From Escherichia phage vB_ESM-pEJ01: a stretch of 64,000 nucleotides of DNA. The notes beneath the pieces are model-generated. The model was given only the letters and a program-made list of their open reading frames with translations. It was not told where the DNA came from and made no database searches. The position numbers and the translations under genes are program-made. Of this stretch, positions 1 through 64,000 are shown piece after piece; within the stretch, counting starts at the first letter, position 1, and each line of letters begins with the position of its first letter. The DNA lies in the sequence record OP114734.1. The stretch is one strand, 5' to 3'.

Positions 1-200
1 GTATCATCTTTAGAGAATCCGAAGACCTTAGACGGAATATCTTCAATTGCTACTCCCGCGACTTCTGCATTACGCGCTTGGCAATAATGCAACTCTAAGT
101 TATCGAGATAGCGACCGCCTAATTTCTCCATATCATCCCAGCATTTCCAGTAACCTACTTTATTTGCAATCGCTAACACCTTGCTGTTTTCGTTGTTCAT
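1..200 (-). CDS. hypothetical protein, 5' part only (continues past window start)
   Basis: ATG at 200..198 with AAGGAG 9 nt upstream; frame open to position 1 (MNNENSKVLAIANKVGYWKC...). Confidence 0.45.
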   Translation of the reverse strand, partial: MNNENSKVLAIANKVGYWKCWDDMEKLGGRYLDNLELHYCQARNAEVAGVAIEDIPSKVFGFSKDD

Positions 201-266
201 CTTTGATTCTCCTTTTGTTTGGTATGGGAGTATGTTACTACTCCCTTGTTCTGGTGTCAATAGACT

Positions 267-473
267 TTATTCGATTATTTCAAATTTTGCTACCGGATCA
301 CCGTTTCGTTTGGTTGCAGTAAGTTGTTGTTTGTCAAAGTAAAACCAAATATAGTCACCATGAACTACATCAAATGTGTTTCCGCTATTGTCCGTGAATA
401 AATCAACATCATAATCACACCCAACACTAAAGCTATAATTGATGTGATCGGTTTCAATGCAACGTACTTTCAT
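267..473 (-). CDS. hypothetical protein (68 aa)
   Basis: Track ORF 267..533 trimmed to internal ATG (MKVRCIETDH...) preceded by AAGGAG. Confidence 0.45.
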   Translation of the reverse strand: MKVRCIETDHINYSFSVGCDYDVDLFTDNSGNTFDVVHGDYIWFYFDKQQLTATKRNGDPVAKFEIIE

Positions 474-545
474 TTTTGAATCTCCTTTTTGTTTCACTGT
501 GTGTATTATGCAATGCTGGATTATGGAAGTCAAACAACTTTTTAA

Positions 546-577
546 AATAAAAAAAAGCCGACCACAAGGATCGGCTT
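546..577 (-). terminator. rho-independent terminator
   Basis: Minus strand AGCCGA-loop-TCGGCT hairpin followed by a T8 run, 10 nt downstream of the stop of ORF 587..982. Confidence 0.6.
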
Positions 578-586
578 AATAATCAG

Positions 587-982
587 TTACTTACTAAATT
601 TCTTTTTGGCTTCGTCTACTGCATGAGATGCTAGTACCGCTGCCGCATGTGCACTTTTATCTGTGTTGCAGAGAACACCCAGATAAACATCACGCCAAAG
701 TTTAATCATCTCATAGATCATATCAATATCATTTTCTTGTTTGTTGGCGATGCTATTCGTTGTTATCTGGTAAGGTAACGGCTTTATCTGTACTGGTTCC
801 GCCATCGGGCTAATCGGTTTCGGATCAGTCATAATAGGTGCTGTTGTGGGTGGTGTTTTCCATACGTCATTATTCCACGGTTTAATCGTTGTATCGTAAA
901 GTTTATAAGGATTTTTGTCTGGATCAACCATCCATGCATGATGGATACCTAAACCATTTGAAGTGATGCGTCGTTCATTCAT
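587..982 (-). CDS. hypothetical protein (131 aa)
   Basis: Long minus-strand ORF in the gene 52-proximal block. Confidence 0.45.
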   Translation of the reverse strand: MNERRITSNGLGIHHAWMVDPDKNPYKLYDTTIKPWNNDVWKTPPTTAPIMTDPKPISPMAEPVQIKPLPYQITTNSIANKQENDIDMIYEMIKLWRDVYLGVLCNTDKSAHAAAVLASHAVDEAKKKFSK

Positions 983-1187
983 GTTTTACCCCCTCTGATA
1001 ATTCTTTCATCAAGCTGTCGATCTTTGCTCTGTGTTCTGGCGTGTTTGTCATCTCTGCTAATTTGCTCAGAGATTCACTGGTGATCCGGTTGGATTCTTC
1101 CAGTGTTTCAACGACAATTGGAACAATCTTTTTATTGTTGTACAGAAATGCAATATAACCGTCTTCTGGATATTCTTTCATAATCAA
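975..1187 (-). CDS. hypothetical protein (70 aa)
   Basis: ORF whose ends overlap neighbours by a few nt, typical phage packing. Confidence 0.4.
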   Translation of the reverse strand: MIMKEYPEDGYIAFLYNNKKIVPIVVETLEESNRITSESLSKLAEMTNTPEHRAKIDSLMKELSEGVKHE

Positions 1188-2545
1188 CCCTTCTTAAGTT
1201 CTTTAAGATCTTTCTTATATTCCTTCATTGCGGTCGTCTTTGTCCAATACTCATATTCACTATGATGTTTCTCGGCATCTTTGACCAGTCGATCATACTC
1301 TTCTTGAGTAACGCTATACAATGGCATAGAAACTAGCTTATCGGCGTATGGACGCAGTTTTTCATGTCCATTGATGGATTGCATTACCTCGTCCTTTTTC
1401 TTTCCCTGTAGCTCGATTTCGCCCTTAATTACGCGATCGATAAATTCGGCTTTAGCCATTGCATAATTGTATGCTTCCAGCGTTTCCGCTTGCATCAATT
1501 CAATGCGTTTATCGACATACCCTAATCGGATTTCGACGAATCGACGGATCAGATCGCTCGCTTTCTCGAATACTTCTACTAAACCACGTTCGTTAACTAC
1601 TACGATATTCTGGGCTACTAACTGCGTTAGTTTAAAATCCTTCATGATTTGCTCATGTCGAGCGGATTCATCTTCGCTTTTGAAATAATCGCGTTTCAGT
1701 GTTACTTCAAATCTGAATCCGTCCTTAGAGCAACGGTCATTATACGATACAATCAGATCTTTTTCTTCCAGTGCATCCAGTACCGCTACATATTCTTCAC
1801 GGTCGAACTTATAAGGAACTTCTGATATTGTCAGTTTAGTCTTGCCGTTTAGTTCATATGTACCCTCAAGAATCACACCATCGCGATCATCTCGCGGGAT
1901 AACTTTACCTGTGAATTTCGGGAATTGAACACTAGGTTCTTTATCCAGTTTTCCGGTAAGTGCTAGCTCTGTGCATTCAATAAGGCTTTCCAGTGAATGC
2001 GGTAAAATGTCAGTTTTATACCCTGTAGCAATACCACTAATACCATTAGCCAATACCATTGGCACAACTGGCAAGTAGAAAGCTGGCGGGATGTGTTCCA
2101 GATCTTCGTGCTTAGGTGCGCAATTCATATCTTTATAGATTTTAAAGAAGTTTTCATGCACACGAGCAAAGATATAACGTGCCGCACCTGCTTTCTGGAC
2201 TAAACGCGATCCGAAGTTACCTTGACCGTCAAGCAGTGGAGTATTATTGCTCCATGTATTCGCCATGAGTGATCCGGCTTCTACGGCATTAGTTTCGCCG
2301 TGGTGATAACCCAACTCGGCAACACCAGATCCAATATCTGCCATCTTACGGAATTTCTTACGGTCGCCTTTACTCTTTTGAAGTGCGCACTCCATAACAA
2401 AGCGTTGCACTGGTTTAAGCCCATCCACTAATTGAGGAATCCCGCGTTCCTCGGCAGAATAGATCGCATATTCCTTAGCTTCATTATGTACAATGCTTTC
2501 AAGGCTGCGGTAAGTAACTGATTTATTCATCTTCACCTCATACAC
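1184..2545 (-). CDS. 52: DNA topoisomerase II medium subunit (GyrA-like, T4 gp52 homologue)
   Basis: Motifs DGLKPVQRFV and LLDGQGNFGS characteristic of type IIA topoisomerase A subunit; size matches T4 gp52; true start may be MNKSV.. at ~2530. Confidence 0.9.
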   Translation of the reverse strand: MYEVKMNKSVTYRSLESIVHNEAKEYAIYSAEERGIPQLVDGLKPVQRFVMECALQKSKGDRKKFRKMADIGSGVAELGYHHGETNAVEAGSLMANTWSNNTPLLDGQGNFGSRLVQKAGAARYIFARVHENFFKIYKDMNCAPKHEDLEHIPPAFYLPVVPMVLANGISGIATGYKTDILPHSLESLIECTELALTGKLDKEPSVQFPKFTGKVIPRDDRDGVILEGTYELNGKTKLTISEVPYKFDREEYVAVLDALEEKDLIVSYNDRCSKDGFRFEVTLKRDYFKSEDESARHEQIMKDFKLTQLVAQNIVVVNERGLVEVFEKASDLIRRFVEIRLGYVDKRIELMQAETLEAYNYAMAKAEFIDRVIKGEIELQGKKKDEVMQSINGHEKLRPYADKLVSMPLYSVTQEEYDRLVKDAEKHHSEYEYWTKTTAMKEYKKDLKELKKG

Positions 2546-2900
2546 GCTTACAAATCACATTCTTTACTTTATCAGATTTATCAGCCCAATCCAATAGCCA
2601 TTTTAACGGAAGGATTGAAACAATAAACGGGGCAGCAATCAAAGCAAACATGATACACCGGATAATCAGGAAAGTGCAAGTAACAAAGCTAGCGATACTG
2701 ATCCCGACAAAACAAAATACCATAGAAAACAGAGTAATGATATAGAAAGGCCAGAATACCCACTCCCGCATCTTAACGCCTTTGTATTCCCTGAATTGCT
2801 TAAAATCTACAAACAACTCTCGGATAGACGCGTACAGGACCGAAAAATCATCTTTCATTGCTCTGAATGAGCAATCTTCTATTTTAGAATGACCTAGCAT
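2538..2900 (-). CDS. hypothetical membrane protein
   Basis: Two long hydrophobic segments (IITLFSMVFCFVGISIASFV, IMFALIAAPFIVSIL). Confidence 0.4.
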   Translation of the reverse strand: MLGHSKIEDCSFRAMKDDFSVLYASIRELFVDFKQFREYKGVKMREWVFWPFYIITLFSMVFCFVGISIASFVTCTFLIIRCIMFALIAAPFIVSILPLKWLLDWADKSDKVKNVICKRV

Positions 2901-2902
2901 TA

Positions 2903-3196
2903 TTAACCGCCTTTCATCATTGATACTGGAATTGTTTTCTGATTTGTGTATAATTGGCCTACTTCAATTTTTTCTTGAATCACCACGACGTTACAATATC
3001 CACTGTCTTTAAGTTTTCTGATAATGACTCGCTTTTGTTCGTCGGTGATAGGATTGACTGTTCTCACCAATTCACCGCAAATAATAGCACCATCTTTACA
3101 ATTACCAGTAACTTTCATGCTACGACCGTGAACAACAACCACGTCACCGTAAATCACATTTTCGTCGTCGTATTTGGTAATAACCGTGACCGTCAT
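2903..3196 (-). CDS. hypothetical protein (97 aa)
   Basis: ORF with GAGGGAA RBS before ATG at 3196. Confidence 0.45.
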   Translation of the reverse strand: MTVTVITKYDDENVIYGDVVVVHGRSMKVTGNCKDGAIICGELVRTVNPITDEQKRVIIRKLKDSGYCNVVVIQEKIEVGQLYTNQKTIPVSMMKGG

Positions 3197-3210
3197 AATG
3201 TATTCCCTCT

Positions 3211-3235
3211 AAGAAAGGCCGCGCAAAGCGGCCTA
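3211..3235 (-). terminator. rho-independent terminator
   Basis: GGCCGC-gcaaa-GCGGCC hairpin followed by TTTCTT on minus strand, between ORFs 3242..3574 and 2903..3196. Confidence 0.5.
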
Positions 3236-3241
3236 TGTTGA

Positions 3242-3574
3242 TTATTGTTCTACAGTATAACCGTTGTTTTCAAGCCATGCAATAACAATCTTTTCGCCAA
3301 TTTCATCGAGCATTTCATCAGCGCCATATTCTTTAATGAAAGTCGATGGATCATTATTGCTTACTACGTGCTGGATCACAACATGTTCAGGAATTGCGTC
3401 TAGTAGTTCGCTATGATCATACTCATTAACGATATCTTCAACACTAACATTATTAACCAAATCAACATCATCCATAGTCACAGTAACGCGACCGGACGGA
3501 CGCAATGAATATTGGCTACTTTCAACTTCAACATGTGCACTTTCGCAAGTAACTTTCATATCAACCATAATCAA
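3242..3574 (-). CDS. hypothetical acidic protein (110 aa)
   Basis: ORF immediately downstream of rIIB. Confidence 0.45.
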   Translation of the reverse strand: MIMVDMKVTCESAHVEVESSQYSLRPSGRVTVTMDDVDLVNNVSVEDIVNEYDHSELLDAIPEHVVIQHVVSNNDPSTFIKEYGADEMLDEIGEKIVIAWLENNGYTVEQ

Positions 3575-3582
3575 TTCCTCTG

Positions 3583-4584
3583 TTAGTAATGGCTAAAACC
3601 TTCGGTCACATCTTCAACCACATAGTAACGATGACAGCGCATTTTGGCATTTGCATAATCTTTCGGGATACTTACAACGTGACGCGGATCAACTTTGCAT
3701 TTAATGATTCGGCCTCGTCCACCGCCATAGTGCGGAATATAGTGTTTCGCTGCAACGTGGAGGCCATTAGAGCAAGTGCGATCATCATCTGGGTCCACGT
3801 CTTTACGCTTCATTTTAACCGTGCGACCTGGGCTATTATCAAACGTATGCGTAAAGAAATCTTTATAATCAACATCAACACGTTTCCATGCATAGAAACA
3901 ACCATCTTCCACGATCTCAATGTCGTTGTGCTCTAAGAAGTCAAATAGACGATCTACGGCCTTACGGCTAGGGTTTTTCTTGCACTTCTCAAAGAAGTTA
4001 AGATAGTGCGTATATGGCTTATTCTCTTTAATCGACTCCACAACTCGACGAGTCAGATTATTATCAAGAACAATATTATGATAATACACAATACCATTTT
4101 CGATACGGAAAGCGCCGTGATAATATACTTCAACCGCTTTCTTAATGTCAATCAGCGTAATAGCTTTGATGAAATCATTATGTTTAATCGCTTCCAGTGC
4201 TTCCTTAAAGTTAACATGTGATGGATCAGCAGTATAAACAATGTCACCACATGTAATAGTAATAAACTTAGTTGAGGCTATGGCTACGATTTTTGAGGAA
4301 GTAGTCACGGGCTTTTTTGCGCGTTCACCGCCTTTTCCTTTACTGGTTTTACGGCGTGCTTTACGTTTTTCTAGTGCCTTGCGGCCTTCCGCTACTGCGT
4401 CTTTCTGAATCAGTAATACACGGGAAGCAGTGCGACGAGATACACCAAATGCTGCCGCAAGTGCTTCGCGGGTAGTAAACTTACCTTCGCCCCACTGTTT
4501 AGCCAGTTTGATTTGTTTCGCAGAATCCAGACATTGAACGTTACGGTCAGAGACGGTGATTTTTGCTTTAGTCATAGTATTCAT
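3583..4584 (-). CDS. rIIB: rIIB protein
   Basis: Position directly downstream of rIIA; conserved C-terminal blocks FDNSPG..VKM and DVVSIP..DYANAKMR recalled from T4 rIIB; N-terminal HTH-like segment. Confidence 0.8.
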   Translation of the reverse strand: MNTMTKAKITVSDRNVQCLDSAKQIKLAKQWGEGKFTTREALAAAFGVSRRTASRVLLIQKDAVAEGRKALEKRKARRKTSKGKGGERAKKPVTTSSKIVAIASTKFITITCGDIVYTADPSHVNFKEALEAIKHNDFIKAITLIDIKKAVEVYYHGAFRIENGIVYYHNIVLDNNLTRRVVESIKENKPYTHYLNFFEKCKKNPSRKAVDRLFDFLEHNDIEIVEDGCFYAWKRVDVDYKDFFTHTFDNSPGRTVKMKRKDVDPDDDRTCSNGLHVAAKHYIPHYGGGRGRIIKCKVDPRHVVSIPKDYANAKMRCHRYYVVEDVTEGFSHY

Positions 4585-4637
4585 TCCTCTATTAGTTGGG
4601 CGACTATCGCCGCCCGATTCACATCATTATACCAGAA

Positions 4638-4769
4638 TTATTTTGCTTCGACAACCTTGCGGATTGTGCGGTCTGATACATTATAGATTCGTGCCAGTTC
4701 GCCTTTAGTCAAACCGCGAGCGTATTGTTTACGGATGGTTTCTTTCTGGATGGCGGTCAGTTTAGTCAT
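4638..4769 (-). CDS. small helix-turn-helix protein (43 aa), not in ORF track
   Basis: ATG 5 nt after a GAGGTG RBS that directly follows the rIIA stop; translation MTKLTAIQKETIRKQYARGLTKGELARIYNVSDRTIRKVVEAK has a classic HTH. Confidence 0.5.
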   Translation of the reverse strand: MTKLTAIQKETIRKQYARGLTKGELARIYNVSDRTIRKVVEAK

Positions 4770-4780
4770 AATATCACCTC

Positions 4781-6889
4781 TTAAAATTTAACATTCTTAA
4801 CCAGTTTCATAAAGTCTTGTGCGCGTTTGTCATTATGCAGAATACGATACCAGTTATCGACAATATCATACAGTAACGGGCTATTCTCTTTAAACTTCGC
4901 ACAAACTGCTTTAATTCGTTCGTTTGCTACCGTGAATTTTTCATCACAAATCTTTTTAGTTTCTTCGTCCATAACCCAACGAGTACGAAGGAGTAACTTG
5001 GAAACCTCTTTATTATAATGACGACCGTACAGTCTGTCAATAAATTCTGGAACACAGCGTTCTAGTTCATCGTCATGAAACAACATAGTGATCACACCCA
5101 GATATTCGCCATACCCCAGATGATTGGTCTTAACCTTCTTAGCCAGACCAGCCAGCTTACCGCGAACAAATTCTAGCGCACATTCCAATTGTTCGTCAAC
5201 GAGATATTTTTGTGTCTCGTTTCGAGTAATAATATACTTTGTTACCCCGAAGTAGTCAAGCGCCGTGTGTAATGTATTTTCACTATGGATCGATTTACGA
5301 CTACGGCTTTCGAATGCATCACCTACGCGGAACATGTGCAAGCCTGATAACTCGCGAATCTCTGCCGCTTTCATGTGATGGCTGGTTTTATGCCAACTGT
5401 CACCAATCTTTTCCATGATATACACGTTAGGCAGCTTGGGAGTAGCTTCACGTTGTGTACGCTCGGTCTTCTCCGGTTTAACTGCTTTAGCACGCAGATC
5501 ATCGGCCTCAGACACTTTAATCACGGTCATTTCAGAATCATCATAATACTGTTTGATGTACTCGAAAGTCTCCATATGTTTTTCGTTGCGCTGACGGAAC
5601 ACAAGTACCTTTTTATTGATGCCGTATTCCTGGACCATACCGTTAAGAGTCAGTGCACGCAGTTTCGGTTTATCGGTATCATCAATAAGACACGTAATAT
5701 CTTCTTTATGCATCCATACAAAATGCGTAATGTTGTATTGACTGCTAACGAAAGCAGGGCGCAATTTACTGATTGTGTGACGAGTACGATACAGAGTATA
5801 CACCTGACCTTCTACGTCATTAGGCGAATCTTTACCCGCATTCACAAACTTATTATAGATTGCTACCGGATCATCCCACTGCCCGATCTTACCCATCTTG
5901 CTAATAATATTGCGTTGAGTCGATGAATACTCGCTCATAAATTGCGCAAGTTTACGCTCTGTTTTAATGTTGGCGATCTTCTCTTTAACCTTTTCCAACA
6001 TCATTTCATTGATTTCTGCAATGCGTTTTTCGATGTTCGCTTTAGTCTCAATTGACAAGTGAACTTCTTCACGCGATGGCATCAGGTCCAGATCACCCAA
6101 CTCAAAATTAATGTAAATGGTCTGGTGCTGGCGGTTTACAGCTTCTAACCATGTTCCGCGAACATATTCATACGGGATCGGGTACTGGATCTTACCCATG
6201 ATTGCATATACCACATAGGAATCGTTATCACGCCCATTACAAACATAATAATTATCAAAGCTAGGGAAATAATTAATTTCGATTGCATTGATATTAGGTT
6301 TGTGTTCCCCAAAATGACGCAGTACAAACTGTGCTTCTCGATGCCATGTCTGAATATCTTTCTCTTTCACCGGAATAGTGATTTTCAGACCATTGTCTTC
6401 ATAGGTCGGTTCGTCGAAAATCTGCACCATTTTAGGCATAGAGTTTTGCACAAATGCCGTAAAGCCATAAGCGCGACCATTGTAATAGTTTACGATTGTA
6501 AAGGTGTCAGTGTAGCTATAAGCAGATTTCGCACCTAAACCAAAAGATCCGATATAATCATTAGTCTGGTCTTTGGTTGATTCAAAGTAAACCGTAAACA
6601 GTTGTTCTAATTCTTTCTTAGACGGAATACCAGTACCATAATCACGCACAGAAAAATACGGTTCGATTGCAGTCGGTAAATGAATATCAAACGGACGATC
6701 TAAGGTTCCTGCTTCTTTGTGAGTGTCGGTAGCATTACATGAATACTCACGGACGCAAGCACGCTCACAATATTGATAAGTGTTCTTAGAAAGCACCATA
6801 AAAGCCTTGCTACTTGCTTTCAGAGAAAAATCAACCGCACCGCTCAAGTCACTGCCAAATACTTCCTCATTATCGATATGCATTTTCAT
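4781..6889 (-). CDS. rIIA: rIIA protein (GHKL/Bergerat-fold ATPase N-terminus)
   Basis: 702 aa; GHKL-type motifs (DYGTGIP, GSFGLGAKSAYSYTDTFT); synteny with rIIB and topoisomerase 39. Confidence 0.85.
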   Translation of the reverse strand: MKMHIDNEEVFGSDLSGAVDFSLKASSKAFMVLSKNTYQYCERACVREYSCNATDTHKEAGTLDRPFDIHLPTAIEPYFSVRDYGTGIPSKKELEQLFTVYFESTKDQTNDYIGSFGLGAKSAYSYTDTFTIVNYYNGRAYGFTAFVQNSMPKMVQIFDEPTYEDNGLKITIPVKEKDIQTWHREAQFVLRHFGEHKPNINAIEINYFPSFDNYYVCNGRDNDSYVVYAIMGKIQYPIPYEYVRGTWLEAVNRQHQTIYINFELGDLDLMPSREEVHLSIETKANIEKRIAEINEMMLEKVKEKIANIKTERKLAQFMSEYSSTQRNIISKMGKIGQWDDPVAIYNKFVNAGKDSPNDVEGQVYTLYRTRHTISKLRPAFVSSQYNITHFVWMHKEDITCLIDDTDKPKLRALTLNGMVQEYGINKKVLVFRQRNEKHMETFEYIKQYYDDSEMTVIKVSEADDLRAKAVKPEKTERTQREATPKLPNVYIMEKIGDSWHKTSHHMKAAEIRELSGLHMFRVGDAFESRSRKSIHSENTLHTALDYFGVTKYIITRNETQKYLVDEQLECALEFVRGKLAGLAKKVKTNHLGYGEYLGVITMLFHDDELERCVPEFIDRLYGRHYNKEVSKLLLRTRWVMDEETKKICDEKFTVANERIKAVCAKFKENSPLLYDIVDNWYRILHNDKRAQDFMKLVKNVKF

Positions 6890-6903
6890 AATATAATCCT
6901 CAC

Positions 6904-7161
6904 TTAATTAAAATCTTCTTCGTCCATCTCTGCGTAGATTACATCCCACGCCCATAAATCAATAAACGCATTATATGTCACGGTGCAATCGTTGTCAATC
7001 ACTTCTTTCGCATATTTCTTGATGTTTTCGTAGGAAACTTGCGGATCAATTTTGTGTTTACGAAGGTGTGCATATTCATACCTCAAACATTTCATAAACA
7101 GGTTCATCGATTTCTTTTCTCGATGACACTTGGCGATCAGAAAATCAAAACTTCGACTCAT
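6904..7161 (-). CDS. hypothetical protein (rIIA.1 position)
   Basis: ORF between rIIA and the topoisomerase gene. Confidence 0.4.
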   Translation of the reverse strand: MSRSFDFLIAKCHREKKSMNLFMKCLRYEYAHLRKHKIDPQVSYENIKKYAKEVIDNDCTVTYNAFIDLWAWDVIYAEMDEEDFN

Positions 7162-7171
7162 TTTCTACTCC

Positions 7172-7366
7172 TTATACATTTTCAATCACCCATTGCAGAT
7201 GGGCTTCTGCGTCAACCAGTTCAGCGCGGCTTTTCTCTAAGCACTTGCTGTATTCTTTACGTTCCCAATCAGCAATTTCGTTTTTCAGGACTTCTTCATA
7301 GTAAGCAATTACGCCTTTCAGGTCTGAAACTTTACGGCTTGCCAGTTCGATGTAATGGTTACGCAT
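7172..7366 (-). CDS. hypothetical protein (64 aa)
   Basis: ORF downstream of a PeSL-like promoter. Confidence 0.4.
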   Translation of the reverse strand: MRNHYIELASRKVSDLKGVIAYYEEVLKNEIADWERKEYSKCLEKSRAELVDAEAHLQWVIENV

Positions 7367-7535
7367 TTTGATTCTCCTTTGTTACTAGATAACGAATTTG
7401 GTCTTGCATTGCGATCAGTTCCCAGCGTGCTACTTTCATCATGGAAACCGACTCTTTGAACATAATATTAGCCTTTTCCTTATTCCCTGTCAAGTAGATT
7501 TCTGCAATTTTCACAAAATTTTTGAGTTTCTTCAT
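7359..7535 (-). CDS. possible small ORF (58 aa), weak RBS
   Basis: Untracked ORF MKKLKNFVKIAEIYL...; no clear SD, so tentative. Confidence 0.2.
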   Translation of the reverse strand: MKKLKNFVKIAEIYLTGNKEKANIMFKESVSMMKVARWELIAMQDQIRYLVTKENQNA

Positions 7536-7581
7536 TCTTAAACGGTTTCATATAAGTCAACCTTTTGTTTTCGATGGGGAC

Positions 7582-7610
7582 ATTATGATATATCCCCGAT
7601 CCAATGTCAA
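7582..7610 (-). promoter_or_regulatory. early-type promoter cassette (-35 TTGACA, 17-nt spacer, -10 CATAAT) with GGGGA/TCCCC hairpin
   Basis: Minus strand TTGACA at 7610..7605 and CATAAT at 7587..7582; followed by conserved leader CATCGAAAACAAAAGG. Confidence 0.55.
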
Positions 7611-7617
7611 CAGATTT

Positions 7618-7917
7618 TTAATCTTTTTTCAGTGCATCCATTACTCGCTCTGCGATCAGTTCTCGTAAGCACTGATAACCATGATATTTGATGGCAATGT
7701 CACGCAGATCATTAACCAGTTCCCGTACTTCATGGTCTTTCAGATCGTCTCTGTATTTCGATTTAACCGTGTCTTTAGGTGGATTGTGGATAACCTGAAA
7801 ACCTTGTTCTGCAATCACTGCGGCTTCGCGCTGGCGTTCATGTTGTACTGTATTTTTGATCAGGTCTGCTTCCATGAACTTTGCCATACTCATCATCATG
7901 TTATTCTTTTTGCTCAT
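7618..7917 (-). CDS. hypothetical protein (99 aa)
   Basis: Track ORF 7618..7953 trimmed: its first ATG lies inside the promoter -10; internal ATG (MSKKNN..) has GAGGA RBS. Confidence 0.45.
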   Translation of the reverse strand: MSKKNNMMMSMAKFMEADLIKNTVQHERQREAAVIAEQGFQVIHNPPKDTVKSKYRDDLKDHEVRELVNDLRDIAIKYHGYQCLRELIAERVMDALKKD

Positions 7918-7952
7918 TATTAAATCCTCATAAAAGAAAAGGGAGACTCCCA

Positions 7953-7979
7953 TTATAGAGAATCTCCCTTGTATGTCAA
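7953..7979 (-). promoter_or_regulatory. early-type promoter cassette with GGGAGA/TCTCCC hairpin over -10
   Basis: TTGACA at 7979..7974, TATAAT at 7958..7953, 16-nt spacer. Confidence 0.55.
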
Positions 7980-8539
7980 CTAAAATTTAAAGATGCAAAC
8001 TCCCCGTGATGAATTTTTGCATATTCATCATATGCTCTAGCGGCTTCCTCCTGAGTAGCAAACGATCCTATGTATTTTCTGTATCCGTTTATCCTTATTT
8101 GTGCTTGCCACGGTCTTTTGCTAGATCCTTTGCGATGAGTAACACCATTATATATGCTCGTGCACCCGTCCATTTTCTTTTTATTGTACATGTTTTGTTG
8201 TTGTGTTGCCTCCCGTAAATTTGGTGGATTGTTGTTTTCTGGATTCCCGTCTATGTGGTCTATTACCTTAACCTGTGTTCCATATTCAAGAAACCAGACA
8301 ATTCTATGTACAAGATATGTAGATGTTCTCTTTTTAACCTTATTGTAAACATCTATTGCCAAATGACCGTAATTTAACTTTTTTGTTTTTACTTTATCAC
8401 CGACTCGGTAGAAATATCCCTCTGGTAGACCATTAAAAGACGGACTATTTGTTTTGTGATATAGAACACCTTCCGTGTGTTCAAATCTGCGTTTTAATTC
8501 CTCTTGAATTTCAGTATTCCAAAATTTCGCACTTTTCAT
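7976..8539 (-). CDS. HNH homing endonuclease with C-terminal AP2 DNA-binding domain
   Basis: HNH_3 motif VDHIDGNPENNNPPNLREAT; AP2-like YNGVTHRKGSSKRPWQAQIRINGYRKYIGSFATQEEAARAYD; free-standing between rIIA.1 block and topoisomerase gene. Confidence 0.8.
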   Translation of the reverse strand: MKSAKFWNTEIQEELKRRFEHTEGVLYHKTNSPSFNGLPEGYFYRVGDKVKTKKLNYGHLAIDVYNKVKKRTSTYLVHRIVWFLEYGTQVKVIDHIDGNPENNNPPNLREATQQQNMYNKKKMDGCTSIYNGVTHRKGSSKRPWQAQIRINGYRKYIGSFATQEEAARAYDEYAKIHHGEFASLNFS

Positions 8540-8540
8540 A

Positions 8541-17502: not shown

Positions 17503-18138
17503 TCAAGCGAACGTAGAAAGCAAATGTTTTGTTTCTTTCAGTTGTCTTTCAAGATCTTTGCGTTTCTCTTTAAGTTGCATTTTAGCATTATTTCGCTCTC
17601 TTGAAACCTCTCTATCAATGCTCTTAGTCCAATTATCAATATCAGAATAAGTTGGCATACCCAATTCTAAGCCTAATGCGGTTGGATACAGGGTAACAGT
17701 CCATAAACCGCTAATCTTCTTAAATAGGTCGGGGTGTAGTGTACTATCTACATCTTCCGGTGTCAACTCTTTTTCTTCTTTCAGTGGTGGGATCTCGTCA
17801 TATGGTTCCAGTGCATTTACTTTAATATCAGATACCTCATCAAAGAATCCGCGTACATCCGCAGGAAATACACAAGCAATTTCCCAACCGTGGTCACGCA
17901 GAGAAGTAATATTTTTCACTCCCCCACCATGTGTGATGATTGATGTGACATTGCCATCAAGGTCCACCGAATTTACGAGAAATGGCTTATCGTCTGTCAG
18001 ATCATTATAAAACTGTGCTTCGGCTGTAGTCATCTCCAGAAACAGATCTCGGATCGGACGACCATCAGGTGCGTTACCTTCCTTGAGAGTATAAAAACGA
18101 CTTACGATCCATTTTGGCGGTAAAGCATTAGCGATCAT
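17503..18138 (-). CDS. hypothetical protein (211 aa) with C-terminal coiled coil
   Basis: ORF; RBS AGGAGA. Confidence 0.45.
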   Translation of the reverse strand: MIANALPPKWIVSRFYTLKEGNAPDGRPIRDLFLEMTTAEAQFYNDLTDDKPFLVNSVDLDGNVTSIITHGGGVKNITSLRDHGWEIACVFPADVRGFFDEVSDIKVNALEPYDEIPPLKEEKELTPEDVDSTLHPDLFKKISGLWTVTLYPTALGLELGMPTYSDIDNWTKSIDREVSRERNNAKMQLKEKRKDLERQLKETKHLLSTFA

Positions 18139-18162
18139 GTTATATCTCCTATCAAATCATTC

Positions 18163-18184
18163 ACCAGCGCCCCGCAGGGCGCAT
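18163..18184. other. GC-rich stem-loop GCGCCC-cgca-GGGCGC between genes 41 and downstream ORF
   Basis: Perfect 6-bp stem; no T-run on the transcribed strand, so probably a processing or regulatory structure rather than a terminator. Confidence 0.3.
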
Positions 18185-18188
18185 TTTA

Positions 18189-19601
18189 TTAGAAAGTCAT
18201 GTTATTTGCTAGCTCGTCGAGTTTTTCTCGTTTCTCGGCTTGCTGTGCGCTTTGTGGTTTAACTTGTGCATTCTCCTGATCTGCGATCTGGTTTGGTACT
18301 TCATACCAACGCTGATTGCCTTTTTTCACACCAACGTTAAACCGTGAATAATAGTTCTTATCACCGTAACGAGACTTGATCTGCTTCATGAGTTGGACGC
18401 CCATTTTAGCCAGGTCTTCGGTTTCGATAACACCCAACATAAAGTCGGCAGTAGCCGGAAGACCTGCCGATTCAGCGGTATCACTCATGTTAAGGTCGGA
18501 AGCATCCCAACCCGCGCGGGTAGTCTGTGCCGCAGTCCAACCAACAACATCCCACTTAACAAAAAATCCTCGCAGTTCTTCCGCAATCGCCTTAACTAGT
18601 GTGTAACTATTTTCAGAGTATACACGCAAGCGAGACGATGCGCAAATCCCAAGATAGTCAACAATCACAACATCAGGTTTAAACTGTTTCTTGAGTCGCA
18701 ATTCATTCATTAACGCCTCAAAGTGATTGGAGTTCGCGCCACCAGTCGGATACTGCTTGATCATCAATTTTCCAACCGGACGATCTCCGATCTTCTTATT
18801 CTTAACACGCTTCATACGTGCGGAATATTCCGCAAAAGAAACATTACCATTATCCAATTCATCTAATGTAATGTCAAGCAAGTTTGCGTCAATACGTTTG
18901 GCTACGACATGCTCTGCCATCTCCATTGAGATATACAATACATCATAACCACATTCCATATAATCCGCAGCAAGAGAACACAGTCCAAGCGATTTGCCAA
19001 CGTTTACACCAGCAAGCAACACGTTTAGCGTTTTTCTTTCCGCCCCTCCTTTCGTGATTTTATTCAACATCGGCAGCTTAAATGGGATCTTATTCGCCTT
19101 AGTCTGATATAACAGGAATCGTTTTTCAAAGTCATTAAACCAGTCATGACCTACATCAGAATCAAACGTAATGGATAGTGCTTCCTGCATAATTTCAGGA
19201 ATAGCGCCCTCACTAGGCAATTTCTTATTCTGTTTCTCTTTTGGTAGTTGTGCGTTCGCCTGAATCTCTAGCGCCCGTGACATTGCATTGTACATAGCAC
19301 GGTCACGAATAAATTTTTCGGTTTCCTTCATTAACCAATCAAGGTCTTCCGGTGTATTCTCCAGCGAATCGAGAAGAGTTTTAGCCCCTTCATATGTTGT
19401 CTGATTGCCTCTCTCCTTGTCTAAAGCAATCTGTAATGCAGTTGGCGTAGGAATATTGGAATATTCGTCTACGTGCTTTTTAATCAGCTTATAAATCAGT
19501 TTTTCTTCGTCTTCGGTGAAGTAGTCCGCTTTAAGGTGAGGCCATACATTCGTAAAGAATGCGCCATTGTAAATCAACTGTGAAAAGATAGTTTTAATCA
19601 T
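18189..19601 (-). CDS. 41: replicative DNA helicase (DnaB-like, T4 gp41 homologue)
   Basis: 470 aa; Walker A LLAGVNVGKS, Walker B VVIVDYLG, typical DnaB C-terminal RecA fold. Confidence 0.9.
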   Translation of the reverse strand: MIKTIFSQLIYNGAFFTNVWPHLKADYFTEDEEKLIYKLIKKHVDEYSNIPTPTALQIALDKERGNQTTYEGAKTLLDSLENTPEDLDWLMKETEKFIRDRAMYNAMSRALEIQANAQLPKEKQNKKLPSEGAIPEIMQEALSITFDSDVGHDWFNDFEKRFLLYQTKANKIPFKLPMLNKITKGGAERKTLNVLLAGVNVGKSLGLCSLAADYMECGYDVLYISMEMAEHVVAKRIDANLLDITLDELDNGNVSFAEYSARMKRVKNKKIGDRPVGKLMIKQYPTGGANSNHFEALMNELRLKKQFKPDVVIVDYLGICASSRLRVYSENSYTLVKAIAEELRGFFVKWDVVGWTAAQTTRAGWDASDLNMSDTAESAGLPATADFMLGVIETEDLAKMGVQLMKQIKSRYGDKNYYSRFNVGVKKGNQRWYEVPNQIADQENAQVKPQSAQQAEKREKLDELANNMTF

Positions 19602-19915
19602 ACGTAGCCCCCAACTACACGCATAACAAAGGTCTTGAGTTTATACCAGAAAGTTTCTTTTTTCAACTTTTCTTCTGCTTCTTTGATCTGCGCGGTTAAC
19701 GCCTTAATGACGTGTGGATATACCACATCACGATCTGACGGCGTGGAGTAGTCGACCACAATACCTTTAGTGTCTGGATCGTATTCAACATTATGAATAT
19801 AGACAATATGATGTTCTCCCTCTTCATCAACAATTATCAGTTCCTGAATAACTGTCTTCATTGCTTCTTGAATCAAGCTGTGTGCTTCTTCTAAACTTGT
19901 TGGTTTCTTATCCAT
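19598..19915 (-). CDS. hypothetical protein (T4 gene 40 position)
   Basis: ORF between 41 and uvsX; GAGAGGA RBS. Confidence 0.4.
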   Translation of the reverse strand: MDKKPTSLEEAHSLIQEAMKTVIQELIIVDEEGEHHIVYIHNVEYDPDTKGIVVDYSTPSDRDVVYPHVIKALTAQIKEAEEKLKKETFWYKLKTFVMRVVGGYV

Positions 19916-19941
19916 AATATAATCCTCTCAGTCAAAATATC

Positions 19942-19970
19942 ATTTTACTACTTTAATTATTCTATGTCAA
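19942..19970 (-). promoter_or_regulatory. early-type promoter (-35 TTGACA, 17 nt, -10 TAAAAT)
   Basis: Overlaps stop of HNH gene; feeds ORF 19598..19915. Confidence 0.5.
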
Positions 19971-20706
19971 CAAATTTCCAATTTGGAAAGTCTGGACTCA
20001 TACAACGACGCCGAACGGTTCCGCGCTCGTTTCCTAGTACCTTAGATACTTCCGATACAGATTTATAAATCACACCATCAACAAATACAGCCTTTCGGTC
20101 TTTCCTGTTTTGGTTTTTGCTCTTTTCTCTTCTGGCTTCTACGTTATCCGAATCATTCCATTGTCTCTTTGCTGTCTCTCTGGAAGATATTGCCTTTTGT
20201 TCTTTAACAATATCTTTAACGAGTTGTTCTTGTCCTGTTATCTTCGCCCACACATTAACAGACTGGATAGCATTAGCCTCACTCATTCCCCAGCGTTTGC
20301 CGGATATATTCTTACGACGCACGCGTAGAAATTCGTTAAAGACTTCTTCGCATTGGTGCATATAATCACGAAATCCATATTTCTTAGCCCATGCCTCTTT
20401 AATTGCATCAGACATATTTTCGGCAATACGTCTACGCATCCATGCATACTCCTTATTATTGCGACCGTGACTGGTCATGCACATCATACGCGAAGCCATA
20501 ATAAGACCCACATGTTTAGGATACATTTTAGCTAAAAGTAGATGTGCTGTAAAGTGTTCCTCTGGAGTCAATGGAACGAGATTTTCGTGGTCATCGGTTC
20601 CACCCATACAACGTGGTTTAACGTGATGGATCTCTACATATCCGGTCGGCTTCTCGCGGGTTCTTGCTCGTTCAATCAATTTTTTGTAATGTGCTTTGTA
20701 GTTCAT
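19957..20706 (-). CDS. HNH homing endonuclease with C-terminal DNA-binding module
   Basis: HNH motif YVEIHHVKPRCMGGTDDHENLVPLTPEEHFTAH; start set at MNYKAH with GGAGGA RBS; inserted between uvsX and gene 40/41 block. Confidence 0.75.
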   Translation of the reverse strand: MNYKAHYKKLIERARTREKPTGYVEIHHVKPRCMGGTDDHENLVPLTPEEHFTAHLLLAKMYPKHVGLIMASRMMCMTSHGRNNKEYAWMRRRIAENMSDAIKEAWAKKYGFRDYMHQCEEVFNEFLRVRRKNISGKRWGMSEANAIQSVNVWAKITGQEQLVKDIVKEQKAISSRETAKRQWNDSDNVEARREKSKNQNRKDRKAVFVDGVIYKSVSEVSKVLGNERGTVRRRCMSPDFPNWKFVDIE

Positions 20707-20719
20707 GTGATCCTCCATA

Positions 20720-20744
20720 TGAAAAAGGGGCATAACGCCCCTTA
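20720..20744 (-). terminator. rho-independent terminator after uvsX
   Basis: AAGGGGC-ataac-GCCCCTT hairpin followed by TTTTTC on minus strand. Confidence 0.6.
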
Positions 20745-20757
20745 ACTGTCACTGATA

Positions 20758-21828
20758 TTATGCTAACATATCTTCGATTTCTTTGTCAACTGCTTCGTCG
20801 CTGATAATCTGGCCTAACTGATAATGATCGTTGATTGCTTTCTGGAAGTGCTCATTGGTCAGTAGAGGTTTCCAGAACTCCACACTGTCAGTGTCTTTTG
20901 CACGCACCTTGCGGTCTTCAACTTCCATTTCTCCGGTCTCCTCGTTAAGAATAGCGCGAGAATACCAGCCATTTGATGGTTTAACTACCCAACCCAACTC
21001 CACCGCAAGATCCAGCAATCCAGAATAAGGATCGATGCCACCACTAAACGTTACGCTAATCGGGAACTTTGATCCCTCTCTAACCGTTCGTGATTTCTCG
21101 GCTTTCAGAATAAAGTCATAACCCGTAACCTCGGTTCCTTCTTTCTGCTGGCGACGCCCAATGATGAAAATTTCATTGGAAGAGTAAACGCCACCAGTAC
21201 CGCCACCCATGATATCTTTCGGGTAAAGATCCATTGAGCTATAAACGTGGTTAATCGCAATGCACGGAATATCATTCATGGTCAGATACGGCGTAATCAT
21301 ACGGAACAAGCCTTTAAGTGCTTTAGCTCTCGTCATATCCTGTGCCGATTTCTCATTAATCGCGTCTTCAACTTCTTTTTTACTTGCCAAGTTACCGATT
21401 GAGTCAATAAAGATGATCACTTTATCTTCACGGGTAATTTGCTCAAGCTGGTTCATGATCTCAAATTTAAGTTCTTCGATGTTCTTGATTGGAACGTGCA
21501 CCACTCGATCAGGATCTACACCCATAGATGACAGATACGCGGAAGTAATGCCAAATTCTGAATCAAAGAACAAACAAGCCGCATCTGGATTCTGTTTCAT
21601 GTATGCACTAACACAAGTTAATCCCATGTTTGATTTAAAGTGCTTAGACGGACCAGCAAAGAAAATCAGACCAGATTGAAAGCCTTTTTTAAGATCACCA
21701 GAAAACGCAATATTCAGCATCGGGATCTTAGTGCGAGTATTTGTTTTTTCGTTAAAGAAGCTGGATTTAGACAGTACCGCAGTAGTTTTCAGGGTAGAGT
21801 TCTTTTTCAGTTTTTCCAGTACAGACAT
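20758..21828 (-). CDS. uvsX: UvsX recombinase (RecA-like)
   Basis: 356 aa; Walker A FAGPSKHFKS and RecA-fold core (IFIDSIGNLASKKE). Confidence 0.85.
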   Translation of the reverse strand: MSVLEKLKKNSTLKTTAVLSKSSFFNEKTNTRTKIPMLNIAFSGDLKKGFQSGLIFFAGPSKHFKSNMGLTCVSAYMKQNPDAACLFFDSEFGITSAYLSSMGVDPDRVVHVPIKNIEELKFEIMNQLEQITREDKVIIFIDSIGNLASKKEVEDAINEKSAQDMTRAKALKGLFRMITPYLTMNDIPCIAINHVYSSMDLYPKDIMGGGTGGVYSSNEIFIIGRRQQKEGTEVTGYDFILKAEKSRTVREGSKFPISVTFSGGIDPYSGLLDLAVELGWVVKPSNGWYSRAILNEETGEMEVEDRKVRAKDTDSVEFWKPLLTNEHFQKAINDHYQLGQIISDEAVDKEIEDMLA

Positions 21829-21839
21829 TATTAATACCT

Positions 21840-22067
21840 CTATTCAGTTAATCCGTAATACTTTAATTGCTTCATTGTTATTCGATCTTTGTAGTGCTCT
21901 TGAATTAACTTTTTCATCACATCAACATCGATCGTCACAAATACTTCGTTGCTGTGATTTCCGTGAACTTTCTTGAAATGCTCTATGCCTTCCTCACGTT
22001 CACGTTTAATCTTTTCAATGTCTCTCATAATATATTTCTCACATTGGCGGGTATCGTAACCCAACAC
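21840..22067 (-). CDS. hypothetical protein (75 aa)
   Basis: Only ORF between uvsX and gene 43. Confidence 0.4.
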   Translation of the reverse strand: MLGYDTRQCEKYIMRDIEKIKREREEGIEHFKKVHGNHSNEVFVTIDVDVMKKLIQEHYKDRITMKQLKYYGLTE

Positions 22068-22089
22068 CCGCCATTATACACACTTTATC

Positions 22090-24768
22090 TTAAATGTCAA
22101 ACAGGTCCGTAAGCGATGCCACCTTTTCATATTGCAGCTTTGCAGCCGTGGTAATGTTCTCCAGTGGTTTGACGAAAGTCTTATTAAACAACAAAGGCCA
22201 GTCCAACCACTTCAACACCTCTGATTCAATTTCTGGAGGAATACGAGTACCAGACAACCAACCAAAACAGATTTCTCCAAACGGATTTCGATCTTTAAGC
22301 GGTACAATCATAACCTTCTCGCCTTCACGAATCGGATCTAGTCCGAATTTTCGAGCATTACGATTATAACACAATACACTCTTAACCGCATACGGACAAC
22401 CCTTAATCGGATACCCGTTTGAATCGCTGTATTTCTGTAGGTTGTTTGCAGATGATACCGCAGCAACATCAAGATAGTCAAGTTTTCTAAATTCTTGCTC
22501 AAAAATACCGTAGTATTCCTGCAATGACTCTTCACCTTCCTGCAACATACGGCGAATACATTCTTTCAGTGATTTCTGACATGCTTTAGGGGTGGAGCTA
22601 CGTTGCGTTTCCAAGCCCATGATTTTTAGCTTAGGTTCAGCAAAGCGCGTTCCTTCCATATCCCAAACATTAAGAGCATAACGCTTTTTGCCAGTCCAGA
22701 ATCCACCGATACCCGCAGATTTCAACGGAGGACCAGCAATTGCCTCACGGTCCATAAACATCAAGTGCTCATAGTTGTTCATGTACTCGCATAACTCGCG
22801 ATATCCCTTGTCGATAATAGGTTCCATTCGATGTTTACCGAAATTATCAAGGAAGTCAACAAGTTTTTCGGTATCGTCGAAACGATCTTCCCCGCCAACC
22901 TTATCAACAACATTGTTAACCAGCACATAAACGGAGTCAGTATCACAATAACGAACATATGCAAAATCGGTTGTTCCGCAAAGCTCGTTTAAGTATTCGT
23001 TAATCTTACGCTCAATCCACTGAATTGCAAGCTGACCGAACAGTGTGATCGCACTAGCGTTACGGAGATCATAAAAACGGAATTTAGGATTCCCCAACGC
23101 ACCATAAAGTGAGTTGATCAAAACTTTTCGAGAAAGCTGGTTTGTATTGCACAAGATCGACTCGTCTTTACATTCTTCCAGCAATTTCTCTAAGGTATCT
23201 TTGCTTAATTCAGAAAGCATCGATTTAAACGCTTCATCGAAGTCGTGACGCACTTCAACGCTATAGCTAATGGTTCCCCCATAAACATGATTTTCATCGT
23301 GTAGAATCGCTTTACATAGTTCAGCATTGCGATCACATGCCAACATCATGTTTTTGTACTGCTTACGCTGATCGAATACCTTTTTAATCTCAATCGGTAC
23401 GATACCATGAATATCTTTTCTATACATCCATCCGTTAGGCGAGCAAGAATACTCATCACTCGGACGTGGTGCAGTTTTATTGATATACTCGTGCATCGGT
23501 GCAGCATCAAAAGATCCAGCGATTGTTTCAGGAGAAATATTAACCTGTCGAATAATAGATGGGTACAGACTTGTTAAGTCAAAGCTCATCATCCAACGGT
23601 AAGCATTTGGCACAGGTTCTTTTACAAATGCGCCTGGATACGTCTGCTTAGGCTGTATCTTATTTTCCGGTACTACTTTACCCTCAGCTTTCAGAGATCC
23701 GAAGATAATAGCATCCCATACTTTCATCGGGTTATAAACATGGTTAAATTTAATCTTTGCATAGAAACATAGACTATACACAAGATCGATAAATCCACGC
23801 TTTTTATCAATCGCCAGCACACGATCAACGTCGCCGATGTTATAATCGATGTAAAGTTGATGGTTGTCATCACGCAATTTCTTTAACGGACCATCATAAT
23901 CAACCTTACCGATTCCTGTCTCATATTCAGCAACATAATCTAACGCATATGTTGGTTGAGTCGTAAAGCTAAATTTCTTGTACAGGTCAATATAATCAAG
24001 GCTTTCGATCCCCATGATCGTAAATGCTTCACGCTCGTTGCCAAAATCATCCTGTGAGATTCTGGATTTAATCTTACCGCACGGGCTTAGACGGTTAGCG
24101 GTTCTACTTCCGAACTTATTACTGATACGTTTAATGATATATGGAATATCGAATGTTTCTGTGTTCCAGCCAGTGAAACCAACGGGTCGGTTTTCCTCAA
24201 AGAATCGGATGTATTCTAACAGCAATTCATCTTCTGTGTCATAGACGTTATAAACAACGCGCTCTACAATATCAGGTCGAAGAATAGACTTGCTTGCTTC
24301 CCAGATTTCACCGTTTTTTCCTTTCAAATCAAATACAAAGAAACGATCATGTACGGAATCATAATGCGTAATTGCATCGATAGGATATTTCGCTTCTTCT
24401 GGTTTAGGAAATTCTGGGGCAGTGACCTCAATATCAACCCATGCTACACGGATTTTATTTCGGTCATATCGAATCTCGCCTTTATACGTATCAGACAGAT
24501 AGGAGATGATAAAATCATCCATCCCTAGTGCCTCCTGCCCCATTTCTCCCATCTTTTTACGCCATTTGTTGGCCTCGTTCATAGATGGGAATTTTTTAGC
24601 AATGCAAGGCTTGCCATAGATATCTTTATAATTCGTAACCATACCAGGCGCGGCATGATGAAATAATGTTGGCGTATATTCAACGTAACGCTCTTGTTCT
24701 TGTCCAGCATCATCAATATAACGCTCGTAGATCTTATCACCTACTCGCTCACATGACAGAAAATACAT
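22090..24768 (-). CDS. 43: DNA polymerase (family B, T4 gp43 homologue)
   Basis: Exo and pol motifs (DIEVT, YGDTDS, KKRYA, SLYPSII); start set to ATG MYFLSC.. with GAAGGAG RBS (track start 24798 is GTG inside leader). Confidence 0.9.
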   Translation of the reverse strand: MYFLSCERVGDKIYERYIDDAGQEQERYVEYTPTLFHHAAPGMVTNYKDIYGKPCIAKKFPSMNEANKWRKKMGEMGQEALGMDDFIISYLSDTYKGEIRYDRNKIRVAWVDIEVTAPEFPKPEEAKYPIDAITHYDSVHDRFFVFDLKGKNGEIWEASKSILRPDIVERVVYNVYDTEDELLLEYIRFFEENRPVGFTGWNTETFDIPYIIKRISNKFGSRTANRLSPCGKIKSRISQDDFGNEREAFTIMGIESLDYIDLYKKFSFTTQPTYALDYVAEYETGIGKVDYDGPLKKLRDDNHQLYIDYNIGDVDRVLAIDKKRGFIDLVYSLCFYAKIKFNHVYNPMKVWDAIIFGSLKAEGKVVPENKIQPKQTYPGAFVKEPVPNAYRWMMSFDLTSLYPSIIRQVNISPETIAGSFDAAPMHEYINKTAPRPSDEYSCSPNGWMYRKDIHGIVPIEIKKVFDQRKQYKNMMLACDRNAELCKAILHDENHVYGGTISYSVEVRHDFDEAFKSMLSELSKDTLEKLLEECKDESILCNTNQLSRKVLINSLYGALGNPKFRFYDLRNASAITLFGQLAIQWIERKINEYLNELCGTTDFAYVRYCDTDSVYVLVNNVVDKVGGEDRFDDTEKLVDFLDNFGKHRMEPIIDKGYRELCEYMNNYEHLMFMDREAIAGPPLKSAGIGGFWTGKKRYALNVWDMEGTRFAEPKLKIMGLETQRSSTPKACQKSLKECIRRMLQEGEESLQEYYGIFEQEFRKLDYLDVAAVSSANNLQKYSDSNGYPIKGCPYAVKSVLCYNRNARKFGLDPIREGEKVMIVPLKDRNPFGEICFGWLSGTRIPPEIESEVLKWLDWPLLFNKTFVKPLENITTAAKLQYEKVASLTDLFDI

Positions 24769-24800
24769 AATATAAACTCCTTCATTTACGAAAGACACTC

Positions 24801-24829
24801 ATTATAGGGGAATCGACCTAGTTTGTCAA
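24801..24829 (-). promoter_or_regulatory. promoter upstream of gene 43 (-35 TTGACA, 17 nt, -10 TATAAT) flanked by GGGG/CCCC
   Basis: Minus strand TTGACAaactaggtcgattccccTATAAT. Confidence 0.55.
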
Positions 24830-24850
24830 TACCCCTATCCCATCAGTATC

Positions 24851-25213
24851 TTAGCGTCCGATCTGATATTTCTCGATCAGCGTCCACTCTTCTTTCTGTT
24901 TGAAAGACAGTACACGGAAATTATTAACTTCGGTAGTTTCAAAATCACTATCAATCAGGGTACACAGATTCCACTGCGCCAGAAGTTTTGCAATGTTATT
25001 ACGGCGTAATTCATCTTCCCACGTCATTTTAACACTACGACCATCTAATTTCAACAACTCCTTGAAATGAACGATGTAATAGCGCCCCTTCTTCTGGAGA
25101 ATATGACAAGACTGATACAGTGTCTTGTCTCGATTGTTGGCAATGCCGCAGCGGGTTAAAGTCTCCTTAATTTTAAGGAAGTTTTCAGGACTAATCAAAT
25201 TAATTTCAATCAT
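24851..25213 (-). CDS. regA: translational repressor RegA
   Basis: Near-identical blocks to T4 RegA (TLTRCGIANN, LYQSCHILQKKG, YIVHFKE, NNFRV.SFKQK). Confidence 0.9.
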   Translation of the reverse strand: MIEINLISPENFLKIKETLTRCGIANNRDKTLYQSCHILQKKGRYYIVHFKELLKLDGRSVKMTWEDELRRNNIAKLLAQWNLCTLIDSDFETTEVNNFRVLSFKQKEEWTLIEKYQIGR

Positions 25214-25214
25214 T

Positions 25215-25793
25215 TTACCACCTTTCTATAATCTTTTTAAGTCGTTTCCTTTCTGTCTGATTCTTAGTAACACCCGCCAAAAGTTCATCGGTCGCATACG
25301 GTTTAATGTGCTTCAATAACTTGTCCATATATCCCTTTTCATTAGCCAAATCGAGATAAAACCGGGCGTCATCCATATTTACACAATATGCTTTCGCCAC
25401 TGCCATTAAAACCAATTTTTGGTCCAATTCTTCTGTTAGTTTAGCCCATTTACCGTATCGTTTCCCCTTAGAAATACTCTGTAAGAGATAATCAAAATGC
25501 ATTTGATCTGGGAGGCCATGACCGATTAAATTCATCACATACGCGCTATATAGGCAATCTGCGTGCTGGGAAAGAGCGGTGTTAATCCATCTCTGGTTAT
25601 ATGCAGAATTGTTTCCCACATTAACGCGCTGTTTATCTAAGGTGATATGATCCATCAGAGCAAATAATGCATTGTCGGTTTTCTCGGTGAATGTATCCGC
25701 TAATTCAGACACCTTTTCCCAATCACGAGAACGCCATGCAATTTCATGCTCGTTTAATTGTGTATCATCTTCACCGAAAAATTGACCTAACAT
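25215..25793 (-). CDS. 62: clamp loader small subunit (T4 gp62 homologue)
   Basis: 192 aa, position between 44 and regA. Confidence 0.8.
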   Translation of the reverse strand: MLGQFFGEDDTQLNEHEIAWRSRDWEKVSELADTFTEKTDNALFALMDHITLDKQRVNVGNNSAYNQRWINTALSQHADCLYSAYVMNLIGHGLPDQMHFDYLLQSISKGKRYGKWAKLTEELDQKLVLMAVAKAYCVNMDDARFYLDLANEKGYMDKLLKHIKPYATDELLAGVTKNQTERKRLKKIIERW

Positions 25794-26782
25794 TATACGA
25801 ACTCCAATTCAACCATTAATTGCATTAACAAAAAGACAATGTGAATCTCTTTATCAGCCGCGTGCGCAAACATCTGATTATTTTCACCGATAATCTCGGT
25901 CAGACGAATAATAGAAGCTGGCTTAACTTGAGTATACAACTCATTATAAAGTTTCTTGACAAATTGAGCGTATGTATTGGTATAGCGTGGTGCGAGTTTA
26001 CGCACATTAGCAAACTGTTTAGTTTTAAGTGCTTCCACCACATCGGTTACTTCGGTATTGCTACTTTCGATAACCATGCTCAATACGCCAGCATCAATTT
26101 TACCATGTTTAGCGTAGCGGTCCAAAAGTTTCATTACGCGTCGGAAGTCTGGGAAGTTCTGCTTAACCAATTCCGCTAATACGCGCATTTCTTCTACTGG
26201 CACACCTTCTTTATCAAGAATTGCTTTACACCGGACGATCATTTCTTTCATCATGCGAAGCTGATCATCTTTAGTCGGAGATCCAAACGTGATGGGGTCA
26301 AATCGAGATCGTAACGCTGGGATAATACCTTCTAGATCGTTTGCTGTGATAATGAATGTCACGTTGTTTGAGTATGCCTCAGAGAAACTACGCAAGTGTC
26401 TTTGAGCATCAGCTAGCCCCGCTCGGTCATACTCATCGATAATAACAACTTTGCCTTTTTCTCGTTTTTCTTCATCGAGTGATACACTCTGCGCAAAGCG
26501 TGTAATCTCATCGCGGATAAAATCAATCTTACAATCTGCGCCGTTAACAAACAGATAATCAACACCCACATCTTCGCAAAGCGCCTTAGCAACGGTTGTT
26601 TTACCAGTACCCGGCGATGGGCTATGCAGTATCATAGAAGGGATTCGGCCTTGCTTAACAATCTGCGCGAAGATCTTTTTATCTGCTTCCGGCAGAATAC
26701 ATTCAGAAATTGATTTCGGACGGTATTTCTGTTCCCACTGAAACTCATTTTCATTAACACTCAGCATATAATCACCTCTCAC
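25793..26782 (-). CDS. 44: clamp loader large subunit (AAA+, T4 gp44 homologue)
   Basis: Walker A SPSPGTGKTT, Walker B VVIIDEYD, SRC-like SRF motif. Confidence 0.9.
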   Translation of the reverse strand: MRGDYMLSVNENEFQWEQKYRPKSISECILPEADKKIFAQIVKQGRIPSMILHSPSPGTGKTTVAKALCEDVGVDYLFVNGADCKIDFIRDEITRFAQSVSLDEEKREKGKVVIIDEYDRAGLADAQRHLRSFSEAYSNNVTFIITANDLEGIIPALRSRFDPITFGSPTKDDQLRMMKEMIVRCKAILDKEGVPVEEMRVLAELVKQNFPDFRRVMKLLDRYAKHGKIDAGVLSMVIESSNTEVTDVVEALKTKQFANVRKLAPRYTNTYAQFVKKLYNELYTQVKPASIIRLTEIIGENNQMFAHAADKEIHIVFLLMQLMVELEFV

Positions 26783-26832
26783 AAATTACATCATTAAAAC
26801 GGGGAGTATTTACACTCCCCACAAACATTATA

Positions 26833-27522
26833 TTAGTCGGTGTAGCTGGAGTCAAGGTCACACGCGATCATATAAGATACGGTTTCACTTGCCAGCCATA
26901 CAGCCTTACGGCGAGTGAAGCTCAGTTTGTAATCGCCGAAGTCAGTAGCAACCAGTTTCATGTTATCTTTACGAATAAAGAAATGGAAGTCTGCGGTTCC
27001 GGTATATTCGCCCATATCAAGACAAAACATCTCATTCGGATTATTTTTGTCAATCTCTTCCCAGCCTTTGATCATCAGACGACCATCAATCGGAAGAAAT
27101 TCAAGGCGATCCACTTTAAGCTGATTGCTCATTTTCATAAGCTGTTTCAGATCGTCGTTGCTCAGTTCGTAATCTACATCGCTTGCAGGTGGAGTAACTC
27201 GGCCTTTCGGTGATACGATAGCAGCAGCACTAGCACCAGGATAATTAATTTTCAGACGATCATTAGACACACGAATGTTTCCGGTGCGGTCATCAACCGT
27301 AATATCTGCTTCATCGCCTACCAGATTCAGAATACCCAGGAAAGAGTTAAGATCATAGATCCCAATTTCGTGTTCCAGTTCTTGATTCAGAGTCGCTTCA
27401 CCATATACAACGTTTGTCATGTTTTTGGTGATCAGGACGTTTCCTTTTTTCAGGATGATACCTGGGTTAATAGCGGAAAAGTTTTTCAGGGTAGCAATGG
27501 TTTCTTTAGTCAGTTTCATCAA
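26833..27522 (-). CDS. 45: sliding clamp (T4 gp45 homologue)
   Basis: 229 aa; N-terminus KLTKETIATLKNFSAINPGIIL parallels T4 gp45. Confidence 0.85.
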   Translation of the reverse strand: MMKLTKETIATLKNFSAINPGIILKKGNVLITKNMTNVVYGEATLNQELEHEIGIYDLNSFLGILNLVGDEADITVDDRTGNIRVSNDRLKINYPGASAAAIVSPKGRVTPPASDVDYELSNDDLKQLMKMSNQLKVDRLEFLPIDGRLMIKGWEEIDKNNPNEMFCLDMGEYTGTADFHFFIRKDNMKLVATDFGDYKLSFTRRKAVWLASETVSYMIACDLDSSYTD

Positions 27523-27549
27523 ATCACCTTTATCATGTTAATCAATTAA

Positions 27550-27948
27550 TTACGGGTTTACTGCGTGTTCGTTACGAATCTTGAGCATTTTGTTTTGAAA
27601 GTTTTCCGCAGCTTGCTCATCAATAGCATGAGTATACTTAAATCCAATGTATGCTGTCAAGTATTGTTGCAGAGCATAGACAGTAACAGGATTCTTTGCG
27701 GTCTTCTTGCCTTCGAGATATATCAGATCACCACGAACATCAAACGCAAGTTTACGACGAATCACATTATCAACAAACTCATCAACAACAAAATGCCAAA
27801 TGTTGCTATCGGTTCCAATATCAAAATTAATCACAAATCCTTGTTTGACATAATCAAACGGTATCGGGAATAGTTTATAGTCAAGTTCGATAAACATTAA
27901 TTGTTCTTTTAGGCTCATACGTTTCATTCTATCACTTCCCATCAGCAA
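27550..27948 (-). CDS. hypothetical protein (rpbA position, RNA polymerase-binding protein-like)
   Basis: Positional equivalence only. Confidence 0.35.
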   Translation of the reverse strand: MLMGSDRMKRMSLKEQLMFIELDYKLFPIPFDYVKQGFVINFDIGTDSNIWHFVVDEFVDNVIRRKLAFDVRGDLIYLEGKKTAKNPVTVYALQQYLTAYIGFKYTHAIDEQAAENFQNKMLKIRNEHAVNP

Positions 27949-28324
27949 TTGCGATCAGACGAGTTACTACTACGCTAGCGGCTTCAATCAGCAGTTCATC
28001 AGTGTCAATCTGATAACCTTTTTCGAGAATATCTTTACCTCGAATAGTTTTAGCGCCTTTAGCAATTGAATCATCGTAATACTTGCGCATTGCAGCGATC
28101 CATTCTTTTTGCACCATATCATCAATATGCGCGTACAGTTCAAAGCGTGCTTGCTGCGGGATAACCTTCATTTTAGCTTTCTCGCTTTCTGGCATTTGTA
28201 GTACCCACGCTTTACGGATCTTGTTCATTGCTCGGTCAAATTCGAGGCTGGTTTTCTTGTTCTGAATGTCTGCTACAGTAATTTTAGCCAGGTTTGCGGA
28301 AGTAGTCATAATATTAATCTCCAA
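27932..28324 (-). CDS. hypothetical protein (130 aa)
   Basis: ORF. Confidence 0.4.
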   Translation of the reverse strand: MEINIMTTSANLAKITVADIQNKKTSLEFDRAMNKIRKAWVLQMPESEKAKMKVIPQQARFELYAHIDDMVQKEWIAAMRKYYDDSIAKGAKTIRGKDILEKGYQIDTDELLIEAASVVVTRLIAIADGK

Positions 28325-28339
28325 AATAAAATCAGTATA

Positions 28340-28570
28340 TCACGTTCTAAAGTTTGTTGCAACCCCAGCATCAGGGTAATCAAGTTTATCAAAGTTGGGG
28401 ACCAGCATAAACTCATGATGACGACAAGACAACATTTTTGTTATGTCTGCATCGCTGTATATGCTGTTTTTCATATCCCCCATACTAACTACATATTCTT
28501 CACCGGAATATAGATTGATTAAGGTATACAATTCTAACTCCGGCTGCGTTACTCTGTCAAATGTTAACAT
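28340..28570 (-). CDS. hypothetical protein (76 aa)
   Basis: ORF. Confidence 0.35.
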   Translation of the reverse strand: MLTFDRVTQPELELYTLINLYSGEEYVVSMGDMKNSIYSDADITKMLSCRHHEFMLVPNFDKLDYPDAGVATNFRT

Positions 28571-30254
28571 TCATTTCAGTGAATCGCCCACGTTTAACCA
28601 TCTTGAGATGACGGCTAAAATCATCAGGGTTATGGTCACGATGGCTGATAATATACACGTTATCATCTAACTTGTCAATGATGGAATCAAGTGCTTTTAC
28701 GCCTTGAACGTCCGTAGCCCCATCATAAATTTCGTCGAGTACCAACAAAGAAATATTAGTACCAGATACTTTACCAGCAACATCACGCCATGTAAAGAGC
28801 ATCGCAAGGTCAATACGTGCCTTTTCGCCTTGACTGAACGATGTATACGAAAACGATTCACGCCCCCGTGATTTGATTGTTTCGTTAAACTCTTCATCTA
28901 GCGTAAAGATATAATCCGCTTCCATGATATCAAGATAATACGCAATCCGATCATTGAAATATGGAATATATTTCTTGACGATAGACGCCTTAACACCGGA
29001 ATCCTTCAACATTTCTGTTACAAATCCACGGTGATATTTTTCAAGAACTAGCTTTGATTTTTCATTAGTAATCTCTACCAGTTCGTGTTCCAGTTTAGCA
29101 AGTTCTTCGGAATTGTCAACCCTTTCTTTTTGTAATTCCTGAATTGCTTTCTGGATCTGTTTAGCCCGACCTACAGATGCCGTTAAATTCGCTCTCTGTG
29201 ACTCTATAGCGCGTTTAATTTCCAAGACCTTAGTTTGTGCTGTCTGGAAAGAATTGGCTTTCTCTGCGTATTCTACGCGTTTCTCGTCAATCAGAGACAG
29301 TTTATGTTCCGCTTGTGCTTTTTGTTCGCGTACAGCCTGATCATTACCCTGAATGATCGGTTGTGTGCACGTAGGACAGATCCCGCCTTTCTCATGCATA
29401 TGAATAACACGGTCAAAGTTCTGGATCTGCGCACCAATCTGTGCGATAGCCGTATTAATTTTAGCCAATGCCGCGCTAGGATCTTCCGGCATAACAACAG
29501 CCAATAGCTCATCGGTCAAGCGCGTTTCTTCGGCTTTAAACGCTTTAGCTGATTCTACTTCTTTCTCGTACATATTCTGCAAACGCTGTAGATTCTCGGC
29601 ACTCGCCTTGCTAGCGTCTTCTATGTACTTTTTATGAGTGTTGATTTGTTGCTGAACGTGATTAGCTTTCATTTCCTGCATTTGGATATTCTGGGTAATC
29701 TCGCGCACATACGCTTTATTCAGTTTATCCATTTCGCCTAGCGTAGCAATATCAAGCAAATCCTCAACCAGTTTACGGCGACCCGCTGCCGGAAGACTCA
29801 TAAACGGAACATAACCAGCAGTACCTAAAACAACGATCTGTTTAAAGCTGGCTAGGTTCATGCCTATGATACCTTCAAAATATTCCTGAAAGTCTTTGGT
29901 GCTTGCGCTCTCGTCGATCTTTTGACCGTCGCGATGCACTTCGAATACTTCCGGTTTTTGACCACGTTTGATATAAAACTCTTTCCCGTCCAGTTCAAAC
30001 CAGACTTCGACTAACAGTTTCTTTTTGTTGACGCTGTTAATCAATTGGCCTTTCTTGATACTACGAAACGGTTTACCGAACAACACAAAGCAAAGCGCCT
30101 CGATCATTGTTGATTTACCAGCACCGTTAACACCAGTGATTAGTGTCTTTTTGAATCCGTCTAGCTGAATCTCAACAGGTTCAGCACCCACGCTCATTAT
30201 ATTTTGATAGCGCAAGGTTTTAAAATTTAACTTTGCCATTAATCCACTCCGCAA
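28557..30254 (-). CDS. 46: recombination endonuclease subunit (Rad50/SbcC-like, T4 gp46 homologue)
   Basis: Walker A GVNGAGKST, long coiled coil with CPTC zinc hook, signature SGGE-like FSQGEK and D-loop LVLDE. Confidence 0.9.
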   Translation of the reverse strand: MRSGLMAKLNFKTLRYQNIMSVGAEPVEIQLDGFKKTLITGVNGAGKSTMIEALCFVLFGKPFRSIKKGQLINSVNKKKLLVEVWFELDGKEFYIKRGQKPEVFEVHRDGQKIDESASTKDFQEYFEGIIGMNLASFKQIVVLGTAGYVPFMSLPAAGRRKLVEDLLDIATLGEMDKLNKAYVREITQNIQMQEMKANHVQQQINTHKKYIEDASKASAENLQRLQNMYEKEVESAKAFKAEETRLTDELLAVVMPEDPSAALAKINTAIAQIGAQIQNFDRVIHMHEKGGICPTCTQPIIQGNDQAVREQKAQAEHKLSLIDEKRVEYAEKANSFQTAQTKVLEIKRAIESQRANLTASVGRAKQIQKAIQELQKERVDNSEELAKLEHELVEITNEKSKLVLEKYHRGFVTEMLKDSGVKASIVKKYIPYFNDRIAYYLDIMEADYIFTLDEEFNETIKSRGRESFSYTSFSQGEKARIDLAMLFTWRDVAGKVSGTNISLLVLDEIYDGATDVQGVKALDSIIDKLDDNVYIISHRDHNPDDFSRHLKMVKRGRFTEMNVNI

Positions 30255-30483
30255 TCACACATTCCATAATATTAAATGCTAACACATCTTCATCAATATT
30301 GTAAACACTTGCCGCCTTCACTTTAACTAATGTGTCTCTGCGATCTGGCAACATGATCACATAATCCAGTGTCGCAGGATCATATGTCATAAAGGGATCA
30401 ACATAAATCCCTTTATTCAATGCCAGATATTCGCGAAGACCTTCTATAACCCTGTGTCTAAGGTAGGTCATCGATAGAATCAT
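30220..30483 (-). CDS. hypothetical protein (87 aa)
   Basis: ORF. Confidence 0.4.
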   Translation of the reverse strand: MILSMTYLRHRVIEGLREYLALNKGIYVDPFMTYDPATLDYVIMLPDRRDTLVKVKAASVYNIDEDVLAFNIMECVIAEWINGKVKF

Positions 30484-31076
30484 TTTAGTTTATGTTCCTC
30501 TAAAAATTCTTCAATTTCACCTTGCAGGTCTTCCGCTTGTTGTTCCAGAATATCGCGAAATTCACCTACAGTCAAGCGATAATCACACTTCACCAGTCGA
30601 TGTGGGAGAATATACCCTTTATACATCGTCTCTGACGCTTCCAGGAATACCCCACTATGCATGACAGAGATCCAACCTGTTAGCGTCAATGGAGTATTCG
30701 GAAAATAATACTTGCTGGATTGTTTCCACTGGACGAAAGCACCATATACAATCGGATTATATTCACCAACCACACTCTTAATAATGGATTCTACTTTGTC
30801 TTTTACAAAGTCGCCAATGCCCATAGTCACCATCAACTCTTGTGGGTGAATCACTTTAAGGTAACGACGGTAGCCGTCATCATACCACAGCTTAACCACT
30901 GGATGGCCCCACATTTTAGCAATACGCGCTTTCAGATAACCATAGATCGGATTCTTGTAATATGATTGTTTTATTGTGTATGCGTGCACCAATTCAATAA
31001 AATATTCCATTGCTATCGAATCAGGATCAGCCGCGACCATAGTCGTATTCATAATATGTTCCTCGTTCAATTTCAT
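30480..31076 (-). CDS. hypothetical protein (198 aa)
   Basis: ORF. Confidence 0.45.
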   Translation of the reverse strand: MKLNEEHIMNTTMVAADPDSIAMEYFIELVHAYTIKQSYYKNPIYGYLKARIAKMWGHPVVKLWYDDGYRRYLKVIHPQELMVTMGIGDFVKDKVESIIKSVVGEYNPIVYGAFVQWKQSSKYYFPNTPLTLTGWISVMHSGVFLEASETMYKGYILPHRLVKCDYRLTVGEFRDILEQQAEDLQGEIEEFLEEHKLK

Positions 31077-31347
31077 ATTGTTTCAGGTCTTCTAAAAGTT
31101 CATCCACTGCTTGTTTCAGCACATGACGCAGCGTAAAGTAATAGCTTTCATCAAATTCTATTTCCGCGCGAGGAATAGAGCGAAACTTACACTTAACAGT
31201 AGTATCGGTGAGTCGCTTTTCGACCATCATCCGAACTTCTTCATGCTCTTTGGAATACCATACATCAACGGAGATTCCCTTACGGCGAGCGAACATAGGC
31301 AACGCTGCATTAAATTCCATTACTTTTTGTGTAAGTGTTTTCATCAT
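31027..31347 (-). CDS. hypothetical protein (106 aa)
   Basis: ORF. Confidence 0.4.
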   Translation of the reverse strand: MMKTLTQKVMEFNAALPMFARRKGISVDVWYSKEHEEVRMMVEKRLTDTTVKCKFRSIPRAEIEFDESYYFTLRHVLKQAVDELLEDLKQYEIERGTYYEYDYGRG

Positions 31348-31604
31348 ACAGACCCCATAGATCCACGCGCAATAACATTCTGGGTAATATCAGCAACCTT
31401 ACGGGATACGATGTTTGTTAGCCCCTCTTTGGTGATATTTTCACGATCAAATGGGATTTCGTCATGAGTCCACAAACCATAGTTAGACCGAAATGATAGC
31501 ATATACTGACCATCTCGCACAACCTCAAATACATGGATCTTAGTGAATTTCGATAAACCTTCGTTGATTTCTTTCAGTGCATTAGTAATCATAACAACCT
31601 CCAA
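31344..31604 (-). CDS. hypothetical protein (86 aa)
   Basis: ORF downstream of promoter 31617..31645. Confidence 0.4.
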   Translation of the reverse strand: MEVVMITNALKEINEGLSKFTKIHVFEVVRDGQYMLSFRSNYGLWTHDEIPFDRENITKEGLTNIVSRKVADITQNVIARGSMGSV

Positions 31605-31616
31605 TCAATTTTTAGA

Positions 31617-31645
31617 GAGTATAACGGGGATTTCTCCCCGCGTCA
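31617..31645 (-). promoter_or_regulatory. promoter cassette (-35 TTGACG, 17 nt spacer = GGGGA/TCCCC hairpin, -10 TATACT)
   Basis: Directly after gene 47 stop. Confidence 0.5.
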
Positions 31646-31646
31646 A

Positions 31647-32672
31647 CTAACTTTTTGCGTTATTTACTTCGGCTAAAAGTTCATCAGAAATACGCTTGAC
31701 CGCCGCAAGTTCTTCCGGTTCTAGGTTTTGTTCTTCCAGATATTCATAGACCATCTGAATAGTGCTTTTAACTTCAATAACACCTGTTTCCTGTGATGCG
31801 CTACTCTCCAGTTTATGGACCACCTTTAGCTTGTGTACAACGGCCTCTAACGCGCTTTCTAACTTAGTTAACCCATTATCAGCGACCGTTGCGATAAGAC
31901 GCACACTAAGCCCTTTAAAGCGTTCGACATCGATTTTATCGTCTGACGGGTAAGTGATACGCACATGATAAGTTTTGTCATTCTGAATAAACTCTTTTTT
32001 GTGTGTATCGGTATCGAATACCCAAAAACCACGCGGATCGTTTTCGTCACCCGCCGTTAGTGTGTATGGTGTACCAATATACGTTACGTTACCGCCATCA
32101 CTGATAGTATGAAAGTGACCCGAAAACACTTCACGGTATTTCTTGAGGAAGTCCGCGCTATAACCTTCGGATTTTAGCCCTTTATAGAAATAGTAACCGG
32201 ACAATTCCCAATGGCCTACACAATATTCGCTGAATGAGTTTTGAATAAACTCTAAAATCTCTGATTTATTGTCATCACAAAACCACGGGAACAGATCAAA
32301 TGATACACCATCAAAGGTAACTGTTTCCGGTTTATCGATAACCTTAATGCAATCATACTGGCTTAACACTTCACGCGGTGCGTTAGGCTGGATCTTGTTT
32401 CGTTTAAACATATCATGATTCCCGACCGTGGTATAACAAGTAATATCAGCCTCTTCCAGTAACGGGATGACCTTAGTACGGTTAAATTTCATGGTTTCAT
32501 GGGTAATTGCTTTTCGGCAATCAAACCAATCCCCTGTTTGAATCCATGTCTTAATATTATGCTCTTTGGAGTATTCAACCGCTTTCTTGATGGTATCAAG
32601 AATATACTCATGCACCCACGGATCATCGCCACCGATACCAGTATGCAGATCACCTAAAAGCAAAATTTTCAT
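31647..32672 (-). CDS. 47: recombination endonuclease subunit (Mre11/SbcD-like, T4 gp47 homologue)
   Basis: Calcineurin-like phosphoesterase motifs (GDLH, GDWFD, GNHD, GHFH). Confidence 0.9.
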   Translation of the reverse strand: MKILLLGDLHTGIGGDDPWVHEYILDTIKKAVEYSKEHNIKTWIQTGDWFDCRKAITHETMKFNRTKVIPLLEEADITCYTTVGNHDMFKRNKIQPNAPREVLSQYDCIKVIDKPETVTFDGVSFDLFPWFCDDNKSEILEFIQNSFSEYCVGHWELSGYYFYKGLKSEGYSADFLKKYREVFSGHFHTISDGGNVTYIGTPYTLTAGDENDPRGFWVFDTDTHKKEFIQNDKTYHVRITYPSDDKIDVERFKGLSVRLIATVADNGLTKLESALEAVVHKLKVVHKLESSASQETGVIEVKSTIQMVYEYLEEQNLEPEELAAVKRISDELLAEVNNAKS

Positions 32673-32713
32673 AGTCTCTTCCTCTCTTCGTTTTCGATGC
32701 TCTCACTATATCA

Positions 32714-32741
32714 CAGAAAAATAAAAAGGGAAACCCCTTTC
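32714..32741 (-). terminator. rho-independent terminator
   Basis: AAAGGG-gttt-CCCTTT hairpin followed by TTTTTATTTTT. Confidence 0.55.
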
Positions 32742-32762
32742 AGAGTCTCCCTTATAAAGCCA

Positions 32763-33050
32763 TTACAGCATACTTAATACCGTTTGCCGTGTACTAATCC
32801 ACATAGCAGAAAGCAGTTCTGGCGTGTGTGGCTGTTTGTAGATATCACGTAATTTTCCGATAGCGTAGATATACGCATCACGATTATCATCGATGATAGC
32901 TTGTTCAGCCCACCGCTTAAGGCGTGCAATCTCTCGCGAGTTCTTACGCAAGATCTTTTCCGCTTTCTTAGCGGCTTTAGCCTCTAGTTCTGCTTGTACT
33001 TTGTCTACTTCATTCACTGCAATCTGGTCATGCTGTTCATCGTAAGTCAT
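32763..33050 (-). CDS. hypothetical protein (95 aa)
   Basis: ORF. Confidence 0.4.
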   Translation of the reverse strand: MTYDEQHDQIAVNEVDKVQAELEAKAAKKAEKILRKNSREIARLKRWAEQAIIDDNRDAYIYAIGKLRDIYKQPHTPELLSAMWISTRQTVLSML

Positions 33051-33051
33051 G

Positions 33052-33285
33052 TTATTTTCCTTCTGGGATATAGTCGATGATTAAAGAAAATTCATCTTCT
33101 GATACATTATAGCTATGTGAGATTGTACCCGTAAAGACCTCAAGATCCGGTGATTTGATATTGCACGGATCGATAATCACCGGAACGCCGCAATCTCTCA
33201 AAAATAATTTGGCGAAATACGGCACGAGGTCAGTTTCAAACTCTGCTTCTTCCAGCAAACGGGAAATGTTAATTTTCAATCTCAT
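33052..33285 (-). CDS. hypothetical protein (77 aa)
   Basis: ORF. Confidence 0.4.
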
Positions 33286-33802
33286 AAAATTGGTCCAGGC
33301 TAGGCAATTCCTCGGTCAATACATCTTCAACCTTTGGCGCTTTCGGTTTATTGACCGATTCCTCGTAGTTGTTGATTTTATCGTAAATGTCCTGTATGAA
33401 TGCCTCATCAGCAATCTGGCACATATCAGCGTCGCGTTCGTCATATACATGATGCACAAAATATTTGTATTTTGCGGCTGTCGCTGTTCTCTCTTTTTTA
33501 ATGCGCTGTACAAAAGCATTAAAGCACGCTTGCGTGATGTAAGCATGAGGATTTTTATACTTTGTCTCGTCAAAATTAATCAAACCCTTGACCGCCGCTT
33601 CGATTCCGTCGTCGATCATTTCTTCGCGCCATGTTTGACTATAACCAGAAAAGTTAAAACGACGTGATAGATTTTTAGAGATTTGCATAATTGCTAGGCC
33701 GATTTGATCGCTCATTGGAACTTGCCGACCTTCTGCTGCAATTTGTTGTTTCCAACGGCAAATTTCTTCGTAAAGCTCTTTATTGTTTACATAATCAGAC
33801 AC
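33269..33802 (-). CDS. 55: late-transcription sigma factor (T4 gp55 homologue)
   Basis: Long identical blocks to T4 gp55 ([43 protein letters not shown]). Confidence 0.9.
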
Positions 33803-33842
33803 TTCGCACCCTCGCTATTATTTAGGAAATAACCCTTTCGGG

Positions 33843-35312
33843 CTATTCCCCATTGCCATTATACTTTCTTTGCTTAGTTATCCACACTCTAACCATCTCT
33901 ACTGATTCACCGTCAGACGGATCAAGAGTTTTTCCTTTTTTCTTCATGCGGTACTTAAATCCGTTAAATCTTGCATTCTCTTGCTCGTTAAAGTCGAACA
34001 TCTTTTTAAATGATTTTCGCCCTTTACGCTCACCACATTCTAGCGGAATCATTCGGTCTGTTATTACATTGGCATTAGGTAGAAACGTTTTTAGATAATC
34101 CACCAACGCCCAATCAGGAACATATAGATTAACATTCTCCTTGCTCTCGTTGTCTCTCAGGTTACAACGCAAACATAATTGAAATGCTGGTTCCAGATAA
34201 TCAGACACATGACGCGCTTTCAAAAACTCATTTGTCGGGAGATCACAACTATTAGCAAGACCTTTTAAAATATCAATCTCCCATCGTTGAGGGTTAAAGC
34301 TGAACATCACAGCAACATTTTTATGATGAATGTAAGAGTTAAGACCATAAGATCCGTAAGGTATCCGCTCACCAATACCATTTGTACACGCTTCACGGTC
34401 CCGATTCACGGTATAAATGAAGTCATCACCACATTCATTTTTAACCATATCAACAAGACGTTCAAAGGTATTGTTTGTTTCTGACTGGTGACGCGACCAT
34501 CGTTCGGAGTCCGTCATGAGGATGATATTAACTCTATCTGTATTTTTATACTCTTTGAAATATAGTCGGGATTCTAGCGCACTCGGAACAAAATCGCAAT
34601 TTTCATAGTATCGTAGATACTTCCCGCTATATGTATCAAAGAGATTTGCACATGCTATCGTAACCTTTTTAAAGTCTCCCCACGTACCGTGTTTGTTATC
34701 GTTCAAGAAAACAATTTTCGACCCGTTCTTCCGGTGTCCTTCGTTATGTTTTACCATAACGTTGATTTTCTTCTCTAATAACGCCTCATAAAGCCCTCTA
34801 AGAGAAGAATCGATCATATCAGTACCATCCTTTGCACTTTCTATCTTTTCTTTGATAGCGGCCTTCTCAGAGTCTTTTAGAACTAAGTTCTGTAGGCATT
34901 CCGATTCGTCGGCGATTGGTTCGCAATGCTTCGTGATAAGTTCAAGATTAGACTTAAACGGATACTCATTAAATTCAACCAGTTGAGGAACTTCATCAAT
35001 GTAAAGAGCATATTCACCAAACATTTTTGAACGTTCCATATTAGATAACGCTGTATGTGTAATGAATATCACATCAGCACCATCTTTAACTGATTGCATT
35101 ATCGACGCTTGCACTGTCTTAAGGCTTCTTAGTCTTGTGCTATCAATCAAGACAGCACGACCGCCCATTCTTTTAAACTTATTGTAAGATTGTTCACTTA
35201 AAACACGAGATGGCGAAGCAATAACCGCTTTTTCTTTTGTCTCTAGGACGTGGGAAAGTATAGCATCAGTTTTCCCCGCCGCTGGCAATGCGATTAATGT
35301 TTCAATCTTCAT
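33843..35312 (-). CDS. P-loop NTPase, helicase-like (function unknown)
   Basis: 489 aa; Walker A ALPAAGKTDA at N-terminus, DEVPQ (DExx) ~100 aa later; no further helicase motifs recognised. Confidence 0.45.
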   Translation of the reverse strand: MKIETLIALPAAGKTDAILSHVLETKEKAVIASPSRVLSEQSYNKFKRMGGRAVLIDSTRLRSLKTVQASIMQSVKDGADVIFITHTALSNMERSKMFGEYALYIDEVPQLVEFNEYPFKSNLELITKHCEPIADESECLQNLVLKDSEKAAIKEKIESAKDGTDMIDSSLRGLYEALLEKKINVMVKHNEGHRKNGSKIVFLNDNKHGTWGDFKKVTIACANLFDTYSGKYLRYYENCDFVPSALESRLYFKEYKNTDRVNIILMTDSERWSRHQSETNNTFERLVDMVKNECGDDFIYTVNRDREACTNGIGERIPYGSYGLNSYIHHKNVAVMFSFNPQRWEIDILKGLANSCDLPTNEFLKARHVSDYLEPAFQLCLRCNLRDNESKENVNLYVPDWALVDYLKTFLPNANVITDRMIPLECGERKGRKSFKKMFDFNEQENARFNGFKYRMKKKGKTLDPSDGESVEMVRVWITKQRKYNGNGE

Positions 35313-35617
35313 TAGAAACCCTTACGTCGTGCTTTCTGGCATTTCTTGATCATTTTATCAGAAATTTCGCGCTTAGGTGCAATCTCTTTCACACCGAAAG
35401 CACTAATGCCAAATTCAGAGAGAATATATTCAACTAACAATTCACGCACACGCGCTTTACCGATATTCACGCCGTTATTTTTCAGATATGTCTGACCTTC
35501 GACTTGCATCAGATCTAAATCTGCGTCGGTAATATTGATTTCTTCCATGCGCCCAAATCGAGAATAAACCATGTGTGCGATTGCATTGTGTACTAACATA
35601 ATATATTCCTCACTCAA
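35312..35617 (-). CDS. hypothetical protein (101 aa)
   Basis: ORF. Confidence 0.4.
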   Translation of the reverse strand: MSEEYIMLVHNAIAHMVYSRFGRMEEINITDADLDLMQVEGQTYLKNNGVNIGKARVRELLVEYILSEFGISAFGVKEIAPKREISDKMIKKCQKARRKGF

Positions 35618-35620
35618 GAA

Positions 35621-35779
35621 TTACTTAATGATACTTACTTTACCAGATCCGTGACAATGAGCGCAACACCCATCACCACGCAATCCTGTTCCGTTACAGT
35701 GTTTACACTTCTTCAACGGTAAAGCCATTATAGCAAATAAAGCAATAATGAATACCGAAACTAAATTCTCAATAATCAT
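35621..35779 (-). CDS. small membrane-anchored DnaJ-type zinc-finger protein (52 aa), not in ORF track
   Basis: MIIENLVSVFIIALFAIMAL TM helix then CKHCNGTG...CAHCHGSG (two CxxCxGxG repeats); GAGGG RBS. Confidence 0.4.
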   Translation of the reverse strand: MIIENLVSVFIIALFAIMALPLKKCKHCNGTGLRGDGCCAHCHGSGKVSIIK

Positions 35780-36038
35780 AAATCGCCCTCAGTTCTTTAT
35801 AGCCTCCAATGTGCTCGTTGTCAATGAATATCTGGGGGTATACAAACCGGAGGCTCTTTGAGTTTAGCCTCCCCGCCAGTTCTTCAATCATATCACGGTC
35901 GGGAATAATGTCAACCCCGACCTGCTTGAATACTGGTTTAAGTGTATACGGAATACCCAGATCATCCAGTAGCTTCATTGCACTAATACAACCATAACAA
36001 TGATAAGCCTCTTTCGGTATACCGTATATCTCGATCAT
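35769..36038 (-). CDS. glutaredoxin-like protein (NrdH-type)
   Basis: CYGC redox motif near N-terminus, thioredoxin-fold length (89 aa), in nrd cluster. Confidence 0.65.
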   Translation of the reverse strand: MIEIYGIPKEAYHCYGCISAMKLLDDLGIPYTLKPVFKQVGVDIIPDRDMIEELAGRLNSKSLRFVYPQIFIDNEHIGGYKELRAIYDY

Positions 36039-36535
36039 TTCTCAGCCTTTAATCTTTCTAGTTCTTCTTCCAGTTCCTTGATCCGTTGGTCGCGTTCAAA
36101 GTCACGCTGTAACTTAGTGGCGAATACTCGTTTAAACTGATTGTAATCATCGATTTTAAACACTTCTTCTTCGCCATAGCGACGCACAGAAACTTCGTAG
36201 TTATTGAAGAATTGTTGCATCATTGCTTCGGATGATAGTTCTGCTGATACTACTTTAAAATATTGATCTTCTGTAGGCGAAAACCAATTACAAGCATAAA
36301 GATAAACCTTTTCATTGTCTGGACACTGGTAAGCCTTACCATCGATTTCAATCACAGAAACATATTCAGGTATACTAGATGAATCAATAGCTAAGACTTT
36401 AAACGCACGGTCCCCGATAAACTCGGAGATCACACGATTCGCATCACTGGTTGCAAATGCTTTACGCGCTTGTTCGTTTTTCCACTGATAGGTCATACCA
36501 ACAACAAACATATTACCATCCTCGCTCTTTACCAA
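36035..36535 (-). CDS. paralogous-family protein, array 1 member D
   Basis: Shares FKV..ID..G.V..IEIDG.Y module and coiled-coil tail with neighbours. Confidence 0.5.
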   Translation of the reverse strand: MVKSEDGNMFVVGMTYQWKNEQARKAFATSDANRVISEFIGDRAFKVLAIDSSSIPEYVSVIEIDGKAYQCPDNEKVYLYACNWFSPTEDQYFKVVSAELSSEAMMQQFFNNYEVSVRRYGEEEVFKIDDYNQFKRVFATKLQRDFERDQRIKELEEELERLKAEK

Positions 36536-37337
36536 TCAAAAATTCAACTTCACGACGTTTAATGTCTTCTTGAAGGTCTTTAATCTTCTGGCGATCTTGC
36601 ATGATTTCATCCATCTTGTCAAGTGCCGCAATGAAATCATCGAAACGTTCAAAGGTTTTACCTTCATTTGCTTCGCCAAATTTAACCATTGTCAGGCCGT
36701 AACGACTACTAAACAGACGTTTCAACTGTCCAACGATTTTAGAATCAGTGGTTATAACTTCCAATTCTTCTACTTCACGAAAGAATTTTCTATCAGAATC
36801 AATAAACCAGCTAGTTCCTTTATGGTCTCTATCTTCGGTTGCGCTCATTAGAGTATGGTCTTTACCATCAATTTCAATTACATCAATTTGCCCACATGGA
36901 CTAACATTTTTAACAGTAAAAGGTCTATAATTTATTGCTCGTGCAATAACATAATTAAGGTTAGATACGTTTTCAGCATAATGGCAGAAGTCGGTCATAG
37001 CATTCGCATCTTTCCAAGTATAAGTTTTACCAACTTCCCATTTCTGGGGAACTTCTTCAACTTCACGAAAGAATTTTCTATCGAATGGACTAAAGAAATA
37101 TGTTGCCGTCCAAATGTCTTTTCCTGTAGCAGTTTTCGCCGTATGATAAACACCGTCTAGCTCTATTGCATAAATCCAACCGTTACCATCGATCTCGATG
37201 ATGGTAAATGGCTTGTCACCAATAGCTGCACTAATATCGCTGTTAAGTGGAGAAAGAACACCTTCTCCGTTAGTAATAAACTCAGTTTTAGCGTTTTCGT
37301 CTTTCCAGGTGTAAGTTTTACCAATTTCCCATTTCAT
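36513..37337 (-). CDS. paralogous-family protein, array 1 member C (internal domain duplication)
   Basis: Contains KWE(I/V)GKTYTWKD...DRKFFREVEE twice. Confidence 0.5.
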   Translation of the reverse strand: MKWEIGKTYTWKDENAKTEFITNGEGVLSPLNSDISAAIGDKPFTIIEIDGNGWIYAIELDGVYHTAKTATGKDIWTATYFFSPFDRKFFREVEEVPQKWEVGKTYTWKDANAMTDFCHYAENVSNLNYVIARAINYRPFTVKNVSPCGQIDVIEIDGKDHTLMSATEDRDHKGTSWFIDSDRKFFREVEELEVITTDSKIVGQLKRLFSSRYGLTMVKFGEANEGKTFERFDDFIAALDKMDEIMQDRQKIKDLQEDIKRREVEFLIGKERGW

Positions 37338-37349
37338 AATATATTCCCC

Positions 37350-37832
37350 TTAACCGATTTTATCAAGTTCGTTTAATGCTTTCTCTGCTTCCTGTATAGC
37401 TTGCACCCTTTCCGGCATTTTGTCAAGAAAATCTTTCAACTCTTCAAAACTGGAGATATGACGCAAGGCGTTAGCACCGATAGCCGCATGTGATTTGCAT
37501 TCAAAGCGGATTTTATAATTATCCATCGCCAACTTGAGAAGATCAATTAATTTAGATTCTTCTGGAATAATAATAATTTCTTCAAATCTGCTACGGTCAT
37601 GATCCAGAAACCAACAAGATAGACCTACATCGGTTGAACTCATATAAGTTCCATCATGAAGATAAACAGATCGCACGTATCCTTTTTTCGCATCAACCGA
37701 CGCAACTTTAAACGGTAATCGCAGATATTTCAAATAATCAACATCATACCATTTAAAAAATTGGTTTGCATCTTTTACATCTTTCCACGCATAGGTCTTA
37801 CCAACTTCCCATTTCATAATATCATCTCTCAT
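37350..37832 (-). CDS. paralogous-family protein, array 1 member B
   Basis: MKWEVGKTYAWKD N-terminus; start probably at 37817. Confidence 0.5.
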   Translation of the reverse strand: MRDDIMKWEVGKTYAWKDVKDANQFFKWYDVDYLKYLRLPFKVASVDAKKGYVRSVYLHDGTYMSSTDVGLSCWFLDHDRSRFEEIIIIPEESKLIDLLKLAMDNYKIRFECKSHAAIGANALRHISSFEELKDFLDKMPERVQAIQEAEKALNELDKIG

Positions 37833-38358
37833 TTTTGATACGTGATTCTAATTGGATCATACGGTCGCGCGTTTGTTTGTATTCTCGGATAGCACCGATC
37901 CGGCTAGGCATACCATCCAGTACGCTCTTAATACCTTCTAGGGTAGTAATTTTGGCAATGCTATTATGTAACCCCATCTTATCGATCAACTGAATGTCGT
38001 AGGCTTCCATAAGCAGACCCAGACGTTCTAAAGTTAGGTCTTCTTCTTTTTCTTTCGATTCTGGAATCTTAGGTTCAATAGTAACTTCGGTAAAGAAACG
38101 ACGCTCACCAGCCCAAAACCACACACCATAACAATTGATAGAAGATTCTTTTAACGTCATCGGCTCGGTATCTTCACCGATAATGGTAATTTCACTAACA
38201 TCACCATCAGCATCAAGTGCTTCTACCTTAAACGAACGACCGTTCAACAGGTCAATAATCATACTGTTAATGGATGACGAAAATTTAGTCAGTTCAGCTT
38301 TTGATATTTCACACTTAATGTTGTAGATCTTACCTACTTCCCATTCCATAATAATCAC
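37822..38358 (-). CDS. paralogous-family protein, array 1 member A
   Basis: MEWEVGKIY..., ERRFFTEV motif, coiled-coil tail. Confidence 0.5.
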   Translation of the reverse strand: MIIMEWEVGKIYNIKCEISKAELTKFSSSINSMIIDLLNGRSFKVEALDADGDVSEITIIGEDTEPMTLKESSINCYGVWFWAGERRFFTEVTIEPKIPESKEKEEDLTLERLGLLMEAYDIQLIDKMGLHNSIAKITTLEGIKSVLDGMPSRIGAIREYKQTRDRMIQLESRIKNER

Positions 38359-38359
38359 C

Positions 38360-38869
38360 TCAAATAATTTTCACTGGAATACTATTAACAATCTTGTATT
38401 GTACTTGATTGTCAGACCCCCGCCACGGCTTCTTCGTTGGCATATCTTTAATATAACGCCCATCGATGAACATGTCAACTGATTCTACAATTTTTCTTTG
38501 CTCATCATTCAATTGGTCAAGGGTATAACCAGACCATAGCCAAATATCTTTATTTGGCATCCATGATTTTACTTCATCGATGATCCGCTGTACACCCTTT
38601 AAATTGCGTTTATACAGTGGATCGCCACCTAAGAATGTTAGCCCCTGAATAAAATCAGGTCTAAGCAGGTCCAGAATCAATCCCATTGTATCATCGGTGA
38701 ATGGTTCCCCGTTCTTAGGATTGAGTAGGCTAGCATTAAAGCAACCATCACATGCGTGTGAACATCCGGTAACGTAAAGGGAGACTCTCACTCCCTCACC
38801 GTTAACCATATCACAATCTTTAATATCGGCATAGCGTAGTTTGCCGTATGTATCAGAACTCATATTCAA
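38360..38869 (-). CDS. nrdG: anaerobic ribonucleotide reductase activating protein (radical SAM)
   Basis: CSHACDGC cluster (CxxxCxxC), size ~T4 NrdG. Confidence 0.85.
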   Translation of the reverse strand: MNMSSDTYGKLRYADIKDCDMVNGEGVRVSLYVTGCSHACDGCFNASLLNPKNGEPFTDDTMGLILDLLRPDFIQGLTFLGGDPLYKRNLKGVQRIIDEVKSWMPNKDIWLWSGYTLDQLNDEQRKIVESVDMFIDGRYIKDMPTKKPWRGSDNQVQYKIVNSIPVKII

Positions 38870-39080
38870 TTACCCCGAACTCGTTTACAATCTGCGCTTT
38901 ATAGTAACCACCGCGAGATGCTAATAGATAAGCTGGGCTTAGGTATTCGTATTCACGGATTTCTACTTGTGCGTTTTCAGTTTCCCAAATCAGTAAAGTC
39001 CACATATTTGATTCTCCTGTAAAGTTGTATCTCGTCTTGATGAATATAGTATAGGGGATCTCGCGATCCCCGTCAAGCAT
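38853..39080 (-). CDS. hypothetical protein (75 aa)
   Basis: ORF. Confidence 0.4.
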   Translation of the reverse strand: MLDGDREIPYTIFIKTRYNFTGESNMWTLLIWETENAQVEIREYEYLSPAYLLASRGGYYKAQIVNEFGVIEYEF

Positions 39081-39629
39081 TTATTTTAAATTTTTTCGAA
39101 TGTATTCAGACCATTCCTTCCCTGTCATTTCGGACCCGTTCTGGAAACTGAAATATTCATACGGCATCGAGTCAAGATAAAACAGGATCATACATCGCGC
39201 CATATAATACCAATCACGATTAAAGTAAACTACGTTATCACCAGTACCATCAACCCCTTTATCATAACCATCGCGGGTACGGGCGACCCATTGAATAGTA
39301 TCATTTTTCTCGCGGATCGTAACAGGTTCCCAATATCCAGCACATCCAGCATGACCACACGAACAAGTCAGGAAATATTGACCTTTTGCTTTGTTGTCAT
39401 CCCATTCACGATGGATTGGTTCGATCTCGTGAAACAGTGCTAAGCAATCATGATTATGCAACACTGGCTTACCATCAATCAATGCATGGAATGTATACAA
39501 ACGACCAGTAGACAAATAGCTATCCTCACGCTCAACCAGTTCAATAGCAATCTTTTTAGCTCGTTCTTTGTGTCGTTGTGCTTTACGCTTACGGTTTAAT
39601 GATTTCATATTCACCTCACACATTATCAA
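39081..39629 (-). CDS. hypothetical protein with Cys/His cluster (182 aa)
   Basis: CSCGHAGCAGY motif. Confidence 0.4.
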   Translation of the reverse strand: MIMCEVNMKSLNRKRKAQRHKERAKKIAIELVEREDSYLSTGRLYTFHALIDGKPVLHNHDCLALFHEIEPIHREWDDNKAKGQYFLTCSCGHAGCAGYWEPVTIREKNDTIQWVARTRDGYDKGVDGTGDNVVYFNRDWYYMARCMILFYLDSMPYEYFSFQNGSEMTGKEWSEYIRKNLK

Positions 39630-40036
39630 AGGTCGCGATATAGTACATTATGAAAATGAGAACTTGCATTACCAATATTGTAGATAATAAATTCTTCATC
39701 CGGCGCTTGCGCTACAAATTGAGTATGAGCAACCGCCACAACCTTAAAAATACGATCCGTGATCTTGTGTTTAATTTCGGCTCCTACTTCCATAGGAACA
39801 TATTCATGTGTTTCTGTTTCAGTCGCAAAACAGCCATCTTCTTCATAAGCACGAACAAATCGATCGCAATCAGTACGCTTAACAAATTCAAGAGTATACA
39901 ATTCTCGTGAATTGTCGGTATAGACTAATACAGAATTATTCTGATAGCGAATCACATACAGGTTATTATCATCGTCAATTACGCAAAAGCTACGGATTTG
40001 TGTTCCTTCGCCTTTACTCCAGCAGATATTAACCAC
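39626..40036 (-). CDS. hypothetical protein (136 aa, GTG start)
   Basis: AGAGGA RBS before GTG; overlaps ORF 39979..40173. Confidence 0.4.
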   Translation of the reverse strand: MVNICWSKGEGTQIRSFCVIDDDNNLYVIRYQNNSVLVYTDNSRELYTLEFVKRTDCDRFVRAYEEDGCFATETETHEYVPMEVGAEIKHKITDRIFKVVAVAHTQFVAQAPDEEFIIYNIGNASSHFHNVLYRDL

Positions 40037-40173
40037 AGTTCCTCTAATAAAAAACTTTCCTTTAAATTAAAACTAGCCAATGTGCTAGCGTGCATTTTAA
40101 CAACAACACCATCGCCAATTTCCAGTTTACGAAGTTTAACTTCTTTGCTCAGTACACAAAACATCATCATCAT
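39979..40173 (-). CDS. hypothetical protein (64 aa)
   Basis: Has its own PeSL-like promoter and conserved leader CACATCGAAAACAACGAGAGGA before ATG. Confidence 0.4.
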   Translation of the reverse strand: MMMMFCVLSKEVKLRKLEIGDGVVVKMHASTLASFNLKESFLLEELWLISAGVKAKEHKSVAFA

Positions 40174-40202
40174 GTTGTCCTCTCGTTGTTTTCGATGTGA
40201 GC

Positions 40203-40230
40203 ATTATACATTAGCTAATCATGTTGTCAA
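40203..40230 (-). promoter_or_regulatory. early-type promoter (-35 TTGACA, 16 nt, -10 TATAAT)
   Basis: Immediately after nrdD terminator. Confidence 0.5.
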
Positions 40231-40240
40231 CACCCCAAAA

Positions 40241-40268
40241 CGAAAAAGCCGACCCTTTCGGATCGGCT
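40241..40268 (-). terminator. rho-independent terminator after nrdD
   Basis: AGCCGATCC-gaaagg-GTCGGCT hairpin followed by TTTTTCG. Confidence 0.6.
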
Positions 40269-40273
40269 GAAAT

Positions 40274-42136
40274 TTACATGTGCTTAACGCGGTTTACCAT
40301 CTCGGAGTGTTTCCCGTGGTTAAATGGACGCAGATCAACAGATCCAAGATATCCACTAACGCGACGGATAACATTCATCTTTTCCAGATTGTCATTGCCG
40401 CAATCAGGACAAACAAAACCAGACTCGGTTGCTCTCATTTCCTTAGTAGATCCGCATACATGACATACATCAGAAGGAGTATTAACACCGAAGTAGTGCA
40501 ATTTATCCATTGCATAGTCTACTACAGTTTCAAGACCTTTCAGGTTGTTTTTCATGTCTGGGAACTCAACATAAGAGATCATGCCACCGGACGCCAGCCA
40601 GTGATAATCTTTCTCAAAGTCGATTTTCTCAAATGGAGTGACTTTCCGGTCTACGTCAAGGTGGAATGAGTTGGTGTACCAGTCTTTATCGGTAGCACCC
40701 TTAACAATACCAAATTTCTCTCTGTCCAGTCGATTAAATCGATAGCAAAGACTCTCGGCTGGCGTACCGTAAAGACTAAACCCAAGTCCGGTTTCGTCCT
40801 TCCATTTTTCAGTATAATGACGCAAGATCTTAAGAATATGTTTACCGTATCGCTGCGCATCTTCCGAATCAAACGGATGAACACCAAACAGGACGCTCAA
40901 TACCTCATGTAAACCAATATATCCAAGAGAGATACTAGCGCGACCATCTTTCAACACTTCCAAAATTTCATCGTTTTGATGAATACGGAAAAATGCACCT
41001 TCGGTATACAGTACAGGAGCAACATTGGCTTTAGCCCCTTTTAAAGCGTCTACGCGACTCATAAGCGCATCAAAACAAATAGGCAGACGATTCGCTAGCT
41101 CTTGTTCGAATAGCTCAATTCTGCGCATTACAGACTCTTTACCAGCACGACGCGCGGCAATAAGGGCAATACGCGGAAGATTCAGAGTCACAACACCTAA
41201 GTTATTACGTCCGTCTAATACTTCTTCGCCTTTCTCATTATGCCACACACCCAGGAAGCTACGACAACCCATCGGGCTAACCGGAACACTAGATCCAGTG
41301 ATGCTACGGTTATTCTTCGCAGAGATATAATCAGGGTAAAGACGCTTACTCGAACATTCCAATGCAAGTTGCTTAATGTCGTAGTTCGGATCTTCCGGTT
41401 TAAGGTTTAATCCTTCTTCTAAGAACATCACCAGCTTAGGAAACACCGGAGTTATACCGTCTTTACCTAAACCTTTAGTTCGAACTTTCAGGATCGCTTT
41501 CTGAATCAGTTTTTCTTCCCAGCTAGTACCCATACCAAAGGTTAAAGTCACAAAAGGCGTTTGACCGTTGGTGGAGAACAAAGTGTTGATTTCATATTCC
41601 AACGCTTGATACCCGTCTAAAGTTTCTTTTTCTGTCTTCTCTTGTGCATAGAGAGTATCAGCTTTGATTCCGTAGGTTTCGGCATCAGCAAGGTGTTTAT
41701 GATATGTTTTCTCAACGTATGGCGCTAAAACCTGATCGATGTTTGCGATTGTGGTCCCGCCATATTGATGACTTGCCACCTGTGCGATAATTTGAGCGGT
41801 TACAGCACAAGCAACGCCGATTGATTTCGGACTTTCGATTTGTGCGCTACCCAATTTAAAACCATTCTCTAACATGTCTTTGAGATTAACAAGACAGCAG
41901 TTAGTAAACGGCATAGCGGGTGCATAATCCATATCATGATAATGAATGTCACCGTCTACATGCGCTTTATAGATGTGCTCAGGTAACACGGTTTTAGCAA
42001 TCTGTTTAGACACAGCACCAGCAATCAGATCTCGACGTGTCGGGAATGTTCGCGCGTCTTTGTTCGCGTTCTCTTTGCTTACTTCGTTTTCTTTACCCGT
42101 TGCGATCTCTGTAATGTCTTTGATTAGTTTTTCCAT
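40274..42136 (-). CDS. nrdD: anaerobic ribonucleoside-triphosphate reductase
   Basis: 620 aa; C-terminal glycyl radical motif RRVSGYLG and zinc ribbon CHVCG..CPDCG. Confidence 0.9.
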   Translation of the reverse strand: MEKLIKDITEIATGKENEVSKENANKDARTFPTRRDLIAGAVSKQIAKTVLPEHIYKAHVDGDIHYHDMDYAPAMPFTNCCLVNLKDMLENGFKLGSAQIESPKSIGVACAVTAQIIAQVASHQYGGTTIANIDQVLAPYVEKTYHKHLADAETYGIKADTLYAQEKTEKETLDGYQALEYEINTLFSTNGQTPFVTLTFGMGTSWEEKLIQKAILKVRTKGLGKDGITPVFPKLVMFLEEGLNLKPEDPNYDIKQLALECSSKRLYPDYISAKNNRSITGSSVPVSPMGCRSFLGVWHNEKGEEVLDGRNNLGVVTLNLPRIALIAARRAGKESVMRRIELFEQELANRLPICFDALMSRVDALKGAKANVAPVLYTEGAFFRIHQNDEILEVLKDGRASISLGYIGLHEVLSVLFGVHPFDSEDAQRYGKHILKILRHYTEKWKDETGLGFSLYGTPAESLCYRFNRLDREKFGIVKGATDKDWYTNSFHLDVDRKVTPFEKIDFEKDYHWLASGGMISYVEFPDMKNNLKGLETVVDYAMDKLHYFGVNTPSDVCHVCGSTKEMRATESGFVCPDCGNDNLEKMNVIRRVSGYLGSVDLRPFNHGKHSEMVNRVKHM

Positions 42137-42180
42137 TGTATCACCTATGAAAAAGCGGGATTTCTCCCGCTCGTTGATAG

Positions 42181-42675
42181 TTATTTTACCAGTTCTGCTA
42201 ATTCTTTTTCTTTAGCTTCTAGTTCAGCTTTAAGCTGTTTAATCTCTTGTCGCTTCTTATTAGCGGCTTCTTGCTTACTATTTCGGATAACCTGATCTAG
42301 ATACAACTCCCAATCCTGAATATTTTTGATAATGTAACCGTCAACATTAATTGGTCGGAGATTCAGTACAGCTTCCAGTTTAGTTGCAAAAACTTTAATT
42401 GCTGGTGTGAAGTATTCATACTCGTTATCTTCAAACCAATAACCTAGACTTGCATTCTCAATACGAAGATGAAGTTTAAGATCAAGGTCTTTATCTTCGG
42501 TGTAAAGATCTTTCACCTGACCCAGCGAACTAACAACAACTTTAAAACGAATTTTATCTACACCACCAAACACATCAGTAAGTATACCAGCAATTGAGCT
42601 ATTAGCGCAAGATTGGTCGCTGAATGCGTCAAGGTTTTCTTTAGTTACAGTATACCAAACATCTTGTACCCACAT
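42181..42675 (-). CDS. paralogous-family protein, array 2 member H
   Basis: IRFKVVVSSLGQV module and K/E coiled-coil tail. Confidence 0.45.
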   Translation of the reverse strand: MWVQDVWYTVTKENLDAFSDQSCANSSIAGILTDVFGGVDKIRFKVVVSSLGQVKDLYTEDKDLDLKLHLRIENASLGYWFEDNEYEYFTPAIKVFATKLEAVLNLRPINVDGYIIKNIQDWELYLDQVIRNSKQEAANKKRQEIKQLKAELEAKEKELAELVK

Positions 42676-42705
42676 AATATAATCCTCTCATTGTTAAGTG
42701 GGAGT

Positions 42706-42733
42706 ATTATAGCATACTCCCTTCGCATGTCAA
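42706..42733 (-). promoter_or_regulatory. promoter cassette with GGGAGTA/TACTCCC hairpin over -10
   Basis: TTGACA 42733..42728, TATAAT 42711..42706. Confidence 0.55.
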
Positions 42734-43908
42734 GCACTAACTTTTTTCTTTACTGCTTTCACCTTCTGGCGAATTGCTCGAATCTCTTCGATCTCTTTTT
42801 CAGTCTCTTTAACAATTTCTTTGCGATTCTGAATATCTGTATCTAGATTATCATCAAGTTTAGGCAGCATGTCAATCAAGAACTTTTTAAAGTCTTTCAG
42901 GTTTCGGATAACAGCACCTTCACCCATTACCGCCACGCCTACACCATCCGGCAGATCACCAAACAGCTTAACCAGTTCAGACAGATGATCATGATCTTCT
43001 AGTGCTTCTTCCGGTTCAGATGGCAGTTCAACAAAGTTATAACGTTCATCATTGCTGATCAAGTGATACCAGCAAAGCCCGAAAGATTTCGGTGTATATT
43101 CTACACCATCAATTTCAACCGCGTCAACACTTCCATAATCATCTACTTTAGTTACCTTAAATCCTTGTCCCAGCTTTTGAACAATTTCAACAACATGACT
43201 TGATACAGTTTCAGCGGTAAACCAATATGGCAAATTATGCTGATTTGGTTTGTAGCGTTCACCTACTTTAAATCTCTGACCATCCGCTTGCATAGAATGA
43301 AATTGTTGTTTCGTGATTTCCGCGAAGTATTCAAATTCGCTACCGTCAAACAAGCAATTCCATTGATCACAAAAACGATCTGCCTTAACAGTTTCACCTT
43401 TCGCGGTGATCATGGTAGCTGATCCGTGCAATTCTTCTTCAACTAAAAAGCCATATTCGACAAAATCAACAAGTTTCATAGCTTCTTTGTGATCTGGATC
43501 ATGCTCTCCCCAGAATCGCTTAAATTCTTGCAAACCTTCTGGGGTAAACGAATAACATTTACCTTTTTCAAAGTAAGTCGGCATTGCATCCTCTTTCTTG
43601 TTCATCGCTTCGTATGCCTCTTTTGAGATACGTTTAAAGAATTTACGCTCATCGTGCATAATCATAGTAGCCCAATAATAAACGATATCCTCAGCGGAAT
43701 AAACTACATCTCCAGCTTCAATAGTAATAACATGACCGTGGTCATCTTTTTCTAATACTTTAAAGCCCTTTTCTACGATTTCAGCAACCCGAATATGACC
43801 ACGGCGCGAAGCATCGGTCAGAATAATTGAATAGCGAGAAAAGTCTAGAAACTCATCTTTACCGCCTTCACGGAATGCATAGTAATGACCTTCAAAGAAT
43901 TTAGCCAT
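42730..43908 (-). CDS. paralogous-family protein, array 2 member G (three module copies)
   Basis: GFKVLEKDDHGHVITIEAGD.., GFKVTKVDDYGSVDAVEIDG.., ERKFFKRIS. Confidence 0.5.
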   Translation of the reverse strand: MAKFFEGHYYAFREGGKDEFLDFSRYSIILTDASRRGHIRVAEIVEKGFKVLEKDDHGHVITIEAGDVVYSAEDIVYYWATMIMHDERKFFKRISKEAYEAMNKKEDAMPTYFEKGKCYSFTPEGLQEFKRFWGEHDPDHKEAMKLVDFVEYGFLVEEELHGSATMITAKGETVKADRFCDQWNCLFDGSEFEYFAEITKQQFHSMQADGQRFKVGERYKPNQHNLPYWFTAETVSSHVVEIVQKLGQGFKVTKVDDYGSVDAVEIDGVEYTPKSFGLCWYHLISNDERYNFVELPSEPEEALEDHDHLSELVKLFGDLPDGVGVAVMGEGAVIRNLKDFKKFLIDMLPKLDDNLDTDIQNRKEIVKETEKEIEEIRAIRQKVKAVKKKVSA

Positions 43909-43939
43909 AATATAATCCTCTCGTTGTTTAGACGGGAGT

Positions 43940-43968
43940 ATCTTACTACTCCCGTTTCATCATGTCAA
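43940..43968 (-). promoter_or_regulatory. promoter cassette with GGGAGTA/TACTCCC hairpin over -10
   Basis: TTGACA 43968..43963, 17 nt, TAAGAT 43945..43940. Confidence 0.55.
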
Positions 43969-44549
43969 GCGTTAAATGACTTTTGGATCTCTTTCAGTTC
44001 AGCTACTTTATCGGCGCTGAATTTAGCGTAGGTATCATGTCGAATAATTTCACTTTCAAGAAAGGTTTCCAGCCGAGATCTATTTTCAATAAGGAACTCT
44101 TTCAGGTCTTCTGCGTTCTTGATAAAGATTTTATTGTCGGTAATGTCATCTTCAATCGCAAAGGAGATAGAGCGAACTTTACCAAACAAGTTAATCAAAT
44201 CTTCCAGTGATTCTTCTTTCTTAACTGGTTTCATTTCTTCAAACTGCTTTTTAGTGATGCGTTTAAAGTATTTGCGCTCGCTTGCGTCAATCATGATTGA
44301 CGCGCCCTCATAATCATGAGTTTCTACCAAATATACTTTACCCATAACATTAACCGTAAGAACTTTAAAGCCCTTGTGAAGCACACCATACAGGAACGTG
44401 TTATGTTGTGGATAGCGTTTAACAAATTCCTCTGCGGACTCAGCATTACGGAAAGTGTAATAACGACCTCGTTCAAAAACAGCATCATTTGAAGACTTAG
44501 CCGGATACAATTTATACGTTTTCTGTACCATAATATAATCCTCTATCAT
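43965..44549 (-). CDS. paralogous-family protein, array 2 member F
   Basis: GFKVLTVNVMGKVYLVE..ERKYFKRIT. Confidence 0.5.
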   Translation of the reverse strand: MIEDYIMVQKTYKLYPAKSSNDAVFERGRYYTFRNAESAEEFVKRYPQHNTFLYGVLHKGFKVLTVNVMGKVYLVETHDYEGASIMIDASERKYFKRITKKQFEEMKPVKKEESLEDLINLFGKVRSISFAIEDDITDNKIFIKNAEDLKEFLIENRSRLETFLESEIIRHDTYAKFSADKVAELKEIQKSFNA

Positions 44550-44818
44550 TTCACTAATTGAACAGCACGGAACAGAATGCGCTCACACGGAAGCAGCATA
44601 AATTCCCAACGCGGATCAAAGTCTTTAGCGGTGTATGTTTTCCCATCAACCGAGATTTCACTTACATAACCAACAGGTGACACTTTAAGAACAGTAAACC
44701 CATTCTTGATGACTTCGTAGGTATCTTTCACCCCTTCGTATTCATCATCTAAGAAGTCTTTATGTGCTTGCTCAGATTTAAAAACATAGGCAACACCGGA
44801 TTTAAACATCTTACGCAT
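44546..44818 (-). CDS. paralogous-family protein, array 2 member E (single module)
   Basis: GFTVLKVSPVGYVSEISVDGKTY; track start 44878 lies in promoter, ATG MRKMF has AAGGAG. Confidence 0.5.
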   Translation of the reverse strand: MRKMFKSGVAYVFKSEQAHKDFLDDEYEGVKDTYEVIKNGFTVLKVSPVGYVSEISVDGKTYTAKDFDPRWEFMLLPCERILFRAVQLVK

Positions 44819-44849
44819 TGTTGATTCTCCTTCTTGATTAGATGGGAGT

Positions 44850-44878
44850 ATTTTACTACTCCCATTTCTTATTGTCAA
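44850..44878 (-). promoter_or_regulatory. promoter cassette with GGGAGTA/TACTCCC hairpin
   Basis: TTGACA 44878..44873, 17 nt, TAAAAT 44855..44850. Confidence 0.55.
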
Positions 44879-44881
44879 CTA

Positions 44882-45355
44882 CTATCTTAATCTTTGTATA
44901 AATTGTTTCTTATACTTCTTCGTGATCTCTTCTCTTGTATCAGCGTCACAATAATCGAAACCTTCTGCGTCCATAATAGCAACCATCTCCGCGCGTGTCA
45001 AGCGTGAAAATCGTTTTACTTTATCAACAGCATATTGAGGATGTAAATGATTGTTGGTGTAGTCTCCTTTGATGTAATTAACATAGTTTGTAGCCCAAAC
45101 AACGAAATCAGCACCTAAAGCACCAACACCAAACCGTTTAAAGTCTCCGGTCAACGATCCTTCTAGGCGGTTGCAACACGAATGAAGCAATCCCCTTACG
45201 CGGCCTTGCCCTTTCCCATCTAGATCGTGGTCGTGGTCAAGATGGTTTTTGCTCATATCCTCAAAAAGTGGCAATTGACAAAGGGGGCAAATGCCCCCCT
45301 GTTTTTCGAATAGTTCTTGTTTGTACTCTTTAGCACTCTTAGCAGTCAGTAACAT
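44882..45355 (-). CDS. 49: endonuclease VII (Holliday junction resolvase, T4 gp49 homologue)
   Basis: Blocks HLDHDH, G.VRGLL, FSRL parallel T4 endo VII; start at MLLTAKS. Confidence 0.8.
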   Translation of the reverse strand: MLLTAKSAKEYKQELFEKQGGICPLCQLPLFEDMSKNHLDHDHDLDGKGQGRVRGLLHSCCNRLEGSLTGDFKRFGVGALGADFVVWATNYVNYIKGDYTNNHLHPQYAVDKVKRFSRLTRAEMVAIMDAEGFDYCDADTREEITKKYKKQFIQRLR

Positions 45356-45379
45356 AAATTCACCCTCCAAAGAAGGTAT

Positions 45380-45673
45380 TTAACCATTAATCTTGTTTTT
45401 GACTACAAAGGATCTGAACTCATCAAAACCACCTATATAATCACCATTATAGAAAATCTGCGGCATGGTGGCAATAACTTCTACCCCTGCGCGATCCTGA
45501 ATGTCGGCAATGATAGAATCAATCTTTACCGGACGACCGTTTTCGTCTACACCATCATTAACCGGAATGTAGATGTAAGGGATCTTACGCGATTCACAAA
45601 GGCGCTTTGCATTCTGGCAATACTTACAGTTGTAACCTTCAAAACCAAAAATTTCTACCATGTTATACCTCAT
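45380..45673 (-). CDS. nrdC: glutaredoxin (NrdC-like)
   Basis: CKYC active site, TMPQIF..G..IGGFD block as in T4 NrdC. Confidence 0.75.
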   Translation of the reverse strand: MRYNMVEIFGFEGYNCKYCQNAKRLCESRKIPYIYIPVNDGVDENGRPVKIDSIIADIQDRAGVEVIATMPQIFYNGDYIGGFDEFRSFVVKNKING

Positions 45674-46418
45674 TCAGTTCTATATCAAGTTCATTTTCAA
45701 TAATATAGGCATTAACTGCCCGTGCCGCATCATCTTCTGTGTCAAATCTTCCTATATACACACCGCGAACTTTAGCACCGTAATTACCTTGTTTTGGTAC
45801 TTTGTAAACGTATCTATGACGGGAACTTGCTGCTTTTTGGAGCTTCTTGCCATATTCAGACTTTGCATATTCTATATCATCAATCTCGTTTATACAAGAC
45901 CTATCACCAAAATGTTTCAACGCTGCAAGATTATATGCATAAGCCGCACCGATCTCGGAGGGAAAATATCCTAAATGTATAGACTTCCCATCCAACATTA
46001 TTGCACCAGTCCAATAACCTTTATTCTTATTAAACGACACACCTTTATACTTCGAATATGTTTTGCATTTGGTCTTGCTCATATTCATATTATTTTGTTT
46101 GCTTGTCGTCTCTCTAAGGTTTTCAATGCGGCTATTATAACGATCTCGGTCTTTATGATCTATATACTTAGGACAATGACCATGAAACATATGATAGATA
46201 ACACGGTGCATACGTTCGTATCGCTCGCCAGTCCATACAATACGATACCCATCGGGGGTATCACTTCCAGCTAATCCGTTTATAACACCTTTTCGGTGCG
46301 GGTGAATCTTCCACCTAAGAAAACCATCATCATAATAAAACCGTGAATGATATAAATCATACAAACGTTTATCTTCTGGAGTCTTGTGTATAACCTCATA
46401 TTTTAACATTGGTGACAT
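45663..46418 (-). CDS. HNH homing endonuclease with two AP2 domains
   Basis: IDHKDRDRYNSRIENLRETT (HNH_3); YKGVSFNKNKGYWTGAI and YGAKVRGVYIGRFDTEDDAARA (AP2). Confidence 0.8.
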   Translation of the reverse strand: MSPMLKYEVIHKTPEDKRLYDLYHSRFYYDDGFLRWKIHPHRKGVINGLAGSDTPDGYRIVWTGERYERMHRVIYHMFHGHCPKYIDHKDRDRYNSRIENLRETTSKQNNMNMSKTKCKTYSKYKGVSFNKNKGYWTGAIMLDGKSIHLGYFPSEIGAAYAYNLAALKHFGDRSCINEIDDIEYAKSEYGKKLQKAASSRHRYVYKVPKQGNYGAKVRGVYIGRFDTEDDAARAVNAYIIENELDIELNEV

Positions 46419-47211
46419 AAACTTCCTTAGTATCGGATTTTTTACCCCCGCTACGGTCTAAACAATATGTTTTATCCAGTTCAACAACAGAAATATCATT
46501 ACGTTCGATAAAATCAAGCAAATGGTTGTTAACTTTCCCTTTGTGGTGAGTAACATTGCTTAATCCAAACTTAGTACCGCTAGACATTAATGATTCTATC
46601 CACATGTAGAATTTAATCTCTTCTTCTTCACTCCAGAACTTATTATATTCTGCCGACGTGATCCAATATGGCGGATCAAGGAAAACGAAATCACCTGGCA
46701 AGATCTCGATCTCATCATAACGACCAGACGTAAAACTGATTCGACCGTCTTTGTTTTCTTCCTTAAAATTCAGGACACGCTCTACCGCGTTTTCGTTAAA
46801 AGTCCGTCGGCCAAAATTAGCATTAAATTCGCCCTTCCGGTTGTGGCGGTTAATGTTGCTAAAACTATGCTGAATCAACACAAACAGCGATAACGGATCT
46901 GGATTCTCGTTATACTTCTTACGGAATGTCATGTAAGCGTCTTTATCTTCGCGAGACAAACCATTTTCGGCAATAATACGCTTGATCGTAGAAACCGGAT
47001 CAGGACACTCGTCAATCGCTTTGTACGCGTCAATTAAGCGGTGATCATAGTCATTAGCCAGCACATCCCCTTCGACGTACAGAGACACGCTCAAGCCGCC
47101 ACAGAAGGCATCAACAAAGCGGTTATAGTGCTTAGGGAAATACTTACTAACACTTGGCAATAACTTTTCCTTATTCCCAGTATAGGGAATTAAACCTAAT
47201 GCTTTCTTCAT
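46396..47211 (-). CDS. dam: DNA adenine methyltransferase (Dam)
   Basis: FVDAFCGGLSV SAM-binding motif and DPPY catalytic motif; blocks match T4 Dam. Confidence 0.85.
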   Translation of the reverse strand: MKKALGLIPYTGNKEKLLPSVSKYFPKHYNRFVDAFCGGLSVSLYVEGDVLANDYDHRLIDAYKAIDECPDPVSTIKRIIAENGLSREDKDAYMTFRKKYNENPDPLSLFVLIQHSFSNINRHNRKGEFNANFGRRTFNENAVERVLNFKEENKDGRISFTSGRYDEIEILPGDFVFLDPPYWITSAEYNKFWSEEEEIKFYMWIESLMSSGTKFGLSNVTHHKGKVNNHLLDFIERNDISVVELDKTYCLDRSGGKKSDTKEVYVTNVKI

Positions 47212-47642
47212 TATCCCTTCCTCAAATAAGTTCGCTCAATCTCTACCAGTTCGAAAAATTCTTGCCAATCACACGGAAAATTGCAGTTTCCGAAATGATC
47301 CTCTTTGTAAAGTTCTTTACCGGATGGCAGCTTAATATCTGTTACGCTGTAGTATCCACAACAATCGCAATCACCCTCTGTATATTCTGTTTTAGTCGGA
47401 ATATCCATCATTGCCAGATACAAAGGTACATCGTCTTGCTCAAAGTTCATGTAACCTTCATGGTCGAATGAAACAAAGTTATCATCACCACCGAAAGGGA
47501 TATAATGGTCATAATCTGTTACAGGTTGACCGTGTAATTCCCATTCTACAATTTTAACATTACCGCTAAACTTGATACCCATAATGTCAACAAGAAAATG
47601 AGTATCGTCAATGTAAATCTTACTAGGAGTTGGATAAACCAT
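47211..47642 (-). CDS. hypothetical Cys-rich protein (143 aa)
   Basis: GDCDCCGYY...GNCNFPCD. Confidence 0.4.
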   Translation of the reverse strand: MVYPTPSKIYIDDTHFLVDIMGIKFSGNVKIVEWELHGQPVTDYDHYIPFGGDDNFVSFDHEGYMNFEQDDVPLYLAMMDIPTKTEYTEGDCDCCGYYSVTDIKLPSGKELYKEDHFGNCNFPCDWQEFFELVEIERTYLRKG

Positions 47643-47652
47643 TATATAATCC

Positions 47653-47949
47653 TCATATCTCAGAGAATAGAATCTCTGTTAATCGCACTGACTGCTCTCT
47701 GAATGTTAGCGTATACTCGAAAGGAAAGTCAACACCTAATTTCAAAAGAGAATAGCCTACCGCCTCTTTATGCTTATCAGTTAGGGCGATCCTAACCAAT
47801 TCCCGTTGAATCTCTTTAGGCGGTGAATGGATAGTAACACGGGTATCATGTAATGTCCAGTCACCATTTCGAATTAAGATTAACGGTTTATCGTCATTGA
47901 AGATCACCGACCCCTTTCCGGTCGGTGAGTGTTTTATACTAATCATCAA
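47653..47949 (-). CDS. hypothetical protein (98 aa)
   Basis: ORF. Confidence 0.4.
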   Translation of the reverse strand: MMISIKHSPTGKGSVIFNDDKPLILIRNGDWTLHDTRVTIHSPPKEIQRELVRIALTDKHKEAVGYSLLKLGVDFPFEYTLTFREQSVRLTEILFSEI

Positions 47950-48160
47950 ATTCTAAGAAATATTCTGGAACGATATACCCGTTAAAGTCATTGCACTTAT
48001 AAAAATGTGGTGCATTTAATGCTGGATGAGCATTAGTAAAGAGTTTACCCTCTAGAAACAGAATGTAATTAATAGGTCTAATACCTACAGAATCAGGGTC
48101 TAAACCTTTTTCTTTCAGTTCAGCCAGCGTTAAAACTCGTCCAGATCGTAACTTAGCCAT
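47939..48160 (-). CDS. hypothetical protein (73 aa)
   Basis: ORF. Confidence 0.35.
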   Translation of the reverse strand: MAKLRSGRVLTLAELKEKGLDPDSVGIRPINYILFLEGKLFTNAHPALNAPHFYKCNDFNGYIVPEYFLEFDD

Positions 48161-48446
48161 GATTTACCCCTAATTCATCAAGATTATGTCGCAGCATTTC
48201 AGAGTATTTTTCTACTTCCTTGATCTTAGTGTGGATCTCCACGATCTCATCTTCACTATCAGATAGTTTAATGGCAATCGCGAGCGTGCTTTTACCAGCT
48301 TTCATAGTCTCTTTCCGTTCAACCAATAGATCCGCGTGTTTCAATAGCAATTCCTCACGTCGAACATAAGCGACGGTCAAAGCCTCATCAGCGATTTCTA
48401 AAGCATTTTCAGCGACACCAACAACCATTTTACGAGTAGACAGCAT
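48153..48446 (-). CDS. hypothetical protein (97 aa)
   Basis: ORF. Confidence 0.4.
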   Translation of the reverse strand: MLSTRKMVVGVAENALEIADEALTVAYVRREELLLKHADLLVERKETMKAGKSTLAIAIKLSDSEDEIVEIHTKIKEVEKYSEMLRHNLDELGVNHG

Positions 48447-48460
48447 AAATTCACCTCACA

Positions 48461-48769
48461 TTATTTCACGTTAACGCCGTTATCAATCCAGCCGACGCTA
48501 TTTGGTTTAACAGTTTTACCATAGGATGCATACTTAATCAAGCATGGTTTAACATTGTTATCAAATCTTCCTAAGCGTACTCCCAAATCAGGAATATCCA
48601 TGTATGCGGCTTTATATCCCCATGTACCGTATTCAGAATCAATCTCAACCGGACGGCCTTTAAAAGCATACACTACACCGTGACGGTCAACGATAACATA
48701 GCGATAGCCAGCCGGAAGATACACAGTTTCGCCGTAAACTTTAACTGGAGTAGCAGAAGAGATAAACAT
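48461..48769 (-). CDS. hypothetical protein (102 aa)
   Basis: Track start 48805 lies in promoter -10; ATG MFISSATP preceded by conserved leader and GAGGA. Confidence 0.45.
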   Translation of the reverse strand: MFISSATPVKVYGETVYLPAGYRYVIVDRHGVVYAFKGRPVEIDSEYGTWGYKAAYMDIPDLGVRLGRFDNNVKPCLIKYASYGKTVKPNSVGWIDNGVNVK

Positions 48770-48803
48770 AATATAATCCTCACATCGTTCATTTGATGCG
48801 GTC

Positions 48804-48832
48804 ATTATATGATAACCGCATTTTCATGTCAA
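48804..48832 (-). promoter_or_regulatory. early-type promoter (-35 TTGACA, 17 nt, -10 TATAAT)
   Basis: Minus strand TTGACA 48832..48827, TATAAT 48809..48804. Confidence 0.5.
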
Positions 48833-48839
48833 CAGTTTT

Positions 48840-49148
48840 TTAAAAATCTTCTTCCGGTTTATATCGACCGTCATCGACTGGTTTTGGACTGAATCCTTTA
48901 TGCGTGCGCGGCTTCGCTTCCGGTTTACCAGCAATCATCAAACCAAAACATTTCATTCCCTTATAACACATAACAATATCAACCACGGTCCACGTTATAG
49001 GCCATACGATTGCAGCAATACAAAATGCTCCTGTATCGACCTCTTTGGTGTCCTTGTCGAATCTGGCGTACAAGCAGAATACTAGATACGAGATCATTGC
49101 ACCAGTAGTCCAGATATAAAGCACATTAACAATATCTTGTGTTGTCAC
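48840..49148 (-). CDS. hypothetical membrane protein (GTG start)
   Basis: GGAGGA 5 nt before GTG at 49148; two TM helices; track ORF 48840..49262 overlaps upstream gene. Confidence 0.4.
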   Translation of the reverse strand: MTTQDIVNVLYIWTTGAMISYLVFCLYARFDKDTKEVDTGAFCIAAIVWPITWTVVDIVMCYKGMKCFGLMIAGKPEAKPRTHKGFSPKPVDDGRYKPEEDF

Positions 49149-49158
49149 ATTATCCTCC

Positions 49159-49437
49159 TTACATGTCTTGCAGTGCATAAAAGCATTTTTCTTCATAGTC
49201 ATAGAAAATGTCAAAGTATGCTTTTTCCACATACTCGCCATTAATCCAAGCGGCAGTAACAATCAGAGTGGTCCAGGTAGATCCGCTCTCAACGGTAAAG
49301 GTTTTAATACCCAGCTTCGCTGCCAAGTCGAACGCAAACCGGACGCAACCACGACAGGAAGTGATGTTGGAAGTTTTGATTTTAAAGCCACCGCGAGTTT
49401 TAGAAATTTCTACTTTAGCGAAAGACAGGTTGCTCAT
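49159..49437 (-). CDS. hypothetical protein (92 aa)
   Basis: AAGGAG RBS; downstream of promoter 49480..49508. Confidence 0.45.
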   Translation of the reverse strand: MSNLSFAKVEISKTRGGFKIKTSNITSCRGCVRFAFDLAAKLGIKTFTVESGSTWTTLIVTAAWINGEYVEKAYFDIFYDYEEKCFYALQDM

Positions 49438-49479
49438 TTTGATTCTCCTTAAGAAAGTGTGTTTCGTTTTGATGTGTGT

Positions 49480-49508
49480 AGTATAGGGGATACGTGATCC
49501 CCTGTCAA
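49480..49508 (-). promoter_or_regulatory. promoter cassette; spacer is a perfect GGGGATCACGTATCCCC hairpin
   Basis: TTGACA 49508..49503, 17 nt, TATACT 49485..49480. Confidence 0.55.
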
Positions 49509-49516
49509 CAATTTTT

Positions 49517-49846
49517 TTATGATTTTAGTGAATTAACCACTACATCAAAATGATGTACAGAGCACACCTTACGAAACACATATTCATCATGTTTCGGAAT
49601 CGCCCCCAACCGCTTTATTTCGCTCGCTGACACGATAAACCGTTTATCAGGTGCATTTACCTTATATGCTTCAACAACGCACGGAAAACGCGTTTTAGAG
49701 AGTTCGGGATAGTTTTCTGACTCCATCAGGACAATGAATACCCTATTACATTGATTGTAGAATCCGGTTTTTGATTTCATCAAGTTTTCTTCTCTGTGAA
49801 ATTCGTGCAATCTTCCTTTCATGATTTCGTTGGTTCCTGTCTTCAT
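49517..49846 (-). CDS. hypothetical protein (start uncertain)
   Basis: ORF overlapping 49746..50087 at its 5' end. Confidence 0.35.
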   Translation of the reverse strand: MKTGTNEIMKGRLHEFHREENLMKSKTGFYNQCNRVFIVLMESENYPELSKTRFPCVVEAYKVNAPDKRFIVSASEIKRLGAIPKHDEYVFRKVCSVHHFDVVVNSLKS

Positions 49847-50087
49847 AGTCTACCCACTCAACAAGATCTTTACCTAACTCGAAAGCCCATTCTCGGTCCT
49901 GCTTTACGTTTTGTAGGTATGGACTTTCCGACACTCGACGAAGTGATCCTGTCGTAACAAGAATGATCCCAGGAATGTTCGGATGTTCCTTTCCATATAC
50001 AATGGGACGCGAGTCACTATCAATACCCTGTAAGAAGGTGTATCCTGAATCACTTAGGATCATATACATTTTCATTTCATCCATCAC
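49746..50087 (-). CDS. hypothetical protein (113 aa)
   Basis: ORF. Confidence 0.4.
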   Translation of the reverse strand: MMDEMKMYMILSDSGYTFLQGIDSDSRPIVYGKEHPNIPGIILVTTGSLRRVSESPYLQNVKQDREWAFELGKDLVEWVDYEDRNQRNHERKIARISQRRKLDEIKNRILQSM

Positions 50088-50344
50088 AGTTTCCTCAACC
50101 AGTTATTAAAGCGAGTAAACCATGATGCTTTTCGTGCTTCTTTTACTTTATATGCACGCAAACCACTGAAACACCATTCATAATCATCACTGAAACATGA
50201 TTCAACAGGAACACCCGCATTTCGTAGTTCTCTGGTCTTTATCATAAAAAATCCTTGACATAAGGGGCGACCTTCAACAATGATAGGAAGTTTAACTTTT
50301 TCCATGAAAGTATACCCAGCACGGTCAATAATTTCAATCTTCAT
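50084..50344 (-). CDS. hypothetical protein (86 aa)
   Basis: ORF. Confidence 0.4.
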   Translation of the reverse strand: MKIEIIDRAGYTFMEKVKLPIIVEGRPLCQGFFMIKTRELRNAGVPVESCFSDDYEWCFSGLRAYKVKEARKASWFTRFNNWLRKL

Positions 50345-50588
50345 TTACATTATCTCCATAGATCTTTCCAGCAATATCAATTTCACCAGCGCGAACATCT
50401 AGGATAAGATGCGGTAGGTGTATGCAGTTTTCCCACCCCACTCGCTTCATTTCTGAAACAGTGACGTAAGCCCATCCGTTCGCTGTAATAAAGTCTACTT
50501 CAACCTTGAGAGGAAAGCAAGACTTTTCTATGTCTTCAAATCCGATAATGTGTTTTGTCGTTGAATATGGAATATATCCGGTGATCAT
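50334..50588 (-). CDS. hypothetical protein (84 aa)
   Basis: ORF. Confidence 0.4.
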   Translation of the reverse strand: MITGYIPYSTTKHIIGFEDIEKSCFPLKVEVDFITANGWAYVTVSEMKRVGWENCIHLPHLILDVRAGEIDIAGKIYGDNVNED

Positions 50589-51046
50589 TTTGTGATCTCC
50601 TTATACTCAACACACCATAAGCAGGTAGCCCATGATAAACGCTCATAACGCTGGCAGAAATCGGACCATAGATATTGTGCACCGTTCGGCATAGTTGAAA
50701 TATGCGTTTTCTCTCCAACTTTCACGAAAGAAGTATTCGATTTTGTGATCTCGACCGGAGTATATCCGAAAGCGGGTTCCAACTCAACATCTGAACTAAA
50801 TGCCAATTTAACAGAATTTGTTTTTCTGACCGCTGTCCGGTTTCCTTCTGGGTACAGCACAGCAGGTTTAGCGCCTAAGCGGATAAACTCAGTATTTTTA
50901 ATGAACAGAATATCATGATAACCGTCATATTCCGACACTTCCATAGTAACAGGAAAATCGATATGTGCTAAACCTGGTAGATCTCGCATATCATGAAATG
51001 TAGCCATAATCTTTTTCATTCTATATTCCTCACTCTTCTGTTTCAT
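50585..51046 (-). CDS. hypothetical protein (153 aa)
   Basis: ORF. Confidence 0.4.
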   Translation of the reverse strand: MKQKSEEYRMKKIMATFHDMRDLPGLAHIDFPVTMEVSEYDGYHDILFIKNTEFIRLGAKPAVLYPEGNRTAVRKTNSVKLAFSSDVELEPAFGYTPVEITKSNTSFVKVGEKTHISTMPNGAQYLWSDFCQRYERLSWATCLWCVEYKEITK

Positions 51047-51266
51047 TTCTTTTATATGGTACTATAACAGGATTAATACAGCAAGCACCAATTACGTTAT
51101 GAGCACCACAATTTAAACATTTATAGTCATGGAACTTATTAAGGAATCGACCAAACTCATAGCCGACTAACGCCGCATGTACTTGAGTCTCGATCTCATC
51201 CATATCAGCCAATGTTTTAACCTTCATAATATAATCCTCAAATTGTAGTTTTGCGAAGATGGTCAT
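51030..51266 (-). CDS. hypothetical Cys-containing protein (78 aa)
   Basis: ORF with CLNCGAHNVIGACC. Confidence 0.4.
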   Translation of the reverse strand: MTIFAKLQFEDYIMKVKTLADMDEIETQVHAALVGYEFGRFLNKFHDYKCLNCGAHNVIGACCINPVIVPYKRNETEE

Positions 51267-51528
51267 TACATGCTTTTAATGCATCGGTCGCGGTGTCATA
51301 GCGAGTATTATCATAGCACCAATAACCATCTGTCAACTGATAAATTAATCCATCCTTTTTAGCTTCGATGAAAGACAATTCTTTGAAAGTTTCTACTTTC
51401 TTTGCTGATACTCCACGGTCACGGCGCTTATAGAGTTTAGCCAAAATGCGTTCAGCTTGTTCCTCTTTATCGCCAGACAGATCCCAGATGATGTTTCTGA
51501 TATGCTTGATTAATTGTTCAGTGGTCAT
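51238..51528 (-). CDS. hypothetical protein (96 aa)
   Basis: ORF downstream of promoter 51558..51585. Confidence 0.4.
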   Translation of the reverse strand: MTTEQLIKHIRNIIWDLSGDKEEQAERILAKLYKRRDRGVSAKKVETFKELSFIEAKKDGLIYQLTDGYWCYDNTRYDTATDALKACNDHLRKTTI

Positions 51529-51557
51529 ATTTGATTATCCTTAGTTGGTATGCGTGC

Positions 51558-51585
51558 ATTATAGCATTGTGATTATCTTTGTCAA
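51558..51585 (-). promoter_or_regulatory. early-type promoter (-35 TTGACA, 16 nt, -10 TATAAT)
   Basis: Follows terminator 51590..51624. Confidence 0.5.
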
Positions 51586-51589
51586 CACC

Positions 51590-51624
51590 CAAAAACAAAA
51601 AAGGCTACCCCGAAGGATAGCCCA
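51590..51624 (-). terminator. rho-independent terminator after glycine-rich gene
   Basis: GGGCTATCC-ttcg-GGGTAGCC hairpin followed by TTTTTTGTTTTT. Confidence 0.6.
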
Positions 51625-51629
51625 TAAAA

Positions 51630-52406
51630 TTACACGCGAGCACCGTAGATCGTGCCTACTTTATCCCAGCGTGGAGCATTACCAGTAACAGCCTTACCAG
51701 CAGCACCGCCGTTATATTCTGTACCGTTACCTTGAGTATTACATCTTCCTCCAGCAGCACCGACATTACCACCCGAACCGCCTGTATATGCACTAAGAGA
51801 CCCCTCACCAACAGATCCTTTACCAGGAGCGGAAATAGTACCAGCAGTTGCACCGGAACTCATATGAGAGGAAGACCCACCAGCACCGAATGGGCGACCA
51901 CCGCCGCCGCCAAATACTAGTCGACCCCTGTTACCGCCGCCACCGCCGCCACCGCCGCCAGCGATAGCACCGTTATTTGTAATTCGTAGACGTGTACCGA
52001 TAGCGTTATTGATTGCGTTTCCACCAGCAGCGCCAGCAGCGTTACTACCACCATTACCCCCACGTCCGTAGACAGTCACATCGGAGTTGATGATCAGTGT
52101 TACATACTCGTTTGTTAACGAGCTAGGGAAGTCAAGACAAGGAACGCCAGTAGATTGGGAAACAATATTACCTGTGATAGTAATTACTACAGGAGTAGAT
52201 CCTTGTGCTTTCATCCAGTTAATAAGAGTGTCTTTATTGTAAGAGTTACTAGCACCAATGCTATAATGAATCTCTTTAGAGCGTCCGACCATTGCCGACA
52301 TATACGCCGGACGACCTAAGCGTACAGCTTGCATTGCGGCGCTCATCCACCGTTGACCAGTCTCGGACACAGCAGATGATCCTACCCATCCAGAAGATAT
52401 TGCCAT
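51630..52406 (-). CDS. glycine-rich protein (258 aa), function unknown
   Basis: C-terminal 150 aa ~45% Gly with G9 and G5 runs; N-terminal ~110 aa ordinary. Confidence 0.5.
   Translation of the reverse strand: MAISSGWVGSSAVSETGQRWMSAAMQAVRLGRPAYMSAMVGRSKEIHYSIGASNSYNKDTLINWMKAQGSTPVVITITGNIVSQSTGVPCLDFPSSLTNEYVTLIINSDVTVYGRGGNGGSNAAGAAGGNAINNAIGTRLRITNNGAIAGGGGGGGGGNRGRLVFGGGGGRPFGAGGSSSHMSSGATAGTISAPGKGSVGEGSLSAYTGGSGGNVGAAGGRCNTQGNGTEYNGGAAGKAVTGNAPRWDKVGTIYGARV
51890..51962 (-). repeat. (GGC/GGT)n trinucleotide tract encoding poly-Gly
   Basis: Plus strand ccgccgccaccgccgccaccgccgcca and neighbouring ccgccgccgcc. Confidence 0.7.
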
Positions 52407-52460
52407 AAAATTTCCTCACAAGAAAAGCCCCATTTAAGGGGCATTGATTGATAATATTAC

Positions 52461-52682
52461 TTAGATGATCTCTGCTTCACCATTCAGGAAGAAAGACCAT
52501 GTTTTGTTAGGATAGCGAAGCGCCCATGATTCAGCGGTTTTAACACCAGCTTCGAACAATTGACGGCTGGTTACTTTCGCCATACCATCTTCAATGTCAA
52601 CGTTTTCAATAATCATCGGGTACTTAGCGCCACGCATGAAACCGAAGCCAGCGGAAGATTTGATAATTTTAACAGTTGCCAT
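52461..52682 (-). CDS. hypothetical protein (73 aa)
   Basis: Start set at MATVKII (ATG 52682) downstream of promoter 52723..52751. Confidence 0.4.
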   Translation of the reverse strand: MATVKIIKSSAGFGFMRGAKYPMIIENVDIEDGMAKVTSRQLFEAGVKTAESWALRYPNKTWSFFLNGEAEII

Positions 52683-52722
52683 TTTGATTCTCCTAGAAAG
52701 TGTATCTCGTTTCGATGGGTAT

Positions 52723-52751
52723 ATTATGCAATAACACCGGATCGCTGTCAA
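52723..52751 (-). promoter_or_regulatory. early-type promoter (-35 TTGACA, 17 nt, -10 CATAAT)
   Basis: Minus strand TTGACA 52751..52746. Confidence 0.5.
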
Positions 52752-52771
52752 CACTTTCTAAGAAAAAATTT

Positions 52772-53056
52772 TTAAACTAATCGAATATAGCCCAGAATTT
52801 CAGCACCTTTAGCCAAACCTAAAACTTCCCATTCAAGGTCGCCGTATTCGTAATTTGCAACCATCAACTGACCATTTTTCATGCAGCATTCATGAGAGAA
52901 AATTTGCCCCGCATAAACCACGATAGTAATAAACTTTCCTGATTCTGGAGGTATGGAAGACAAAGCGACCATATGACCATTCAGCTTAGTCACCAGTGAT
53001 GGAACAATAAAATTCGGGCTTACCTGAATACCTTTAAATTCGTTTGTGTCTTTCAT
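52772..53056 (-). CDS. hypothetical protein (94 aa)
   Basis: ORF. Confidence 0.4.
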   Translation of the reverse strand: MKDTNEFKGIQVSPNFIVPSLVTKLNGHMVALSSIPPESGKFITIVVYAGQIFSHECCMKNGQLMVANYEYGDLEWEVLGLAKGAEILGYIRLV

Positions 53057-53403
53057 GCCAGACCTCGCAAAACACTAATAGCATAATCATGCTGGTTATT
53101 CATAATATCAATTGCATTGTGATAACGAGCTAAACCATCAAGGATAAATTCTTGTTTATCCTGTTTCAGTTTGGTATCACGCGCAGCCATAAGAGCATCA
53201 AGAACAGGTCCAAAGTGATTATCTAATTCATCTTCGGTTGCAATGTTTCCTATTGCCTCGTCGATCCGTGATTCTAATGCTTGCTTTTCGTTGATCACTT
53301 GCTGGGTATATTCCAACACATCAAGAATATCGCGGGTAACGTCGCCATGATAAGGTATTCCCGCATGAAGATGATCAATTAATCGCTGAATATCAATGTT
53401 CAT
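53053..53403 (-). CDS. hypothetical protein (116 aa)
   Basis: ORF. Confidence 0.4.
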   Translation of the reverse strand: MNIDIQRLIDHLHAGIPYHGDVTRDILDVLEYTQQVINEKQALESRIDEAIGNIATEDELDNHFGPVLDALMAARDTKLKQDKQEFILDGLARYHNAIDIMNNQHDYAISVLRGLA

Positions 53404-53738
53404 TTGTAACCCTCCTCTGAAAGCACATCCCAGATCGTTGAGTCAAGGTGCATTAAATTCCACATAATAGAGTCATAACTACCGAAGCCAGAAGTAAAAA
53501 TTACATCACACTGGCGATAGGTCTTATGAAAATCGGTGGCTGTCTCTGCATCAATCGGCATATCGTCACCTGAAAGCACCAGACATTTAAGAATCATAAC
53601 TCTGTTAGCCGTTGGCGCTTGCTTAGTCTTTTCAGCATATTTTTCGATGATCTGTTTTGCCTTTTCTTCTTTGATACGTCCAGACCAAATCCGGTTTCGG
53701 TATTGATTCATAATAATTTCAATCACATCATTTTGCAT
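53400..53738 (-). CDS. hypothetical protein (112 aa)
   Basis: ORF. Confidence 0.4.
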   Translation of the reverse strand: MQNDVIEIIMNQYRNRIWSGRIKEEKAKQIIEKYAEKTKQAPTANRVMILKCLVLSGDDMPIDAETATDFHKTYRQCDVIFTSGFGSYDSIMWNLMHLDSTIWDVLSEEGYK

Positions 53739-53937
53739 TCTTCACGGTCTCCATAATTGTTTTGTAAGCCAGCTTAAGATGATCACCGAAAAACTTTGCA
53801 GTGTTACCCTTCGGATCGCGGAGCATGGTTTCTACGATCTCATCGGCAGTAACAATTTCTCCTTTCTTTGCTGCATGTTCTACCATATACTTCAAAGTTT
53901 CTTCGGAGGCAAGTGCTGCGGCCACTGGATTAATCAT
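53728..53937 (-). CDS. hypothetical protein (69 aa)
   Basis: AAGGAG RBS; first gene after promoter 53967..53995. Confidence 0.4.
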   Translation of the reverse strand: MINPVAAALASEETLKYMVEHAAKKGEIVTADEIVETMLRDPKGNTAKFFGDHLKLAYKTIMETVKNAK

Positions 53938-53966
53938 TTTGATTCTCCTTTGTTGTCGATGTGTGC

Positions 53967-53995
53967 ATTATGCTATACCCTATTCCGGTTGTCAA
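53967..53995 (-). promoter_or_regulatory. early-type promoter (-35 TTGACA, 17 nt, -10 CATAAT)
   Basis: Conserved leader CACACATCGACAACAAAGGAG follows. Confidence 0.5.
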
Positions 53996-54000
53996 CACCT

Positions 54001-54031
54001 AAAAACGAAAAAGCCACCCTTTCGGATGGCT
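54001..54031 (-). terminator. rho-independent terminator
   Basis: GCCATCC-gaaa-GGGTGGC hairpin followed by TTTTTCGTTTTT. Confidence 0.6.
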
Positions 54032-54264
54032 TTTGATTATATTTTATTCACGTCCATTTGTATAGTAGTGTTTGAATCGACCTTTGCTAAACTAGTTAAA
54101 CATAGTAACCAATTCACCATCCCTTTCCAATGATAACCCTTCCTCGTCTTAGACGGGTCTTCCGATTCGGCAGTAATTGAACACGCGAAAGTATGAGGAA
54201 GCCAAATAGTTGTGTTAATGCTAGTATTCTTTTACTTCTGGTATGCATCCCACGGTGACTAACA

Positions 54265-54663
54265 TTAAGACAGTCGAGTGAGTTTATAAATTGTTTTAAA
54301 ACATAGAGCTTTGATATCGTCTAAAACGCTCTGTAACGAGCTATCAACATCATTATAAATCTCACTAGCCATTTGCGTTAACTCTTGCAAATAGGCAATT
54401 TCGCTAATCTCCTTGCGGACGACCAACGTTGGCTGATAACGACCAGTGATCCCAATATTGGTTTCAGTGAAATCATCAACCAATTCTTGCATTTCAAGAT
54501 AGAACTCTTCTAGAGCCTTATGTTTTGCATAAGATCCAGGACCAGTTACCCCAAAATGCGCAGAATGCATATAAGTAACACTCATCAGACATTCACCGAT
54601 AAAGCGGTCAACTTTATTATCTTTTCCCTCTTCGGACGTCTTTCGAAAATCACTGAATTTCAT
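54265..54663 (-). CDS. hypothetical protein, possibly ferritin/Dps-like four-helix bundle
   Basis: Start at MKFSDF (GGAG RBS); segment HSAHFGVTGPGSYAKHKALEEFYLEMQELVDDF loosely resembles Dps HW..G..F...H..LEE motif. Confidence 0.3.
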   Translation of the reverse strand: MKFSDFRKTSEEGKDNKVDRFIGECLMSVTYMHSAHFGVTGPGSYAKHKALEEFYLEMQELVDDFTETNIGITGRYQPTLVVRKEISEIAYLQELTQMASEIYNDVDSSLQSVLDDIKALCFKTIYKLTRLS

Positions 54664-54952
54664 GTTCTCGATTCTCCATATTATGCAACATAACAAACTG
54701 TTGTGCGGCATATTCCCCCATAATAAAACACTGCTTAGAATCCATACATTTACTACGAGCATACATCTTCATAATATGGGCATGAAATTTCTGGCTGGTT
54801 TCAATGGAAGGAGATATTTTGTTTACATATACTATCATTGCACCGTCGAAATAATCAGTAAAGTCACCAGTTGGATCATATTGATCAGCACTGACACTTC
54901 CGACCGCAGTCAAGCATATTGCCGCTGTTAGAGTTTTACGAATAAATGACAT
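54650..54952 (-). CDS. secreted/periplasmic hypothetical protein
   Basis: N-terminal signal peptide MSFIRKTLTAAICLTAVGSVSA. Confidence 0.45.
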   Translation of the reverse strand: MSFIRKTLTAAICLTAVGSVSADQYDPTGDFTDYFDGAMIVYVNKISPSIETSQKFHAHIMKMYARSKCMDSKQCFIMGEYAAQQFVMLHNMENREHEIQ

Positions 54953-55020
54953 AAGTCATTCCCCCAGATTAAAAATATTCAGTTATATTTATAATCTGGG
55001 GCTTTATTTATGATTAACTC

Positions 55021-55617
55021 TTATTTGGTAGTACCGTCAATAAAATGTTTACGGCACACAGAGACATATTTATCCTCTGCACCAACTTCTATTTGAGCAC
55101 CATCGCGAATAACATTACCCTCTTTATCTACACGAAGGACCATTGTTGCTTTCTTGCCACAATGACAAATACCCTTCATTTCGACCAGTTTATCAGCAAA
55201 TGCCATTAATGCCGCAGATCCTTCAAATAGATTGCCCTGAAAGTCGGTGCGAAGGCCATAGCACAGTACAGGGATATTTGCATCATCGACAAGCGCACAC
55301 AAGCCTAAAACATGCTCTTTAGTCATAAATTGGGCTTCATCTACAAATACAGCATCAGGACGCCATCGATCCGGTCTACGCTTACCTAACGATTCACGAT
55401 AAACCAAATCGAAAAGATCATCCGATTCAGTGAAGGTGATCGCTGGAGCACTTAGGCCAATTCGGGAAACAACTTCACTTTCTGAATCTCGATTATCAAT
55501 CGCTGGCTTAAGAATTAATACTCGCATATCACGTTCGGTATAGTTATAAGCACTTTGTAACAGAGAAGTTGATTTGCCAGCGTTCATAGATGCATAGTAG
55601 AAATATAGTTGCGCCAT
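55021..55617 (-). CDS. tk: thymidine kinase
   Basis: Walker A ASMNAGKST, DEAQF, C-terminal zinc ribbon CHCG...CRKH. Confidence 0.85.
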   Translation of the reverse strand: MAQLYFYYASMNAGKSTSLLQSAYNYTERDMRVLILKPAIDNRDSESEVVSRIGLSAPAITFTESDDLFDLVYRESLGKRRPDRWRPDAVFVDEAQFMTKEHVLGLCALVDDANIPVLCYGLRTDFQGNLFEGSAALMAFADKLVEMKGICHCGKKATMVLRVDKEGNVIRDGAQIEVGAEDKYVSVCRKHFIDGTTK

Positions 55618-55910
55618 TAATTAATCTCCAAAAATCCAGCAAGACCTAAACCGATATAAGTCCAGATACAAAGGAAAAAGAAGCAAACACCCATAGCAAA
55701 GATAAATCCGCGTAGTGTCTTTGGATAACCTACCCAATATTCCCGACCATCTTCTAACCGGATCAGCTTATTTCCTTGAGAGTCCATATCAATTACAACA
55801 TGTTTATTTCTGGATTGTAACAGATATTGCTTGACAATCTCAATACCCGCCACAATAACAATAACGAAATTGAAAGTCCACATAACAAGATTAATGATAG
55901 TCTCAAGCAT
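55617..55910 (-). CDS. hypothetical membrane protein
   Basis: Two TM helices. Confidence 0.4.
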   Translation of the reverse strand: MLETIINLVMWTFNFVIVIVAGIEIVKQYLLQSRNKHVVIDMDSQGNKLIRLEDGREYWVGYPKTLRGFIFAMGVCFFFLCIWTYIGLGLAGFLEIN

Positions 55911-56145
55911 TTTCTATCACCTCCACCCAATCAGGTGTTTCCTGAAAGACTCCTTCGCCTTCATGATGGTCGCAACCTTTATTGCTACAATACATCCACC
56001 AATCCCACATTCCCCACGGTAAACGCTGCATATCGTCGTTACAGCAAGTGAAGATGATAGGCCAACCACATCTAACACATCGGCAGTTTTCTTTCATGTG
56101 AGCGGTATTAGGCTTCTTCATAGATGACTCCAATATAATCGACAT
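55903..56145 (-). CDS. hypothetical Cys-rich (zinc-binding) protein
   Basis: CRCVRCG...CC...C..GC. Confidence 0.4.
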   Translation of the reverse strand: MSIILESSMKKPNTAHMKENCRCVRCGWPIIFTCCNDDMQRLPWGMWDWWMYCSNKGCDHHEGEGVFQETPDWVEVIENA

Positions 56146-56348
56146 TTACATTTAGGGCAATGCGGTTCTTTAATATAATACCCGTCTGTCTTTGGAACAC
56201 TAACAGGAGCGGTTTTTATATTGTATTCGGTGAAACAACGAAAACAAGTTACGTTTTCTACAGACTGACGTTTCACCCAATAACCGGAATAGAGGTCATT
56301 TTTATTTGTCATATTCCACCACCACAATGTTAATGTCTGGAGTAGCAA
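56118..56348 (-). CDS. hypothetical zinc-ribbon protein
   Basis: CFRC ... CPKCKC; start probably MTNKND. Confidence 0.4.
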   Translation of the reverse strand: MLLQTLTLWWWNMTNKNDLYSGYWVKRQSVENVTCFRCFTEYNIKTAPVSVPKTDGYYIKEPHCPKCKCRLYWSHL

Positions 56349-56757
56349 TATTAATGATTTCTTCTACACATTCCAACTCAAGGCCACCGATACCGCAACC
56401 GATTTTAGGGATATAGAAAGGCTGTATAGCACCTTCAAAAACATCATTGAGAGTCTCAAATCCTTTCAGGATAGCACCATATTCAGCATTTGGACCCGGT
56501 CGGAATTGGGTATAGAGATTCACCCCGCACCAGTTATAACCATTAACTTGATGCGTCCAGACACTAAACCCACCCAACTTTTCTACCTTACCGCGAGAAG
56601 TTTGCTTGTCAATCTCTAACGCTTGCGGGAACTCTTTCGCGATATCCGCAGCAATACCAGCGCCCATAGTATGAAAACAATTACAACCATGAATTAAATG
56701 ACCGTTTCCTTGTTTAAACAGGGCGATGAGATCGCCCTTTACAGTATCAATAATCAT
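56302..56757 (-). CDS. macro-domain protein (ADP-ribose binding/hydrolase fold)
   Basis: HGCNCFHTMGAGIAADIA and IPKIGCGIGGL match the two glycine-rich ADP-ribose-binding loops of macro domains; 151 aa. Confidence 0.65.
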   Translation of the reverse strand: MIIDTVKGDLIALFKQGNGHLIHGCNCFHTMGAGIAADIAKEFPQALEIDKQTSRGKVEKLGGFSVWTHQVNGYNWCGVNLYTQFRPGPNAEYGAILKGFETLNDVFEGAIQPFYIPKIGCGIGGLELECVEEIINIATPDINIVVVEYDK

Positions 56758-56772
56758 AATATAAACCTCTCA

Positions 56773-57132
56773 TTAGTCACGGGAAGACAACCCAGCCATA
56801 AAACGGCTTAACAGTGTGTCGCGATAAGCAAAGCATAATTGCTTATCAGGGGCAGTATCACACAGGTTACGTTTTGTTTTAGCAAAGCTGGCAATACTCA
56901 GATCCCACGCTCGATTTTTTCGTTTTTCGTCTCGACCTTGTTTGTATGCTTCATCAAGTTCGAGCGCGATAAAATCACTACACATGTTATCATCATCACA
57001 GAAAGTTTTAATGATCTTTTTGTTGATCTCAAATCCTTTGTATTCGAACTTTGGATAAGGGCGCTCATTACTAGCAAGCGAACCAGCAGAGAACATCATA
57101 ACAATCATAGCAATTATTGTCAACTTTTTCAT
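56773..57132 (-). CDS. secreted/periplasmic hypothetical protein
   Basis: Signal peptide MKKLTIIAMIVMMFSAGSLA; 4 Cys. Confidence 0.45.
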   Translation of the reverse strand: MKKLTIIAMIVMMFSAGSLASNERPYPKFEYKGFEINKKIIKTFCDDDNMCSDFIALELDEAYKQGRDEKRKNRAWDLSIASFAKTKRNLCDTAPDKQLCFAYRDTLLSRFMAGLSSRD

Positions 57133-57139
57133 ATATTCC

Positions 57140-57730
57140 TCAATAGCGTTTAGTCTTAAGAATGCCTTTACTCTTTAGATGGTTAGCCTTTTTTAGTACG
57201 TCATCAGCATAACCTAATCCGGCTTTATAGTTCCATCCAGCATTGTAAGAAGCTAGCGCGAGTCGGATATTACCGTTTCGAACATCCAGCCAGTATGCTA
57301 ACTCATCCATCGCGTAGAATGCAGAAACCTCGCGATTCATGATAAAGTTGATAGTCTGGCGATCACTCATTTTAACACCGAGCTTTGCATTTTTCGCTTT
57401 CACCGTTTTAAGGTAATTTTGAAACAATCCATAAGCATGATGATTTTTCTTTGGTGCTAAGTTTGCACCCGCGCTTGATTCTTGCCATGCGATACCCGCC
57501 AGGATGTGGCCTAAACCCTTTCCGTTATAGCGAATATTCGGATGGTCCTTTTTCAACTTACCGCTTTTCTCGAATTGCTCGCCGTATTGATAGGCGAAAT
57601 GTAAATTATCTAGTTGGTGTGCTGTAAAGTTGTCTATCGGCGCTTTTTTGATCGGTGCGCTAGTCGATGCGTGTGTAGCACCAACGGCTAGTGACAGACT
57701 CAATACTATCGCTTTTAGAACTTTTAACAT
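57140..57730 (-). CDS. lytic transglycosylase (SLT domain) with N-terminal signal/SAR-like segment
   Basis: SLT motifs AWQESS, YGLFQ, SYNAGWNY; N-terminus MLKVLKAIVLSLSLAVGATHA rich in small residues. Confidence 0.6.
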   Translation of the reverse strand: MLKVLKAIVLSLSLAVGATHASTSAPIKKAPIDNFTAHQLDNLHFAYQYGEQFEKSGKLKKDHPNIRYNGKGLGHILAGIAWQESSAGANLAPKKNHHAYGLFQNYLKTVKAKNAKLGVKMSDRQTINFIMNREVSAFYAMDELAYWLDVRNGNIRLALASYNAGWNYKAGLGYADDVLKKANHLKSKGILKTKRY

Positions 57731-57815
57731 TAATTTCTCCTGTTTGGCTTAACTTTCTGATTCCATAATATAGCCCTATCACCAGAAAGTCAAGCATTAA
57801 TTTAACCAATTTCCA

Positions 57816-58238
57816 TTATTGGTCTACCTTCAAAACAACCGCCGACATTTTACCCGCCAGTCGTTTTGGATTCTCTATAATCATTCGGCAGCATAGACCG
57901 TGATATGGCTTACCCTCTTCGATTAGATCTACTGTCATCCCGATCCACATGTTACCATCAGTAATTTCTAATCGATTAGGTCGGTCTTCCATTTTCAGGA
58001 AGTCGAAGATCTCCGGCAAACGAGTTTCTATCTTATTGAATAGTTCCATTGTCTTATGTTCATCGATATGACGATCGGTTAGACGGTCGATCATATGCGG
58101 ACTAAAGCGAATGAAAATATACTCACCGTAACCATCATTCAAGCACTTTTCTTTGATCTGCGCATTGGTTTTGCGCATTTCGGTTTCGAAGAATCTACGC
58201 AGCTTACTACGGCGAACATGTACGTTAATTGTTTCCAT
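57816..58238 (-). CDS. regB: RegB-like sequence-specific endoribonuclease
   Basis: RLEITDGNMWIGMTV and LCCRMII..RLAGK parallel T4 RegB; start at METINV. Confidence 0.7.
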   Translation of the reverse strand: METINVHVRRSKLRRFFETEMRKTNAQIKEKCLNDGYGEYIFIRFSPHMIDRLTDRHIDEHKTMELFNKIETRLPEIFDFLKMEDRPNRLEITDGNMWIGMTVDLIEEGKPYHGLCCRMIIENPKRLAGKMSAVVLKVDQ

Positions 58239-58242
58239 TTTA

Positions 58243-58578
58243 TTATCCTTTCTTAAACAAATTGCGAAGCCAGTATACAAACGGGATTTCTTTAAACTTG
58301 AATTTCTCTATAGTTAATTCTTTAGTAGCAAGATGAATACCATAAGCATCATGTGTCACGATATGCCATTTTCTATAGTCCAAATGTGAACAACCGTCTG
58401 GATCTAGGTTAATAAGAGTTTCTCGCTCACTAGGATTATTTTTCCACAATTTTGTAATAGGATCGCACATAATTCGACCTAGCGTACCATGAATAATCTC
58501 ACAACGGTAAAGTTTTCCAGCAGTGAGATAGGCGCACCCGTCATAGTCGGTATAAACAAACACTTCTTTAACACTCAT
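58243..58578 (-). CDS. paralogous small protein (DGC.HL family, two repeats)
   Basis: YDGCAYL and DGCSHLDYRKW; start at MSVKEV after promoter 58607..58635. Confidence 0.45.
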   Translation of the reverse strand: MSVKEVFVYTDYDGCAYLTAGKLYRCEIIHGTLGRIMCDPITKLWKNNPSERETLINLDPDGCSHLDYRKWHIVTHDAYGIHLATKELTIEKFKFKEIPFVYWLRNLFKKG

Positions 58579-58606
58579 TTTAATACTCCTTTGTTTCGAT
58601 GGGGGT

Positions 58607-58635
58607 ATATTACTACCCCCGTTTTGTTGTGTCAA
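58607..58635 (-). promoter_or_regulatory. promoter cassette with GGGGGTA/TACCCCC hairpin over -10
   Basis: TTGACA 58635..58630, 17 nt, TAATAT 58612..58607. Confidence 0.55.
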
Positions 58636-58896
58636 CTACTTTTTCAAGATTTTTTTAATTGCGTTCCAAAGACCTTTATTCTCAGGTTGTTTTGGTTCTT
58701 CGATTAGTGTCCATGTTCGACCGTCTAAGTGTGCACAATTTTTAAGACAAATAAAAATCTGGTGTCCCTTATCATCACGGATATAACCACTATTCGCAAA
58801 TCTTTCATGTGGTGTATATTCATACAGTGTATTTGGTGTAATATACTTGCGGTTACTATAAGGTGTCATCACATACATCATGGTACTAACTCCCAT
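58636..58896 (-). CDS. paralogous small protein (DGC.HL family)
   Basis: YEYTP..GYIRDDKGHQIFICLKNCAHLDGRTW. Confidence 0.45.
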   Translation of the reverse strand: MGVSTMMYVMTPYSNRKYITPNTLYEYTPHERFANSGYIRDDKGHQIFICLKNCAHLDGRTWTLIEEPKQPENKGLWNAIKKILKK

Positions 58897-59072
58897 TTAT
58901 CACCGCGAAGATGAGAACATCCACCATCAAGAAGTATCGTAATACGATAACCTATATCATCTTTGATGTAACCGATTGTCGGTGGATTTTCGTCGTCTCG
59001 TGTCGGGGTAAAATCATACATCTTTCCGGGCGTAATATCTTGTCCTTTATTGCTATTGGTATAAACTTTCAT
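58878..59072 (-). CDS. paralogous small protein (DGC.HL family)
   Basis: YDFTP..GYIKDDIGYRITILLDGGCSHLRGDKW. Confidence 0.45.
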   Translation of the reverse strand: MKVYTNSNKGQDITPGKMYDFTPTRDDENPPTIGYIKDDIGYRITILLDGGCSHLRGDKWELVP

Positions 59073-59093
59073 TTTCTTAATCTCCTATATTAA

Positions 59094-59792
59094 CTAACCA
59101 CGGGTATAGTGTTCCAGAACAACTGTCAGATGAATATATTCTAATAGATCTTTCCAAAAGTCAACATCTGGTTCTTCCGGCATACCGTTTTTCTTTGCCT
59201 CTTCACGCGCGAGTTTAACACGTTCGTAGAGATCTTTCAATTCTTCCCGCACATTATCAAAGGTTCTTTCTCCTAACTTACACGCTAAAATAGAAGAACG
59301 TCGCGCGAGCGGGAATTGTAGATCACCTGTCTGATAGATTTCAAGTAGCTGATAACCAACACGCAGAGCATGAGAAAGATCTTTCCAGTTACTGAAATAC
59401 TTTTCAGATTTGGCTACCTGTTTCTTGAGATAACCAGACAAACCCCACATCCCAACATGATAGAATTTATCGCGATGTGTTCGGATGTATTCCCATTCTC
59501 TGGAGGATTCAATCAACATGTTACTAGGCGCGTGCACCATGTCAATAGCGCCGATATCACCTTTACATGCCAGATTGATAAACCGTTTTAGACTAAACAT
59601 ATTAACGTCAATATCGTCTTTGGTGTTCTTGATACCTTGACCGCTAGTGCTTTGGTCATAGTGTTCTTTCATCGATCCTAAGATAATTTCTTTCGCAGTC
59701 GGAACAAAGATACCACGATAATCTTTATCTGAATTTTCAGTATCAAGGCCGTATAAGTGAGATCCGAAGACCATTTTAACCATTGTATGCAT
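59094..59792 (-). CDS. Pol-beta superfamily nucleotidyltransferase (function unknown)
   Basis: N-terminal FGSHLYGLDTENSDKDYRGIF fits hG[GS]...DhD NTase motif; helical C-terminal domain. Confidence 0.5.
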   Translation of the reverse strand: MHTMVKMVFGSHLYGLDTENSDKDYRGIFVPTAKEIILGSMKEHYDQSTSGQGIKNTKDDIDVNMFSLKRFINLACKGDIGAIDMVHAPSNMLIESSREWEYIRTHRDKFYHVGMWGLSGYLKKQVAKSEKYFSNWKDLSHALRVGYQLLEIYQTGDLQFPLARRSSILACKLGERTFDNVREELKDLYERVKLAREEAKKNGMPEEPDVDFWKDLLEYIHLTVVLEHYTRG

Positions 59793-59810
59793 AATTAAAC
59801 CCTCAGTTGA

Positions 59811-60404
59811 TTAAACGTATTCAGCAACAACATTATGTTTAAAATTACCGCTCCTTTTTGGATTTGGATTTTTCAATCGACTATGTATTAAATTTTTGTT
59901 GTATCCGGTTGCTTTAGACGCTTCGCCAATACTTTGATAAACAACACCATTAACACGAATCGGACGAGACTTATTAAACAGTTTATTCAATCCGGCATCA
60001 TATGCATGGTTTTGGTTTTCTTGCCTCGTTGCGATCTCAAGATTCCAAACACAATTACAAGATTTTACCCCACTTTTATGATTAATTTCAAGACCTTCAC
60101 AATCACCTATAAAGTGTTCAGCAACTAGTCTATGAATATAGCGATATTTCTTACTTTCCCCATCATGCAAGCATACATTATAATAACCATCACCAGCGCG
60201 TTTAGGTCGGAGTAGTTTACCTTTAACACGTTTTATAGTAGGGAACTCACCAAATTGATTTCTCTGGATAAACGGAATCTCGCGGTCTAATGAACGGATT
60301 CGACCATAGTTAGACACTTGATAAAAACTTTCATATCCTTTAATTGGCTTCCATATCTCAGGGATTTCTACACCATCAATAACAACAAGTTTAAATTCTT
60401 CCAT
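59811..60404 (-). CDS. HNH homing endonuclease (NUMOD4-like N-terminus + HNH_3)
   Basis: YQVSNYGRIRSL; HRLVAEHFIGDCEGLEINHKSGVKSCNCVWNLEIATRQENQNH. Confidence 0.8.
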   Translation of the reverse strand: MEEFKLVVIDGVEIPEIWKPIKGYESFYQVSNYGRIRSLDREIPFIQRNQFGEFPTIKRVKGKLLRPKRAGDGYYNVCLHDGESKKYRYIHRLVAEHFIGDCEGLEINHKSGVKSCNCVWNLEIATRQENQNHAYDAGLNKLFNKSRPIRVNGVVYQSIGEASKATGYNKNLIHSRLKNPNPKRSGNFKHNVVAEYV

Positions 60405-60413
60405 ATTTCACCT

Positions 60414-60446
60414 CATAAAAATAAAGCCAACCCTTTCGGATTGGCT
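60414..60446 (-). terminator. rho-independent terminator after GrcA-like gene
   Basis: AGCCAATCC-gaaa-GGGTTGGCT hairpin followed by TTTATTTTTAT. Confidence 0.6.
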
Positions 60447-60452
60447 TGTTGA

Positions 60453-60866
60453 TTACATAGATTCCGTAAAGGTACGGGTGATAATATCAAGTTGTTGTTC
60501 GCGTGTCAAGGCGTTGAAGCGGGTAGCATAACCACTGATTCGAATTGTAAGCTGCGGGTACTTCTCAGGATGTTCAACCGCATCAAGAAGAGTCTCCCGA
60601 CGCAGTACATTCGCGTTGAGATGATGACCCGCGTTACTATTTACCCCGTTATCAATTGCTAAAGGACGGAAGCTAGTTGTGTGCAGTTCCAGCGAATCGA
60701 CGTCTTCTGCGGTGATCACATGATCTTCTGCGAAAGTTTTACTAACAATTACTTTAGCGCCGATCAGTGCTTTCGGTTCGGATACCAGAATCATAGGCGC
60801 GAAATGTCCACCGATAATAGTACCTTTATGCTCACCTTTCATGATTTGAATTGCTTTAAATTCCAT
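60453..60866 (-). CDS. autonomous glycyl radical cofactor (GrcA/YfiD-like, PFL C-terminal domain)
   Basis: C-terminus [44 protein letters not shown] is nearly the GrcA/PflB glycyl-radical signature (RVSGYAVRFNSLT..). Confidence 0.75.
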
Positions 60867-60876
60867 AATTCACCTC

Positions 60877-61002
60877 TTATAGATCAGGACGTTCGTCATT
60901 AATTTTACCAACCAAAACCCCATAGAGTTTATCAGGTTGGACTTTACGATTCTTATTGATTGTAGCACGGAATCGACGAGCCACGCTATCTTTATTTTTC
61001 AT
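60877..61002 (-). CDS. possible basic 41-aa protein, translationally coupled (TAATG)
   Basis: MKNKDSVARRFRATINKNRKVQ...; start overlaps upstream stop; stop sits next to GrcA RBS. Confidence 0.3.
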   Translation of the reverse strand: MKNKDSVARRFRATINKNRKVQPDKLYGVLVGKINDERPDL

Positions 61003-61493
61003 TAGTTGATACCTAAGCCAATGAAAATAGGTTGGTCTTCTACATTACCCATCCCAACACTAAGTCGATTCAATTCTAAAAACTGCAATACGCTGTCAGT
61101 AAATCCGCGCATGGTAGTATCTAGGATAAAAATTGTTTTGTCAAGACTACGACCTCGCCATGTGATCGGATTCAGGAAAGTTCGGATAGACGTACAATCT
61201 ACATTTGAAATATTTACATTTTCACCGCGACCGCGATCTCGGATCGTTTTGGCATGTTCTCGCGTCGTTGAAACGATAAAGACACTATAGCCCTTTCGCG
61301 TATAATGGTCATATAACTTGATTGTAGCGTCTGTATGCCCTGTCTGACGGCCTAAATTGATTGAGACAATGGAATCTAGGTCATCAGCAAAATTGCGTCG
61401 CTTACGGCGTTCTATGATGCCATTTACGGCAGAAATACACGCAGCATAAATCAAATCTTTACTTTCTAATTCTAAATCAATGTCAATATTCAT
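61002..61493 (-). CDS. hypothetical protein (163 aa)
   Basis: ORF. Confidence 0.4.
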   Translation of the reverse strand: MNIDIDLELESKDLIYAACISAVNGIIERRKRRNFADDLDSIVSINLGRQTGHTDATIKLYDHYTRKGYSVFIVSTTREHAKTIRDRGRGENVNISNVDCTSIRTFLNPITWRGRSLDKTIFILDTTMRGFTDSVLQFLELNRLSVGMGNVEDQPIFIGLGIN

Positions 61494-61555
61494 GGTAAAG
61501 TCTCCAGTGAACGGGGAGAGATCCTTAGATTGTCTCCCCGTTGATGGTTAATATT

Positions 61556-62130
61556 TTATTTTGGATCTGGGAAATTCAATAGAGCATATTCTCCATAAAA
61601 TTTCCTAGCTGCATTATCATAAGCGATTGCAGCTTCGATTTCTGTGTCATATTGTCCAAGAACATGTCTTTGTAGGTTGACCATTATACTAGCTCTCCAT
61701 TTCTTACGCAAATCCTTCCTGTTACACTTACTAACACCCTTATACACACTAGAAAACTTTTAGACTTCTTCTTTCTATTATGTTGATTTTGCGCGTCGGT
61801 TGCCTCCATAAGATTTGGAGGATTGTTATTAGCAGGATTACCGTCAATATGATCAATTAATCTAACTTGCGTCCCATGTTCTAGAAACCAAACAACCCTA
61901 TGCACGAATAGATGAACTCTAGGAAGACCGTCATCTCTACTATGCCAAAATCTAAGATGACCATCTTTATTTGTTCTGACTTTAACTAAATCGCCGTGTT
62001 TATATCTACTCCCTAATGGTCGTCCTTTGATAGCTTTACTATCGACTCTATAATATAAGATACCCTCTATATGAGCATATCTAAGTTTTATCTCGTTTTG
62101 TAGGGATTCATCCCAATATTTAAAAGCCAT
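61556..62130 (-). pseudogene. HNH-AP2 homing endonuclease gene disrupted by frameshift
   Basis: HNH part (61684..62130, VHRVVWFLEHGTQVRLIDHIDGNPANNNPPNL) and AP2 part (61556..61747, YKGVSK..AAIAYDNAARKFYGEYA) lie in different frames and overlap by 64 nt; intact paralogue at 7976..8539. Confidence 0.6.
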
Positions 62131-62175
62131 TTTATAATCCTCACAAAGCCAGCGATTAAGCTGGCTTTATTTTAG

Positions 62176-62565
62176 TTATACCGGGTCTGGATATACCTTT
62201 TTATCGAGTTCCATATGCGGTCCGTCTTTAAAAGTAACCCAATCAACACCGCAGATAACAGGAACACCCAATTCTCGACCAGCTTGTTTAAATGCATCAG
62301 CGATCATGCGGTAATATTTCATGTTCCATGTATCCTTATCTTTCGGATACGCTACAACGTCAACCGCGAAACCGTGAAGATGACGAGATTTCATAGTCTT
62401 AGATTTACCTTCCGCAACATATTTCTTTTGCGTTTCTAGACTACGCACACCTTCCGTAATACCAAAATCGACCGGAGTCAGTTCTAATGCACGATGAACG
62501 ACTTTTACCAGGTCTGGATGTACACCAACAAGCCGATCTTTGCTTCTTTGAGATAATTTAAACAT
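62176..62565 (-). CDS. endolysin, L-alanyl-D-glutamate peptidase (peptidase M15-like)
   Basis: Zn-binding H/D/H arrangement SRHLHGFAVDV ... DGPHMEL typical of M15/VanY-type phage endolysins. Confidence 0.7.
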   Translation of the reverse strand: MFKLSQRSKDRLVGVHPDLVKVVHRALELTPVDFGITEGVRSLETQKKYVAEGKSKTMKSRHLHGFAVDVVAYPKDKDTWNMKYYRMIADAFKQAGRELGVPVICGVDWVTFKDGPHMELDKKVYPDPV

Positions 62566-62593
62566 TATTCACCCCCTTTGTGAGTGATAATAT

Positions 62594-62785
62594 TTAGATT
62601 CCTGTGATCCTGCATAGAGTTCTTGTATTAGCACCAATCAGGATCGCATTAACAGCAACCATTCCCCAATCAACCCACGGATCATTATAAATGCTAAATC
62701 CGTTTGCAAGACCAAATACAAGCATTCCGGTACACATACTCAGAGCAATAATCAACATCACGGTAAAACCAAATGCAAATCTCAT
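62594..62785 (-). CDS. small membrane protein (63 aa)
   Basis: Two hydrophobic helices. Confidence 0.4.
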   Translation of the reverse strand: MRFAFGFTVMLIIALSMCTGMLVFGLANGFSIYNDPWVDWGMVAVNAILIGANTRTLCRITGI

Positions 62786-62786
62786 A

Positions 62787-63053
62787 TTATTTTCCTTTTC
62801 TCTGTTTACGTTTATAAAAGTAATACATTACCTCATCTCGTCCGGTGACCCAACATGCTAGGGCGGTAAACAGGTTTACAATTCCCAACACACCTACGGA
62901 TGCGGCGCTATCAACAGACATAGGAACAGTAAAGGCCATAGCTAACATAGCAACGCCACAAATGACATTAAGCACCATTATAATAAGACCGAAGAAAACC
63001 ATTGTCAATCCTCCCAAATAAGAAAACCAACAATCACGCCAGTGATAAGACAT
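62787..63053 (-). CDS. small membrane protein
   Basis: Hydrophobic helices; C-terminal KRKQRKGK. Confidence 0.4.
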   Translation of the reverse strand: MSYHWRDCWFSYLGGLTMVFFGLIIMVLNVICGVAMLAMAFTVPMSVDSAASVGVLGIVNLFTALACWVTGRDEVMYYFYKRKQRKGK

Positions 63054-63196
63054 GATGCGCCGCTAATAAGACAACCCGCGCCAAGTGATTCCCACCAGAT
63101 CAGAGAAGCGACAATAACACAGAATCCCCATACTACCGCAATCACAACATAGGCAAGGGTCGCCCAAAACATATATTTGTTCATAATAAATCCCAT
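63005..63196 (-). CDS. small membrane protein (63 aa)
   Basis: Two TM helices; resembles neighbour 63181..63369. Confidence 0.4.
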   Translation of the reverse strand: MGFIMNKYMFWATLAYVVIAVVWGFCVIVASLIWWESLGAGCLISGASCLITGVIVGFLIWED

Positions 63197-63369
63197 TCAC
63201 CAAACAAATAAGAAAAAAGCCATATCAACAGAAACGAGGCAATTGATCCGGCAAGCAAAATGATATTAGAGAATCCGCCGTCTATCCAGGCGACAAAACA
63301 GAATACGCCAGTATAGAAGCATAAACCCAGTACAAAGCATACTATAAGCAACCATAGACAAAACGCCAT
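63181..63369 (-). CDS. small membrane protein (62 aa)
   Basis: Two TM helices. Confidence 0.4.
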   Translation of the reverse strand: MAFCLWLLIVCFVLGLCFYTGVFCFVAWIDGGFSNIILLAGSIASFLLIWLFSYLFGEWDLL

Positions 63370-63593
63370 AGAAAGCCCTCCAGTGAGCTAATTTAGTGCG
63401 GGTAGTACATTACCCTACCCGTATTGTTAATCATCGCAGAGCTTCTTCTAGCGCGATCCAAAACCATCCACAAACAACGCCCATACAGACAGCTACAAGA
63501 AGATTCATTCTCTCTTTAGGGATCATTGCAATCATAACAACAACCATACAGAAAGCCACATTACCATTGAAGTTAACATTTGTTCAACCATTA

Positions 63594-64000: not shown

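Follow-up and report, generated by a model that had tools for sequence, protein, structure and literature searches.

We found that nrdC.11 of Escherichia phage vB_ESM-pEJ01 encodes an intact, strongly constrained, two-domain nucleotidyltransferase (NTase) that has an hG[GS] motif and three conserved aspartates. On the strength of sequence comparison, we assign this Krischvirus gene as the ortholog of T4 NrdC.11 and place it in RlaP (PF10127), a family of Pol-beta-type NTases, and we predict with near certainty that its product is an active enzyme of that family. The best reading of its role, and one that we regard as reasonably probable, is that it would fill gaps in trimmed tRNA breaks before RNA ligase 1 (Rnl1) seals them. 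The window in which the gene was analyzed comprises 64,000 nucleotides of sequence record OP114734.1. Within it, an ATG-to-stop open reading frame (ORF) fills positions 59094-59792 on the minus strand and specifies a protein of 232 amino acids. A previous sequence-only reading of this DNA had delimited exactly this span without giving a strand. A Shine-Dalgarno sequence, GAGGG, can be read directly 7 nt 5' of the ATG (59800..59804, minus strand), and the ATG start is supported by the homologue alignments, which begin at M1. The annotation of this coding sequence (59094..59792, minus strand) as a short-form RlaP-family Pol-beta-type NTase draws on matches to PF10127 and PHROG 388, on its counterparts RB49p098 and T4 NrdC.11, and on dN/dS.

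The region of ~3.5 kb around nrdC.11 matches 58 phage records at 90-99% identity, almost all of them from Krischvirus, the RB49-like T4-type phages that infect E. coli and Shigella. In RefSeq, the RB49 gene is RB49p098, "nrdC.11, nucleotidyltransferase", and its product differs from the pEJ01 protein by one residue; the same gene is labeled NrdC.11 in phage JK32. The role of the protein had been called unknown in the sequence-only reading, a label that has to be dropped: both the RB49 and the T4 copies of nrdC.11 are annotated "nucleotidyltransferase" in RefSeq, and Nolan et al. placed nrdC.11 orthologues in the nucleotidyltransferase domain COG3541 in 2006 (PMC1524935). The gene is thus already catalogued, with a RefSeq annotation, a named Pfam family and published biochemistry for that family.

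The active-site signature hG[GS]x9-13DhD had been recognized in the N-terminal peptide FGSHLYGLDTENSDKDYRGIF, which corresponds to residues 9-29 of the NrdC.11 protein. A check of the translation confirmed hG[GS]-x10-DxD, in the form F9-G10-S11, ten residues and D22-K23-D24, and the signature is intact and conserved in three alignments. The protein matched the Pfam profile PF10127 with E=3.4e-14 and 53.6 bits, against a curated gathering cut-off of 23, over residues 7-191 (profile positions 24-198 of 249). PHROG 388, "nucleotidyltransferase", was matched in two stretches with E=2e-79, and 3575 cluster representatives matched in a HMMER scan at E<=1e-3; these three results argue that the motif did not arise by chance. 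In BLASTP, T4 NrdC.11 aligned with the 232-amino-acid protein at both ends around a gap of 104-106 residues (E=1e-50). PF10127 was the first of the Pfam NTase families that the sequence-only reading had named for a profile check, and it was the only family found in a Pfam search up to E=1. The family is thus RlaP specifically: the profiles for CCA-adding enzymes (PolyA_pol), MNT antitoxins (NTP_transf_2), CD-NTases (SMODS) and antibiotic NTases were all absent from that search. A search of NCBIfam with the NrdC.11 protein gave zero matches, PADLOC gave no significant match, and sequence searches of the PDB, run with NrdC.11 alone and also with a pair of family profiles, retrieved nothing relevant.

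We next mapped the conserved residues onto a predicted structure. An AlphaFold2 model built from 42 homologues had a mean pLDDT of 92.2 and a pTM of 0.88, and its architecture is that of an alpha/beta NTase domain joined to a helical domain. The N-terminal half is modeled as strand 2-9, a G10-S11 turn, a short helix (11-14), and strands 23-30 and 61-67; the C-terminal half consists of a helical domain (116-201) that is followed by a terminal helix (210-230). The hG[GS] NTP-binding motif F9-G10-S11 (59760..59768, minus strand) lies where strand 1 leads into the first helix, and G10 and S11 are invariant in all three alignments. D22-K23-D24 (59721..59729, minus strand), at the start of strand 2, supplies the first two metal-binding carboxylates, as judged from alignments and model; in the three alignments D22 is invariant and D24 invariant or nearly so. 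D60-I61-D62 (59607..59615, minus strand) is part of a conserved NTKDDID motif in which D62 is invariant. In the model D62 falls on strand 61-67 in an h[DE]h context (I61-D62-V63) and is the probable third catalytic carboxylate; the metal-binding triad D22/D24/D62 was assigned from topology. K137, H141 and R144 (59361..59384, minus strand) lie on the first long helix (136-155) of the C-terminal helical domain. K137 is invariant and H141 and R144 are nearly so, and from their modeled position all three are candidate NTP- or RNA-binding residues facing the cleft. In the alignment that also takes in Bacillaceae proteins and a paralogue of 17% identity, G10, S11, D22, D62 and K137 were invariant, and D24, N56, D59, D60, H141, R144 and D209 nearly so. 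The earlier identification of the protein as a Pol-beta-type NTase is therefore upheld by the PF10127 match (E=3.4e-14), by the NTase fold that both the model and fold searches returned, and by alignment of the catalytic aspartates (D22 and D62 invariant, D24 nearly so).

Fold searches were then used to look for relatives of solved structure. Against the PDB, Foldseek returned ANT(4')/kanamycin NTase, Hailong HalB, LinB and 3c18 with E values of 2e-5 to 9e-4; in BFVD, the matches were phage "nucleotidyltransferase" entries and one "RNA repair pathway protein". The best solved-structure match, HalB, makes DNA, so the fold by itself does not specify the substrate. Aminoglycoside and lincosamide NTases are among the nearest folds of solved structure, and the C-terminal bundle resembles HEPN/KNTase_C domains. 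It is on such fold resemblance only that NrdC.11 might be thought to nucleotidylylate a small molecule, as ANT and Lnu enzymes do, or a host defence protein, in the manner of MNT-like AMPylation of a HEPN RNase. We consider this improbable: sequence matches to those families were absent in Pfam, NCBIfam and PADLOC, the RNA-ligase linkage of the clade described below points to RNA, and neither E. coli proteins nor DNA were labeled by RlaPs from Pseudomonas (PMC12776372).

HalB raises a different possibility. This enzyme makes tyrosine-primed oligodeoxyadenylate, which keeps the HalA channel closed in host defence (PMC13434031), and NrdC.11 could in principle be a HalB-like polymerase of short DNA or oligonucleotides, for example one whose product is a decoy that keeps a DNA-gated host effector, such as Hailong HalA, off. 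HalB is only 13% identical, its structure (PDB 9dbh) was not retrieved by either of the two family profiles, even at E<=10 for the broader one, PADLOC gave no significant match, and RlaPs from Pseudomonas halt once 1-2 nucleotides have been added and leave DNA unextended (PMC12776372). Such an activity thus seems very unlikely. Slightly more remote still is a version in which short-form NrdC.11 would be a stand-alone counter-defence enzyme with HalB-like chemistry and not a helper of ligases, making short oligonucleotides or extending 3' ends and thereby supplying or mimicking an inhibitory nucleic-acid signal, such as oligo-dA that closes a DNA-gated effector like HalA. If true, this version would explain both the distance of the gene from pseT and rnlA and its place in a variable interval of accessory genes.

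The pEJ01 protein is shorter than most of its relatives. Close relatives are nearly all 305-345 amino acids long and align with the 232-residue protein in two stretches; T4-type proteins carry an insert of ~100 residues after residue ~131 that is missing from the pEJ01 protein and from a metagenomic homologue, P0002. The latter, 234 residues long and 57% identical, has kept all motifs and matches PF10127 over profile positions 23-229. Its contig is syntenic, with genes in the order M15 peptidase, vs.8, Gly_radical, HNH and RlaP, and then two small ORFs at the position of three small paralogous ORFs that lie downstream of nrdC.11 in pEJ01. Further short forms were found in phages and in Bacillaceae. 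Among six Krischvirus pairs, the five with any amino-acid change had dN/dS values of 0.02-0.05 and the sixth was unchanged. We had considered whether the short length reflects a damaging deletion. This was ruled out by the collinearity with PF10127 and the other short forms, and by a model that is confident across the junction together with the dN/dS values. By sequence, the 232-residue protein is best classed as a short-form variant that still falls within the T4 NrdC.11 orthologous group. The description of this short form, together with the linkage of the NrdC.11 clade itself to RNA ligases and end-healing enzymes, is what is modestly new here.

Two further observations concern the longer forms. 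The conserved T4-type insert (seen, for example, at L008:13439-14446 in T4 and in protein P0037; alignment columns ~136-245) contains the motifs KYGxKGSRLA, FYEVLGRK and EYGERAR in that order; it lies between the NTase and helical domains and had no Pfam assignment. A deltaproteobacterial contig carries two adjacent PF10127-like paralogues (L012:5001-6727), one a long NrdC.11-like form and the other a divergent form of 254 residues that is 17% identical to the pEJ01 protein.

The genes on either side of nrdC.11 are as the sequence-only reading had claimed, and neither side is part of the mechanism proposed below. Directly upstream is a free-standing NUMOD4/HNH_3 homing endonuclease gene (59811..60404, minus strand; Pfam), and directly downstream, also on the minus strand, are three paralogous small ORFs (58878-59072, 58636-58896 and 58243-58578) that encode 64, 86 and 111 residues, share 34-42% mutual identity and an invariant C-x-H-L...W motif, and cross-hit PHROG families phrog_6261/15978. 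Together with nrdC.11 these paralogues occupy the interval between regB and vs.6, which in T4 holds vs.3, vs.4 and vs.5; we compared the two sets and rejected a correspondence, as they are unrelated. The NUMOD4/HNH_3 insertion (59815-60412) is present neither in RB49 nor in the records whose coverage is 83%.

An HNH gene also lies directly upstream of nrdC.11 in T4 (mobD), and T4 nrdC.11 is dispensable (PMC9825161), as might be expected if the gene were a decaying passenger kept solely by its linkage to a homing endonuclease. Several findings contradict this idea: dN/dS is 0.02-0.05, the catalytic residues are all kept at 57% identity and lower, RB49 has an intact nrdC.11 without the endonuclease, and records that lack the HNH gene and cover the interval annotate a nucleotidyltransferase there. 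The selection data effectively refute the passenger reading, to which we give almost no weight. We also considered whether the upstream HNH gene is a homologue of MobD, so that HNH and nrdC.11 would form a mobile cassette, and rejected this because the BLASTP match had E=0.043. Between the T4 locus (L008:13436-15209) and the pEJ01 locus (59094-60404), the free-standing HNH genes directly upstream of nrdC.11 are thus non-homologous, and nrdC.11 may repeatedly serve as a target or landing site in homing.

Comparison with RB49 revealed other traces of mobile endonucleases in the window. A second HNH insertion absent from RB49 lies at 61572-62214; its gene (61556-62130, minus strand) encodes an HNH_3 protein with an AP2-like tail. 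Relative to phage JK32, one nucleotide is missing from an A-run near 61745 in this gene, which splits it into ORFs 61684-62130 (HNH) and 61556-61747 (the C-terminal part); the split may mean that the gene is a pseudogene, that a homopolymer was misread in sequencing or that a frameshift site lies here. The 1.16 kb between the two insertions (60413-61571, from vs.6 to vs.8) is 91.4% identical to RB49, and other aligned segments are mostly 96-98% identical, with one at 94.7%; judged by this pattern, the tract looks like a homing-associated exchange tract. On the minus strand inside the end of vs.6, we noted a near-consensus sigma-70 promoter (TTGACA-17-TATTAT with TG, 60509-60481), followed by a 10-bp GC-rich hairpin and T-run (60447-60424, minus strand) just before the HNH insertion. 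Additional stretches without an RB49 counterpart are at ~7980-8568, ~19930-20716 and ~45673-46494. Conversely, the pEJ01 window lacks an equivalent of RB49 26365-26931, a stretch that covers the HNH gene RB49p040 (26380-26934). These presence-absence stretches are probably further mobile-endonuclease polymorphisms.

The RlaP family takes its name from genomic association with RNA ligase genes, and the name was reportedly given by Burroughs and Aravind in 2016. Iyer et al. (2021, PMC7824862) noted that RlaP and RNA ligases are distributed alike among jumbo phages. We examined such linkage among relatives of the NrdC.11 protein at 62 bacterial and 80 viral loci, searching flanks of up to 10 kb with RB49 Rnl1 and PseT, T4 Rnl2, and E. 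coli RtcB and RtcA. Since T4-like genomes carry 1-2 RNA ligases per ~170 kb, the distribution of distances was used in preference to simply counting the 20-kb windows that contain a ligase. At 16 of the 142 loci (11 non-redundant arrangements, 7 of them within 1.6 kb), the NTase gene had an Rnl1-like or RtcB gene <=3.5 kb away, and none of the 142 had such a gene at 3.5-10 kb. The chance of this clustering is ~0.35^11, a rough figure that assumes uniform position and ignores the shorter flanks of some loci. Pfam confirmed the identity of neighboring genes, among them two compact RNA-repair cassettes. A viral contig (L080:3443-8088) encodes a P-loop kinase, an HD phosphohydrolase plus kinase, an Rnl1-family ligase and RlaP; a Nitratifractor sp. 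metagenome-assembled genome (L043:464-4305) has a CCA-adding enzyme, RlaP and RtcB; and two other loci combine RlaP with an HD protein and RtcB (L082) or with an ATP-dependent ligase and RtcB (L131). Ligases within 3.5 kb in 11 arrangements indicate that the association with RNA repair covers NrdC.11-like proteins and extends beyond the Pseudomonas cluster. At the other 126 of the 142 loci, no ligase was found in the fetched flanks. In RB49, pseT (Pnkp) and rnlA (Rnl1) are present ~75 kb from nrdC.11, and no rnlB is annotated; in the 64-kb window pseT, rnlA and tRNA genes are all absent. The association with RNA repair is thus genomic, and not local, at the pEJ01 locus.

Many bacterial anti-phage systems cut tRNAs, and some of the nucleases also remove a nucleotide, so that function is not restored by simple religation. 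The activity of RlaPs on such ends was described in a December 2025 preprint on two Pseudomonas enzymes that are encoded between rtcB and rtcA (PMC12776372); these, PfRlaP and PaRlaP, are the only members of the family known to have been characterized biochemically. Both add 1-2 NMPs to RNA 3'-OH ends with a preference for Mn2+, are inactive on DNA and do not label E. coli proteins. On a mimic of cleaved tRNA, RlaP favors the broken 3' end in the anticodon loop to the acceptor end, and a religated tRNA that had lacked one nucleotide is better aminoacylated when RlaP has acted on it beforehand; nucleotide specificity is low, so that only a fraction of the repaired tRNAs would be correct. The authors proposed that RlaP is an antidote to ribotoxins that cut and then trim, such as RloC, and assigned T4 NrdC.11 to cluster 5 of the family, the characterized Pseudomonas enzymes being in cluster 1a (PMC12776372). 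T4 remains viable when nrdC.11 is deleted (PMC9825161); such dispensability fits a conditional or accessory role in counter-defence, though no positive phenotype is associated with it.

Applied to the phage enzyme, these properties suggest the following model. A host anticodon nuclease of the RloC type would cut and trim a tRNA, leaving a gapped anticodon loop, and phage Pnkp (pseT) would heal the ends to a 3'-OH and a 5'-phosphate. NrdC.11 would then refill the missing nucleotide on the 5' half, and phage RNA ligase 1 (rnlA) would seal the break. In the refilling step, G10-S11 and D22/D24/D62 would bind the NTP together with a pair of divalent metal ions (probably Mn2+), the broken RNA would sit in the cleft that separates the NTase domain from the helical one, and one or two nucleotides would be added to the RNA 3'-OH without a template. 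The gene would accordingly act as an accessory, non-essential counter-defence gene.

Repair of tRNA 3' ends had been among the candidate functions in the sequence-only reading. The proposals in the literature (PMC12776372, PMC7824862) and the ligase linkage favor tRNA repair as such; the part of the suggestion that concerned the acceptor end fares less well, a break in the anticodon loop being likelier. NrdC.11 could repair or extend the acceptor (CCA) 3' end of tRNAs against host factors that trim or block it, in keeping with a family of template-independent NTases acting on RNA 3'-OH ends, with the labeling of full-length tRNAs and single-stranded RNAs by Pseudomonas RlaPs (PMC12776372), and with Krischvirus having no annotated CCA-adding enzyme. 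However, RlaP prefers the anticodon-loop end and lacks C/C/A specificity (PMC12776372), the PolyA_pol/CCA profile is unmatched, and the Nitratifractor RlaP gene adjoins that of a genuine CCA-adding enzyme, suggesting that the two are not redundant. We therefore judge acceptor-end repair unlikely, and less probable than gap-filling in the anticodon loop. NrdC.11 more likely acts on the 5' half of a broken anticodon loop, at its 3'-OH.

Several points weigh against gap-filling. The gene is not beside pseT or rnlA here or in T4, and 126 of the 142 loci had no ligase in the flanks. The assignment of T4 NrdC.11 to cluster 5 also places it apart from the characterized cluster 1a enzymes, and no trimming anticodon nuclease has been linked to Krischvirus hosts. 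Should NrdC.11 indeed refill such gaps, the T4 Pnkp/Rnl1 pathway of tRNA repair would gain a third component, and the ability of T4-like phages to escape "repair-proof" anticodon nucleases would be explained. This idea is already in the literature for the RlaP family, and the pEJ01 locus adds no new concept to it; what the locus offers is a test system for gap refilling, in the form of a compact, 232-residue enzyme without the T4-type insert from a genetically tractable E. coli phage.

NrdC.11 can also be compared with known systems. The kanamycin NTase ANT(4') and LinB share the two-domain KNTase-like fold (Foldseek E 2e-5 to 8e-4) but are 10-12% identical, with TM scores of 0.27-0.42 and no Pfam match, and their substrates are small molecules. 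Hailong HalB (PDB 9dbh) is similar at the level of fold only, and no HalA-like membrane-effector partner was found at the pEJ01 nrdC.11 locus. Class II CCA-adding enzymes as well as poly(A) polymerases (PF01743) belong to the same Pol-beta superfamily and add to RNA 3'-OH ends without a template; they differ in their accessory domains and gave no profile match, and on the Nitratifractor contig the CCA enzyme and RlaP are encoded by separate, adjacent genes. T4 NrdC.11 (336 residues) is of the same family, has the same motifs and aligns end to end (E=1e-50). It differs from the Krischvirus protein in its insert of ~100 residues and in synteny, as T4 nrdC.11 lies between mobD and nrdC.10 and the pEJ01 gene between vs.6 and regB. 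Pseudomonas RlaP is in the same Pfam family, PF10127, and the PfRlaP crystal structure, as described (PMC12776372), has an NTase and a helical domain, a last helix that packs back and three aspartates; the pEJ01 model, with its NTase domain, helices at 116-201 and terminal helix at 210-230, may share this plan. The Pseudomonas genes of cluster 1a lie inside rtcB-rtcA operons (PMC12776372), whereas the phage gene stands alone, and, unlike Pseudomonas RlaP, phage NrdC.11 would likely have the 5'-phosphate ligase Rnl1 and Pnkp as its partners.

What the first reader, a model, noticed from the sequence alone, without database searches (positions are those of the whole stretch)
61556..62130. Frameshifted HNH-AP2 endonuclease gene
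The HNH domain (61684..62130) and the AP2 domain (61556..61747) of one homing endonuclease are in different reading frames with a 64-nt overlap, while an intact paralogue exists at 7976..8539. This is either a decaying homing endonuclease gene, a sequencing indel, or a recoding site.
Basis: seen in the sequence. Interest (0 to 1): 0.4.

Follow-up and report, generated by a model that had tools for sequence, protein, structure and literature searches.

The report
Homing endonuclease gene broken by one-base deletion
A known kind of selfish phage gene (an HNH-AP2 homing endonuclease next to the lysis enzyme gene of an RB49/JSE-like coliphage) is split in this genome by the loss of one A from a run of five, which is either ordinary gene decay or a base-calling error, not a recoding signal.

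Summary
ORF 61684..62130(-) carries the HNH_3 nuclease motif. ORF 61556..61747(-) carries an AP2 DNA-binding domain. They lie in different frames and overlap by 64 nt.

The window is a Krischvirus (RB49/JSE-like T4-type coliphage). Thirteen GenBank phage records (12 genomes) and one metagenome contig carry the same gene as a single intact 576-nt ORF (191 aa). The window has 575 nt, because an A5 run (TCT AAA AAG TTT) is A4 at 61758-61761, codons 124/125. No other record shares this deletion or the nearby substitution R108M.

The site has no slippery heptamer and no downstream RNA structure, and no relative has the two-frame arrangement. Programmed recoding is therefore rejected.

The gene belongs to the described HNH-AP2 class of free-standing homing endonuclease genes of T4-related phages. 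It sits in a 685-nt cassette inserted into the 3' end of the endolysin gene in 13 of 58 Krischvirus records.

Without reads I cannot tell a real mutation (about 55%) from a homopolymer base-calling error (about 40%). The window holds three other private frame disruptions, all in small accessory genes. Interest is low and the gene class is already known.

The parts
61556..62130 (-). Whole HNH-AP2 homing endonuclease gene, 575 nt here and 576 nt (191 aa) in all orthologues
   Evidence: Alignment with KMB43, G2248 and JSE. Six intact orthologues compared. PHROG phrog_99 'HNH endonuclease' E 1.4e-43 for the intact form.
61684..62130 (-). ORF1 of 148 aa: native residues 1-124 with the complete HNH_3 motif (75-116), then 24 out-of-frame residues
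   Evidence: The invariant H93, N105 and N114 of the motif lie upstream of the shift.
61556..61747 (-). [quoted passage not shown] The mechanical start is a GTG with no Shine-Dalgarno sequence upstream, so it is probably not translated on its own.
61758..61761 (-). Lesion: an A4 run where every orthologue has A5 (TCT AAA AAG TTT becomes TCT AAA AGT TTT), at codons 124/125
   Evidence: column 370. In one search all 13 records span 121 nt against the window's 120.
61807..61809 (-). Codon 108 is ATG (Met) where all orthologues have AGG (Arg). It lies in the NLREAT stretch of the HNH_3 motif. The G to T change is at 61808 and is private to the window.
   Evidence: (no record is 100% identical over 61765-61885). 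Arg is conserved in the four HNH-AP2 members aligned.
61572..62256 (-). HEG cassette: the 685 nt present only in HEG-carrying genomes, replacing 65 nt of the endolysin 3' end of HEG-less genomes
   Evidence: Alignments of HEG+ (window, JSE) with HEG- (RB49, FL20). The length difference is about 621 nt.
62176..62256 (-). Alternative endolysin tail brought by the cassette (...ICGVDWVTFKDGPHMELDKKVYPDPV* against ...EWGGDWTSFKDGPHLQLPHSKYPDPK* in HEG-less phages). It is the probable cleavage-immune version of the target.
   Evidence: identity is about 99% up to column 344 and then diverges sharply. The immunity role is inferred.
62145..62168 (-). GC-rich hairpin between the endolysin stop and the HEG Shine-Dalgarno sequence (GAGG) and start codon
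   Evidence: It is annotated as a putative terminator in G2248.
61556..61571 (-). Relic of the original endolysin 3' end (CCCAGATCCAAAATAA, coding PDPK*), now used as the last codons and the stop of the HEG
   Evidence: identity with HEG-less genomes resumes here.

Best explanation
This is the JSE-type HNH-AP2 free-standing homing endonuclease gene of Krischvirus phages. It lies in a 685-nt cassette inserted into the 3' end of the endolysin gene. When intact, the 191-aa protein joins an I-HmuI-like HNH nuclease module to a C-terminal AP2 DNA-binding domain. By inference, it cuts the endolysin/vs.8 junction of HEG-less co-infecting phages, so that repair copies the cassette together with its cleavage-immune endolysin tail. 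In this genome one A has been lost from an A5 run in the linker between the two domains. Translation gives an HNH-only protein of 124 native and 24 junk residues, and the AP2 domain is stranded in the -1 frame without its own ribosome binding site. I take the deletion as most likely a genuine mutation, which makes this an early stage of homing endonuclease gene decay. Shown: the gene identity, the lesion, that no other record shares it, and the cassette boundaries. Inferred: the cleavage target, the loss of activity, and that the deletion is biological rather than a base-calling error.
For: The lesion is located by orthologue alignment. All 13 phage records and the ENA contig L012 have the intact ORF. 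A second private change, R108M, lies 47 nt upstream at a residue conserved in the HNH-AP2 subfamily. The six intact orthologues show 7 synonymous and 1 non-synonymous change, so the gene is under purifying selection elsewhere. The window copy has 0 synonymous changes, 1 non-synonymous change and the frameshift. The window has four private frame disruptions, at about 7508, 40055, 61758 and 63557. All are in genes of 200 aa or fewer, although genes over 200 aa hold half of the coding DNA and half of the homopolymers (p about 0.06 under random error). One of the four is a TG duplication and one is a 2-nt loss, neither of which is a typical single-base homopolymer miscall. The gene is present in 13 and absent from 45 of 58 Krischvirus records, as expected for a mobile element that can be lost.
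Against: No reads are available. Three of the four private disruptions are homopolymer contractions, the classic signature of 454, Ion Torrent or Nanopore consensus errors. The A4 allele is seen in no other assembly. Another record of this genus (TB34) clearly carries many homopolymer errors, so such errors are common in this data class. The p of about 0.06 and the single R108M change are weak evidence.
Confidence: 0.55

Rival explanations
1. Sequencing or assembly artefact. The phage really has A5 and an intact 191-aa endonuclease gene, and the consensus under-called one base in the homopolymer.
For: The lesion is a 1-nt contraction of a homopolymer. It appears in no other record. Two further private disruptions in the window are also homopolymer contractions: T7 to T6 at about 40055 and A6 to A4 at about 7508. 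The T6 allele recurs in four unrelated-looking records (MIZ2, MIZ3, MIZ6 and phiS), as a recurrent miscall would. Records of this genus such as TB34 show many such errors.
Against: A5 is a short run and is rarely miscalled by Illumina. A private substitution (R108M) lies next to it, and substitutions are uncommon consensus errors. No frameshift hits any gene over 200 aa despite equal homopolymer content. One private disruption is a TG dinucleotide gain, which is not a homopolymer error.
Confidence: 0.4
2. Recoding. A programmed -1 ribosomal frameshift (for example P-site slippage on U_UUU_C at 61752-61757), or transcriptional slippage, joins the two ORFs and yields a full-length enzyme at a set ratio.
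For: A -1 slip of tRNA-Phe from UUU to the overlapping UUU is sterically possible. It would give ...KSKSFSSVYKGV..., one residue different from the wild type, and the next 0-frame codon CUA is rare in E. coli (read from the sequence).
Against: The 0 frame has no X XXY YYZ heptamer. The 96 nt from the site onward fold worse than shuffles (z = +1.43, 190 of 200 shuffles fold at least as well). Every orthologue is a plain single ORF with identical flanking sequence, so nothing here was selected as a frameshift signal. A4 and T4 runs are far too short for RNA polymerase slippage (established knowledge).
Confidence: 0.02
3. Functional split. The HNH-only 148-aa product has its own role, for example as a non-specific nickase or a dominant regulator, and the truncation is adaptive.
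For: The complete HNH_3 motif is retained upstream of the shift.
Against: The allele appears in a single genome. R108M hits the motif itself. The 24-residue out-of-frame tail is arbitrary. No other record shows a stand-alone version.
Confidence: 0.03

Closest known systems
HNH-AP2 free-standing homing endonuclease genes of T4-related phages (RB49 ORF040c, JSE, RB43, RB16). Described by Nolan et al. 2006 (PMC1524935) and Petrov et al. 2010 (PMC2993671, Table 5: JSE has 2 HNH-AP2 genes). The AP2-HNH class itself is cited there to Magnani et al. 2004.
   Same: The domain order is the same, HNH_3 followed by AP2. The gene is 99.5-100% identical in nucleotides to JSE gene EpJSE_00105 and its orthologues. 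It is free-standing and sporadically distributed among close relatives.
   Different: The window copy is split by a 1-nt deletion and carries R108M. All other copies examined are intact.
I-HmuI (PDB 1u3e), the HNH homing endonuclease of Bacillus phage SPO1
   Same: The N-terminal region and HNH motif (residues 44-124) match I-HmuI residues 25-105 (phmmer E 0.005).
   Different: In the crystal structure as I recall it, the I-HmuI DNA-binding C-terminus is a helix-turn-helix module, whereas here it is an AP2 domain. I-HmuI is intron-encoded (own knowledge), and this gene is free-standing.
Intronless homing by T4 seg and mob endonucleases (for example SegF/gp56 and MobE/nrdB).
   Same: The endonuclease gene sits beside a conserved gene. 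HEG-carrying and HEG-less genomes differ sharply in the adjacent roughly 80 nt of that gene and are nearly identical further out, the pattern expected from cleavage-site immunity plus co-conversion.
   Different: Neither cleavage nor homing has been tested for this gene. The nuclease and DNA-binding families differ from Seg (GIY-YIG).
Plant AP2/ERF DNA-binding domains (WRI1 7wq5, AtERF1 1gcc)
   Same: Residues 125-188 align to them (E 1.4e-9 to 1e-3).
   Different: Here the domain is fused to a nuclease in a phage. It is not a transcription factor.

Membership tests
HNH-AP2 homing endonuclease (free-standing, T4-related phages) | HNH (beta-beta-alpha-metal) nuclease motif with its conserved His and Asn residues | tested here: met
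   Pfam HNH_3 E 2e-10, 40.5 bits against a cut-off of 24.8. H93, N105 and N114 are invariant in the family alignment. All lie upstream of the frameshift.
HNH-AP2 homing endonuclease (free-standing, T4-related phages) | C-terminal AP2 DNA-binding domain | tested here: met
   Pfam AP2 scores 27.7 bits, below the gathering score of 33.3. phmmer to solved AP2/ERF domains gives E 1.4e-9.
HNH-AP2 homing endonuclease (free-standing, T4-related phages) | Both domains in one polypeptide | tested here: not met
   The domains are split into two frames in the window. The feature is met in all 13 orthologous records and in L012. The window copy is therefore a disrupted member.
HNH-AP2 homing endonuclease (free-standing, T4-related phages) | Sporadic presence or absence at one locus among near-identical genomes | tested here: met
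   13 of 58 Krischvirus records carry it and 45 have the empty site. The junctions are defined.
HNH-AP2 homing endonuclease (free-standing, T4-related phages) | Site-specific cleavage of the HEG-less allele and unidirectional transfer in mixed infection | not testable with these tools
   This needs an in vitro cleavage assay and phage crosses.
Programmed -1 ribosomal frameshift site | Slippery heptamer X XXY YYZ in the 0 frame within the overlap | tested here: not met
   The 0-frame reading is UCU AAA AGU UUU CUA GUG. No heptamer is present, only a single-tRNA U_UUU slip site.
Programmed -1 ribosomal frameshift site | Stimulatory RNA structure 5-9 nt downstream | tested here: not met
   The minimum free energy is -10.9 kcal/mol against a shuffle mean of -14.85, z = +1.43.
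Programmed -1 ribosomal frameshift site | Two-frame arrangement conserved among homologues | tested here: not met
   All orthologues are single ORFs. The paralogues at 7976..8539 and 45663..46418 are also single ORFs.
Pseudogene by homopolymer indel | Intact orthologues, with the lesion confined to a homopolymer | tested here: met
   A5 to A4.
Pseudogene by homopolymer indel | The lesion is present in the DNA molecules and not only in the consensus | not testable with these tools
   No reads are available. The A4 allele is absent from IMG/VR, JGI metagenomes and the protein collection. The A5 allele is also absent from IMG/VR and JGI, so those two scans are uninformative.

The most novel reading that the evidence does not exclude
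The A4 allele is real, and a low-level -1 P-site slip on U_UUU_C, helped by the rare CUA codon that follows, restores a trickle of full-length endonuclease differing from the wild type by K125S. The phage would then keep a strongly down-tuned, less toxic homing activity rather than none. This would be a 'leaky pseudogene' stage in the homing endonuclease life cycle.
Probability: 0.02. Interest if true: 0.35.

Novelty: already known. Interest (0 to 1): 0.1.

Why it matters
It matters little beyond annotation. The two ORFs should be annotated as one disrupted HNH-AP2 homing endonuclease gene, or corrected if reads show A5. They should not be annotated as two genes or as a recoding site. If the deletion is real, this genome shows the first step of homing endonuclease gene decay in a lineage where the same gene is otherwise under purifying selection. 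The locus is also a clean example of intronless-homing anatomy: the cassette carries a replacement tail for the endolysin gene.

Tried and rejected
1. Exact-pattern scans for the A4 and A5 alleles in IMG/VR and JGI metagenome contigs found neither allele. They say nothing about allele frequency.

2. An exact-product look-up of the 148-aa ORF1, and of the 64-aa fragment of the other broken gene, found nothing. The source genome of the window is not in that collection, so no independent assembly could be compared.

4. The window genome is not in the phage collection at 99% identity or above; the best match over 24 kb is about 97%. No sequencing-technology metadata could be recovered.

5. TB34 was fetched as a second reference, but it is itself riddled with homopolymer under-calls, with split topoisomerase, uvsX, gp43 and gp47 genes. 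I used it only to polarise indels together with PTE-Eco09.

6. The two genes are only 47% identical in protein, and blastn of a 120-nt stretch of this gene found only its own orthologues.

7. Recoding was considered and rejected, for the reasons given in the membership test.

8. I did not run the large protein searches or a structure prediction. The answer did not depend on them.

Full report
**Observation.** The mechanical ORF list shows 61684..62130(-) of 148 aa and 61556..61747(-) of 63 aa. They are in different frames and share 64 nt. Pfam assigns HNH_3 to the first (E 2e-10, above the cut-off) and AP2 to the second (E 3.4e-6, 27.7 bits, below the gathering score of 33.3). The ORF at 7976..8539(-) has both domains in one 187-aa protein.

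**Where the window comes from.** A 1.1-kb query around the finding matches 58 Krischvirus records (RB49/JSE-like T4-type coliphages of E. coli and Shigella). Thirteen match end to end at 97.9-99.3% identity. The other 45 match in only two pieces and lack about 621 nt. Over 24 kb the best identity is about 97%, so this exact genome is not in the collection.

**The lesion.**
- In KMB43, G2248 and JSE the same place holds one annotated 576-nt gene, labelled 'homing endonuclease', 'putative HNH endonuclease' or 'hypothetical protein'.
- The four-way alignment is identical apart from four single-base substitutions, one of them in the window, and one gap. Where the relatives read TCT AAA AAG TTT TCT, the window reads TCT AAA AGT TTT CT.
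- The A5 run is thus A4, at 61758-61761 on the - strand, codons 124/125.
- A 120-nt query across the site matches all 13 records over 121 nt, so none shares the deletion.
- The window also has AGG to ATG (R108M, G to T at 61808). No record shares this either.
- Arg at this position (NLREAT) is conserved in the four HNH-AP2 proteins aligned.

**Selection.** Six intact orthologues (JSE, KMB43, G2248, PTE-Eco09, TB34 and an ENA metagenome contig, L012) differ from their consensus by 7 synonymous changes and 1 non-synonymous change. The window copy has no synonymous change, one non-synonymous change and the frameshift. The gene is therefore kept under purifying selection elsewhere, and the window copy looks released from it, or mis-read.

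**What the gene is.**
- The intact protein matches phrog_99 'HNH endonuclease' (E 1.4e-43).
- Residues 125-188 match solved plant AP2/ERF domains (WRI1 E 1.4e-9).
- Residues 44-124 match the HNH homing endonuclease I-HmuI (E 0.005).
- HNH-AP2 genes are a described class of free-standing homing endonuclease genes in T4-related phages. Nolan et al. 2006 note them in RB49 and RB43 (PMC1524935). Petrov et al. 2010 count two in JSE (PMC2993671, Table 5).
- The frameshift falls in the Lys/Ser-rich linker after the complete HNH motif (75-116). ORF1 is therefore a nuclease module without its DNA-binding domain, plus 24 junk residues.
- ORF2's mechanical GTG start has no Shine-Dalgarno sequence.

**Anatomy of the mobile cassette.**
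- I aligned HEG-carrying genomes (window, JSE) with HEG-less ones (RB49, FL20). The endolysin genes are about 99% identical up to 27 codons before the stop and then diverge sharply.
- Identity resumes only at CCCAGATCCAAAATAA. In HEG-less phages these are the last codons and the stop of the endolysin gene (…YPDPK*). In HEG-carrying phages they are the last codons and the stop of the endonuclease gene (…NFPDPK*).
- The cassette is therefore window 61572..62256 (685 nt), replacing 65 nt.
- It brings an alternative endolysin tail (62176..62256), a GC-rich hairpin (62145-62168), a Shine-Dalgarno sequence and the endonuclease ORF.
- This is the layout expected for intronless homing: the target lies in the neighbouring conserved gene and the donor carries a diverged, presumably uncleavable version. 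That the endolysin 3' end is the cleavage site is an inference.

**Recoding.**
- To rejoin the frames a ribosome would have to slip -1 between the -1-frame UAA (in UCUAAA) and the end of ORF1.
- The 0 frame (UCU AAA AGU UUU CUA) has no X XXY YYZ heptamer. Only a single-tRNA slip on U_UUU is conceivable.
- The 96 nt from the site onward fold less stably than shuffled sequence (z = +1.43).
- The flanking sequence is identical in relatives whose gene is a plain single ORF, so it cannot have been selected as a frameshift signal.
- Runs of four are too short for polymerase slippage (established knowledge).
- I put recoding at about 2%.

**Real mutation or base-calling error?** I compared the whole window with PTE-Eco09 and TB34. 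Besides the target there are three more frame disruptions in the window.
- A6 to A4 at about 7508 breaks a 64-aa gene. No record shares the A4 allele; two (JEP8 and AV108) span one base fewer than the rest, which suggests A5.
- T7 to T6 at about 40049-40055 splits a conserved 182-aa gene. Four of 57 other records appear to share T6.
- A TG duplication at about 63557 truncates a 52-aa membrane protein. No record shares it.

Three of the four window disruptions are homopolymer contractions, which points to sequencing error. TB34 shows that such errors occur in records of this genus.

On the other side:
- All four lie in genes of 200 aa or fewer, although genes over 200 aa hold half of the coding DNA and half of the runs of 5 or more (122 against 125). 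Under random error p is about 0.06.
- One disruption is not in a homopolymer, and one is a 2-nt loss.
- The target carries an adjacent private substitution.

I estimate a genuine mutation at about 55% and an artefact at about 40%. Only reads or re-sequencing can decide. Exact look-ups for the A4 allele and for the truncated product in other collections found nothing. The controls for A5 in IMG/VR and JGI were also empty.

**Verdict.** The finding is real and correctly read, but it is ordinary. A known HNH-AP2 homing endonuclease gene carries a one-base homopolymer deletion seen in no other genome. It should be annotated as a disrupted gene, or corrected if reads show A5, and not as two genes or as a recoding site. 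Novelty: already known. Interest: about 0.1.

Noticed in passing
window 39626..40173 (-), run at about 40049-40055: A conserved 182-aa hypothetical gene (phrog_14838; PTEEco09_103, TB34TRB_199) is split into 64-aa and 136-aa ORFs by T7 to T6 on the coding strand. 53 of 57 Krischvirus records have T7. MIZ2, MIZ3, MIZ6 and phiS appear to share T6 and are annotated as two proteins. This is either an indel-prone site or a recurrent miscall.
   Followed up: partly
window 7359..7551 (-), about 7508: A 64-aa gene downstream of the HNH-AP2 paralogue has A4 where nearly all relatives have A6. The normal ORF stops after 23 codons, and an out-of-frame ATG gives a 58-aa product with the same C-terminal 46 residues. 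No record shares A4. JEP8 and AV108 span one base fewer than the other records, which suggests A5.
   Followed up: partly
window 63431..63591 (-), about 63557: A 2-nt TG duplication (ATGTGG against ATGG) truncates a 52-aa small membrane protein gene (PTEEco09_048) to 19 codons. None of 58 records shares it.
   Followed up: partly
window 7976..8539, 19957..20733, 45663..46418, 59811..60404 (all -): Four more free-standing homing endonuclease genes lie in the window, each absent from PTE-Eco09. They are an HNH_3+AP2 gene after topoisomerase gp39, an HNH + I-TevI-type DNA-binding gene next to uvsX, an HNH_3+AP2 gene of 251 aa between dam and nrdC, and a NUMOD4+HNH_3 gene between nrdC.11 and the GrcA-like vs.6. 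With the target that makes five in 64 kb.
   Followed up: partly
L015 2093-2620 and L016 3-527 (ENA metagenome contigs): A different endonuclease gene (175 aa, NUMOD4 + HNH_3) occupies the same endolysin/vs.8 junction in other Krischvirus-like contigs, with slightly different boundaries. The endolysin 3' end looks like an insertion hot spot for at least two HEG families.
   Followed up: no
OZ035808.1 'Krischvirus RB49' against NC_005066 RB49: The record named Krischvirus RB49 (162,105 bp) carries the intact HNH-AP2 gene at this locus, and the RB49 reference genome does not. The two 'RB49' records are therefore not the same strain at this site.
   Followed up: no
L005 6289-10080 (PTE-Eco09) against window 22090..24768: The DNA polymerase gp43 of PTE-Eco09 is annotated as two CDS separated by about 1.2 kb holding small ORFs. 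The window has a single 892-aa ORF. This looks like an insertion that splits gp43 in that relative.
   Followed up: no
window 60453..60866 (-): vs.6 is a 137-aa GrcA/YfiD-like stand-alone glycyl-radical domain (…[11 protein letters not shown]…; Pfam Gly_radical in the neighbours' gene calls). By my recollection it is the counterpart of T4 Y06I.
   Followed up: no
L006 and L007 (OX001802.1, TB34): The TB34 record has many single-base homopolymer deficits relative to both the window and PTE-Eco09. These split the topoisomerase, uvsX, gp43 and gp47 genes. It is probably an unpolished long-read assembly and a poor reference.
   Followed up: partly

What the first reader, a model, noticed from the sequence alone, without database searches (positions are those of the whole stretch)
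62594..63547. Cluster of tiny two-helix membrane proteins beside the endolysin
Four tracked ORFs of 62–88 aa, plus a further ~39-aa hydrophobic ORF near 63428..63547, all consist mainly of transmembrane helices. The last two tracked ORFs look like paralogues. Their position next to the M15 endolysin suggests holin/antiholin/spanin-type lysis regulators or superinfection-immunity proteins.
Basis: inference. Interest (0 to 1): 0.5.

Follow-up and report, generated by a model that had tools for sequence, protein, structure and literature searches.

The report
Tiny early membrane proteins beside endolysin
Five tiny two-helix membrane-protein genes really do sit just upstream of the endolysin of this RB49-like (Krischvirus) T4-type phage, but they are long-annotated genus-specific genes of unknown function in an early-transcribed variable region, and the phage's real holin, antiholin and spanins are encoded elsewhere.

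Summary
The window is a Krischvirus (RB49-like, T4-type) genome. The ORFs are real minus-strand genes, orthologues of RB49 ORF103c-107c:
- A: 62594-62785, 63 aa.
- B: 62787-63002, 71 aa rather than 88.
- C: 63005-63184, 59 aa.
- D: 63181-63369, 62 aa.
- E: a 52-aa gene, broken in this window by a 2-nt insertion.

All five are two-helix hairpins. Their order is kept in every relative examined, and dN/dS is mostly 0.1-0.5. Their transmembrane predictions were published in 2006.

The proposed C/D paralogy has no statistical support. None of the five matches a holin, antiholin, spanin or Imm family. A and B, the two searched beyond the family libraries, have homologues only in Krischvirus-like phages.

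The lysis roles are already filled:
- Antiholin RI lies in this window at 54650-54952.
- A T4-type holin T lies next to the tail-fibre genes.
- PseT.3/PseT.2-type spanins have been reported for RB49.

Published predictions place the cluster in an early transcription unit. A conserved hairpin masks the endolysin ribosome-binding site in read-through RNA, as in T4 gene e.

Best reading: these are accessory early inner-membrane microproteins of the variable region syntenic with T4 e.1-e.8. They may exclude superinfecting phage or act on the host envelope, but this is untested. The finding is ordinary and of low interest.

The parts
62594..62785 (-). Gene A (RB49 ORF103c orthologue), 63 aa. It has a strong TM1 at about residues 3-27, a conserved aromatic/acidic loop NGFSIYN(D/N)PWVDW, and a weaker second helix. 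Its stop lies 28 nt upstream of the endolysin ATG.
   Evidence: ORF and hydropathy. PHROG 15016 at E 2e-43. Published TM prediction 5-27 and 37-54. dN/dS 0.14-0.41. Homologues only in Krischvirus-like contigs at >=86% identity. AF2 helices 2-30 and 36-61 at pLDDT 66.
62787..63002 (-). Gene B (RB49 ORF104c orthologue), 71 aa. It is a two-TM hairpin with an invariant basic C-terminal tail, RDEVMYYFYKRKQRKGK. The 88-aa reading back to 63053 is an unlikely start. It has a GGAG-containing Shine-Dalgarno.
   Evidence: ORF and hydropathy. PHROG 15232 at E 1.6e-51. AF2 helices 2-25 and 30-69 at pLDDT 78. dN/dS 0.14-0.41. Word-index search finds only relatives at >=79% identity. Exhaustive profile search of 1.84 billion representatives finds only its own family.
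63005..63184 (-). Gene C (RB49 ORF105c orthologue), 59 aa (63 aa if started at 63196). It is a two-TM hairpin with the loop WWESLG and the acidic end WED. Its ATG overlaps D's stop codon (ATGA).
   Evidence: ORF and hydropathy. PHROG 16151 at E 1.8e-41. Alignment A1. dN/dS 0.16-0.33.
63181..63369 (-). Gene D (RB49 ORF106c orthologue), 62 aa. It is a two-TM hairpin and the most hydrophobic of the five (GRAVY 1.79), with a GGAG-containing Shine-Dalgarno. It is left unannotated in some GenBank records.
   Evidence: ORF and hydropathy. PHROG 19354 at E 1.6e-40. Found in 57 phage records, and shortened or split in ECD7, Whisky, Cognac and PHB13. dN/dS 0.02-0.38, with one pair at 1.0 on few changes.
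63399..63421 (-). Stem-loop in the 61-nt E-D spacer, CGGGTAG-loop-CTACCCG. The stem is essentially invariant in six genomes and the 9-11-nt loop is hypervariable. It resembles the G/C stems of RB49/phi1 PeSL elements but has no adjacent sigma-70 promoter.
   Evidence: Alignment A7. PeSL description in PMC2839356. Its function was not tested.
63431..63591 (-). Gene E (RB49 ORF107c orthologue). It is 52 aa in relatives. In this window a 2-nt insertion after codon 11 (around 63557-63558) disrupts it, leaving a 42-aa GTG-started or 38-aa ATG-started hydrophobic remnant.
   Evidence: Alignment A3. PHROG 16035 matched only from profile position 11 onward. Intact in all 58 phage records.
62176..62565 (-). 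M15 L-alanyl-D-glutamate peptidase endolysin (EndoRB49 orthologue). It is context only, and it occupies the position syntenic with T4 gene e.
   Evidence: PF13539 and PHROG 465 'endolysin'. Synteny from the RB49 and T4 annotations. Literature.
62566..62598 (-). Invariant leader of the endolysin gene. A hairpin pairs the Shine-Dalgarno and AUG with an upstream arm, and that arm overlaps the late-promoter-like octamer TCTAAATA (62591-62598).
   Evidence: Folds. Read-through RNA folds at -13.1 kcal/mol (z -2.95). An RNA starting 6 nt after the octamer folds at -3.8 kcal/mol (z 0.03). Invariance in 8 genomes. The octamer.
54650..54952 (-). T4-type antiholin RI, the genuine lysis-inhibition membrane protein of this phage. 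It lies 8 kb from the cluster, and the window's only perfect TATAAATA is at 54986-54993.
   Evidence: PF24205 at E 1.6e-23. Late promoter. rI annotation in RB49 and W115.

Best explanation
**What it is (shown).** The region is a tightly packed array of five non-homologous, genus-restricted genes, RB49 ORF103c-107c. Each encodes a 52-71-residue helix-loop-helix protein. By the positive-inside rule each would sit in the inner membrane with both ends in the cytoplasm and a short acidic or aromatic loop in the periplasm.

The array is the endolysin-proximal end of a variable, 'hyperplastic' early region. That region is syntenic with T4 nudE/e.2-e.8...57B, and in RB49 14 of its 22 ORFs are small membrane proteins, nearly all two-helix hairpins.

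**How it most likely works (inferred).**
1. The genes are transcribed by host sigma-70 RNA polymerase early in infection, from a promoter about 2 kb upstream. In RB49 this is Pe:57746.
2. The transcript runs on through the endolysin gene to a terminator after vs.6.
3. The endolysin is kept silent on this read-through RNA by a hairpin over its ribosome-binding site.
4. The hairpin microproteins insert into the inner membrane within minutes of infection and act by binding other membrane components.
5. The most probable job is an accessory envelope function such as exclusion of superinfecting or competing phages. This is the role that Imm and Sp play in T4. No imm or sp gene is annotated in the RB49 regions inspected.

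They are not the holin, antiholin or spanin of this phage.
For: **Real, conserved genes.** PHROG matches; synteny in 13 genomes; dN/dS mostly 0.1-0.5.

**Two-helix hairpins.** Hydropathy, published TMHMM predictions and AF2 models.

**Restricted to the genus.** Searches for B and A. No homologue of any of the five lies beside related M15 endolysins in 79 other viral loci.

**Lysis roles already filled.** Holin T, RI, spanins.

**Early-unit prediction.**
- RB49 early promoter Pe:57746 and the next strong terminator at 53587-53607. A simple scan reproduces both.
- The 17 predicted RB49 late promoters skip the region, going from 48756 straight to 64518.
- Only one TATAAATA occurs in the 64-kb window, against about 6 expected.
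- Nolan et al. state that novel ORFs appear to be co-expressed with early genes.
- B and D have GGAG in their Shine-Dalgarno sequences, the RegB target typical of T4 early mRNAs (read directly).
- The hairpin over the endolysin ribosome-binding site implies read-through transcription from the cluster.

**Dispensability.** E is frameshifted here. D is broken in 4 isolates.

**No imm or sp annotated.** RB49 coordinates 1-62 kb.

**Literature.** Genes of the hyperplastic regions are regarded as ancillary and adaptive (PMC4122927).
Against: - There is no direct expression, localisation or phenotype data for any member.
- Promoter and terminator assignments are predictions. A weak predicted terminator (57282-57296) lies between the promoter and the cluster.
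- The exclusion function is pure analogy. There is no homology to Imm.
- B has every generic sequence hallmark of a class II holin and lies two genes from the endolysin.
- The frameshifts could be sequencing errors. The same window also has a 1-nt homopolymer deletion in the neighbouring homing-endonuclease gene.
Confidence: 0.42

Rival explanations
1. The cluster provides auxiliary lysis proteins. B, possibly with A, would be a class II-type holin or pinholin, or a holin modulator, that works with the adjacent M15 endolysin. It could be a relic of, or a back-up from, a lysis cassette acquired together with the endolysin. C, D and E would tune its timing.
For: - The cluster lies directly upstream of the endolysin.
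- B is 71 aa with two TM helices, an inferred N-in/C-in topology, and an invariant, strongly basic C-terminal tail. This is the generic holin design.
- In related M15-endolysin loci of other phages, an ORF of about 110 aa lies immediately upstream of the endolysin.
- RB49 replaced T4-type lysozyme e with an M15 peptidase at the same locus, so a foreign cassette was acquired at some time.
Against: - There is no significant match to any holin family. The Pfam holin hits score 9.9-12.4 bits against cut-offs of 27-28, and PHROGs, NCBIfam and the exhaustive search add nothing.
- Holin T, RI and spanins are all present.
- The endolysin has no signal-anchor, so a pinholin alone could not release it (read directly).
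- The transcription unit is predicted to be early, and early synthesis of a holin would be harmful.
- The hairpin over the endolysin ribosome-binding site uncouples endolysin translation from the upstream genes.
- No homologue of A-E was found next to 79 related M15 endolysins.
Confidence: 0.12
2. The proteins are host-takeover or counter-defence microproteins. Each hairpin would bind and inhibit a particular host inner-membrane protein: a transporter, a protease, a sensor kinase, or a membrane-acting abortive-infection effector. The aim would be to keep the infected cell productive rather than to exclude other phages.
For: - The same early, accessory, genus-restricted and membrane-embedded features apply.
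- The small membrane proteins of the region show no detectable homology to one another. No pair among the 13 most hydrophobic exceeds shuffle z = 3, which fits many different targets.
- Gene content varies between relatives further upstream in the same region.
Against: No target is known. There is no homology to any described anti-defence protein, and the PADLOC library was not searched. With these data the idea cannot be distinguished from the exclusion hypothesis.
Confidence: 0.25
3. The ORFs are evolutionary filler of the variable region, with little or no present function, carried along between the endolysin and essential genes.
For: - All five families are ORFans.
- Frame disruptions occur in individual isolates.
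- D is missed by several annotators.
Against: - All five ORFs are kept, in the same order, in the 13 genomes examined. D and E were each found across the phage records (57 and 58 records) and in contigs about 12% diverged.
- dN/dS is mostly well below 1.
- Residue blocks are invariant, for example B residues 44-63.
- Gene spacing suggests translational coupling.
Confidence: 0.08

Closest known systems
RB49 ORF103c-107c (RB49p103-p107; Phi1 p103-p107; PHROGs 15016, 15232, 16151, 19354, 16035)
   Same: They are orthologues. Order, spacing and length are the same, and protein identity is 85-100%. Two TM helices were already predicted for them in 2006.
   Different: In this window E carries a 2-nt insertion. 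The window's sequences are otherwise ordinary alleles.
T4 Imm (superinfection immunity protein, two TM helices, early)
   Same: It is a small, early, two-helix inner-membrane protein of a T4-type phage with an accessory role. This comparison rests on established knowledge of T4.
   Different: No sequence similarity was detected. No Imm family appeared among the Pfam hits even at E<=1. The genomic position is different, and no exclusion phenotype is known for Krischvirus.
Class II holins and pinholins (phage 21 S21 68, T7 gp17.5)
   Same: B has the same size class, a two-helix N-in/C-in design, a basic C-terminal tail, and proximity to an endolysin gene.
   Different: There is no homology. The predicted expression is early. 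The endolysin is soluble with no signal-anchor. The genome already has holin T. A dual-start motif is not evident.
T4 lysis set: holin T, antiholin RI, spanins PseT.3/PseT.2
   Same: They act in the same phage lineage and in the same membrane compartment.
   Different: T and RI are encoded at other places in Krischvirus genomes, and the spanins are reported for RB49, JSE and Phi1. All have large periplasmic domains or lipoboxes that A-E lack.
T4 variable-region ORFs upstream of gene e (e.2, e.3, e.4, trna.4)
   Same: They occupy the syntenic position between the endolysin gene and 57B-57A-1-3. Several have hydrophobic segments, and trna.4 is 61 aa with GRAVY 1.22. Their function is also unknown.
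   Different: No sequence similarity was found; the best phmmer E-value is 0.09. The T4 ORFs are mostly larger and fewer of them are hairpins.

Membership tests
RB49 ORF103c-107c families (PHROGs 15016/15232/16151/19354/16035) | Full-length profile match and conserved position upstream of the Krischvirus M15 endolysin | tested here: met
   E-values 1e-27 to 1e-51 over the full length. Order E-D-C-B-A-endolysin in RB49, W115, TB34, Whisky and L086-L092.
Holins (generic functional class; class II / pinholin type) | Small protein with TM helices and a highly charged, basic cytoplasmic C-terminus | tested here: met
   Met by B only (two helices, tail KRKQRKGK). A, C, D and E lack a basic tail.
Holins (generic functional class; class II / pinholin type) | Sequence membership in a described holin family | tested here: not met
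   Pfam holin hits are far below cut-off (12.4 and 9.9 bits against 27-28). PHROGs assigns 'unknown function'. NCBIfam finds nothing. The exhaustive HMMER search finds only B's own family.
Holins (generic functional class; class II / pinholin type) | Late expression, co-ordinated with the endolysin | tested here: inconclusive
   Only predictions are available. They show an early promoter upstream, no late promoter predicted in the region, and an endolysin ribosome-binding site masked in read-through RNA. No transcript data were found.
Holins (generic functional class; class II / pinholin type) | Forms lethal membrane lesions that release endolysin; complements a holin-null phage | not testable with these tools
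   Needs expression and complementation experiments.
T4 holin T (PF11031) | Profile match: single TM helix plus a large periplasmic domain, about 218 aa | tested here: not met
   No match for A-E. The genuine T is a 218-aa protein after the tail-fibre genes in W115 (E 1.7e-61).
T4 antiholin RI (PF24205) | Profile match: N-terminal signal-anchor plus a periplasmic domain of about 70 aa | tested here: not met
   No match for A-E, and their loops are only 4-13 residues. The genuine RI lies in this window at 54650-54952 (E 1.6e-23).
Spanins (i-spanin, o-spanin, u-spanin) | Lipobox cysteine (o- and u-spanin), or an N-terminal TM helix followed by a long periplasmic coiled-coil (i-spanin) | tested here: not met
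   Direct reading of the five sequences finds no [LVI][ASTVI][GAS]C lipobox and no periplasmic domain. RB49, JSE and Phi1 are listed in the T4 PseT.3/PseT.2 spanin families.
T4 Imm superinfection-immunity family | Sequence membership | tested here: not met
   No Imm family among the Pfam hits at E<=1 for A-E, nor at E<=0.1 for nine other small membrane proteins of the RB49 region.
T4 Imm superinfection-immunity family | Blocks DNA entry of superinfecting phage | not testable with these tools
   Needs plating and DNA-injection assays on cells expressing each ORF.
Paralogous pair (C and D) | Sequence similarity beyond what composition explains | tested here: not met
   BLASTP finds nothing at E<=100. 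hhalign gives probability 0.4%. Global and local shuffle z-scores are 0.94 and 0.05. The only shared features are the W-x-(D/E)-x-G loop and the acidic W/E/D ends, by eye.

The most novel reading that the evidence does not exclude
The five genes would be the endolysin-proximal end of a 5-kb 'membrane-microprotein island'. In RB49, 14 of the 22 ORFs between the endolysin and 57B are small membrane proteins, nearly all two-helix hairpins, with no detectable homology to one another, and all are predicted early. The island would act as a diversified arsenal. Each member would block a different inner-membrane entry route or membrane-acting defence effector, standing in for the imm and sp genes that are not annotated in RB49. 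A sharper variant is that B is a second, class II-type holin retained from the cassette that brought in the M15 endolysin.
Probability: 0.2. Interest if true: 0.55.

Novelty: already known. Interest (0 to 1): 0.22.

Why it matters
Nothing here changes what is known. The ORFs have been in GenBank since the RB49 genome was deposited, and their TM helices were tabulated in 2006.

If the arsenal idea were shown, it would give functions to a class of ORFans that fills the variable regions of T4-type phages, including phages used for therapy. It would also offer compact membrane-protein inhibitors.

The practical value of this check is negative. Proximity to an endolysin is not evidence of a holin in T4-type phages, because their lysis genes are dispersed.

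Tried and rejected
1. **T4 holin T or RI in the window.** I searched with sequences recalled from memory by tblastn. It found nothing, so I replaced it with annotation plus Pfam tests.
2. **Co-acquisition of the cluster with the endolysin.** I fetched 80 viral loci with related M15 endolysins and ran phmmer with A-E against all their ORFs. Only the Krischvirus locus matched. The best foreign E-values were 0.2-0.5, against hydrophobic ORFs.
3. **Paralogy.** Tested for C against D, and among 13 of the small membrane proteins of the RB49 region. Rejected.
4. **An 11/12 sigma-70 match (TTGACA-17-TATTAT) at 63008-62980, inside the C/B junction.** The hexamers are not kept in diverged relatives, where they read TTGAAA and TATTGT. 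It is absent from the published promoter list. I treat it as coincidence.
5. **Remote homologues.** I looked for homologues of B in 1.84 billion representatives and of A in the 5.8-billion-protein index. None lie outside the genus.
6. **Homology to the syntenic T4 ORFs e.2-e.8 and trna.2-4.** None found.
7. **Literature.** Searches for Krischvirus transcriptomes and for RB49 superinfection exclusion turned up nothing relevant.
8. **Base composition.** It gives no sign of recent foreign origin: GC is 0.39-0.43 against 0.36-0.45 nearby.
9. **Not done.** Fold searches were skipped because a 60-70-residue helical hairpin gives meaningless matches. PADLOC was not searched.
Full report
**Identity of the window.**
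The last 1.9 kb of the window matches 57 phage records at 95-99% identity, and one more at 90-95%. Every record whose taxonomy I inspected is Krischvirus, the RB49, Phi1 and JSE group of T4-type phages. All genes here are on the minus strand, so the small ORFs lie upstream of the endolysin in the direction of transcription.

**Checking the observation.**
The ORF listing shows these ORFs:
- 62594-62785, 63 aa.
- 62787-63053, 88 aa.
- 63005-63196, 63 aa.
- 63181-63369, 62 aa.
- 63431-63559, 42 aa from a GTG start, or 38 aa from the first ATG at 63547.

Their GRAVY values are 0.9-1.8, and each has one or two 19-residue Kyte-Doolittle peaks of at least 1.6. A scan of all minus-strand ORFs in the window finds no other run of consecutive hydrophobic small ORFs.

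They correspond to RB49p103-p107, which I call A-E.
- For B, the annotated start gives 71 aa. It follows a GGGAGGA Shine-Dalgarno, while the 88-aa start has none and overlaps C by 49 nt.
- For C, the annotated start gives 59 aa, and its ATG overlaps D's stop as ATGA.
- Spacing is operon-like: E, 61 nt, D, a 4-nt overlap, C, 2 nt, B, 1 nt, A, 28 nt, endolysin.

**Are they genes?**
- Each matches one PHROG of unknown function over its full length.
- The order is preserved in W115, TB34, Whisky, RB49, an IMG/VR contig, and seven metagenomic contigs whose DNA is only 87-90% identical.
- Between these lineages dN/dS is 0.14-0.41 for A and B, 0.16-0.33 for C, mostly 0.02-0.38 for D, and 0.08-0.54 for E. 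The endolysin gives 0.05-0.28.
- AlphaFold2 predicts helix 2-25, a loop, and helix 30-69 for B (pLDDT 78). For A it predicts helices 2-30 and 36-61 (pLDDT 66).
- Nolan et al. 2006 had already tabulated two TM helices for RB49 ORF103c, 104c, 106c and 107c. They did the same for nine further small ORFs up to ORF124c.

My own hydropathy survey of RB49 finds 14 small hydrophobic proteins among the 22 ORFs between the endolysin and 57B.

So the core observation is right, and it is old.

**What is wrong or needs correction.**
- The suggested paralogy of the last two ORFs, C and D, is not supported. BLASTP finds nothing, profile-profile probability is 0.4%, and shuffle z-scores are below 1.
- Among 13 of the small membrane proteins of the RB49 region, no pair exceeds z = 3.0.
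- C and D do share a design: a loop of the form W-x-(D/E)-x-G and an acidic W/E/D end.
- The fifth ORF is a broken gene. The window has a 2-nt insertion after codon 11 of the 52-aa ORF107c homologue. The insertion is absent from six aligned relatives, and the ORF is intact in all 58 phage records.
- D is frameshifted or shortened in ECD7, Whisky, Cognac and PHB13, but intact elsewhere.

**Is it lysis machinery?**
The neighbouring gene is indeed the M15 L-alanyl-D-glutamate peptidase, whose RB49 orthologue (EndoRB49) has been purified and studied. The other lysis roles, however, are already occupied.
- W115 has a 218-aa protein directly after the tail-fibre genes that matches Phage_holin_T at E 1.7e-61.
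- The window itself encodes the T4-type antiholin RI at 54650-54952 (PF24205, E 1.6e-23).
- Kongari et al. list RB49, JSE and Phi1 in the T4 PseT.3/PseT.2 spanin families, and stress that lysis genes are not clustered in T4-like genomes.

A-E match no holin, antiholin, spanin or Imm model in Pfam, PHROGs or NCBIfam. By direct reading they have no lipobox and no periplasmic domain.

B is the most holin-like, with two helices and an invariant tail ending KRKQRKGK. Even so, its only homologues are at 79% identity or more in Krischvirus-like contigs, and an exhaustive profile search of 1.84 billion representatives returns only its own family. A behaves the same way.

None of 79 other viral loci with related M15 endolysins has a homologue of A-E nearby. 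There is therefore no sign that the cluster arrived together with the endolysin.

**Genomic and regulatory context.**
Comparing the RB49 and T4 annotations shows that the RB49 endolysin sits exactly where T4 gene e sits:
- RB49: vs.6, vs.8, endolysin, variable region, 57B, 57A, 1, 3.
- T4: vs.6, vs.7, vs.8, denV, ipII, ipIII, e, nudE, e.2-e.8, tRNAs, 57B, 57A, 1, 3.

The cluster is thus part of the hyperplastic region syntenic with T4 e.1-e.8. T4 also has hydrophobic ORFs there (e.2-e.4 and trna.4), but they are not homologous to A-E. Such regions are described as stores of non-essential, adaptive ORFans, shuffled through promoter/stem-loop cassettes first described in RB49 and Phi1.

For RB49, Nolan et al. 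predict the following:
- An early promoter at 57746 and a weak terminator at 57282-57296.
- The next strong terminator at 53587-53607, after vs.6.
- No late promoter between 48756 and 64518.

A simple scan reproduces the TTGACA-17-CATAAT promoter and the terminator. TATAAATA occurs once in the whole window, directly upstream of rI, against about 6 expected. Nolan et al. conclude that novel ORFs are co-expressed with early genes. No transcriptome for the genus was found.

**A related point: the endolysin leader.**
The 40-nt A-endolysin spacer is invariant in eight genomes. It folds so that the Shine-Dalgarno and AUG of the endolysin pair with an upstream arm.

That arm contains TCTAAATA, which is one mismatch from the T4 late-promoter octamer.
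- A read-through leader folds at -13.1 kcal/mol (z -2.95).
- An RNA starting 6 nt after the octamer folds at only -3.8 kcal/mol, no better than shuffles.

This is the logic established for T4 gene e, here on a non-homologous enzyme in a phage listed as having no gene e. It implies that early transcripts from the membrane-protein genes run into the endolysin gene without expressing it. That fits an early, non-lytic role for the cluster.

**Conclusion.**
- **Shown.** The cluster is five real, conserved, genus-restricted genes for two-helix membrane microproteins. They are known as RB49 ORF103c-107c.
- **Shown.** They are not paralogous by any test used, and they belong to no described lysis or immunity family. 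The phage's holin and antiholin genes lie elsewhere, and T4-type spanins have been reported for the genus.
- **Inferred.** They are expressed early as part of a long sigma-70 unit and insert in the inner membrane with both ends in the cytoplasm. Their function is accessory, most plausibly exclusion of other phages or interference with host membrane proteins. T4 does this with Imm and Sp, and no imm or sp gene is annotated in the RB49 regions inspected.
- **Remaining minority possibility.** A holin-type role for B, at about 0.1.

The finding is ordinary and already documented, so interest is low.

Noticed in passing
window 62566-62598 (minus strand): The M15 endolysin's Shine-Dalgarno and AUG are sequestered in a hairpin. 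The hairpin's 5' arm overlaps a late-promoter-like octamer, TCTAAATA. The 40-nt spacer is invariant in 8 genomes. Read-through RNA folds at -13.1 kcal/mol (z -2.95), against -3.8 for an RNA starting after the octamer. This appears to be convergent with the translational gating of T4 gene e, in a phage that has no gene e. No late promoter has been predicted for this endolysin in the literature.
   Followed up: partly
window 54986-54993 (minus strand) and the whole window: There is only one perfect TATAAATA in 64 kb, where about 6 are expected. One-mismatch variants number 82 against 128 expected. The single perfect copy lies just upstream of the RI antiholin gene (54650-54952). This suggests selection against stray late promoters in the early region.
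   Followed up: partly
window 63557-63558 (gene E) and 61555-62130 (homing-endonuclease gene): There are two frame-breaking indels within 2 kb of this genome. One is a 2-nt insertion in the ORF107c homologue. The other is a 1-nt deletion in an A5 run, which splits the HNH-AP2 homing endonuclease (191 aa in TB34) into 148-aa and 63-aa ORFs. They could be real pseudogenes or assembly errors.
   Followed up: partly
window 62176-62250 (endolysin 3' end) and 61555-62130: The last 25 or so residues of the endolysin exist in at least two allelic forms among Krischviruses: VICGVDWVTFKDGPHMELDKKVYPDPV, as here, and VEWGGDWTSFKDGPHLQLPHSKYPDPK, as in W115 (RB49's published mutagenesis primers also encode VEWGGDWTSFKDGP). 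The variable stretch abuts an optional HNH-AP2 homing-endonuclease insertion. Contigs without the endonuclease gene can still carry the first allele, which may reflect co-conversion of flanking sequence.
   Followed up: no
window 63399-63421 (minus strand), E-D spacer: A stem-loop, CGGGTAG-loop-CTACCCG, has an essentially invariant stem and a hypervariable loop across six genomes. It resembles the stems of RB49/phi1 PeSL recombination cassettes, but no promoter lies next to it. It may be a transcription attenuator or a recombination site.
   Followed up: partly
L093 (RB49 50000-62000), locus 5138-10170: In RB49, 14 of the 22 ORFs between the endolysin and 57B are small hydrophobic proteins, nearly all predicted two-helix hairpins, with no detectable similarity to one another. 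That is more than half of all the novel TM ORFs tabulated for RB49 in 2006. The window ends inside this island.
   Followed up: partly
RB49 and T4 annotations (L093, L095); window 60453-62565: The M15 peptidase endolysin of Krischvirus occupies exactly the locus of T4 lysozyme gene e, between vs.8 and the variable region leading to 57B-57A-1-3. This is a non-orthologous replacement in place.
   Followed up: partly
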